From the NCBI GenBank assembly GCA_021827785.1, contig JAKAUF010000360.1, positions 1 through 38,741 on the forward strand: a DNA stretch of 38,741 nucleotides, given 5' to 3'. Positions 1-38,741 of this stretch are shown here, one piece after another. A model generated the notes under the pieces. That model had not been told where the DNA came from. It searched no databases and worked only from the letters and a program-made list of their open reading frames with translations. Every line of letters starts with the position of its first letter. Position 1 is the stretch's first letter. Made by a program: the position numbers and the translations under genes. This DNA comes from Acidobacteriota bacterium (GTDB lineage Bacteria; Acidobacteriota; Terriglobia; Terriglobales; SCQP01).

Positions 1-1
1 T

Positions 2-634
2 AAACAACTGGCGGAAGAGTTGCGGGGCATGGGGCGGCGGGCGGAGACGGTCTCCGCCGACGCCATAAGCCCGGAGGGCATCGCCAAGCTGTTCAGCTTT
101 GTCGAGAGCCAGTTCGGGCACCTGGACATTTTCGTCAACAACGCGATTGACGTGGCGGCGTTTGGGCCGCTGATGCGGCAGAAAAAAGACGCCTGGGAGC
201 ACACGGTGCAACGCAACACGACGGCGCTGCTGCTGAGCGCGCAGAAATGCCGGGCGCTGATGAAGGGGCGGCGGGGCAAGATCCTCAGCCTTTCCAGTCT
301 GGGCTCGACGTATGTCATACCGGGGTACGCGCCGATTGGGGTCACCAAGGCCTCGACCGAGGCGCTGACGCGGTATTTGGCGGTGGAGCTGGGCAAGGAG
401 GGCATCAACGCCAACACGCTCTCCGCCGGGCCGGTGGATACCGACGCGCTGCGGCTGTTCTCCACCTATGGCCAAATGAAAGAAGCCTGCGAGACGCTCT
501 CCCCGGCCGGGCGCATCGGCACGGTGGAGGACGTGGCGGAGGTGGCGGTGTTTCTCTGTTCGGACGCCGCCAATTGGATCTACGGGCAGACGATTATCGC
601 CGATGGGGGCCTGTCCCTCATGAGCTTGCGCTAG
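2..634 (+). CDS. fabL: Enoyl-[ACP] reductase, FabL-type short-chain dehydrogenase (5' end cut by window edge)
   Basis: The reading frame is open to the left window edge ([11 protein letters not shown]...). SDR catalytic region LSLSSLGS...[12 protein letters not shown] (S...YxxxK). The stretch [32 protein letters not shown] closely parallels the remembered B. subtilis FabL [32 protein letters not shown]. C-terminal GQTIIADGG. Confidence 0.8.
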   Translation, partial: [210 protein letters not shown]

Positions 635-684
635 GCGGGCCGCGACGCCGCCAGCGACATTGAGAAACGGAAGGAAATACGCAA

Positions 685-1167
685 ATGCCGCCAGTCAATA
701 GCGCCGAGGAAGTTTTACAAATCCGGGAGACCGCCGACCGCGTGTTGGCCAGCCGCCATGCTGAGATTCTGGCCACGGTGCAAGCCGCCATCGCCGAGGT
801 GCTCGGATGCGAGGTGGAAGAGGTGAAACCCAATTCCAGCCTAATGGCCGATCTGCACGCGGAATCGCTGGATTTTCTGGATCTGCTGTTCCGGTTGGAG
901 TCGGCGTTTGGCATCAAGATTCCGCGCGGCGGGATCCAGAAGGCCACGCAGGGATCGCTGAAGGAAAGCGAATTCCAGCAAAACGGCGTGCTGACGGAAG
1001 CGGCGCTGGAGCGGCTGCGGCTGCTGATGCCGGAGGTGGATCCGCAGCGGCTGCATCCGGGGCTGACGTCGCGGGAAATCCCGGCGTTGTTTACCGCCGA
1101 AACGTTTACCCGGCTGGTGGCCTGGCGCCTGGGAGACGGCGAGGCGGCGAAGGCGCAAGTAGGGTAG
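685..1167 (+). CDS. Acyl carrier protein-like protein with long C-terminal extension (160 aa)
   Basis: ATG preceded by GGAAGGA. PP-binding core ...VKPNSSLMADLHAESLDFLDLLFRLESAFGIKIP, with the phosphopantetheine Ser in an (D/E)SLD context. About 75 further residues follow the ACP fold. Confidence 0.75.
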   Translation: MPPVNSAEEVLQIRETADRVLASRHAEILATVQAAIAEVLGCEVEEVKPNSSLMADLHAESLDFLDLLFRLESAFGIKIPRGGIQKATQGSLKESEFQQNGVLTEAALERLRLLMPEVDPQRLHPGLTSREIPALFTAETFTRLVAWRLGDGEAAKAQVG

Positions 1168-1171
1168 CGCG

Positions 1172-1705
1172 GTGCGTTTCCTGCTGATTGACCGGATCCT
1201 GGAGCTGGAGCCGGGGCGGTACGCGGTGGGCGTGAAGACGCCCAGCCTGGGCGAGGACTATTTCGCCGATCACTTTCCCGGCTTCCCGGTGGTTCCCGGG
1301 GTGCTGCTGGTGGAGGCGATGGCGCAACTGGCCGGGCGGCTGATCGCGTACTCGGTGCGGGCGGAAAGCGGCGAGGTGGTGCTGCCGGTGCTGCTGGGCA
1401 TCAGCCATGCGCGGTTCCGGCGCTTTGTCCGCGCCGGGGACCGGGTGGTGATCCGCGCGGAACTGCTGGGGCTGACCGACGGCGGCGGGCGCTGCAAGGC
1501 GGAGGCGCGGGTGGAGGAGCAGTTGGTGGCGGGAGCGGAAGTGATGCTGGGGTTCGACACCGGCCGGGGCGCCGGGGTGATCCCGATGGCGGCGCGCCAG
1601 AAGCTGGAATCGTGGGCCGATGACGTGAACCGGAATTTGCTGGGCGAGGAGCTGCACGCGCGGCTGACAGCGCCGCGGGCGCCGGCCCCGGAGGCGCAGG
1701 CGTGA
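1172..1705 (+). CDS. FabZ/FabA-like 3-hydroxyacyl-ACP dehydratase (hotdog fold)
   Basis: GTG start 4 nt after the ACP stop. Motif DHFPGFPVVPGVLLVEAMAQLAG (catalytic His in HFPG, Glu in VEAMAQ) is typical of FabZ. Confidence 0.85.
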   Translation: MRFLLIDRILELEPGRYAVGVKTPSLGEDYFADHFPGFPVVPGVLLVEAMAQLAGRLIAYSVRAESGEVVLPVLLGISHARFRRFVRAGDRVVIRAELLGLTDGGGRCKAEARVEEQLVAGAEVMLGFDTGRGAGVIPMAARQKLESWADDVNRNLLGEELHARLTAPRAPAPEAQA

Positions 1706-3042
1706 CGGCGGGGGGCAATGGAGCGGGCCGAAACGGTGCGGGACGCCGCCGCCGGGTGGTGATCACCGGCCTGGGCGCGGTCACGCCGGTGGGCCAAACG
1801 GTGGAGGAGACGTGGCGGTCGCTGCAAGCGGGGCGCTGCGGCATTGATCGCATCTCGGTCTTCGACGCCAGCACCTTCGAGACGCAGATCGGCGGCGAGG
1901 TGCGGGGATTCCGCTTCGACCAACTGGGCGCGCCGGCGGCGGTGGCGGAGGTGCTGGACCGCAAGAACAGCTTTGGCTTCGCGGCCGCGCAACAGGCGAT
2001 GGTGGATGCCGGGCTGGCGCGGGCGGACGCGGCGCCGGGTCCGCCGTCGGAGGAGTTGGTGGAGCCGACCCGGTTCGGCATCAGCCTGGGCACGGAAGGG
2101 CGGCGGGACCGGCTATTGCCGGAGCTGCGCAGCCGCAAACTGGCGCCGGCGGGTTTGGAGGCGCGGCGCCAGGCGCTGGCGGAAGTGCCCGGGGATGAAT
2201 ACCTGCGCTACTCGCCGTATGGGCTGGCGTACCTGCTGAGCGGGACGTGGGGCGCGCGGGGGCCGATCACGACCATTTCCACCGCCTGCACGTCGAGTTC
2301 GCAGGCGCTGGGCTACGCGCTGGAGAAAATCCGCTACGGCGATGCGGACGTCATGTTGGCGGGCGGGGCGGAATGCCTGATGGAGCCGACGATGGTGGCG
2401 AGTTTTATTTTGCTCGGCGCGCTGTCGAAGCGGAACGATTCGCCGCAAACGGCGTCGCGGCCGTTTGACGCCACGCGCGACGGATTCGTGCTGGCGGAGG
2501 GAGCCGCGATGCTGGTGCTGGAGGATGCCTGGCACGCCTACCGGCGCGGGGCTCGCATCTACGGCGAGGTGGCGGGCTTCGGCTGCTCGATCAACGCCTA
2601 CCGGATCACGGATTCGCCGCCGGACGGGGAAGGGCCGTTTTTGGCCATGCGGGCGGCATTGGAAGACGCCGGGATTCGCGCCGAGGACGTGGATTACGTC
2701 AACGCCCACGGCACTTCGACGGTGCAGAACGACGCCAGCGAGACGATGGCGATCAAGCGCTGCCTGGGCGGGTACGCCCAGCGGGTGCCGGTGAGCTCGA
2801 CGAAATCCATGACCGGGCACATGGTGAATGCGGCCGGGGCGATCGAGGCGGTGATTTCGACGCTGGCGATTCGGGACGGGTACATTCCGCCGACGATCAA
2901 TTACGAACATCCCGACCCGGCCTGCGATTTGGACTGCGTGCCCAACACCGGGCGGCGGCAGACGGTGCGGACGGTGGTCTCGAACTCCTTCGGTTTTGGC
3001 GGGTCGAACGGCTCGCTGGTGATCCGGGCCTATGTCGCTTGA
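1702..3042 (+). CDS. Beta-ketoacyl-ACP synthase (KS, FabF/FabB-like, catalytically complete)
   Basis: GTGA start/stop overlap with the dehydratase gene. Cys-His-His triad present: TISTACTSSSQALG, VNAHGTSTVQND, STKSMTGHMVNAAG. C-terminal NSFGFGGSNGSLVI. Confidence 0.9.
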   Translation: MTAGGNGAGRNGAGRRRRVVITGLGAVTPVGQTVEETWRSLQAGRCGIDRISVFDASTFETQIGGEVRGFRFDQLGAPAAVAEVLDRKNSFGFAAAQQAMVDAGLARADAAPGPPSEELVEPTRFGISLGTEGRRDRLLPELRSRKLAPAGLEARRQALAEVPGDEYLRYSPYGLAYLLSGTWGARGPITTISTACTSSSQALGYALEKIRYGDADVMLAGGAECLMEPTMVASFILLGALSKRNDSPQTASRPFDATRDGFVLAEGAAMLVLEDAWHAYRRGARIYGEVAGFGCSINAYRITDSPPDGEGPFLAMRAALEDAGIRAEDVDYVNAHGTSTVQNDASETMAIKRCLGGYAQRVPVSSTKSMTGHMVNAAGAIEAVISTLAIRDGYIPPTINYEHPDPACDLDCVPNTGRRQTVRTVVSNSFGFGGSNGSLVIRAYVA

Positions 3043-4366
3043 GATGGAGGCGGGAGTGAACGGGCGGGGCGGCGGACGGCGCGTGGTGATCACGGGAGTG
3101 GGGCTGGTGTCGCCGCTGGGTAACGATGCCGAAACGTTGTGGCGCGAGCTGGCGGCGGGGCGCTCGGGGCTGGAGCGGGCGGAGGAGTTCGCCACCGGAG
3201 GGTTCCGCACGCAGGCCTGCGGCCGGGTCCGGGAGTTCAACCCGCGGAAACTGATCGCCGACGCCAAGACGCTGAAACTGATGACCCGGCCGGTGCGGCT
3301 GGGGGTGGCGGCCTTGGAGCTGGCGGTGGCGGACGCGCGGCTGGATTTGAGCCACGTGGATCCGTTTCGCGTCGCCTCCTACGTGGGTTCGCCGGGGCAC
3401 GCGGGCGACCGCGACGAGCTGCTGCCGGCGCTGGAGCGGGCCAGCCGCGGCGGGGACGATACGTTGGATTTGCAGGCGTTTGGCGCCGAAGGCATCGCCA
3501 CCATCAATCCCTTGTGGCTGCTGAAGAGCCTGGCCAACATCGTGCTGTATTTCGTCAGCATGAAGGTGGGGGCGCAGGGACCAAACGGCAACATCTGCAT
3601 GAGCGGCGCCGGCGGCGTGATGGCCATCGGGGAGGCGTTCCGCTGCTTGCGGCGGGGGGCGGCGGACATCGCGGTGGCGGGGGGATACGAATCGCTGCTG
3701 GAGGAGGAGCGGCTGGAGAGCTTCGAGCCGTCCGGGCTGCTGTACCTGGGCAATGGGGTGGCGGCGCAGGCCAGCCGGCCGTTTGATCGCGACCGCGCGG
3801 GGTTCGTGCCGGCGGAGGGCGCGGCGTTCGTGGTGCTGGAGGAACGCGAGGCGGCGCTGCGGCGCGGAGCGCGCATCTACGGCGAAGTCACCGGCTACGG
3901 GCTGGGCAGTCCCGGCTGCGTGGGACGGCCGAGCGAAACCGCGGAGGCCTTCCTGGGCGCGATGCAGGCGGCGGTGGCGGACGCGCGCCGCGATCCGTGG
4001 GAACTGGACGCGATTTCGGCCTACGGGCTGGGGACGGTGCAGAGCGACCGGGCGGAGGCCGAGGCGCTGAAGGCGTTGCTGACGGCGCGGGCGGCGTATG
4101 TGCCGGTGACGGCGGTGAAATCCGCGACGGGCAATTTTTCCGCGGGCTCCGGGCCGCTGGAAGTGATCGCCGGCTGCGGCGTGTTGCAGGGGGCGATGCC
4201 GGGTTTGCCGGCGATCCTGAACTGCGAGCATCCCGATCCGGATCTGGGGCTGGATTACGTGCGCGGCCGGCCGCGGGCGGGCAGCTATCGCCGGCTGTTA
4301 GTCAATTCCGCCAGCCTGTCCGGGGCCGCCGCCAGCGTGGTGCTGGAAAGCGGCGATCCGGCCTAG
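3032..4366 (+). CDS. KS-like chain-length-factor-type protein (KS-beta, no catalytic triad)
   Basis: 11-nt overlap with the upstream KS. Full-length KS fold (VVITGVGLVSPLG...), but the active-site positions read GPNGNICMSGAGGVMAIG (Gly where KS has Cys, by identical spacing), SAYGLGT (His->Tyr) and KSATGN (His->Asn). Confidence 0.8.
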   Translation: MSLEMEAGVNGRGGGRRVVITGVGLVSPLGNDAETLWRELAAGRSGLERAEEFATGGFRTQACGRVREFNPRKLIADAKTLKLMTRPVRLGVAALELAVADARLDLSHVDPFRVASYVGSPGHAGDRDELLPALERASRGGDDTLDLQAFGAEGIATINPLWLLKSLANIVLYFVSMKVGAQGPNGNICMSGAGGVMAIGEAFRCLRRGAADIAVAGGYESLLEEERLESFEPSGLLYLGNGVAAQASRPFDRDRAGFVPAEGAAFVVLEEREAALRRGARIYGEVTGYGLGSPGCVGRPSETAEAFLGAMQAAVADARRDPWELDAISAYGLGTVQSDRAEAEALKALLTARAAYVPVTAVKSATGNFSAGSGPLEVIAGCGVLQGAMPGLPAILNCEHPDPDLGLDYVRGRPRAGSYRRLLVNSASLSGAAASVVLESGDPA

Positions 4367-4429
4367 CGCCGCCGCGGGCGGCGCCGCGGGGGCGGGAGCC
4401 AATTGGGAATGGGAGCGAATGGGCAAGGC

Positions 4430-5176
4430 ATGAACCGCTTACAAGGCAAATTCGCATTGGTCACCGGGGGTAGCCGGGGCATCGGGCGCGCCGTCGCCTT
4501 GCGCTTGGCGCAGGAAGGCGCGCGGGTGGCGGTCAACTATCGGGCCAATGCCGGGGCCGCGGAGGAGGTCGTAGCCGCCATCACCGCCGGCGGCGGGCAG
4601 GGACAAGCCTTTGCCGGCGACGTCAGCCAGCCGGAGGCGGCGAAAGCCCTGGTGGAAGGGGTGGCGCAGGAGTTCGGGCGGTTGGACATTCTGGTGAACA
4701 ACGCCGGCATGGTGCGCGACGGCCTGCTGCTGACGATGGATGACGCGCAGTGGCGGCAGGTGCTGGCGACCAATTTGGACGGGGTGTTCTATTGCTGCCG
4801 GACGGCGGCGCGGATCATGTTGCGGCAGCGCTATGGGCGCATCGTCAACATGTCGTCGGTCGCGGGGGATACGCCCAACCGCGGGCAGGTGAATTACGCC
4901 GCCTCCAAGGGGGGCATCAATGCGCTGACGAAGGCCTTGGCGCAGGAGCTGGCCAGCAAGAACATCACGGTGAACGCGGTGGCGCCCGGCATGATCGAGA
5001 CCGAGATGAGCCAGGAGGTGCGGGAACTGGCGGGGCCGGAAATTCTGAAGCATATCGCCCTGAAGCGCTACGGCAAACCGGAGGACATCGCCGCGGCGGT
5101 GGCGTTCTTGGCTTCGCCGGACGCGGACTACATTACCGGCCAAGTGTTGCGCGTGGACGGGGGACTAGCCGGGTGA
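4430..5176 (+). CDS. fabG: 3-oxoacyl-[ACP] reductase (FabG-type SDR)
   Basis: LVTGGSRGIGRA (TGxxxGIG), NNAG, MSSVAG, YAASKGG (YxxxK), ITGQVLRVDGG. An alternative upstream start exists at 4403. Confidence 0.9.
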   Translation: MNRLQGKFALVTGGSRGIGRAVALRLAQEGARVAVNYRANAGAAEEVVAAITAGGGQGQAFAGDVSQPEAAKALVEGVAQEFGRLDILVNNAGMVRDGLLLTMDDAQWRQVLATNLDGVFYCCRTAARIMLRQRYGRIVNMSSVAGDTPNRGQVNYAASKGGINALTKALAQELASKNITVNAVAPGMIETEMSQEVRELAGPEILKHIALKRYGKPEDIAAAVAFLASPDADYITGQVLRVDGGLAG

Positions 5177-5964
5177 AGGCGGCGGCGGAGCGGGAACGCG
5201 AAGCGGTGGTGACGGGCAGCGGCGTGCTGCTGCCATGGGGCGTGGGGCCGGCGGCGCTGGCGGCGACGGGCGCGGCGGGCCGCATCAGCAGCTTCAATCC
5301 GCGCGAGTACATTCACAATGCCAAGGCGCTGCGGGCCATGCATCGCGGCTTCCAGTTGACCACGGCGGCGGCGGCGTTGGCCCTGAGCGCGGCGGGATTG
5401 GGCGGCGACGCGGAGGGGCTGGCGGCAGCCGGGCTGGACCCGGAACGCGCCGGGGTGGTGATCGCGGCGGCGGACATCCAGCCGGTGACGCCGGATTTGC
5501 TGGCGGTGCTGGCGGCGCAGGAGGACAGCAGCGAGCCGGCGGGATGGGGGGAGGCGGCGCTGCACGGGTTGCACCCGTTTCGCCGGCTGCACCTGCTATC
5601 GAACATGGCGGCGGCGCATGTGTCCATTCTGTTCAATTTCCAAGGCCCGAGTTTGACGCTGACCAGCGGGGCGGAGGCCGGGGCGCAGGCGCTGGAGGAG
5701 GCGGCAGGGCTGCTGGCCGAGGGGCGCGCGGACGTGGTGCTCTGCGCGGCCAGCGACTGCCCGGAACAAACGCTGACGCCGGGGGAGGGGGAAGCGGCGG
5801 TGGCGCTGGTGCTGGAGGCGCGCGGCGTGGCGCAGCGGCGCGGCGTGCGCGGCGCGCAAGACTGGCGGGGCGGAGAACCGGACGCGTCGTGGGCCGAAGG
5901 GTGGCCGCAGTGCGCCGCGTTATTGGCGGCGTCGCGCGCCGCCGCTCGGGTGGAGGCGGGGTAG
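5173..5964 (+). CDS. Truncated KS N-terminal-domain-like protein (short CLF-like partner, no active-site Cys)
   Basis: GTG overlaps the fabG stop (GTGA). The sequence AVVTGSGVLLPWG...NMAAAHVSILFNFQGPSLTLTSGAEAGAQALEEA...DVVLCAASD follows the KS N-domain pattern, with Ala at the Cys position. The protein ends after about 263 aa, with no C-terminal His-containing domain. The first 141 codons of track ORF 4750..5964 are a frame artifact over fabG. Confidence 0.65.
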   Translation: MKAAAEREREAVVTGSGVLLPWGVGPAALAATGAAGRISSFNPREYIHNAKALRAMHRGFQLTTAAAALALSAAGLGGDAEGLAAAGLDPERAGVVIAAADIQPVTPDLLAVLAAQEDSSEPAGWGEAALHGLHPFRRLHLLSNMAAAHVSILFNFQGPSLTLTSGAEAGAQALEEAAGLLAEGRADVVLCAASDCPEQTLTPGEGEAAVALVLEARGVAQRRGVRGAQDWRGGEPDASWAEGWPQCAALLAASRAAARVEAG

Positions 5965-5966
5965 GG

Positions 5967-7214
5967 ATGGCGCGGCGGCGGGAGGTCTGGATCAGCGGCG
6001 TGGGAGTGGTGAGCGCGCTGGGCGTGGGCGTGGCGGCGCACCGCGCGGCGCTGGCGGCGGGCCGGGGAGGAATCAACTGGATCCGGCATTTTCCCAGCAG
6101 CGGTTTTCCGGTGCGCATCGCCGGCGAAGCGCCGGCCGCGGGGCTGCCGCCGGGTCCGGGGCGGCTGCACTATTTCGCCGCGGTGGCGCTGGCGGAGGCG
6201 CTGGACCAGGCGGCGCTGCCGCGGCCCGAAGGGGGCGACGATGCGGCGCGAGCGGTGGTGTGGGCGGTGGGCAAGCCGGCGCTGCCGGTGGACGCAATGG
6301 CGGGCTGGGCGGCGACGGGGAAGGGATGGGACTGGAGCGAACTGCGGCGGCGTTATATCCGGAGCTTGCAGGAAAAGCAGCTGACCCCCGCGGATCTGCT
6401 GCGGCGCTTGGCGCGCGCCGGCGGGGCCGGGGGGCGGCGGGTGGCGTGCTACACCGCCTGCGCGTCGGGCAACGACGCGCTGGGCATGGGCAAGCGGATG
6501 ATCGAGCGCGGCGAGGCCGAGGTGGTGCTGGCCGGCGGAGCGGACTCCCAGGTGGACCCGTTGAGTTTGCTGGAATTTGAACTCCTGGCGGCGCTGGCCC
6601 ATCCCGCGCCGGGCGAGGATCCGGCGACGGTGTGCCGGCCGTTCGACCAGCGGCGCAGCGGTTTCGTGGTGGGCGAGGGCGCCGGAGCGCTGGTGTTGGA
6701 ATCGGAGGATCACTTGCGCCGCCGCGGCGGGGAGCCGCTGGCGCGGCTGGCGGGGTATGGCAGTTCGCTGGACGCCTTTGGCCTCACCAAATGTCATCCG
6801 GAGGGCCGGGGCGCGGCGGCGGCGATGCGCGCGGCGCTGGCCGACGCGGGCGCAACGCCCACGGCGGTGGACTACATCAACGCGCACGGCACGGGAACGG
6901 TGCTGAACGACCGCGCCGAGGCGGCGGCCATCCATCGGGTGTTTGGCGCCGCGGCGCGGGAGGTGGCGATCAGCAGCACCAAGGCGATGACCGGGCATTT
7001 GATCGCCGCCGCCTCGGCGGTGGAGGCGGTGTTGTCGGTGCTGGGGTTGGAGGACGGATTTATTCCGCCCTCGCTGAACTATCGCGACCCGGATCCGGAA
7101 TGCGACCTGAACGTGGTCACCGGCCGCGGGCGGCGGGGGCCGGTGCGGATGGTGCTGTCCAATGGGTTTGGGTTCGGCGGACAGAACGCCTGCGTGGTGC
7201 TGGCCAGGGCATGA
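5967..7214 (+). CDS. Beta-ketoacyl-ACP synthase (second catalytically complete KS)
   Basis: ATG 3 nt after the preceding stop. CYTACASGNDALG (Cys), INAHGTGTVLND (His), STKAMTGHLIAAAS (His), NGFGFGGQNACVVL. Confidence 0.9.
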   Translation: MARRREVWISGVGVVSALGVGVAAHRAALAAGRGGINWIRHFPSSGFPVRIAGEAPAAGLPPGPGRLHYFAAVALAEALDQAALPRPEGGDDAARAVVWAVGKPALPVDAMAGWAATGKGWDWSELRRRYIRSLQEKQLTPADLLRRLARAGGAGGRRVACYTACASGNDALGMGKRMIERGEAEVVLAGGADSQVDPLSLLEFELLAALAHPAPGEDPATVCRPFDQRRSGFVVGEGAGALVLESEDHLRRRGGEPLARLAGYGSSLDAFGLTKCHPEGRGAAAAMRAALADAGATPTAVDYINAHGTGTVLNDRAEAAAIHRVFGAAAREVAISSTKAMTGHLIAAASAVEAVLSVLGLEDGFIPPSLNYRDPDPECDLNVVTGRGRRGPVRMVLSNGFGFGGQNACVVLARA

Positions 7215-7302
7215 ACCCGAGAAACCATGGGACGGCGGGCCGGAGGCGCGGCGCGGGCGGGAGCGCGGCCGAGGCGAGGTATGCCATTGTGGAGGAAGGG
7301 CC

Positions 7303-8640
7303 ATGCTAGAGGGCATTTTCGATTTTCTCGACCGCCGCTTCCTGCGCACGCCGGAAAACCGGCTGTGGATGGCGCAGCGGCTGCCGCCGGGGTTGATTAC
7401 GCGCTTGCAGGCGGGCAAGTTCGCCGCGACGGTGCGCTATGCGGCGCAGCATTCGCGGTTTTACCAGGAAAAGTTCCGCGAGCACGGCATTGACCCGGCC
7501 CAGGTGCGCACCCATGCCGATCTGGGCGACTTCTTCACGACGCCGGAAGATTTGCGGGAACGGCCGGTGGAGGATTTTCTCTGCGCCAAGCCGGAGTTCG
7601 GTTTCGAAACCACCGGGACCTCGATGGGCATCAACAAGCGCGTGTATTTCTCCTACCAGGAGATGTTCGATTACGGCCGCGACGGGGCGGTGGGGTTGTA
7701 CAACCTGGGGCTGCGCCCGGAGGATGTGGTGGCGGACGGGTTTGACTACTCGTTTTGGAACGCGCCGTTCACCGCCTATTACTCGATCATGGCGATCGGG
7801 GCGTTTCACGTCATCGGCGCCTTCGTCGAACCGCAGGAGTTTTACGACCGCATCAAGGTGTACAAGCCGAACGTGATCATGGGCGTGCCGACGCATCTGG
7901 TGCGCGTGACCGAGGTGGCGGAACGCTGCGGCACCTGGCCGGTGAAGCTGGTGTTCCTGGGCGGCGAGAACCTGAGCGAGCGCACGCGGCAGTACATGCA
8001 GGGCGTCTGGCGCGGGGCGAAAGTGCATCTGAGCTACGGCCAGACCGAAGCCTTCGGCATGAACGGGGTGGAATGCCCGGAAAAGGGCGGCTATCACCTC
8101 GGCGCCCTGGCGCTGACCAGCGAGATCTTGAACCCGGATGAGGAAGGCTATGGGGAACTGGCGTACACGACGCTGAACCGCACGGTCATGCCGCTGATTC
8201 GCTACCGCTCGGCGGACATCACGCGCTGGGCCAGTGACGGGGAATGCCATTGCGGGCTGCGGATCATGCCGCGGATCGGCAAGATCATCGGCCGCAGCGA
8301 CGAGCTGATCAACTGCTCGATGGGCAACATCAGCCCGTACTGGTTCGAGGAGATGCTGCGCGGCGTTCCGGAGGTGACCGACGACTGGCAGGTGTTCGTG
8401 CGGCGGGGCGACCGCGATGACCGCATCGAGTTCCATTTGGAACTGGTCAACGGCGCGTCGCCGGAGGAAGTGAAAAATCTCATTTTCCGCAACATCGAGA
8501 GCCGGTTTCCGGATTGCTGGCGGTATTATCAGAAGCGATTTTTCGAATTCGATTTCCAGTTTCACGCGCCGCGGACGATTAGCGAAGGCCGCAAACTGAA
8601 GCGGCTGATTGACGCGCGGCGGGATGCGTGGAATCAATAA
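7303..8640 (+). CDS. Phenylacetate-CoA ligase / coenzyme F390 synthetase-like adenylate-forming enzyme
   Basis: ATG preceded by GGAGGAAGGG. PaaK-family pattern: FYQEKFREHGIDP, ETTGTSMGINKRVYFS (P-loop-like), SYGQTEAFG, RYRSADI, CHCGL..PRIGKIIGRSDELI..MGNISP. Confidence 0.8.
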   Translation: MLEGIFDFLDRRFLRTPENRLWMAQRLPPGLITRLQAGKFAATVRYAAQHSRFYQEKFREHGIDPAQVRTHADLGDFFTTPEDLRERPVEDFLCAKPEFGFETTGTSMGINKRVYFSYQEMFDYGRDGAVGLYNLGLRPEDVVADGFDYSFWNAPFTAYYSIMAIGAFHVIGAFVEPQEFYDRIKVYKPNVIMGVPTHLVRVTEVAERCGTWPVKLVFLGGENLSERTRQYMQGVWRGAKVHLSYGQTEAFGMNGVECPEKGGYHLGALALTSEILNPDEEGYGELAYTTLNRTVMPLIRYRSADITRWASDGECHCGLRIMPRIGKIIGRSDELINCSMGNISPYWFEEMLRGVPEVTDDWQVFVRRGDRDDRIEFHLELVNGASPEEVKNLIFRNIESRFPDCWRYYQKRFFEFDFQFHAPRTISEGRKLKRLIDARRDAWNQ

Positions 8641-8693
8641 GCGGAGCCGCCGTCGGCCGCGGCTCACCAATTGCCAGGAAAGGCGGAGAGATC

Positions 8694-10010
8694 ATGCCCA
8701 CACTAGCCCAGAATGGCGGCGCCCGCGCCGTGCCCGCGAATGCGGCCAAGACCTATTGGCCGGTGGTCACGCCGGAGGACAAGCGCGCCGTGGCCGCGGT
8801 GCTGGACCGCAACGTGTTGTGGGCGATGACGACGCTGGAAGGGCTGCGGTGCCCGGAGCAGGATGCGCTGGAGCGCGAATTCGCGGCCTTCCTGGGAGCG
8901 CGGCACGCGATCGCGGTGAACGGCGGCACGGCCGGCCTGCACATGGCATTGGTGGCCAGCGGGGTGCAGGCGGGCGACGAGGTGATCACCAGCGCGTATT
9001 CCTTCCTGGCGACGCCGGCGGCGATCTTGCACGCGGGCGCGATTCCGGTCTTCGTGGATATTGACCCGCGGACCTTTAATTTGGATCCGGGCAAGATCGA
9101 GGCCAAGATCACGCCCCGCACGCGGGCCATCCTGGCGGTGGACATTCACGGACTGTGCGCGGATTACGATGCCATCGAAGCCATCGCCAAACGGCATGGC
9201 CTGCTGGTGGTGGAGGACGCCTGCCAAGCGCCAGGAGCGACGTATCATGGCCGCGGAGCAGGGCGGCTGGGCCGGGCGGCGGGCTTCAGCGTCAACGGGA
9301 CCAAAAACTTCTCCGTGGGCGAAGGCGGCTTCATGGTCACCGACGACGACGAGGTGTACTACCGGGGCAACTGGCTGAAGCAGGTAGGCGAAACGTTGCC
9401 GGCGGACAACCCCACGATGCGCCATCAGCACCTGCTGGCGTGGAACTACCGGGTGCAGGAGATGCCCTGCGCGCTGGCGCGGGTGCAACTGCGCCGCCTG
9501 GCGGAGGTGAATGAACGGGGACGGCGCAATGCGGCGATCCTGGATGGATATCTCCAAGACATCCCCGGCCTGCGGGCGCCGTACATACCCGCGGGTTGCG
9601 TTTCCGTGTATCACAAATACCGGGTGACGCTGGAGCCGGAAGCGTTGGACGCGCCGCCGCGAGGACACGCGCTGCGCGACGCGTTCATGGCGGCCTTGAC
9701 CGCGGAAGGCGTGGACGTGGACCTGTGGGGCACGGCGCCGCTGCCGGCGCATCCGATGATCAGCGCCCGCCACGGCTTTGGCCGGGGCCTGCCCTGGAGC
9801 TTGCATCCCGAGGTGGACTATAGCGACAGCGCCGACCAATACCCGATCACGCAGCGCATGTTCGCCGAGTCCTTTTGCCTCGGCAACGATGAGTATCCGA
9901 TCTACGCCCAGAGTGAGAGCCTGATGCACGCCTATGGCGAAGCATTGCGCAAGGTCGCCCGGCATGCGGGCGAGTTGCACGCCGCGGCGGCCTGGCAAAC
10001 CGCGACCTAG
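8694..10010 (+). CDS. DegT/DnrJ/EryC1/StrS-family PLP-dependent aminotransferase
   Basis: ATG preceded by GGAGAG. NGGTAGLHMAL, ITSAYSFLATPAAILHAGAIPVFVDID, VVEDACQAPGATY, and the PLP-lysine context FSVNGTKNFSVGEGGFMVTDD. Confidence 0.85.
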   Translation: MPTLAQNGGARAVPANAAKTYWPVVTPEDKRAVAAVLDRNVLWAMTTLEGLRCPEQDALEREFAAFLGARHAIAVNGGTAGLHMALVASGVQAGDEVITSAYSFLATPAAILHAGAIPVFVDIDPRTFNLDPGKIEAKITPRTRAILAVDIHGLCADYDAIEAIAKRHGLLVVEDACQAPGATYHGRGAGRLGRAAGFSVNGTKNFSVGEGGFMVTDDDEVYYRGNWLKQVGETLPADNPTMRHQHLLAWNYRVQEMPCALARVQLRRLAEVNERGRRNAAILDGYLQDIPGLRAPYIPAGCVSVYHKYRVTLEPEALDAPPRGHALRDAFMAALTAEGVDVDLWGTAPLPAHPMISARHGFGRGLPWSLHPEVDYSDSADQYPITQRMFAESFCLGNDEYPIYAQSESLMHAYGEALRKVARHAGELHAAAAWQTAT

Positions 10011-10107
10011 GCCGGCAGCATACGGTGCGGCCGCGGCGGGACCGGGCCGGCGCCGGGAATTGCAACGCCACGGGCCACGGCTTCATCTCCTTATTAGGAG
10101 TATCGCC

Positions 10108-11151
10108 ATGGCCAGTCCCGCCCGCGTGCCCTTGAACCCGCAGCGGCGTGGACCGCAGGCCGAACGGCTATACGCCGCGCTGCAAAAGCGCATCGTGGGC
10201 CAAGACGCCGCCCTGGGTCCGGTGGTGGACGCGGTACAGACGTTTTTGGCGGGAATGCAGGCGCAAACCCGGCCGGTGGCCAATTTTTTATTTTTGGGGC
10301 CGACGGGAACGGGCAAAACGCATGTGGTGGAGTCGCTCGCCGCCGCGCTGTTTCAACACCCACGGGCGGCGATCAAAGTGGACTGCGGAGAATTCCAGCA
10401 CAGCCATGAGATCGCCAAGCTGATTGGCTCCCCGCCGGGATACCTGGGACACCGCGAGACGCATCCGGTGTTGACGCAAGAAGCGCTGAACCAGCACCAC
10501 ACGGCGGAAATGCCGCTTTCGCTGGTGTTGTTCGATGAAATCGAAAAGGCCTCCGATGCGCTGTGGCAGTTGCTGCTGGGAATTCTGGACCAGGCGACGC
10601 TGACGCTGGGCGACAATCGCCGCACCTCGTTCGCCCAAGCCTTGATCTTCATGACCAGCAATTTGGGCGCGGCGGAGATGAGCCAATTGCTGACACCGGG
10701 ATTGGGCTTTGCTCCTCCGGGACGGGGCGACCTGGAACGGCGGCTGGCGACGGTGGCGACGGCGGCGGCGCGGCGCAAATTTTCTCCTGAGTTCTTCAAC
10801 CGCCTCGATTCGGTGGTGGTGTTCCATCCCTTGGATCACGGCCAGCTGGAACGCGTGCTGGATTTGGAACTGGAGTGGGTACGGGAACGGCTGGGCCACG
10901 CGGGCGCGCCGGCCGCGTTCCACTTTCGCTGCACGACGGCGGCCCGGGAGCTGCTATTGCGCGACGGCGCCGACCGCAAATACGGGGCGCGGCATTTGAA
11001 ACGGGCGATCGAGCGGCTGCTGGTGCATCCGCTGGCGAATTTGATCGCCACGCGGCAGGTTTTGCCGCAGGACGTGCTGGTCGTGGATGTGGATGAGACG
11101 GGTACGGCCCTGGCCTTTGCGCGGGAGCAGGCCGCGCGGCATCGCGGGTAA
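10108..11151 (+). CDS. Stand-alone AAA+ ATPase resembling the D2 module of ClpA/ClpC/ClpB (347 aa)
   Basis: ATG preceded by AGGAG. IVGQDAAL, Walker A LGPTGTGKT, Walker B LVLFDEIEKA, sensor-1 IFMTSNLG, SPEFFNRLD, sensor-2 YGARHLKRAIERLL. No N-domain, D1 or middle domain. Confidence 0.85.
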   Translation: MASPARVPLNPQRRGPQAERLYAALQKRIVGQDAALGPVVDAVQTFLAGMQAQTRPVANFLFLGPTGTGKTHVVESLAAALFQHPRAAIKVDCGEFQHSHEIAKLIGSPPGYLGHRETHPVLTQEALNQHHTAEMPLSLVLFDEIEKASDALWQLLLGILDQATLTLGDNRRTSFAQALIFMTSNLGAAEMSQLLTPGLGFAPPGRGDLERRLATVATAAARRKFSPEFFNRLDSVVVFHPLDHGQLERVLDLELEWVRERLGHAGAPAAFHFRCTTAARELLLRDGADRKYGARHLKRAIERLLVHPLANLIATRQVLPQDVLVVDVDETGTALAFAREQAARHRG

Positions 11152-11163
11152 GGGCTCCGCGGC

Positions 11164-13089
11164 TTACTGGATTGGGATGTAGGTGACCGCGCTGGCGGCG
11201 TTCACTTGGTTGCTGTCGGCGGGGCTGGACGGGGCCGGCGCCGCTTCCATCGCCGCGAGATCCATGCGCGCCAAATACTTGCCATCGCTGCGCAGGGCCA
11301 ACCCGTAGATGGTGCTGTTGAGGCCGATCATGACCGTTTCCGCTTGCGGGGCGGTGGCATTGGTCCAATCCACGCCATCCGGTCCGGCGCCGAGTTGCGC
11401 CCAGCGAATGGCGGCCGGCGCCGCCGGGGCGCCGGCGAAGGGGGCGCTGGGCAGGGTCGCCACCGCCAAACAGCCGCCGGAGTTGCCCAACCAGGCCAAA
11501 TGGCTGCTGGGCTCCAACTGCGCGGCCCGCCATCCTCCGCTACAGGCGCTGGTGACGCTGAACTGGGCCGCGGGGGCGGTGATGGCGCCGCCGGAGGCGG
11601 TGGCGGCGTTAAAGTTAATGGCCGTGTATTCGCTGCTGGCGGCATCGGCCAGGAGACCGAGCGAAGTGCTGGGATCAAAGGAGGCAGCGGTTAATTCCGA
11701 CCCCAAAGTGAACCCAGCGGTGCTGGGCAGGGAATACGACTGGACGGCTCCGGTGGCGAGATTGATGACATTGAGGCCGGAGCCGCTGGAGGTGAAGTAC
11801 GGAGCGAAGATGCGCTGGGTGGCGGGATCGTAGGCGATGTTTTCCGCCGCGGGAGCGGCGATGAGGCTGGAGGCGGCGCCGGTGGCGAGATTCAGGGTCA
11901 GATAGCCGGACGCGGTGTCGAGAATCGCCTCATTGCGGCTGGCGTCCACCACGGCGGCGCAGACGCCGCAGGTGAAGCCGTCACTGAAGGTCGTGGTGGC
12001 GCTGTTCGGGATGGCGTAGGTATTGGTGACGGTGTCGTTGGTCGCGTCCACCACCACCAAGCTGTTGGTGGTGGCGCTGGTGACCGCGACGGTGTTGGTC
12101 TGCGGGTCAGCCGCCGCCGCGGTGGGAGCGAAGCCGCTGGGCATGGCGATGTCCAACGCCGCGCCGCCGCTGGTCAGTTGCTGTCCGGTGTCGCCGTTGA
12201 CCACCGCGACATGGTTGGCGCCGGCCAGGGGCACATAAACCTTATTGGCGAGAATGGGCGCGCCGCTGGAGCTGGCGCCGACGGATTCGATCAGATCCGC
12301 CAACGCGGAGGAGGCCGCGGGGCTGTCCGGTTCCACCACGACGTTCACCGGATTGGCGGGCGTGCTGTTCGGGCTGGTGATTCCGATCTGAGTCAAACCG
12401 GCGGCGTTCACCGTGACCGGGACGGTTAACGACTGGAAGGGCGCGGTAGCGCCGCTGGGGGCGACGACCGCGCCGGCGGCGCCGCTGCTGATGGTGGCGA
12501 CGGAGTTGGAGTATAAGAACTGGCCGTGCAACGTAAGGGTATAGCTGTTGCCCTGGACCATGGCCGGAACCGATTGCGGATTGCTGCCGCTGGTCTGCAC
12601 CGTGACCGAGGTCAGCACCGGCGCCGGGGTGGTCAGTTGCACCTGGGCCTGGGCGTGCGCCGAACTCAAAGCCTGGGCGCTGACGGTGACGACAAAGATG
12701 TCGTGGGCCGGTGGGAGGGCGGGCGCGGTGTAAAGACCGGTGGAATCAATGGTGCCGTAGGGGGCAGAGCCGTCGGGCTCCTTGCCGCCAGGCAGGTCGT
12801 TGCCGCTCACCGGGTCCACGATGGACCAACTGACCGTGTGATCAGTGCTGTAGTAGACCGCGGCCTTAAATTGCTGCGTTCCCGGCGAAATCTTGCCGCT
12901 GCTGTCCTCGGTGGCCAAGGGAATGACGACGGGGCCGAACCCGAGCGTTCCCGCCGACGGGTTGATGGTCACCGAAGGTTGGGGCGGCGGAATATAGTAA
13001 TTCTGGCATCCGGCCAGCAGCGCCGCGAACGCCAAGGTGGACAGGCAAAGGAGAAGTGGGCGCGGACGCGGAAAGGGCAAAAGCACCAT
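11164..13089 (-). CDS. Secreted lipoprotein with Ig-like domains and YVTN-type beta-propeller repeats
   Basis: Signal peptide with lipobox LSTLAFAALLAGC. Ig-like segment (YGTIDSTGLYTAP). Repeated strand patterns such as VYVPLAGANHVAVVNGDTGQ, NSLVVVDATNDTVTNTYAIP and GLNVINLATGAVQSYSLP. Product name is generic. Confidence 0.65.
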   Translation of the reverse strand: MVLLPFPRPRPLLLCLSTLAFAALLAGCQNYYIPPPQPSVTINPSAGTLGFGPVVIPLATEDSSGKISPGTQQFKAAVYYSTDHTVSWSIVDPVSGNDLPGGKEPDGSAPYGTIDSTGLYTAPALPPAHDIFVVTVSAQALSSAHAQAQVQLTTPAPVLTSVTVQTSGSNPQSVPAMVQGNSYTLTLHGQFLYSNSVATISSGAAGAVVAPSGATAPFQSLTVPVTVNAAGLTQIGITSPNSTPANPVNVVVEPDSPAASSALADLIESVGASSSGAPILANKVYVPLAGANHVAVVNGDTGQQLTSGGAALDIAMPSGFAPTAAAADPQTNTVAVTSATTNSLVVVDATNDTVTNTYAIPNSATTTFSDGFTCGVCAAVVDASRNEAILDTASGYLTLNLATGAASSLIAAPAAENIAYDPATQRIFAPYFTSSGSGLNVINLATGAVQSYSLPSTAGFTLGSELTAASFDPSTSLGLLADAASSEYTAINFNAATASGGAITAPAAQFSVTSACSGGWRAAQLEPSSHLAWLGNSGGCLAVATLPSAPFAGAPAAPAAIRWAQLGAGPDGVDWTNATAPQAETVMIGLNSTIYGLALRSDGKYLARMDLAAMEAAPAPSSPADSNQVNAASAVTYIPIQ

Positions 13090-13327
13090 CCAGGCTGGAT
13101 TTTGCGGCGCCGCCCCTGATTCCCGGGCGGCCCAGTGGGTAAAAGGGATTATACAAGAGGGCTGGCCTACAGGGCAGAGGGCAAATGCCGAAGTTGTGGG
13201 CTAAAAGGCGCAATCGCGGAATCTCAGGCGAACCCGCCTTCCCAAGGGGGCGAACGGGGCGGCTGGCTCGTCGGGCTGCCGCTGCCCGGCGCAACGGGCC
13301 GCGGTGACAAGCCTGGTGCGCCGGGCG

Positions 13328-13861
13328 CTAGGCGGCGCGGCGGCGGCGCGGCGCTTCGCTGCTCGCGTCCTCGGCCATGCCCTCGGTCCAGTGCAGCTTG
13401 CTCGCCTTCAGCAGTTCCAGCACGAGCTTGGCGGTTTCCTGCTCTTCCCGCAGCGTTTCCCGCAGCAGGCGGGCCGCATCGCGATGGCCCATTTGCTGCG
13501 CCAGGAAGCTGAGGGTCTCGTAGGCGGAGGTTTCGTAGCGCTCGATTTGCAGGGCCGCGAGCAGCGTGTTGAAATCCCGCAATTCGGGACTGAGACCCTC
13601 GGCTTCGGCGCTGTGCTTCTCCGCCATCAACCCCTCCAAACCGGGGCAAGCCGTTTCCCGGGACTCGGCGCCGATGGCATGAAAGACCGCTTCCAAACGC
13701 TGGAGATGGCCTTCGGTCTGCTTGCGATGGCGCGCGAAGGCGTGCTTGGCGTCGCCGCGCTGGGTGTCGCGCTCGGCGTCGGAGAGGACGGCGAGCAGTT
13801 GTTTTTCGGTGCTTTGGAGACGCTGAAGTTGATGGATCCAGAACTCATGCGCGGTTTGCAT
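13328..13861 (-). CDS. DUF892 (YciE/YciF-like) ferritin-like stress protein
   Basis: Internal ATG at 13861 (MQTAHEFWIHQLQRLQSTEKQL...). The pattern EKQL / H..QTEGHLQRLE / CPGLEGL / LQIERYETSAYETL / LLRETLREEQETA matches the remembered E. coli YciF. The track ORF's 50-codon N-terminal extension would overlap the upstream gene. Confidence 0.85.
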   Translation of the reverse strand: MQTAHEFWIHQLQRLQSTEKQLLAVLSDAERDTQRGDAKHAFARHRKQTEGHLQRLEAVFHAIGAESRETACPGLEGLMAEKHSAEAEGLSPELRDFNTLLAALQIERYETSAYETLSFLAQQMGHRDAARLLRETLREEQETAKLVLELLKASKLHWTEGMAEDASSEAPRRRRAA

Positions 13862-13926
13862 CCTCGCCCTCCAGGCATGGCGCCTGGCGAGGTTGGATGC
13901 GCCGGCCCGGGGCCGCGGCCACGCGC

Positions 13927-15243
13927 TTAGCGGCCGGAGGCCAGGGTTGGCGGCCGAAGGTGCAGCACGGCGTCGGCGGGCAGCGGCAGCGCATACAGGG
14001 CGCCCAGCCAACGGCGGCAGCGGGCGGCGAAAGCGGCCCGGGCGGAGGCCGGAACCGGCGCCGCCGGGGGCAGCTTGCGCCGCAGTTGCTGGAAGTTTTC
14101 GAAGCGCCCGAAATGGGTGATGCGGAAATCCAAGTGCGGCCCGGTGGCCAGGCCGGTCATGCCGACCCGGCCGATGGTTTGGCCCTGGCGGACGCGCTGG
14201 CCCACGTGCACCAGAATTTTCGAAAGGTGCAGATAGAGCGTCTGATAGCCATTGGCATGACGCAGCCTAATCATATTGCCGCCTTCACCGTCCCAACCGG
14301 CAAAGATGACGCGGCCATTGCCGAGGGCTTGCACCGGGGTGCCCATCGGGGCGCCGTAATCCACGCCCAAATGCGGACGCCAGATCTTCAAAATGGGATG
14401 GAAGCGGTCGTAGCTAAACGGGCTGGTGACCCGCAGGCGGACAAACTTCAGCGGCGAGCGCAAGAACTCCCGCCGCAGCGGCCGGCCGTCGGGACGGTAA
14501 TAGGCGGGCAGGCCGGCGGCATCGGTAAAGCGCACGGCGCGATAGGCATGGCCGGCGTTCACGTACTCCGCCGCGAGGATGGGGCCATAGCCGCCAAAGT
14601 GGCCGTGGCGGAGGCGTTTTTCCACTAAAACGCGGAAAGTGTCTCCGGGACGGGTATCGGTGTAGAAATCAAGGTCCCAGCCGAAGATCTGCGCTAACTG
14701 GAGGGCCAGAACGTCGCGCTCGCCGGCGGTTTCCACGGCGGCGAACAACGAATGGCGCACCGTGCTGCTGACGCCGACCAATTCGGTTTGGAAATGCAGG
14801 CGGTGCAACTGGGCATCCCAATCGCCGGCGGGGGTGCCCGCGGCGCGGGTCAGCACCAGGGCGTGCCGGCGGTCCACGCGATAGCGCAGCCGGCGCGGCG
14901 CGCCGCTGGGGGCGGTCCAGAGAGTCAAGCGGCGCCCGGCGCGGATGTGACCCACATCAAATACCGGACGGGCGGCGGCGGCCATGGCGCGGGCTTCGGC
15001 GTTGGGCAGGCTCCAGGTGGCGTGCAGGAACGCTACGAAGGTGGCGCCGGGAGGCAGCGAGGCCTGATGCCGTTTCTCGGCCGGGGGCTGGGGGTGGGGA
15101 GCGTGGGTTGAAGAGCGGGAAGGCGTCGCCGCCGCGGTATGGCAGGCGGCGCCGGCCAAGGCTAAGGCCAAGGCCAGGGCCAGGGAAATCGAGTCGGCAC
15201 GAGCGGCTGGCCGCAGGCGGGGCGTGAGTCGCATCCAGCGCAC
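13927..15243 (-). CDS. M23-family (LytM-type) metallopeptidase, secreted
   Basis: N-terminal signal or lipoprotein-like LALALALALAGAAC. Catalytic region HLGVDYGAPMGTPVQALGNGRVIFAG...GYQTLYLHLS...GRVGMTGLATGPHLDF. Start is GTG 15243 or ATG 15234. Confidence 0.85.
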   Translation of the reverse strand: MRWMRLTPRLRPAARADSISLALALALALAGAACHTAAATPSRSSTHAPHPQPPAEKRHQASLPPGATFVAFLHATWSLPNAEARAMAAAARPVFDVGHIRAGRRLTLWTAPSGAPRRLRYRVDRRHALVLTRAAGTPAGDWDAQLHRLHFQTELVGVSSTVRHSLFAAVETAGERDVLALQLAQIFGWDLDFYTDTRPGDTFRVLVEKRLRHGHFGGYGPILAAEYVNAGHAYRAVRFTDAAGLPAYYRPDGRPLRREFLRSPLKFVRLRVTSPFSYDRFHPILKIWRPHLGVDYGAPMGTPVQALGNGRVIFAGWDGEGGNMIRLRHANGYQTLYLHLSKILVHVGQRVRQGQTIGRVGMTGLATGPHLDFRITHFGRFENFQQLRRKLPPAAPVPASARAAFAARCRRWLGALYALPLPADAVLHLRPPTLASGR

Positions 15244-15259
15244 GGAGGCATTGTAGCCG

Positions 15260-15289
15260 CGTCGCGCCTATGGGAGCGACGGCTTTTTT
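15260..15289 (+). terminator. Terminator-like hairpin followed by T6
   Basis: CGTCGC-G-CC-TATG-GG-A-GCGACG followed by GC TTTTTT (T-run 15284-15289). No plus-strand gene lies upstream, so its role is unclear. Confidence 0.25.
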
Positions 15290-15403
15290 ACCGCATTGCT
15301 TGGCGGTACTGCCTTTCAGCCGAGCGGGGCAGTGGTGGATGGGACGGGCGGGCGCCGTTGCTTGCGGGGGGCGGCATCGCCGCCGGGCGAACGGGCGACG
15401 GGC

Positions 15404-15535
15404 TCAGGAGCGCTTCTGTGCGGCGCGCAGCGTACGGCCCATGCCCGCAATGACCAGCTTGGTGGCCAAAAAGCCAAGGGAGGTGGTAAAGCCCGCCGCC
15501 AGCACTCCCGCCGTAACTTGCAAAACGCCTGACAT
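15404..15535 (-). CDS. Candidate small membrane protein (43 aa), below the ORF-track size cutoff
   Basis: Hand translation: MSGVLQVTAGVLAAGFTTSLGFLATKLVIAGMGRTLRAAQKRS*. One hydrophobic helix plus a basic tail. GAAGG lies 4-5 nt upstream of the ATG, and an in-frame stop lies 9 codons upstream. There is no homology evidence. Confidence 0.3.
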   Translation of the reverse strand: MSGVLQVTAGVLAAGFTTSLGFLATKLVIAGMGRTLRAAQKRS

Positions 15536-15739
15536 GATGCCTTCGCCGTATTCGGACGCAATTCATTCTGCAAGTCGGTTGCCACCTTGGTGCGATAGCC
15601 GACAGGCCGGAGATTTTCCGCGCCGGCTTGGCGTCCGGGCGCATGGAGCCCGAAATGGGCGGCATTGGGGCAAGGCGGGTAGTGGCGCCAAGCGGGTTCT
15701 TTTTACCCGTTTCCCGGCAAGGATTACCAAATTGCTTGG

Positions 15740-15770
15740 CGCGCGTCCCGCTTGCGCGCCGGCTGGGCCG
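15740..15770 (+). repeat. 31-nt exact repeat, copy A (CGCGCGTCCCGCTTGCGCGCCGGCTGGGCCG)
   Basis: Identical to 24001-24031. Intergenic, 86 nt upstream of the phosphatidyltransferase start. In copy A, with the flanking GG, it forms the inverted repeat GGCGCGC-N9-GCGCGCC. Confidence 0.9.
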
Positions 15771-15855
15771 GGCAAAAGGGCGCGGCCCCCGCGAGCGGCT
15801 GCGGAATTCGGGGCGATTCCAGTGGTGCGGGCCGCTGGCGGATTAAAATGGTGCC

Positions 15856-16482
15856 GTGGATGCGCCGGCGACATGGGGCCCGCCGTCTGCTCCGGCGCGC
15901 TGGAGCGACTGGCTGACGCCCGCCAACCTGGTGACCGAGTTGCGCCTGCTGAGCGTGCCGGTCATCATTGCCGCCGTATTGGACAGGGCGTTCGGTTGGG
16001 CGCTGGTATTAGCCGTTGCCGCGGGGGTTAGCGATGGGCTGGATGGCTGGCTGGCGCGGCATCGCCACGCGGCGGCGGTGTCCAAGCTGGGCGAGTATCT
16101 GGATCCGATCGCCGACAAGGTGCTGCTGAGCTCGCTGTTCGTGGCCCTGGCGCTGACCGGGGCGCTGCCTTGGGTATTGACCCTGTTGGTGTTTACCCGG
16201 GATTTAACCATCGTGGGCGTGGCATTGACGGTCTATCTGCGCACCGGATTTCGCGATTTCCGTCCCACCTTCCTGGGTAAGGCCAATACGGTGGCGCAGA
16301 TCGCCACCGTGGCGTTGGCATTGCTGAACCACTTCCATTCGGCGGCGTGGAGCTTGCGGCTGGAATGGCTGGGCTGGGGCACGGTGTTTGTCTTGGCCTA
16401 TGGGTCCGGGATTCACTACGCCTTCGTCGGCGCGCGCCGCTACCACGAGTGGCGGGGACAACCCCGCCGGCTCGCCGCTTAG
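15856..16482 (+). CDS. CDP-alcohol phosphatidyltransferase family protein (PgsA-like)
   Basis: Signature DG(x)2AR(x)8G(x)3D(x)3D: SDGLDGWLARHRHAAAVSKLGEYLDPIADKVL. N-terminal PANLVTELRLLSVPVI. Multiple TM segments. Confidence 0.85.
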   Translation: MDAPATWGPPSAPARWSDWLTPANLVTELRLLSVPVIIAAVLDRAFGWALVLAVAAGVSDGLDGWLARHRHAAAVSKLGEYLDPIADKVLLSSLFVALALTGALPWVLTLLVFTRDLTIVGVALTVYLRTGFRDFRPTFLGKANTVAQIATVALALLNHFHSAAWSLRLEWLGWGTVFVLAYGSGIHYAFVGARRYHEWRGQPRRLAA

Positions 16483-16502
16483 GCAGAGGCGCGGGGTGCC
16501 GG

Positions 16503-16532
16503 CCGCGGGGGAACCAGCCGCGGGGGAACCAG
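16503..16532 (+). repeat. Perfect tandem duplication of a 15-nt unit (CCGCGGGGGAACCAG x2)
   Basis: Read directly, about 20 nt downstream of the phosphatidyltransferase stop codon. Confidence 0.85.
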
Positions 16533-16562
16533 CCGATTGCGGCCGCCCGGCATCCAAGGCCG

Positions 16563-16844
16563 ATGATGGCGCCGATTCCGAGTGCGGCCGGGTCCGCTGG
16601 TGGGCGGGCGCAGGCCTGGGCCCAGGGCTCCGGGCGCAAGCTAGAGGCCGGGATAGGCGAATTCCAGCGCCAGCTGGAAGGGTTGCGAGCCGAGGGGCGG
16701 GAATGGCTGCGGCTGGGGCGGCGATTCCTGCGCCAGCTCCAGGAGCCTGGGGGCCGCCAGCGCCAGATCTTGCCATTGCTGACGGTGGCCGCTGGCGCGG
16801 GTTGGTTAGCCGGCTTTCTGACCGGAAGGCGCCGGGAGGGGTAA
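16563..16844 (+). CDS. Hypothetical small tail-anchored protein (93 aa)
   Basis: ATG in frame with track ORF 16347..16844. Predicted helical region (EFQRQLEGLRAEGREWLRL) followed by a C-terminal TM plus basic end, LLTVAAGAGWLAGFLTGRRREG, resembling the ElaB/YqjD (DUF883)-type C-terminus. Start is uncertain. Confidence 0.35.
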   Translation: MMAPIPSAAGSAGGRAQAWAQGSGRKLEAGIGEFQRQLEGLRAEGREWLRLGRRFLRQLQEPGGRQRQILPLLTVAAGAGWLAGFLTGRRREG

Positions 16845-16850
16845 GCGATC

Positions 16851-17063
16851 ATGGGCACGTTACCGCTTTCCAGCCAAGAACTGGCCGCGGAGATGAACCA
16901 GCAGCGGGAGGCGATCGGCGACACCGTGGACCGGCTGCGCCTGCGGCTGCGGCGGGAACTGAACCTGCCGCGGCAGTTGGCGGAGCATTCCGGCGTGGCG
17001 CTGACGGCGGCGGCGGTAGTGGGCTTCGTGGCCGGACGCCTGATGCGGCGAATGCTAGCCTGA
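16851..17063 (+). CDS. Small tail-anchored protein (70 aa), DUF883/DUF3618-like architecture
   Basis: ATG preceded by GGGAGGGG. Helical N-terminal part (QELAAEMNQQREAIGDTVDRLRLRLRREL), then VALTAAAVVGFVAGRLMRRMLA. Confidence 0.5.
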   Translation: MGTLPLSSQELAAEMNQQREAIGDTVDRLRLRLRRELNLPRQLAEHSGVALTAAAVVGFVAGRLMRRMLA

Positions 17064-17154
17064 GGGTTCCCGCGTCGGCGCCGGCGGGAGCCGCCGCCCA
17101 GCGCGGGAGCGCTGCGTGACCGTCCGGAGGCTGCGCCCGCGGCGCGCCGCCGCG

Positions 17155-17679
17155 ATGCCGCGCTTGCCGCCGGACTTCAGCCGCATGGACCGCCCCACCG
17201 ACAATGGCCTGGCCGCGACATTGCGTCCGGCCCGCCCGGAGGACCGGGAAAAGCTATGGGCATTGGATCAAGCCTGCTTTGATGCCCAGCTCGCATACAC
17301 GCGCGATGAGCTGGAGGCCTACCTAGACGCCCCCGGCGCCTTCGCCCTGGTGCTGGAAACGGAACCGGGAAGCCCGGCCGCATTTGTGCTCGCCAGCGTA
17401 GGGCGGCGCGGCCAGGGCCACATTGTCACGCTGGACGTGCTCCCGGCGTTTCGCCGCCGCGGTTGGGGGCGGCGCTTGCTGCTGGCCGCCGAGCAGCGGC
17501 TGCGCGCCGCCGGCTGCCGCCAGGTGCGGCTGGAAGCGGCGGTGAACAATGCCGCCGCCCTGGCGCTGTACGGGCGCCTGGGCTATCGCGTGCGGCGCGT
17601 GCTGCGCGGCTATTACCACGGCGGGCTGGACGCGTTGTCGCTGGCCAAGCTGTTTTCCGGCGGCGACGGTGGGCCATAA
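17155..17679 (+). CDS. GNAT-family N-acetyltransferase (RimI-like)
   Basis: Acetyl-CoA motif A in VTLDVLPAFRRRGWGRRLLLAAEQRL, and RLEAAVNNAAALALYGRLGYRV. Start is uncertain (GTG 17116, ATG 17155 or ATG 17185). Confidence 0.8.
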   Translation: MPRLPPDFSRMDRPTDNGLAATLRPARPEDREKLWALDQACFDAQLAYTRDELEAYLDAPGAFALVLETEPGSPAAFVLASVGRRGQGHIVTLDVLPAFRRRGWGRRLLLAAEQRLRAAGCRQVRLEAAVNNAAALALYGRLGYRVRRVLRGYYHGGLDALSLAKLFSGGDGGP

Positions 17680-17709
17680 TGGAGGTTTCCATTCCAAGGA
17701 CATTTCGAA

Positions 17710-18273
17710 ATGGCGCTTTCCGCGAACCAGTTGCGTCCCGGCATGGTGATTCTCCATGACAAGGACCTGTTTTCCGTATTCAGCATCACCCACCGCACGC
17801 CGGGCAATCTGCGCGCCTTCGTGCAAGCCAAACTCCGCAACCTGCGCACCGGAGCGATGATCGAGCACCGCTTCCGCTCCGAGGACCGGGTGGACCGGGC
17901 CGTGCTGGATGAGACGGAGATGGAGTACTTGTACAGCGATGGCAGCGACTACCACTTCATGAACACGGAGACCTTCGAGCAGATTCACCTCTCCGCCGAC
18001 ACGCTCGGCGACGCGGTGCAGTATCTGCTCTCCAACCTGCGCATCAAGGTGGAGTTTTACGAGGGCAACCCGGTTTCCATCGAGCTGCCGGCGACGGTGG
18101 ATCTGGAGGTGGTGGAAACCGAACCGGGACTGAAAGGCGCGACGGTGTCGAACGTGACGAAACCGGCGACGTTGGAGACCGGCCTGGTGGTCCAGGTGCC
18201 ATCGTTTATTGATATCGGAGAGAAGATCCGCGTGGACACTGCCGAGGGCAATTACCTGGAACGCGTGAAGTAG
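17710..18273 (+). CDS. efp: Translation elongation factor P
   Basis: Collinear with E. coli EF-P over its full length, for example [48 protein letters not shown]. The tip loop is TPGNLRAF rather than KPGKGQAF. Confidence 0.9.
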
Positions 18274-18466
18274 GCCGGCGGCGGCCTCGCAGTTGAGCTT
18301 GGCGTTCCTGCGCCCCGGCGGTGAACGCGTGGGCTGCCGCCACCGGCCGGCCGGACCGTATCCCCGGCGGCAAGTGCCTGACCGGCCGGTTGCTTGCCCC
18401 CCGGGCCCAATACGCCCACAATATCGCTAGGCGCATGCAGGCCGTAGCGCCGGGGGAGGCGATGCG

Positions 18467-20059
18467 ATGCAGAGTTTAGCCAACGCCGCAGGTCTGGACC
18501 TGCTTGACGAACTCCAAATCGTATCCAAACAACTCCGCCGCGATCAGCCGCCGGCGGTGCTGGCCGAGGAGTCGCTGCGCCGGGGGGAAACGACGCTGGC
18601 GGCGAACGGGGCGCTTTGCGCCGAGACGGGCCGCTACACGGGACGGTCGCCGCGGGACCGGTTCATCGTGCGCGACAACTCCACGGAAGGGCAGGTGGAC
18701 TGGGGCAGCGTCAACCAGCCGCTGGACCCCCATCATTTCGACCAGATTCTGCGCAAGGTGGAGCGCTACGCCCGTGGGCGCGAGCTGTTCGAGCAGCGGC
18801 TTTACGCGGGCGCCGATCCGGAGCAGCAACTGTCCGTGCGCGTGGTCACCGAACGGGCCTGGCACGCGTTGTTCGCGCACCAACTGTTGCGGCGGCCCAG
18901 CGCGGCGCAGCGGGAGCGCTTCGAGCCCGAGATGACGGTGATGGTTCTGCCCGGCTGCATGGCGGCGGGTCCGGAGGACGGACTGCGGTCGGAAACCTTC
19001 GTGCTGCTGAACTTCGAGCGCCGCGTGGTCCTGATCGGCGGCACGGAATATGCCGGCGAGATCAAGAAATCGGTATTTTCCGCATTGAATTTTCTGCTGC
19101 CGCCGCGCGGCGTGCTGCCCATGCATTGCTCGGCCAATATCGGCGCCGGCGGGGATTCGGCGCTGTTTTTCGGCCTGTCGGGCACGGGCAAGACGACGCT
19201 TTCGACGGATCCGGAACGGCGCCTGATCGGCGACGACGAGCATGGCTGGGGCCCGCGCGGCGTTTACAACTTCGAAGGCGGCTGTTACGCGAAATGCATT
19301 CGCCTTTCGGAGGCCGGCGAACCGCAGATTTGGCGGGCGATCCGCTTCGGCGCGGTGCTGGAGAACGTGGTGCTGGATGCGGCGACGCGCGAACCCCGCT
19401 ATGACGACGCCCGGCTGACGGAGAACACGCGCGCCGCCTATCCGCTGGACTTCATCGAGACGGCGGTGCCGTCGGGCCGCGGTCCGCGTCCGGAGCATGT
19501 GGTCTTCCTCACCGCGGACGCCTTCGGCGTGCTGCCGCCGGTGGCGCGGCTGACGCCGGAGCAAGCCATGTATCACTTTCTGTCCGGCTACACCGCCAAG
19601 GTGGCGGGCACCGAAGCCGGAGTGAAGGAGCCGCAGGCGACCTTCAGCACCGGTTTCGGCGCGCCGTTCCTGCCGCTTTCGCCGCTGGTCTACGCGCGCA
19701 TGCTGGGCGAACGCCTGGCGGCGCATCGCGTGCCCTGCTGGTGGATCAACACCGGCTGGTCGGGCGGCGGCTACGGCGAGGGCAGGCGGATTCCGCTGGA
19801 ACAGACCCGCGCCATCGTGCGGGCGGCGCTGGCGGGACAGTTGAACGACGTGGCCTGCGCCGTGGATCCGGTGTTCGGCGTGGCGGTGCCGGAGGCCGCG
19901 CCGGGCGTGCCCCGCGAGCTGCTTCGGCCGCGGACCACTTGGCGCGACCCGGCCGCCTATGACGCCAAGGCGCGCGAACTGGCGGGGCGTTTCGCGGCCA
20001 ACTTCGCGCGGTTCGGCGCCGTGGCGGAAAGCATCCGCGCGGCGGGACCGGCGCGATAA
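18467..20059 (+). CDS. pckA: Phosphoenolpyruvate carboxykinase (ATP)
   Basis: FFGLSGTGKTTLS kinase-1a motif, LIGDDEHGW, NFEGGCYAK, NTGWSGG. Length 530 aa. Confidence 0.95.
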   Translation: MQSLANAAGLDLLDELQIVSKQLRRDQPPAVLAEESLRRGETTLAANGALCAETGRYTGRSPRDRFIVRDNSTEGQVDWGSVNQPLDPHHFDQILRKVERYARGRELFEQRLYAGADPEQQLSVRVVTERAWHALFAHQLLRRPSAAQRERFEPEMTVMVLPGCMAAGPEDGLRSETFVLLNFERRVVLIGGTEYAGEIKKSVFSALNFLLPPRGVLPMHCSANIGAGGDSALFFGLSGTGKTTLSTDPERRLIGDDEHGWGPRGVYNFEGGCYAKCIRLSEAGEPQIWRAIRFGAVLENVVLDAATREPRYDDARLTENTRAAYPLDFIETAVPSGRGPRPEHVVFLTADAFGVLPPVARLTPEQAMYHFLSGYTAKVAGTEAGVKEPQATFSTGFGAPFLPLSPLVYARMLGERLAAHRVPCWWINTGWSGGGYGEGRRIPLEQTRAIVRAALAGQLNDVACAVDPVFGVAVPEAAPGVPRELLRPRTTWRDPAAYDAKARELAGRFAANFARFGAVAESIRAAGPAR

Positions 20060-20106
20060 ATCGCTCCGGCCCGTGCGGCGCGGGCGCTGCGCGGCGCGCG
20101 CCGCGG

Positions 20107-20997
20107 CTACCAGCCGCCTTGCCCGCCGCCTCCCTGGCCGCCCAGCACGCCGCCGAGTATCCCGCCCAGCGCGCCCATGCCCATCGCGGCGCCGCCGCCG
20201 CCGCTGGTCCCGGCTTGCGCGGCGATACGGCTGACCAGGCGATCAAAGGACAGGGTTTGCAGGATGACGTCGCCGGGGCCGGTGAGCACGATGAAGAACA
20301 ATCCCTCGCCCCCGAACAGCACGTTTTTGAAGCCTTTGACAAACTCGATGTCGTAGCTCATCCCGGCGTCGAACGCCACGACCGTGCCGGTGTCAATGCG
20401 GATCTGTTCGCTCGGCGCCAGCGTCTTGCGAATGAAATGCCCGCCGGCATGCACCAGCGCCGCGCCGTTGCCGGTCAGCTTTTGCAAAATGAAGCCCTCG
20501 CCGGCGAACATGCCGTAGCCCAGGCGGCGGGTGAAGGCCACGCTGACCTCCACCCCCGGGCTACAGCAGAGAAACGAATGCCGCTGGCAGAGCCAGTCCT
20601 TGGTTCCCACCGGCAGGGGATGAATGGTGCCGGGATAGGGGGCGGAGAAGCAGACCTCGCCGCCGCCGCTGGCGCTGGTGAAGCCGGAAAGAAAAAAGGA
20701 GGCGCCGGCCAGGGCGCGCTTGAAACCGGCGAACATGCCGCCGCCGGTATTGGTCTGCATCTGGACGTCGCCATGCATGTACAGCAGCGATCCGGGTTCG
20801 GCCAGCACGCCTTGTCCGGCGGCGAGCGAAAACACCGCCGCCTGCATTTCATAGCCGACCACGCTGTAGGGGACACCGGCCAATTGCCCGGCGGCGCCGG
20901 CCGTGGCGGGTGCGGCGGAGAGCGGCGCGCCGCAGCGCGGGCAAAAGCGGGCTTCATCGGGCAGGGCGGTGGCATGGCAGGCAGGGCAGGTAGACAT
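20107..20997 (-). CDS. AIM24/TIGR00266-family protein with N-terminal zinc ribbon and Gly-rich tail
   Basis: CPACH...CPRCG zinc ribbon. AIM24-type core (GSLLYMHGDVQMQT..., FGGEGLFFIVLTGPGDVILQTLSFDRL). C-terminal GGILGGVLGGQGGGGQGGW. Confidence 0.75.
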   Translation of the reverse strand: MSTCPACHATALPDEARFCPRCGAPLSAAPATAGAAGQLAGVPYSVVGYEMQAAVFSLAAGQGVLAEPGSLLYMHGDVQMQTNTGGGMFAGFKRALAGASFFLSGFTSASGGGEVCFSAPYPGTIHPLPVGTKDWLCQRHSFLCCSPGVEVSVAFTRRLGYGMFAGEGFILQKLTGNGAALVHAGGHFIRKTLAPSEQIRIDTGTVVAFDAGMSYDIEFVKGFKNVLFGGEGLFFIVLTGPGDVILQTLSFDRLVSRIAAQAGTSGGGGAAMGMGALGGILGGVLGGQGGGGQGGW

Positions 20998-21117
20998 GCC
21001 CCCACTGTAGCGCGGTTAGGATTTTCTTAGTCGTTAGGACAGTCTCTCGCTTATAACCGCCGCGCACGCCAACCAGCTTGATCGCTCTCCGCCGCCAGGC
21101 CACCATGGGGTTGACCC

Positions 21118-23118
21118 GTGCCCAACCTCAACCAACCCCCAGTGCCCGCCGACCCAGGAGCGGCGGGGGCGACATCCATCGCCCGGCTGGAAGCGCTGCT
21201 GCGCTCCGCGTGGCGGGAGCCGCGCCACCTGGATGAAGCGCTGGAAGCGCTGGCCGCCGCGCACGGATTGTCGGCCGCTGGGTTGTATCAAGCCGACGGG
21301 CTGGATTTCGTGCGGTATGCGGCCGGCGGCGCGGAGCATGGCCGGTTGCCGGCGCGAGTGGCCGTGCAGAGCGGCGGATTGTGGGCCGATGCGCTGCGCC
21401 ATGGCGCGCCGCGCTTCTTGGCGCCGGGCGCCGAGGACGCCGCCGCGCAAGCGCGGGCGGCCTTCCCCGCCAAAGTCGGCCAGCCGCATGCGCCGGCGGC
21501 GGAATGGGTGTTGTACGCCGAGTCGCCGCGCGAGCTGCCGTTGGACGCCCGTCATGCGCTGCGCGGTTGGGCGGAGGCGCTGGCGGAAGCCGGGCAGTGC
21601 CGCGTGGCTCTGGCCGCCGCCCGGGCCATCGGGCAGAATTGGGCGGGACTCTTTCGCGATTCTCCCGTGTGGTGCCACACCGAGCACTCCGACGGCGCCA
21701 TTGCCGAAATCAATCGCGCCGGGCTGGAGGTGCTGGGCCGGGAGCGGGACGAAGTCATTGGCCACCGGCTGGCGGAGTTTTGCGTGCCGCGCACACCGGT
21801 GCCGCCGGCTGCCGCCGAAGTTCCGGCGGGCGGCGGCGGGGCGCTGACCCCGGTCGAGGTGCAGATCCTGCCCAACCACGGGACACCCGTGACCATGCAC
21901 GTATATCAGCAGCCGGCGTATGTGGATGGGGTGCTGACGGGGGGACGCAGCGTGCTGCTCAACGTCACCTCGGAGCGGGAGATGGAGCGCCAGTTGGTGG
22001 AGGCGCAGAAGATGCAGGCGGTGGGCACGCTAACCGCCGGCATCGCCCATGATTTCAATAATCTTTTGACCACGGTGCTGGGGCAGATCGAGCTGCTGCG
22101 CCTGCGCCACGCCCGCATCCTGCCGGAGGACGCGGTGGAGCGGCTGGGCCGGATGGAGAAGGCGGGGCGGCGGGCGGCGGGCCTGGTCAGCCAGCTATTG
22201 GTCTTTTCCCGGCATGATCCGCAGCAAATGGGGCCGGTGGAGATTTGGGCGGCGGTGCTGGCCACGGTCGAGTTGTTGCGTCACGGGCTGCCGGAAAATA
22301 TCGAGATCCGCCGCGACAGCCAACTGCCCGCGGCGCGGATTTGGGGCAGCCTGGGGCAACTCCAGCAGGCGCTGGTGAACGTCGCGGCCAATTCCTTGGC
22401 GGCGATGCCCGAGGGCGGAGCGCTCAGCCTGGCATTGTCGCTGGCCCCGGCGCCGCCCCGCGCCGGCCGGTCCGCGCCGGATGCGCCGGGATGGGCGGTG
22501 CTGAGCATCAGCGACACCGGGTTCGGCATGACCGAGGCGGTGCGGCAGCGGGCCTTCGAGCCGTTTTTCACCACCAAGCCTTCCAGCGAGAACAGCGGCC
22601 TGGGCCTGGCCATCGTGTATGGCATCGTGCAGGCGCACCGCGGCCATGTCGAGATCGAAAGCTCTCCGGGCCATGGCACCACCGTGCGCATGTATTTCCC
22701 CCTGCTGCCGGCCAGCCAAACCAGCGCGCCCCCGCCGGTGGCCGAACCCGGCGGCGGCGAGCGGATTCTGCTGGTCGAGGACGACGCCGCCGTCGCCGAC
22801 ACCACGGCGCAGATGCTGGGCAGCGCCGGCTATCGCGTGGTGACCGCCCACCGTCCCACGCAGGCCTTGGAGTTGCTGCGCGCCGCGGCCGAACCCTTCG
22901 ATTTGATGCTGACCGACGTCACCATGCCGGAGATGACCGGCTACCAACTCGCCGATCGGGTGCAAGCCGAGTTTGGTCCCATGCGCACCGTATTCGTCAC
23001 GGGCTATGATTTCCAGTCCACCCCGGGTTCCAGTTCCCGCTTCTTGCTGCAAAAGCCCATCAATTTGCGGGACCTCGCCGCGGCGGTCCGGCAAGCCTTG
23101 GCGGCGGAACTGCCATGA
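21118..23118 (+). CDS. Soluble hybrid sensor histidine kinase (sensor region + PAS + HisKA + HATPase + receiver)
   Basis: H-box GIAHDFNNLLTTVLGQIELL, N-box LVNVAANSLAAM, G-boxes ISDTGFGM and GLGLAIVYGIV. C-terminal receiver ILLVEDD...DLMLTDVTMPEMTG...FVTGY...QKP. No TM segment is evident. Confidence 0.9.
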   Translation: MPNLNQPPVPADPGAAGATSIARLEALLRSAWREPRHLDEALEALAAAHGLSAAGLYQADGLDFVRYAAGGAEHGRLPARVAVQSGGLWADALRHGAPRFLAPGAEDAAAQARAAFPAKVGQPHAPAAEWVLYAESPRELPLDARHALRGWAEALAEAGQCRVALAAARAIGQNWAGLFRDSPVWCHTEHSDGAIAEINRAGLEVLGRERDEVIGHRLAEFCVPRTPVPPAAAEVPAGGGGALTPVEVQILPNHGTPVTMHVYQQPAYVDGVLTGGRSVLLNVTSEREMERQLVEAQKMQAVGTLTAGIAHDFNNLLTTVLGQIELLRLRHARILPEDAVERLGRMEKAGRRAAGLVSQLLVFSRHDPQQMGPVEIWAAVLATVELLRHGLPENIEIRRDSQLPAARIWGSLGQLQQALVNVAANSLAAMPEGGALSLALSLAPAPPRAGRSAPDAPGWAVLSISDTGFGMTEAVRQRAFEPFFTTKPSSENSGLGLAIVYGIVQAHRGHVEIESSPGHGTTVRMYFPLLPASQTSAPPPVAEPGGGERILLVEDDAAVADTTAQMLGSAGYRVVTAHRPTQALELLRAAAEPFDLMLTDVTMPEMTGYQLADRVQAEFGPMRTVFVTGYDFQSTPGSSSRFLLQKPINLRDLAAAVRQALAAELP

Positions 23119-23870
23119 CCGGGGGCGCACTACCCGGCGCGACGGGCGAGCCCATGCGCCTGCTGATTTATGCGCCCCAGCCGCTGCTGGCGCGGTTGCT
23201 GGCCGAATCGTTGGCCGCGCGCGGCTACCATACCCAGGTGGAAACCGACCTCACCGCGCTGGCCGCGGCCGATGAGCGGCTGCCGGCGGGAGCCTTGCTG
23301 CTCACCAGTTCGGACGCGGCCCATATTTGGCTCTCCGCCCAGCCGCCGGCGCTGCGGCGCAAATGTCTGGTGCTGGGCGACGGCGATTTGGACCGGTTCG
23401 CCGACCTGGATTGCCGCCTGGTTTCGCCCGCCGACAGCTTGGAGCGCATCGAAACCGAACTGCGCCATCTCGCCCCGGCCGAATCCGAGCCGCGGCAGAA
23501 GCTTCTGATCGTGGATGACGACCCCGACACCCGCGCCACCATCCGGGAATATTTTCAGGCGCTGGGCTACGACTGCCGCAGCGCCGCCAACGGCGCCGAG
23601 GCGCTGGCCCGCATCCGCGAGGAGACGCCGCAGGTCATTCTCCTCGACCTCAACATGCCGGAACTCGGCGGGCTGGATTTTCTCAAGATGGTCCGCCGCC
23701 TGGACAGCAGCTTCGGCATCGTGGTGGTGACCGCGCTGCACGACCCGCGCGTCGCCGCCCGCGCCGTCGCCGCCGGCGCCTTCGACGTGATCGAAAAGCC
23801 GATCAACTTTCAGCACCTCGCCTATCTGGTGCGGATCCAAATTTCCTACCGCGAAATGCGCGCCCGCTAG
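23115..23870 (+). CDS. Response regulator: degenerate receiver-like N-domain plus canonical receiver, no output domain
   Basis: ATGA overlap with the kinase stop. C-terminal domain LLIVDDDPDTR...VILLDLNMPELGG...VVVTAL...IEKP. The N-terminal about 120 aa (MRLLIYAPQP...) lacks the acidic pocket. Confidence 0.9.
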   Translation: MTGGALPGATGEPMRLLIYAPQPLLARLLAESLAARGYHTQVETDLTALAAADERLPAGALLLTSSDAAHIWLSAQPPALRRKCLVLGDGDLDRFADLDCRLVSPADSLERIETELRHLAPAESEPRQKLLIVDDDPDTRATIREYFQALGYDCRSAANGAEALARIREETPQVILLDLNMPELGGLDFLKMVRRLDSSFGIVVVTALHDPRVAARAVAAGAFDVIEKPINFQHLAYLVRIQISYREMRAR

Positions 23871-24000
23871 GCCGTGTCGCTGCTCGCCGGCGGCGCACCC
23901 GCCGGAAACGGCCCGCGAAACCAGGCATCGCTGGGCGCGGGCCCCAGCGCGGCTGCCCACCCCGACGCGCACCGCTGCGCGTTGGGGGCCCCGGGTCCGC

Positions 24001-24031
24001 CGCGCGTCCCGCTTGCGCGCCGGCTGGGCCG
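24001..24031 (+). repeat. 31-nt exact repeat, copy B (CGCGCGTCCCGCTTGCGCGCCGGCTGGGCCG)
   Basis: Identical to 15740-15770. Lies in the convergent intergenic region between the response regulator and thiolase genes. Confidence 0.9.
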
Positions 24032-24080
24032 ATCTCCCGGCCGGCGGCGCAGCGCGCGCCGCCAACGGCTCGCGGCGGTA

Positions 24081-25262
<1,182 letters not shown>

Positions 25263-25335
25263 CTCCGCACCTCATTTCCCAGTATAGGCGCGGGGGTCCG
25301 CGCCGCCCGCGCGGCGTGAATGCTATGGTAACGGG

Positions 25336-26173
25336 ATGGCTGCGGTGGAGTTATTGAAGCGGTTTCGCCACGCCTTCGCCGCGCGTTCGGCGGAGGCGGG
25401 CGAGCGGCTGCTGCCGCTGGAAGGTCCGCGGCTGATCGCCGAGGCGCTGCGCGCCGGCGCGCGCGTCGAGGCGGTGCTGTTCAGTCCCGCCGGCCAGGCC
25501 CAATTCGCCGCCGCGATCCGGCCCCAGCTGTCCAAGCACTGCCGGGTGGAAACCGCCGGAGAACGGGAATTTCGCGCCGCCATGGACGCCGAGCATCCGC
25601 AGGGCGTGGCGGCGCTGGTGCGCTGGCGGGAGCGGACGGCGGAGGACCTGCTGCTTCCCCCGCCGGTTGGGGACGCGGCGCCGCGGCTGCTGCTGGCCGC
25701 CGCCGGCCTGCAAGATCCCGGCAACTTGGGCACGTTGATCCGCGCCGCCGACGCCTTCGGCGCCGATGGCGTGGCGGTGCTGGCCGGTTCGGTCAGTCCA
25801 TTCAATCCCAAGGTGCTGCGCGCGGCCGCCGGCTCGCATTTTCACCTGCCCGTGGCCGCGGATGTGGATCCCGGCGAATGGGTCGCGCTCTGCCGCCGCC
25901 ATGGCGTGCTGCTGGCCGCGGCCGCGGCGCATGCCAAGCTGTCCGCTCCCGACGCCGATCTGCGCCGCTCCCTGTGCTGGCTGATCGGCCAGGAGGCGCA
26001 TGGCGTGCCGCGAGCGTTGCAGCGGGCAGCGGAGTTGACCGTGGCGATTCCCATGGCGCGGCAGGTGGACTCGCTCAACGCGGGCGTCGCCGGGGCCATC
26101 TTGTTGTATGAAGCGCGCCGCCAGCGCGCCGCGGCGCCGCGCCGGGAAATCAGCCCCGAAGGAACCCAGCCGC

Positions 26174-26193
<20 letters not shown>
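25336..26193 (+). CDS. TrmH/SpoU-family RNA 2'-O-methyltransferase
   Basis: LQDPGNLGTLIRAADAFG, LIGQEAHGVP, IPMARQVDSLNAGVAGAILLYE. Confidence 0.85.
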
Positions 26194-27535
<1,342 letters not shown>

Positions 27536-27628
27536 CCGCCCGCGCCGTGCACCTTGGCGTGTGCCGGGGCGGGACCGGGCGTCGGCCCGCGGCGGCTCAG
27601 CCGCCCGCCCCGCTATAATCCTGCCCTG

Positions 27629-29161
27629 ATGGCTTACTCCGACCTGCGGGAGTTCATCGCCGCCCTGGAAGCGGCGGGCGAGCTGCGGCGCATAACCGCC
27701 GCGGTGGATCCGGTGCTGGAAATCGCCGAGGTCGCCGACCGCGTCAGCAAGCGCGTGGGCCCGGCGCTGCTGTTTGAAAATCCCACCGGCTATTCGCGCC
27801 GTCCCTTGCTGATCAATCAATTCGGTTCGCCCCGCCGCATGGCCCTGGCCTTGGGCGTGGATTCGGTGGACGACATCGCCGCCCGCATCCGCAAATTCCT
27901 GGACCTGAAACCGGCGCCCGGGCTGTTGGACAAGCTGAAAATGCTCCCGCTGCTGGCCGAAGCCGGGGCGTTCTTTCCCCGCACCGTCCGCACCGGCGCC
28001 TGCCAGGAGGTGGTGAAGCGGGACAATTTCTCCGTTTTGGATTTCCCCATTCTCCAGTGCTGGCCGGAGGACGGCGGCCGCTACATCACCTTGCCCTGCG
28101 TTTTTACCCGCGATCCCCGCACCGGCCGGCGCAATGCCGGCATGTACCGCCTCCAGGTCTTCGACGGCCAAACCCTCGGCATGCACTGGCAGATCCACAA
28201 GCATGGCGCCGAACACATGCGCGAGCACATCCGCGCCGCCTCCGGCGCGGAGGCCGAAGATTTCCTGGGCCGCGCCCATGCGCTGCCCACGGTCGCCCGC
28301 CCCGATGCCGCCGCCCCGCCCCGCGGCCGCATCGAGGTGGCGGTGGCCATCGGCGCCGATCCCGCCACCACCTTCAGCGCTATCTGCCCGGCGCCGCCGG
28401 GCGTGGATGAAATGATGCTGGCCGGCTTTCTGCGGCAAAAGGCCGTGGACATGGTGCGCTGCCAGACCGTGGATCTGGAAGTCCCAGCGAGCGCGGAGAT
28501 CGTGTTGGAAGGCTACGTGGATTTGGCCGAGCGCCGCCGCGAAGGCCCCTTCGGCGATCACACCGGCTTTTATTCGCTCGCCGACGATTATCCGGTCCTG
28601 CACCTGACTTGCCTCACTCACCGCCGCGATCCCATCTACGCCACCACCATCGTCGGCGCGCCCCCCATGGAGGACGGCTACATGGGCCAGGCGGTAGGGC
28701 GAATCTTTTTGCCCCTGATGCAAATGCAGTTTCCCGAAATCGTGGACGTGCATTGGCCGTTGGAAGGCGTTTTCCACAACCTCCTGCTGGTCTCCATCCG
28801 CAAGTCCTACCCCGGCCATGCGCGCAAAATCATGAACGGGATTTGGGGCCTGGGCCAGGCCATGTTCACCAAATGCATCGTCGTGGTGGACGAAACCGTG
28901 GATGTGCGGGATCCGGCGCATGTGGCGTTGCATGCCTTCAACAACGTGGATCCCGAGCGTGACATCCAGTTCACGCTGGGTCCCGTGGACGCACTCGATC
29001 ATGCCTCCCGCCTGCCCAACTTCGGTTCCAAGATGGGCGTGGATGCCACCCGAAAATGGCCCAGCGAAGGCTTCCAGCGGCCCTGGCCAAAGTTCATTCG
29101 CATGGACGCGCAAACTCGCCGCCGCGTGGATGCGCTTTGGTCCAGCCTGGGGCTGGACTGA
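27629..29161 (+). CDS. ubiD: UbiD-family (prenyl-FMN-dependent) decarboxylase
   Basis: DLREFIAALEAAGELRRI, NAGMYRLQV, GMHWQIHKHGAEH, AIGADPATTFSAI, EGPFGDHTGFYS. I cannot tell whether it serves ubiquinone or menaquinone biosynthesis. Confidence 0.85.
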   Translation: MAYSDLREFIAALEAAGELRRITAAVDPVLEIAEVADRVSKRVGPALLFENPTGYSRRPLLINQFGSPRRMALALGVDSVDDIAARIRKFLDLKPAPGLLDKLKMLPLLAEAGAFFPRTVRTGACQEVVKRDNFSVLDFPILQCWPEDGGRYITLPCVFTRDPRTGRRNAGMYRLQVFDGQTLGMHWQIHKHGAEHMREHIRAASGAEAEDFLGRAHALPTVARPDAAAPPRGRIEVAVAIGADPATTFSAICPAPPGVDEMMLAGFLRQKAVDMVRCQTVDLEVPASAEIVLEGYVDLAERRREGPFGDHTGFYSLADDYPVLHLTCLTHRRDPIYATTIVGAPPMEDGYMGQAVGRIFLPLMQMQFPEIVDVHWPLEGVFHNLLLVSIRKSYPGHARKIMNGIWGLGQAMFTKCIVVVDETVDVRDPAHVALHAFNNVDPERDIQFTLGPVDALDHASRLPNFGSKMGVDATRKWPSEGFQRPWPKFIRMDAQTRRRVDALWSSLGLD

Positions 29162-29359
29162 AATTCGCCTGGGAGGCGGCCGGGCTGGCGCCGGACCGGC
29201 GCAGGAAGCCAATCTCGGCCGCCGGCGACTCTACCTCAACGGCGGCAACGTGGAGATACCCGAGAGCCCATCCCTAGCGCGCCTGCGTTGCCGGCCGCCA
29301 CGGCCGGGCCATCCAGATCCGAACGGCTGCGCCGCCGGCGCTGAGAGAAGGTCTCCCCG

Positions 29360-30115
29360 ATGTCCGCTCCGGAGCCGCGCATCGGTTGTTCCGGGTTTTC
29401 GTACCCCCATTGGCGGGGCGGGGTGTTCTATCCTCCGCGCTGGCCGGTGAAGCGGGAACTGGAGTTTTACGCGCAGCAGTTCGACACCGTCGAGCTGAAC
29501 AGTCCCTTCTACCGCCTGCCCAGCGCGGCGACTTTCCGCCGCTGGGCCGCGGGCACGCCGCCTGGATTCGAGTTCGCGGTCAAGGCCAGTCGCTATATCA
29601 CCCACATGCTCCATCTGCGCGGCGCCGCCCCCGCGTTACGGACGTTTCTGCAACGCGCGCGGCAGTTGGGCCCAAAGTTGGGCCCGGTGCTGTTCCAATT
29701 TCCCTCGTCCTGGGGCGTGCATCTCGACCGGCTGGAGGCGTTTTTGCCGGCTTTGCCCACGTGCTATTACTTTGCCTTCGAGTTCCGCCATGCCGCGTGG
29801 TTCACGCCGCCCGTCTACGCGGCGCTGCAACGGCGCGGCGCGGCTTTGTGCTGGGCCGTCCATCCCGATCTGCCCCCGCCGCCGCTGGTCGCCACCGCCT
29901 CCTTCGTCTATCTGCGCCTGCACGCCGGCCGCGGGCGCGATGGCGGTTTCACGCCGGCGGAACTGCGGCATTGGGCCAAGGTGCTGTCACAACAGCGCGC
30001 GGCAGGCCGCGCCGTCTACGCGTATTTCAATAACGATTCGCGGGGCTGTGCCGTGCGCAACGCGCGCTCCCTGCGGCGGCTCCTGTCCAACCACCAGCAT
30101 CGGCGGCGGGCATAA
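29360..30115 (+). CDS. DUF72 (YecE-like) family protein
   Basis: IGCSGFSYPHWRGGVFYP, LEFYAQQFDTVELNSPFYRLP, FEFAVKASRYITH, YAYFNND. Confidence 0.85.
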   Translation: MSAPEPRIGCSGFSYPHWRGGVFYPPRWPVKRELEFYAQQFDTVELNSPFYRLPSAATFRRWAAGTPPGFEFAVKASRYITHMLHLRGAAPALRTFLQRARQLGPKLGPVLFQFPSSWGVHLDRLEAFLPALPTCYYFAFEFRHAAWFTPPVYAALQRRGAALCWAVHPDLPPPPLVATASFVYLRLHAGRGRDGGFTPAELRHWAKVLSQQRAAGRAVYAYFNNDSRGCAVRNARSLRRLLSNHQHRRRA

Positions 30116-30386
30116 GCTCGCTCCCGCGCGCGATCGCGAGGCTGCGCTGCAACCCCGCATCCGGCGCGGTCAATTCCGCTACAATCAACTGGCGGGAGCA
30201 ACGGCGGCGCGGTGTGTTGCAGCGTACATCTCGTGAGCGCCGGTGCGCCATTGCACCGTAACGTGGCGCCGCCGCGCGATCTGGTTTAGCGCCGTTTAAT
30301 GCCGTAGAGGCCGGCGTTTGCCGGTCGGCGCCATTTTTGCTGTAGCTTTTTCATTGGCAATACGTTCTTACGCTAGAGGGAGCTTT

Positions 30387-31643
30387 GTGTTGCGCCGTTG
30401 GACATTTTGGGGGGCGAGCCTGCTGTTGATTCTCGGGCTGGCATGGGCCGTCAGCCGGGGCGCCGTCTCGGTTCGGGCCCAAGCGCCCGCGCAGCCTTCC
30501 GGCGCCGGCACCTACATCGCCACCGCAAAGATGGGGCGGCTGGTGCGCAAGTTGCGCGTGACGGGCACTACGGAAGCGTTGCACTCGCTGACCATCCGCG
30601 TACCCCACTTCCCGGGTCCCGGCGGCGCCCTGACCCTCACCTATCTGGTCAACAGCGGCGCCAAAGTGCAAAAGGGGCAGGTTCTGGCGCGCTTCGATAG
30701 CATCGCGGAGCTGCTGGCGGAACGCAACGCCTTGGCGCAATACGAAAACCTCCAGCGCCAAGCCGAGGACAAGGTCGCCCAGAACGCCAGCGCCACCGCC
30801 ACCTTGGACTCCAATTTCCAGGCCGCCCAGGCGGCGCTAGGAACAGCGCGTTTGGAATTGCGCAAGGCGCCCGTGCTCAGCCACATCCAGGCGGAGATTG
30901 ACCAGGTCAGCGTCAATGATGCCAAAGCCCAGATCGCCAGCCTGAAAGTCTCCAATCACGACCAGGAAGTCGCCAACGCCGCGGCGCTGAAAATCTTGCA
31001 GTTGCAGGCCGACCAGCAAAAAGAAGAATGGCAACGGAACCGCGATGCGGTCAACAAGATGACCATGCGCGCGCCTTTATCCGGCATGGTCGCGCTGTTG
31101 CCCTCCTGGAACAATGGAACCTTCGCCCCGGCGCAAGTGGGCGACACGCTCTACGGCCGCCATCCGTTGCTGGAGATCTTCGATCCCACCGAGATGGAGG
31201 TGAAGGCCGAGGTCAGCGAGGCGGATGGCGCGGTGTTGACGCCCCGCATGGCCGCCAACGTGTACCTCGACGCCTATCCCCACGCCAAGTTCACTGCCCA
31301 CCTGATGACGGTGGATCCGGTGGCGACCGCGGCCATGGGCAGTCCGGTGCGGAGCTTCGCCGCTCGCTTCAAAATGGACAAGGCCGATCCGCGCATTTTG
31401 CCGGATCTCTCCGCCGCCGTGGACATCATCGTGCAAACGGGAGAGCGCCGCTTGCTGGTCCCGCGGGGCGCGGTGCATTTTCGCCAGGGCGCGGCCTACG
31501 TCATTCAGGTGCTGCCGGATGGCCGCCACCGCCAGCAGACGGTGCAGTTAGGCGAATTTGACGCCACCAACATCGTCATTGTCCACGGGCTGAAAGCAGG
31601 CGATCGGGTGCTGGTGCTGCCCCCGGGAGGTTCGGCGGCATGA
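30387..31643 (+). CDS. HlyD/membrane-fusion-protein family efflux adaptor, paralog 1
   Basis: GTG preceded by AGAGGGAG (track start 30318 is also possible). N-terminal TM anchor, lipoyl-like segment (LVNSGAKVQKGQVLARFD), long coiled-coil, MRAPLSGMV, beta-barrel and C-terminal domain (GLKAGDRVLV). Confidence 0.8.
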   Translation: MLRRWTFWGASLLLILGLAWAVSRGAVSVRAQAPAQPSGAGTYIATAKMGRLVRKLRVTGTTEALHSLTIRVPHFPGPGGALTLTYLVNSGAKVQKGQVLARFDSIAELLAERNALAQYENLQRQAEDKVAQNASATATLDSNFQAAQAALGTARLELRKAPVLSHIQAEIDQVSVNDAKAQIASLKVSNHDQEVANAAALKILQLQADQQKEEWQRNRDAVNKMTMRAPLSGMVALLPSWNNGTFAPAQVGDTLYGRHPLLEIFDPTEMEVKAEVSEADGAVLTPRMAANVYLDAYPHAKFTAHLMTVDPVATAAMGSPVRSFAARFKMDKADPRILPDLSAAVDIIVQTGERRLLVPRGAVHFRQGAAYVIQVLPDGRHRQQTVQLGEFDATNIVIVHGLKAGDRVLVLPPGGSAA

Positions 31644-32905
31644 TCTCCCCGGCGCGCAAGCGCTCCCATTGGCTGGCCATCGCCGCCGCCACGGTGGCGG
31701 TTATGGTTCTAGTGGCCGTGGCCTTGCCCCGAACGGCGCGGGCCGCCAGCCGCAAGGTTCCCACCGCCGTCACCCGCGAGGGCCGGTTTCTGGTCACGGT
31801 GACGGCGCACGGCGCCCTGGTGGCGCGCAAGTCGGTCAATTTGGCGGCTCCCCGGGTTCCCGGATTGACCATCACCTGGCTGGCGCCGCCGGGCAGCCAC
31901 GTCAAACCCGGCGACCCTATCGTCCGTTTTGACGCCAGCAGCACCCGGGCCGATTTCAAGGCCAAGCTGGCGGCGCAGGAACAAGCCGCCGCGACCGTGC
32001 GTCAAACGGAAGCCCAAGCCAAGATCACCGCCCAAACCGATCAGCTCACCGAGGCCGAAGACCGCGCCGCGGTGCAGACCGCCAAGCTGACCGTCATCAA
32101 GGATTCCATTCTGGGCCAGATCCAGGGCGACGAGGCCAAAATCGCTCTCCAGACGGCGCGAGAAAAGTTGAAGGTCCAGGAGGCGAAAACGCACCTGGAT
32201 GCCACCTCCAACGCCGCCAAAATCGCCGGCGCCAAGCGCTTGTTGGCGCAGGCCGCCTACCTGACGAATCTGGACCGAACCTATCTGTCCCACATGGTGT
32301 TGCGGACCCCCAGTGCGGGCATCGTCACGCTGATGATGAATCGCTCCGGGGGCTGGATGAATGAACAGCCATTTCAGGTCGGCGATTCCGTCTGGCCCGG
32401 CGCGGTCATCGCCCAAATCCCCGATCTGCACAGCATCGCGATGGAAGGCCAGCTGAAGGAATTGGATCGAGGCCGCGTCGCGGTCGGCCAGCCGGTGCGC
32501 ATTCATGTGGACGCCCTGCCGGAACATGCCATCCCGGGCCGGCTGATCGCGCTTTCGCAGCTTACCGAGGTGGACTTCAGCGGGGGCTGGCCGCCAAAGC
32601 GAAACTTCCACGCCTGGGGCGAACCGATCGCCTTCAATCCCACGCTGCGCCCCGGCATGAATGGCTCGCTCGATATCGTCGTCAAGGAAATCCCCAACGC
32701 CGTCAGCATTCCCGCCCAGGCGCTTTTTACGCTCAACACCCAGCCGGTCGTGTATGTGCAAAGCGGCGGGGGGTTTCAGCCGCATGTCGTCAAGGTGCTG
32801 GCGCGCAATCCCGGCTCAATCGCCGTCAGCGGAATCCCTGCCGGCGTCAGCGTTGCGTTGGTCAACCCCAATCACCACGCCGCCCGTTCCTCGGGCGGCC
32901 GCTAG
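31640..32905 (+). CDS. HlyD/membrane-fusion-protein family efflux adaptor, paralog 2
   Basis: ATGA overlap with paralog 1. TM anchor, PGSHVKPGDPIVRFD, coiled-coil, LRTPSAGIV, VGQPVRIHVDALP, IPAQALF. Confidence 0.8.
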   Translation: MISPARKRSHWLAIAAATVAVMVLVAVALPRTARAASRKVPTAVTREGRFLVTVTAHGALVARKSVNLAAPRVPGLTITWLAPPGSHVKPGDPIVRFDASSTRADFKAKLAAQEQAAATVRQTEAQAKITAQTDQLTEAEDRAAVQTAKLTVIKDSILGQIQGDEAKIALQTAREKLKVQEAKTHLDATSNAAKIAGAKRLLAQAAYLTNLDRTYLSHMVLRTPSAGIVTLMMNRSGGWMNEQPFQVGDSVWPGAVIAQIPDLHSIAMEGQLKELDRGRVAVGQPVRIHVDALPEHAIPGRLIALSQLTEVDFSGGWPPKRNFHAWGEPIAFNPTLRPGMNGSLDIVVKEIPNAVSIPAQALFTLNTQPVVYVQSGGGFQPHVVKVLARNPGSIAVSGIPAGVSVALVNPNHHAARSSGGR

Positions 32906-32918
32906 CTAGCTGACCCTG

Positions 32919-34583
32919 ATGGCCGTCCTCGCCCCCCAAACCGCCTTACCCCCGCCGGTGCACCGCCGCCGCCACTGGCTGCCGCTGGTGGTGAAGGTCG
33001 CCGTCCTGCTGGCCGTGCTGGCGGGATTGGCTTGGCTGGCGGAATGGGGCTACAACCAAATCACCAATCCCGCCGCTTCCATCATTCCCACCGCGCGGGT
33101 GCGGCGCGGCACCGTGACCATGCGGGTGTACGCCGATGGCCCGCTCCAAGGCAGCCGCACCGAGGAATTGACCGCTCCTCATGTCGCCGGCGGGCAGTTG
33201 AGCATCACGACGCTCCTGCCCCCAGGCACTTTGGTCAAGCCCGGAGAAGTCGTCGTCGCTTTCGACACCTCCCAGCAGCAATACAACCTGGAGGTGGCCA
33301 AGAATAGCCTGGCCATCGCCCAGCAGAACGTCATCGAGGCCAAGGCCAACGCCGCCGCCACCGAACAGGAAGACCGTTACGCCATCGTCGCCGCCAAGGA
33401 CAATGTCCGCAAGGCGGCATTGACCGTGCAGCAGGATCCGATCCTGGCCAAAATTGACGCCGAAACCAATGTGCTAGCGCTCGGAACCGCGAAGGCCACT
33501 CTCGCCCAGCTCGAGCACAACTTCGCCAGCCAGCAATCCACCGATCAGGCCACCATCGCGATCCAGCAAGCCGCCGTCCGCGCCGCCCGCGTGCAGGCGC
33601 AGATCGCCCGGCGCAATATCGCCGCCATGACCCTCCGGGCCAAACAGGGCGGCTACATGCAGATCATGCCCAACACCATGGAGCGGATGTTTTTCCAGGG
33701 CATGCCGCTTCCCGATTGGCAAGTGGGCGACACTCCTCATCCCGGCATGATGATCGCCGAGATCCCTGATACCCAGCATTGGCAGGTCATGGCCACCATC
33801 AATGACCTGGATGTCGGCCACCTTCGTCCCGGCCAGCCCGCTCGTATCCAGTTCGTCGGCTTGCCCGGCCGAGTCTTTCGCGGGCGCATGATGTACCTCG
33901 GCGGCATGAGCGGTCCTCCCTGGAATCGCCATGTGGACGCGGCCATTCAGCTGCGTGGGAATTCGCCGCAACTACACGCCGGCATGACCGCCAAGGTGAT
34001 CGTCACCACCGCCGTGCTGCACAACGTCCTCTGGGTGCCGGCGCAAGCCGTGTTTCATGTGCAAGGCGGCGGCGGCTTTGCCACCGCCCCCGGTCGGGGC
34101 GGCAAACCCGGCGCGCACGGCCGCTTCCATTCCCCCGCCGCTGCCGGCGGCGGGTTTCATCCCGGCGGGGGCGCCCAGGCTTTCTCCACCCAGCGCGGGG
34201 GATTCAAGCCGGGCGCGGCGGGGGCCAAGTCCTTTTTCGCCAAGCGCGGCGGATTCAAGCCGGGCGCCGCTGGAGCGGGCGGCAAGAACGCCCGGTTCCA
34301 TGGCCCCATGCATTTTGGCGCCGGCCGCCGCGGGTTGCCGTTCTCGCCGCAACCACATGCCCCCGGCAGCGACTACGTCTATCTGAAGACCAGCAATGGC
34401 TTCGTCCGCCATAACGTGACGATCCTGCGGGAAAGCGAGAGCAAGGTGGTGCTCTCCGGCTTGCATGTCGGTGACGTCATCGCGTTGGCCAACCCGGAGC
34501 AGAATGGCGGTTCCGGCGCGGGCAAAAAGAAACCGGCCAGCGCCATGCAAGCCATCAGTGGCGCGCACGGAGGCCGCCCGTGA
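32919..34583 (+). CDS. HlyD/membrane-fusion-protein family efflux adaptor, paralog 3, with Gly-rich repetitive insertion
   Basis: TM anchor, PPGTLVKPGEVVVAFD, coiled-coil, LRAKQGGYM, PGQPARIQFVGLPG, VPAQAVF. An insertion of about 100 aa with low complexity then follows, before the last domain (VVLSGLHVGDVIAL). Confidence 0.8.
   Translation: MAVLAPQTALPPPVHRRRHWLPLVVKVAVLLAVLAGLAWLAEWGYNQITNPAASIIPTARVRRGTVTMRVYADGPLQGSRTEELTAPHVAGGQLSITTLLPPGTLVKPGEVVVAFDTSQQQYNLEVAKNSLAIAQQNVIEAKANAAATEQEDRYAIVAAKDNVRKAALTVQQDPILAKIDAETNVLALGTAKATLAQLEHNFASQQSTDQATIAIQQAAVRAARVQAQIARRNIAAMTLRAKQGGYMQIMPNTMERMFFQGMPLPDWQVGDTPHPGMMIAEIPDTQHWQVMATINDLDVGHLRPGQPARIQFVGLPGRVFRGRMMYLGGMSGPPWNRHVDAAIQLRGNSPQLHAGMTAKVIVTTAVLHNVLWVPAQAVFHVQGGGGFATAPGRGGKPGAHGRFHSPAAAGGGFHPGGGAQAFSTQRGGFKPGAAGAKSFFAKRGGFKPGAAGAGGKNARFHGPMHFGAGRRGLPFSPQPHAPGSDYVYLKTSNGFVRHNVTILRESESKVVLSGLHVGDVIALANPEQNGGSGAGKKKPASAMQAISGAHGGRP
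34194..34295 (+). repeat. In-frame tandem repeat, 2 x 51 nt (17 aa: RGGFKPGAAGA...), inside adaptor paralog 3
   Basis: CGCGGGGGATTCAAGCCGGGCGC at 34194 versus CGCGGCGGATTCAAGCCGGGCGC at 34245 (1 mismatch in 23 nt). The unit tails have diverged. Confidence 0.8.
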
Positions 34584-34740
34584 GCGCGGCGATTCACCTT
34601 GCCGGCAGCGCTGGTCGCCATCGCGGGCCGGCCGCGAACGCCGAAAGCCGCGCGCTGCCCCTAGCCGCTCCCGGCCGCGGTTCCGCTTCCAGCCGGGCTG
34701 CGAGGCCGATGGCCGCCCGCCGCCAGAGAGGTTTCCGCCG

Positions 34741-36048
34741 TTGAGTTCCCTGACCGCGTTGCCGCCGCCTGCCCGTCCGCGCCGCCGTGAGCCCATCTGG
34801 CGCCGCTATCTTGCCGATTGGGTGCTGGCCGCCGCCAATCTCCGCTCGCAAAAGACCCGCACCCTGCTCACCGCCCTGGGCATGATCTTCGGCGTTGGCG
34901 CGGTCATCGGCATGCTCGCGATCGGCGCGGGCGCCAAACAGCAGTCCCTGGCGTTCATTGAGCGCCTCGGGGTGCGCAATCTGCTGATCCAGTCCATCCC
35001 CGCCACCAGCCAGCAGCAGATGCAGCAGCGCCGGCAGATATCCCCCGGCCTGACCATGCGCGACGTGCGCATTATTCAGGCGAACGTCGCCGGCATCCAA
35101 GCCCTTTCGCCCCGCCGCGACCTTACCCCCGCCGCAACCCTGCCGCAAGCCACGGGGCAAGTTCCCACGCTGTATGGTGTTCTGCCCTCCTATCAGAAAA
35201 TTCACGATCTGGTGCCGCGCGAGGGACGCTTCTTCGATGCCCTGGATAACGCCGCCAGCGCTCCCGTCTGCGTGCTCGGCGAGTCCGCCAAGGTCAGCCT
35301 GCTGGGCTACGGCCGGGCAGTCGGGAAATACATCAAGATTGACAGCACCTGGCTGCGCGTCATCGGCGTGCTCGGCCAGGAATTGTCCGCGTCCGCCGCC
35401 GGCGGCGCGGGCTCCTCCGCTCCCGGCGTGAACAATGTCGTCTACATTCCCCTGAATACCTTCGACTATCGCTTTTACGACCAAAGCATGCAGTTGAAGG
35501 ATCAGTTGGATGGCGTGGATATCCGGTTGAAGCCCGGCGTTAGCAGCGTCGAGACCGCCAAGGTCGTCAACGCCATCCTCACCTCGACCCACCATGGCGA
35601 GCACGACTATCACGTGCTGGTGCCCGCCGACCTGCTGGCGCAGGAGCAGCAAACCCAGCGCATTTTCACTTTCGTCATGGTGGCCATCGCCGGCATTTCC
35701 TTGCTGGTCGGCGGCATCGGCATCATGAACATCGTCTTGGCCACGGTGCTGGAACGGACGCGCGAGATCGGCGTCCGCCGCGCCATTGGCGCCCGCCGCG
35801 GCGATATCATGCGGCAGTTCCTGACCGAGTCGGTGCTGATTTCGCTCTCCGGCGGTATTTTGGGTATTGTTTTCGGTTATCTATTGTCCTGGACCATTGC
35901 CAAGGCGGCGGCCTGGACCACCATCGTCACTACCGGCTCCATCGTGGTGGCCTTCGGCGTTTCCGTGGCGGTCGGGGTCATTTTTGGCATTTATCCCGCT
36001 CGCAAGGCTTCACGGATTGACCCCATCGAAGCCCTGCGCTACGAATAG
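34741..36048 (+). CDS. MacB/FtsX-type ABC transporter permease (no fused ATPase domain)
   Basis: LAAANLRSQKTRTLLTALGMIFGVGAVIGM (TM1), a periplasmic domain of about 220 aa, then FtsX core IAGISLLVGGIGIMNIVLATVLERTREIGVRRAIGARRGDIMRQFLTESVLISL...YPARKASRIDPIEALRYE. Start is uncertain (TTG 34741, TTG 34759 or GTG 34822). The track's 5' extension from 34465 overlaps the previous gene. Confidence 0.85.
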   Translation: MSSLTALPPPARPRRREPIWRRYLADWVLAAANLRSQKTRTLLTALGMIFGVGAVIGMLAIGAGAKQQSLAFIERLGVRNLLIQSIPATSQQQMQQRRQISPGLTMRDVRIIQANVAGIQALSPRRDLTPAATLPQATGQVPTLYGVLPSYQKIHDLVPREGRFFDALDNAASAPVCVLGESAKVSLLGYGRAVGKYIKIDSTWLRVIGVLGQELSASAAGGAGSSAPGVNNVVYIPLNTFDYRFYDQSMQLKDQLDGVDIRLKPGVSSVETAKVVNAILTSTHHGEHDYHVLVPADLLAQEQQTQRIFTFVMVAIAGISLLVGGIGIMNIVLATVLERTREIGVRRAIGARRGDIMRQFLTESVLISLSGGILGIVFGYLLSWTIAKAAAWTTIVTTGSIVVAFGVSVAVGVIFGIYPARKASRIDPIEALRYE

Positions 36049-36092
36049 CTGTTCGGCCGGCCGCCCGCGGCGGCCCAGAGTCTTTTCTCGAT

Positions 36093-37718
36093 ATGCGACA
36101 CCGAGTCTTCGGCAGCCTGCTGATCCTTTCGTCGGCCCTCTTTTGCCTGGCCCCAGCGGCCCAGTGCCAATGGATCCATCACTTTCATGCGCCCGCTCCG
36201 CGCATTCAGCCGGTCCAGAGTCTGAAGGCTTACATCTCCGGTGGCAAGCTGCGCCTCCGTCTCGAAGCATTTCTCCGCCTAGCCTTGTTGAACGACACCA
36301 ATATCCATATTGACAAGCTGAGCATGTATTCCGCCGAAGCCGGCATCCTCAGCGCCCGTTCACCATTCGATCCCACCTTCACCATGGGGTTCGGCGCCAC
36401 CCGCGATGTCACCCCCCAGTCCTCCCAGATCAGTGGCGCCCAAACCCTGAGCAATCTCTCGCAGAACGGCAATATCGGCTACAGCCAAGCTCTGTCCACC
36501 GGCCAGGATTTCACCGTCGGCTTTAGCTCCAATCGCCAGTCCACCAACAACGCTTTCAGCTTCCTGAATCCGAGCATCGCCACCGGCCTCAACTTCAGCG
36601 TCACGATGCCGCTGCTGGAAAACCGCGGCAACATTCAATACCGCACGCCGCTGGAACAGGCCCAGATCGGTTACATGGTCACCACCGACCAGACCGATGC
36701 CACCGTCGCCAACGAACTGGTCGCCGACGCCGATCAATACTGGGCCACCGTGCTGGCTCGCGATGAAATCACGGTGCAGGAGCAGGCCCTAGCCCTAGCC
36801 GAGAAATCCTACCAGCACGATGCCCTGGCGCTAAAATTGGGAGCCTTGGCGCCCGGCTCGATCTACCAGGACGAATCCCAAGTCGCCGCCGACAAGGTGA
36901 GCCTGGTGCAGGCCCAATCCCGCTACCAGCAGCAGTTGGTCCTGTTGCGCCGCATCATCGGCGCCGACTTGAATCCGGTGACGAGCAACATGCCGGTGGT
37001 ATTGGAGGAAAACCCCGCCGAGCTGCCCGTGACGCCGCCGCCAATGCCGGTCAGCCAGGCCGTTGCCCTCGCCCTGCGCCGCCGCCCGGAATTGATCGCC
37101 CTGCGCCGCCAGGAGGTCTCCGACCAAATGGGCGTGCAGATGGCCCATAACGCCCTCCTGCCCCAGCTCAACCTCACCGGTTCGTACGGCGCCTCCGGTT
37201 TGGGCGGTGATCAGATCCCGGTCACCAGCAGCCTGGGCACCTCCGGCCAGTTTGTTCCCGGCGGCCTGATGAACTCGTTCCGCCAGTTGTTCGGTTTCAG
37301 CTATCCCACCTACGGCTTCAACCTCCAGTTCACGCTGCCCATCGGCAATAGCGCCAATGAGGCCCGTCTGACCAACAACCTGGTCTCCGTCGCCCATGAC
37401 CGCTACGGCATTCGCCAGGAGCGGCAGCAGGTTATCCAAGACGTGCGCCTGGCGGATACCCAATTGAGCATGGCCGTCAAGCAGGTCAACTCCGCCAAGA
37501 TTGCCCTTTCGCTCTCCAAAAAGAACGTCGCCGCCCAACAGCAAGCCTACCTGCTCGGCACCACGACAATCTTCGAGTTGTTGCAAGCCCAACTGCAGAT
37601 GGCGCAAGCCCAAGACAGCCTGCTCAGCTCCTACATTTCCTACCAGGAATACAAGATCGCCTACCAGCGCGCCAACTGGACCCTGCTCAGCCACCTCCAC
37701 CTGGCCATCTTTCATTAG
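36093..37718 (+). CDS. TolC-like outer-membrane efflux protein (OEP family)
   Basis: Signal peptide MRHRVFGSLLILSSALFCLAPAAQCQ. Two OEP-type repeats with characteristic coiled-coil/beta segments (LSLSKKNVAAQQQAYLLGTTTIFELLQAQ..., YISYQEYKIAYQRANWTL). Confidence 0.85.
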   Translation: MRHRVFGSLLILSSALFCLAPAAQCQWIHHFHAPAPRIQPVQSLKAYISGGKLRLRLEAFLRLALLNDTNIHIDKLSMYSAEAGILSARSPFDPTFTMGFGATRDVTPQSSQISGAQTLSNLSQNGNIGYSQALSTGQDFTVGFSSNRQSTNNAFSFLNPSIATGLNFSVTMPLLENRGNIQYRTPLEQAQIGYMVTTDQTDATVANELVADADQYWATVLARDEITVQEQALALAEKSYQHDALALKLGALAPGSIYQDESQVAADKVSLVQAQSRYQQQLVLLRRIIGADLNPVTSNMPVVLEENPAELPVTPPPMPVSQAVALALRRRPELIALRRQEVSDQMGVQMAHNALLPQLNLTGSYGASGLGGDQIPVTSSLGTSGQFVPGGLMNSFRQLFGFSYPTYGFNLQFTLPIGNSANEARLTNNLVSVAHDRYGIRQERQQVIQDVRLADTQLSMAVKQVNSAKIALSLSKKNVAAQQQAYLLGTTTIFELLQAQLQMAQAQDSLLSSYISYQEYKIAYQRANWTLLSHLHLAIFH

Positions 37719-37733
37719 GCGGCGGCCGGCGTC

Positions 37734-38597
37734 TCAACTCCCGCGCCGCGCCTCCAGGCCGCTGAGCGCCCATAGCAAACCAAACCCGACCACCAGCGCC
37801 AGCGCTGCTACCGGCAGCGCCGCGCCCAGGCCGTAGGTGGCGAAGCGGTCATACAGCAAAATGGAGATCACGCGCGGGTTGTAGGCCAGGATGATCAGCG
37901 CTCCGAACTCGCTGACCGCGCGGGCGAACATCATCACCGCCCCGCTCACGATCGGTCCCCGCGCGAGCGGCAAGCTGACGCGCCAAAACACCGCTCCCGG
38001 CCGCCGTCCCAGCGTCCGCGCCAACTGTTCATACCGCGGGTCCACCGCCAGGAACCCGTCGCGGCAAGCATGGATCAGATAGGGGCAGGCCACGAACACC
38101 ATCGCCGCGGTAATGCCCGCCGCCGTGCCCACCATGTGCAGCCGCAGCACCGCCAGCGCCCGTCCCGCCAATGTCTCCCGCGCGAAGACGAGCAATAGCG
38201 CGATGCCGACCACCGGATGGGGGATCACCAGCGGCAGATCCAGGAACGCCCGCAGCGCCCGCTGTCCCCAAAACCGCCGCCGCGCCAATAGGTATCCCAG
38301 GGGCGTGGCTAGCAGCAGCCCCATCCCCGTCGCCGCCGCGGCGGTCAGCAGCGTGATCAGCAACGACCGTTGCACCGCCGGCGCCAGCAAAGCCCCGGCC
38401 AATCCTGGCGCTCCCGCCCACAGCAGGCGCAGCACCGGGAAGGCCAAATACAGCACCAGAATCGCCGCCGGCAGAACCATCCAGCGCAGCGGCAATCCCG
38501 CCGTGGATGCGGTCCGCCGGGCCGGCCAGGCGGGAGCCTCGATTGCGGGCGCTGGTCCCGGCGCGCTTAGCGGCATCGGGGCCATTGCCGCAGCCAT
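37734..38597 (-). CDS. ABC importer permease, molybdate/tungstate (ModB/WtpB-like) type
   Basis: BPD_transp_1 pattern with EAA-type loop YEQLARTLGRRPGAVFWRVSLPLARGPIVSGAVMMFARAVSEFGA. The tail ILAYNPRVISILLYDRFATYGL resembles WtpB-type permeases. Start could be 38597, 38585 or 38576. Confidence 0.8.
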   Translation of the reverse strand: MAAAMAPMPLSAPGPAPAIEAPAWPARRTASTAGLPLRWMVLPAAILVLYLAFPVLRLLWAGAPGLAGALLAPAVQRSLLITLLTAAAATGMGLLLATPLGYLLARRRFWGQRALRAFLDLPLVIPHPVVGIALLLVFARETLAGRALAVLRLHMVGTAAGITAAMVFVACPYLIHACRDGFLAVDPRYEQLARTLGRRPGAVFWRVSLPLARGPIVSGAVMMFARAVSEFGALIILAYNPRVISILLYDRFATYGLGAALPVAALALVVGFGLLWALSGLEARRGS

Positions 38598-38741
38598 CGC
38601 CGCACGCCCTGCGGCGCGCGCGCCAAAGCCCCGCCCCGGCAGGGCGGGTGCAACGCGGTTTGGTCGCTTGCCGCCAGCACCGCCCGTCCCGCGGGCGAAG
38701 TCAGCCGCCGTAGGAAGGCCAGCGCCCCGGGGATGTCTCGC
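38567..38741 (-). CDS. 3' end of a periplasmic substrate-binding protein (probably of the same ABC importer); 5' part is outside the window
   Basis: Hand translation of the minus strand gives ...RDIPGALAFLRRLTSPAGRAVLAASDQTALHP...*. The A.AFL.FL.SP.G..IL pattern is typical of ModA/WtpA-type binding-protein C-termini. The stop overlaps the start region of the permease gene. Confidence 0.45.
   Translation of the reverse strand, partial: RDIPGALAFLRRLTSPAGRAVLAASDQTALHPPCRGGALARAPQGVRRWLRQWPRCR

Follow-up and report, generated by a model that had tools for sequence, protein, structure and literature searches.

What would be made by a compact set of type II FAS/PKS-like genes that ends in an adenylating ligase and an aminotransferase? 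This question is raised by contig JAKAUF010000360.1 of an Acidobacteriota bacterium (assembly GCA_021827785.1; Terriglobales; SCQP01), analysed here as one window of 38,741 nt. Ten co-directional genes lie tightly packed on its forward strand at the positions given in the original prediction, and Pfam and NCBIfam E-values from 4e-9 (ACP) to 1e-134 show that they are real (Table 1). The starts of the 3-ketoacyl-ACP reductase (KR), the ligase Lig2 and the aminotransferase were corrected to 4409, 7303 and 8694, based on gene calls on identical contigs and RBS-like motifs. The four junctions behind the claim of tight packing were all read directly in the sequence: GTGA overlaps at 1702-1705 and 5173-5176, an ATG at 3032 within the preceding gene, whose stop codon is 3040-3042, and a 2-nt gap between the TAG at 5962-5964 and the ATG at 5967. 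Domain and model searches also confirmed the complete set of KR, dehydratase (DH) and enoyl reductase (ER) with ketosynthases (KS) and an ACP of its own, as well as the terminal ligase and DegT aminotransferase.

Table 1. Genes of the cluster and its co-directional 3' neighbour in the window, with the basis of each assignment.
Feature	Positions	Strand	Basis
FabL-type enoyl-ACP reductase (ER), 3' 210 codons, cut by left window edge	2-634	+	FabL models, PDB, Y-x6-K
Dedicated ACP, 160 aa, with conserved ~80-aa C-terminal extension	685-1167	+	PP-binding domain
FabZ/ApeI-like 3-hydroxyacyl-ACP dehydratase (DH), 177 aa	1172-1705	+	PF07977, HFPxxPxxPGV
KS-A, active FabF-like ketosynthase, 446 aa, ~33-aa insertion	1702-3042	+	C/H/H triad, FabF models
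CLF-A, full-length, catalytically dead KS-like partner, 444 aa	3032-4366	+	G/Y/N at C/H/H columns
FabG-type 3-ketoacyl-ACP reductase (KR), 255 aa	4409-5176	+	TIGR01830
sKS, truncated, KS N-domain only, 263 aa, presumed KS-B partner	5173-5964	+	PF00109, N-terminal only
KS-B, second active ketosynthase, 415 aa	5967-7214	+	C/H/H triad
Lig2, PaaK-like adenylate-forming ligase, 445 aa	7303-8640	+	AMP-binding, AMP-binding_C_2
DegT/DnrJ/EryC1/StrS-family PLP aminotransferase, 438 aa	8694-10010	+	PF01041
AAA_2/ClpB-D2-only ATPase, 347 aa, neighbour	10108-11151	+	domain search

The cluster had been suspected to be truncated on the left, and contigs encoding an identical KS do carry further genes upstream. 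There, the operon is headed by a true myo-inositol-3-phosphate synthase (MIPS; 433 bits with PDB 7nwr, which is MIPS BT_1526 of B. thetaiotaomicron), preceded by Lig1, a paralogue of Lig2 with 50% identity. The full order is Lig1, then MIPS, FabL-type ER, long ACP, DH, KS-A, CLF-A, KR, sKS, KS-B, Lig2 and the DegT aminotransferase, and all but the first two genes of this conserved 12-gene biosynthetic operon of uncultured soil Terriglobales lie in the window. Strict collinearity holds across eight or more species-level lineages, all uncultured Terriglobales MAGs; the whole block is seen in L007, L010, L014, L018 and L020, collinearity reaches the contig limits in L015-L017, L019, L022 and L023, and protein identity drops to 47-70%. 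Gene order, whose conservation the original prediction proposed to check, is thus kept in related genomes. In a scan of 185,579 species genomes, sKS-specific patterns were matched by only 10 loci, all in MAGs and none in cultured Terriglobales. Every cluster-bearing genome is a MAG, and the comparison was made locus by locus. Upstream of MIPS lies a gap of variable length (147-702 nt), which carries a conserved inverted repeat of its own.

In other Acidobacteria and one Betaproteobacteria MAG, the orthologous genes form a rearranged cluster (type B; loci L024-L026, L033 and L037). All core genes are kept in the order MIPS-ER-ACP-(MBL)-DH-KS-CLF-KR-KS3-KS4, next to a divergent arm made up of ligase-AT-ZnADH-IMPase, and the full-length core proteins are 42-61% identical to those of the window (44-50% for DH). 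Type B additionally encodes an inositol monophosphatase, an MBL hydrolase and an IolM-class inosose dehydrogenase, the Zn-ADH, which scores 485 with the NCBIfam model for IolM scyllo-inosose 3-dehydrogenase (curated cutoff 450; best PDB match 3ip1). The MIPS-ER-ACP and ligase-aminotransferase adjacencies outlast the rearrangement. Both architectures, different as they are, physically link FAS-like genes with enzymes of inositol metabolism.

Alignment of the catalytic columns to C164, H304 and H341 of E. coli FabF confirmed the predicted two pairs of an active KS and a dead partner. CLF-A is orthologous to the type-B KS2, whose columns read G/C/N. Like ApeC, sKS has an alanine in the Cys column and lacks the entire C-terminal half with both histidines; its gene is less conserved than any other of the core, and its type-B counterpart is the full-length, 403-aa KS3 (33-40% identity). 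Long insertions had been claimed for both active KS, and this holds for KS-A (446 aa, against 413 aa in FabF), whose type-B orthologue has 413 aa and no insertion, but not for KS-B, which is divergent in its N-terminal part rather than longer. KS-A exceeds the cutoff of the NCBIfam subfamily model PRK07314 (448.5 bits, cutoff 387) and stays below that of the fabF equivalog (447 bits, cutoff 493.75), as does KS-B with 342 bits. In BLAST, KS-A is closer to FabF (44% identity, 313 bits) than to ApeR (36%, 225 bits) or ApeO (126 bits). KS-B shares 45-48% identity with the ketosynthases of LpxB-linked sets.

The ER has FabL as its best NCBIfam match (cutoff 328; the fragment scores 200 bits and the complete 254-aa protein of identical contigs 262) and B. 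subtilis FabL (3oic) as its best PDB match (196 bits, with the best FabG at 141); its Y-x6-K motif was read in the sequence. In the ACP, the PP-binding domain spans residues 31-80, and 57 aa align with E. coli AcpP at 42% identity. Its C-terminal extension is common to the type-B ACPs (53-56% identity) and recurs in the ACPs, 128-132 aa long, that belong to LpxB-linked KS sets (35-40%). The DH matches PF07977 at 8.9e-18 and FabZ models with 107 bits, slightly under their cutoffs of 113 and 155; its motif was likewise read in the sequence, and the precomputed Pfam list includes ApeI-like. The KR reaches 307 bits with TIGR01830 (cutoff 297.75) and shares 44% identity with FabG of E. coli. In agreement with the original prediction, fabD and fabH are absent from the window and from every related locus searched, and a search for housekeeping FAS genes found neither acc nor plsX at the cluster.

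For Lig2, the best NCBIfam match is the DVU_1553 family (134 bits, cutoff 300), and the best PDB matches of Lig1 are phenylacetate-CoA ligases (107 bits), with known amide ligases at ~38 bits. The ligases are far closer to phenylacetate-CoA ligase than to amide ligases and could equally load an ACP or form a CoA ester. PaaK-like ligases are able to form amides, e.g. ClxA (PMC12519233). The aminotransferase matches PF01041 at 8e-85, reaches no NCBIfam equivalog cutoff and aligns over its full length with 8gyh (269 bits), while all other PDB entries score 184 bits or less and inosose aminotransferases 172-180 bits. The same sequence, 8GYJ, was identified as Fic25 (PMC11726168). Type-B orthologues of the aminotransferase are 52-58% identical and lie in one operon with the IolM-class dehydrogenase and the inositol monophosphatase.

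The cluster is very probably a specialised, non-housekeeping FAS/PKS-like system functionally tied to inositol chemistry. The operon is conserved and uncharacterised, and couples private FAS/PKS machinery with inositol-derived, amino-sugar-like chemistry. The original prediction is supported in its main claims, with MIPS and the second ligase beyond the left edge changing how the chemistry is read. Judged from gene content, the chances are even that a FAS-like chain and an inosamine would be joined by a ligase; the specific product, an amide of the two, is put forward more tentatively, and the compound would probably represent a novel class of fatty-acyl aminocyclitol.

In such a pathway, malonyl units would be condensed on the dedicated ACP, their supply being placed in trans because the cluster has no FabD. 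KS-B and its truncated partner might catalyse an early or priming step and KS-A with CLF-A elongation under chain-length control, and the KR, DH and ER would yield a mostly saturated chain. Lig1 may attach a starter acid to the ACP, which would make up for the His-His half that the third KS has lost in this lineage. In parallel, MIPS would convert glucose-6-phosphate to inositol-3-phosphate, from which a phosphatase and a cyclitol dehydrogenase, encoded in cis in type B and presumably at other sites in these Terriglobales genomes, would form inosose. The DegT aminotransferase would convert this to inosamine, and the adjoining Lig2 could adenylate the acid and form an N-acyl aminocyclitol by joining it to the amine. 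As a precedent, the aminocyclitol of hygromycin A is assembled by a MIPS together with phosphatase, dehydrogenase and aminotransferase enzymes (PMC10949010). No inositol monophosphatase, cyclitol dehydrogenase, thioesterase or MBL hydrolase was found in the available DNA of the window's cluster type, and hence three steps of the route have no assigned enzyme here.

The original prediction allowed for an amino group on the acyl chain; with MIPS upstream and the type-B monophosphatase and dehydrogenase near the aminotransferase, the nitrogen is more likely located on the inositol-derived ring. It is unlikely, albeit worth weighing, that the aminotransferase instead acts on an ACP-tethered keto group, such as 3-ketoacyl-ACP, to give a fatty acid aminated at the beta or another position, with inositol or its phosphate as an O-linked head group or in a separate role. 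Against the inosose route, Fic25, the nearest solved relative, aminates a carrier-protein-bound linear keto acid, and no cyclitol dehydrogenase is encoded in cis in clusters of the window's type; the ketone of the Fic25 substrate, however, has flanking hydroxyls and is chemically near inosose. The cispentacin aminotransferase also works on an ACP-bound ketone, beside a KS/short-partner pair and a loading ligase, but belongs to class III, not to the DegT family. Moreover, the dehydrogenase and monophosphatase co-transcribed with the type-B aminotransferase would have no role in such a scheme.

Rather improbable is a chance neighbourhood, in which the elongation set serves an envelope lipid, as in lipid-A very-long-chain systems, and MIPS feeds ordinary phosphoinositol lipids with no joint product. 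Sets to which the trio of long ACP, KS and KS-like protein is related lie between lpxB and genes for lipid-A acyltransferases (L012, L013), yet no lipid-A genes are close to the present cluster. MIPS is of the Bacteroides inositol-lipid type and follows a variable gap, but lies directly upstream of ER-ACP in both architectures and in distant lineages despite the rearrangement. A CDP-alcohol phosphatidyltransferase is encoded at 15856-16482; it is PgsA/ClsA-like, reaches only 31 bits with the inositol-phosphate synthase model (cutoff 180), and genes on the opposite strand lie between it and the cluster.

We consider an aryl-polyene-like or other polyene pigment cluster (a highly reducing type II PKS) very improbable. 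The likeness to aryl-polyene clusters noted originally is confined to architecture. As in ApeO-ApeC, one KS stands beside a short partner reduced to the N-domain, and the cluster further encodes another KS, a FabG-like KR, a dedicated ACP, an adenylating enzyme and a DH for which Pfam lists an ApeI-like match. The likeness does not extend to KS-A, which is nearer to FabF, or to the DH, which has no BLAST match to ApeI or ApeP at 1e-3; the FabL-type ER is conserved in both cluster types, and LolA, MMPL, GT, LPLAT, thioesterase and methyltransferase genes are all absent. A cispentacin-type cluster was rejected, as the Amc comparison fails and the aminotransferase class differs. With neither comparison holding and a literature search in which the cluster was not found described, no characterised cluster is matched.

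That the cluster is the primary fatty acid synthase is hardly credible: the set is complete, with KR above the FabG equivalog and KS-A above a FabF subfamily cutoff, but both active KS are under the fabF equivalog cutoff, only two of the four KS-like proteins have an intact active site, fabD, fabH, acc and plsX are missing, the set is linked to MIPS, ligases and an aminotransferase, and it was found in some uncultured lineages only. Its prediction as an orphan operon is upheld. The best 120 relatives of KS-A, too, are cluster orthologues followed by proteins from other phyla; of two of the latter inspected, one lies within another specialised cluster and one is solitary, with no fab operon around either.

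The ATPase gene that follows as the eleventh co-directional gene is not conserved with the cluster, being missing 3' of the aminotransferase in L007, L017, L018, L020 and L022 and present in L010, L014, L015, L016, L019 and L023, and it probably lies outside the pathway.

The ten genes in the region 2-10010 lie back to back on the + strand, and the products assigned to them by Pfam and NCBIfam models agree with the list given in the original prediction. The start/stop overlaps and the 2-nt gap between the genes were likewise read from the sequence exactly as described there. The window has a G+C content of ~68-70%.

Genes of the cluster in the window and the adjoining ATPase gene
Product	Position	Strand	Remarks
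SDR (ER), left-truncated	from 2	+	first gene of 2-10010; best model enoyl-ACP reductase FabL
ACP		+	160 aa
FabZ-like dehydratase (DH)		+	
KS-A	1702-3042	+	446 aa
KS-like protein (CLF-A)	3032-4366	+	444 aa
KR, FabG	from 4409 (corrected start)	+	equivalog cutoff passed, 307 vs 297.75
Short KS-like protein (sKS)	5173-5964	+	263 aa; KS N-terminal domain only
KS-B	5967-7214	+	415 aa
Ligase 2	7303-8640 (corrected start)	+	PaaK/F390-like AMP ligase
Aminotransferase (AT)	8694-10010 (corrected start)	+	DegT family, PF01041 8e-85
AAA_2 ATPase	10108-11151	+	stand-alone ClpB-D2-type AAA+, 347 aa, no N-domain or D1

The KS-like proteins were aligned to FabF of E. coli (NC_000913). KS-A and KS-B have kept the Cys-His-His triad; CLF-A carries Gly, Tyr and Asn in the respective columns, and in sKS the Cys is replaced by Ala and the entire C-terminal half is missing. 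These columns bear out the proposal that each active KS is accompanied by a catalytically dead partner. Of the long insertions attributed to both active proteins, only those of the first can be upheld, as the first KS is longer than FabF and the second is not. KS-A with its dead partner CLF-A makes up a pair of the classical kind, which would suit the control of chain length. KS-B and sKS resemble in architecture the ApeO-ApeC pair of aryl-polyene (APE) clusters and also the KS pairs beside lpxB in two related metagenomic loci (L012 and L013). The FabF equivalog score was reached by none of the proteins (TIGR03150, cutoff 493.75; KS-A 447, KS-B 342, CLF-A 270), and KS-A passed the looser PRK07314 subfamily cutoff (448.5 vs 387). 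The type II PKS KS model PRK07103 gave 222-226 bits, compared with 342-447 on the FabF models. The best PDB match of the ER is 3oic with 196 bits, versus 141 for FabG. With a FabG-type KR, a FabZ-like DH and a FabL-type ER, the set would produce a mostly saturated chain, growing on the dedicated ACP with malonyl-ACP supplied by FabD of the host.

The DNA to the left of the window could be followed on public contigs. Thirteen of them code for exactly this 446-aa KS, and three of the 13 reach further upstream (L001-L003; L003 is the NCBI MAG GCA_027389475.1). Leftward from the window edge, these complete the ER (254 aa) and encode a 428-aa inositol-1-phosphate-synthase protein and, after a 285-378-nt gap, a 449-aa AMP ligase (ligase 1), followed by an mglA-like GTPase gene and then divergent TPR, glmU-like and serS genes. 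The 428-aa protein matches PDB 7nwr, the MIPS BT_1526 of Bacteroides thetaiotaomicron (PMC9246714), over its full length with 433 bits and is, by this similarity, a genuine MIPS. On identical contigs, the myo-inositol-3-phosphate synthase expected of an inosamine pathway is thus encoded immediately left of the window. Ligases 1 and 2 are paralogues with 50% identity and most resemble phenylacetate-CoA ligase; on NF045666 (NCBIfam, DVU_1553-family AMP-dependent ligase) they score 172 and 134, below the cutoff of 300. The GTPase is an MglA orthologue (255 bits).

The spacer between ligase 1 and MIPS measures 147-702 nt and contains ~48-nt direct repeats (L001 6700-6811; also in L002, L014, L010 and L007). 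Its last ~90 nt are conserved and include an AT-rich inverted repeat, TTAAC-N5-GTTAA (TTAAC-N5-ATTAA in L007), which in a 70% G+C genome looks like a putative operator. No RNA family was detected in the window and in L014 with Rfam at the gathering threshold, and promoter and terminator counts in window 1-13500 were no higher than in shuffled sequence.

Among 5.8 billion proteins sKS has ~10 close relatives, of which the named ones are labelled Terriglobales. Patterns specific to the short KS, drawn from an alignment of these relatives, were run against 185,579 species genomes, each species being represented by a single genome, and revealed 10 loci, all from MAGs, labelled Terriglobales, Terriglobia, Acidobacteriales or Acidobacteria. 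When 14 proteins of L001 were mapped onto these loci by tblastn, the order ligase1-MIPS-ER-ACP-DH-KS-CLF-KR-sKS-KS-ligase2-AT (type A) was strictly collinear wherever the contig was long enough, in agreement with the expectation that the gene order is kept in related genomes. In L001 the 12 genes span 5177-18306. Across type A loci, identity goes down to 47-57% in sKS and to 66-82% in the remaining proteins. Neither flanking gene belongs to the cluster: mglA is missing in L020 and the downstream AAA+ ATPase gene in five loci, and both are therefore neighbours rather than members. Searches with AT and with KS-A each returned ~40 clusters (90% level) of Terriglobales orthologues with at least 65% identity, so the family is wider than the ten pattern loci.

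Homologues of AT with 53-58% identity occur in a rearranged orthologous cluster, type B (L024-L026). Among the homologues in the same search list, P0071 stems from a Betaproteobacteria MAG, and P0126 bears the label Acidobacteria. One arm of type B reads MIPS-SDR-ACP(152 aa)-DH-KS-KS-KR-KS-KS, interrupted by an opposite-strand gene for an MBL-fold hydrolase, and the divergent arm consists of AMP ligase, aminotransferase, Zn-ADH and Inositol_P phosphatase. As matches to the window proteins, those of the type B core rank best in a reciprocal-type comparison, the full-length ones being 42-61% identical (DH 44-50%). The counterpart of the truncated sKS, the third KS, is full length in type B (403 aa, 33-40% identity), has kept both His and carries His at the Cys column, which would be compatible with decarboxylative priming. 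Used as query in a metagenome scan, this third KS yielded 14 further loci. The two long ones, L033 and L037, have the phosphatase nearby, together with genes for a B12-binding radical SAM enzyme and a Sfp-type PPTase. The radical SAM enzyme (L033 13133-14767, - strand; L037 14798-16429, + strand; 87% mutual identity) adjoins the type B cluster and the PPTase and might serve product methylation or other tailoring; L033 additionally encodes a VTT/DedA protein.

The type B Zn-ADH passes the NCBIfam cutoff for IolM, scyllo-inosose 3-dehydrogenase (485 vs 450), with 3ip1 as its best solved relative, and the inositol monophosphatase is present in L024-L026, L033 and L037. The gene content of type B thus physically ties MIPS, inositol phosphatase, cyclitol dehydrogenase and a DegT aminotransferase to the FAS-like set. 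The same four, MIPS, phosphatase, dehydrogenase and aminotransferase, have been proposed to form the aminocyclitol of hygromycin A (PMC10949010). In type A, by contrast with type B, phosphatase, dehydrogenase and MBL hydrolase are all missing from the DNA examined, which has an extra ligase instead: the window and all Terriglobales-type loci lack an inositol monophosphatase, and the type A cluster of the window has no cyclitol dehydrogenase in cis. The FabL-type ER is conserved in both cluster types. As a candidate for the absent dehydrogenase this SDR was ruled out by its Y-x6-K motif and its best match to FabL, and also because it co-occurs with the separate IolM-class enzyme in type B.

The rearrangement between types A and B leaves two adjacencies intact, MIPS-ER-ACP and ligase-aminotransferase. 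The latter suggests that the amine product of AT is the acceptor of the adjoining ligase, and PaaK-like ligases that form amides are known, e.g. ClxA (PMC12519233). From these gene contents we predict an N-acyl aminocyclitol as the product. In type A, ligase 1 may load the starter acid, since this type has lost the third-KS half and gained a second ligase, a correlation. Tentatively, and with the balance somewhat against it, the clusters could make a hitherto undescribed, glycerol-free class of lipids or signals in abundant but uncultured soil Acidobacteria and some other bacteria, in which a chain-length-defined fatty acid from a private KS/CLF type II synthase is amide-linked to an inositol-derived aminocyclitol by the PaaK-like ligase acting as amide synthetase. 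If the product is an N-acyl aminocyclitol, the stable chromosomal position in Terriglobales would point to a role in the cell envelope rather than to a sporadic antibiotic.

Amination of the ACP-bound chain by AT, instead of an inosose, is a live alternative. The closest solved relative of AT is 8gyh (269 bits, compared with 172-180 bits to solved inosose aminotransferases). Its sequence is identical to that of 8GYJ, the entry of Fic25 (PMC11726168), and Fic25 aminates a carrier-protein-bound keto acid. That MIPS stands beside the FAS-like set by coincidence is unlikely, as the two cluster architectures speak against it.

A housekeeping type II FAS would share the elongation-cycle activities, which are all of FabF/FabG/FabZ/FabL/AcpP descent (KS-A is 44% identical to E. 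coli FabF, KR 44% to FabG, and the ER best matches FabL). This explanation fails, however, in specific respects. Queried by tblastn, E. coli FabD and FabH matched neither the window nor any of 17 related loci, as anticipated for a set without fabD and fabH; the KS partners are dead, the ACP is extended, and the genes are taxonomically restricted and embedded with inositol and amination genes. Instead of a taxon-wide presence that includes cultured members, the sKS-specific scan returned MAGs throughout. After its own orthologues, the nearest relatives of KS-A come from other phyla. Two distant ones were checked, one (53%) in another specialised cluster and one (49%) a stand-alone Planctomicrobium gene; no fab operon is near either, and they do not inform the product. 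The 53% relative lies in L045 8270-18284, with the order GT2, ApeI-like DH, KS, 731-aa KS-like protein, FabD-like acyltransferase, KS, KR and an OYE/dienoyl-reductase-like flavoenzyme.

In hygromycin A, the aminocyclitol is amide-linked to an acid made by discrete ligase, ACP, KS, KR and DH proteins. Likened by described functions, the hyg cluster of Streptomyces hygroscopicus follows the same aminocyclitol logic, with MIPS Hyg18, phosphatase Hyg25, inositol dehydrogenase Hyg17 and aminotransferase Hyg8 (PMC10949010). The present cluster differs in its iterative KS/CLF elongation with an ER, so that a long reduced chain is expected rather than the one-step cinnamate of hygromycin A. In addition, the type B dehydrogenase is an IolM-class Zn-ADH and not a Gfo/Idh/MocA enzyme, sugar, methyltransferase and methylenedioxy genes are lacking, and the hosts are Acidobacteria, not actinomycetes.

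The APE cluster of E. coli CFT073 (apeA-R) resembles the present one (see also PMC8358021) in the pairing of an active KS with a short KS-N-only 'chain length factor' (ApeO-ApeC). Further common features are a second KS (ApeR in APE), a FabG-like KR, hot-dog dehydratases, an adenylating enzyme and dedicated ACPs; neither sKS (263 aa) nor ApeC (240 aa) has the Cys or the C-terminal half. ER, MIPS and aminotransferase, in contrast, have no place in APE, which carries genes for LolA/MMPL export, GT, LPLAT, thioesterase and methyltransferase, none of which occur in the present cluster. Compared with the CFT073 annotation, no LolA-like/MMPL export, GT, LPLAT or thioesterase genes were found in the window or the upstream DNA. 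KS-A scores 313 bits to FabF versus 225 to ApeR (36% identity) and 126 to ApeO, and DH has no match to ApeI or ApeP at 1e-3. The proposed likeness to aryl-polyene clusters consequently holds for the short-partner KS architecture and not for sequence orthology, export genes or the absence of an ER, and membership in APE was ruled out by the ER, the missing genes and the low KS and DH similarity. The polyene subgroup of highly reducing type II PKSs, with KS/CLF pair, KR and DH, was rejected as well, because it is defined by having no ER.

The cispentacin/coronafacic-acid system (AmcB-H) is similar in that a dedicated ACP receives an acid from an adenylate-forming enzyme and a KS has a short non-catalytic partner; it also includes a FabZ-like enzyme, enoyl reduction and an aminotransferase acting, in Amc, on an ACP-bound ketone (PMC10698177). 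That aminotransferase belongs to class III, however, and Amc performs a single elongation without a CLF pair or inositol genes. All NCBIfam Amc equivalog scores stayed far under their cutoffs (AmcF 212/325, AmcG 19/80, AmcE 44/140, AmcB 18/80), and membership was rejected.

In L012 (2358-8963) and L013 (59-5657), lpxB, in part lpxD, a dead KS-like protein, a long ACP, a KS, a DUF374/lipid-A acyltransferase and an SDR follow each other. Both sets have the ACP family with C-terminal extension in common with the cluster (35-40% identity over ~125 aa), an active KS (42-48% to KS-A and KS-B) with a dead KS-like protein, and an SDR closest to the ER. They differ in their setting among lpxB/lpxD and the acyltransferase, in having one KS pair, and in lacking MIPS, ligase and aminotransferase. 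Probably they are systems devoted to extending the fatty acids of lipid A. They resemble rhizobial acpXL-fabF2XL-fabF1XL, which serves very-long-chain lipid-A fatty acids.

The claim that the cluster matches no characterised system is thus sustained against APE, cispentacin and housekeeping FAS, and no description of it was found in 8 million full texts; nor was one found of an iterative KS/CLF fatty-acid machine together with an inositol-to-aminocyclitol branch in Gram-negative bacteria. The parts belong to known families; what is new is the way they are combined, the two architectures and the confinement to uncultured soil lineages. In soil, Acidobacteria rank with the most abundant bacteria, and most of them resist cultivation; their lipids serve as environmental biomarkers, their specialised metabolism is almost unexplored, and the cluster family is conserved across many uncultured lineages. 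If true, an N-acyl aminocyclitol would be a new lipid or natural-product scaffold and entail a new role for PaaK-like ligases and DegT aminotransferases. With twelve genes, the operon is small enough to be synthesised and expressed, which makes the prediction directly testable.

To the right of the cluster, the AAA+ ATPase gene adjoins one for a 641-aa protein (11164-13089, - strand) that matches no Pfam or NCBIfam model; the two accompany the cluster in some lineages only. The genes beyond are unrelated (M23 peptidase, GNAT, EF-P, PEPCK, AIM24, a kinase/regulator pair, thiolase, MgsA, UbiD, DUF72 and a HlyD/MacB/OEP efflux set). A CDP-alcohol phosphatidyltransferase gene (15856-16482, + strand) ~5.8 kb past the cluster was rejected as an inositol-lipid synthase, the protein being PgsA/ClsA-like (83-90 bits, under cutoffs) with only 31 bits on the inositol-phosphate synthase model. 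At 30318-37718 (+ strand), three consecutive HlyD-family adaptor genes precede those for a MacB/FtsX permease and for an outer-membrane efflux protein. A gene for an ATP-binding subunit was not identified in this stretch. Very long antisense ORFs, up to 854 aa, occur on the - strand at 5313-7418 (701 aa), 2113-3267, 2897-4231 and 26648-29212, the last without family match. They are taken to be by-products of the high (70%) G+C content, as the first three run antisense to genes with strong family matches. The GC skew changes from positive (1-22 kb) to negative (~22.5 kb onward), whatever the gene strand (region ~19500-23500), so that the cumulative skew peaks near 22-23 kb, and this might mark a replication-related strand switch.
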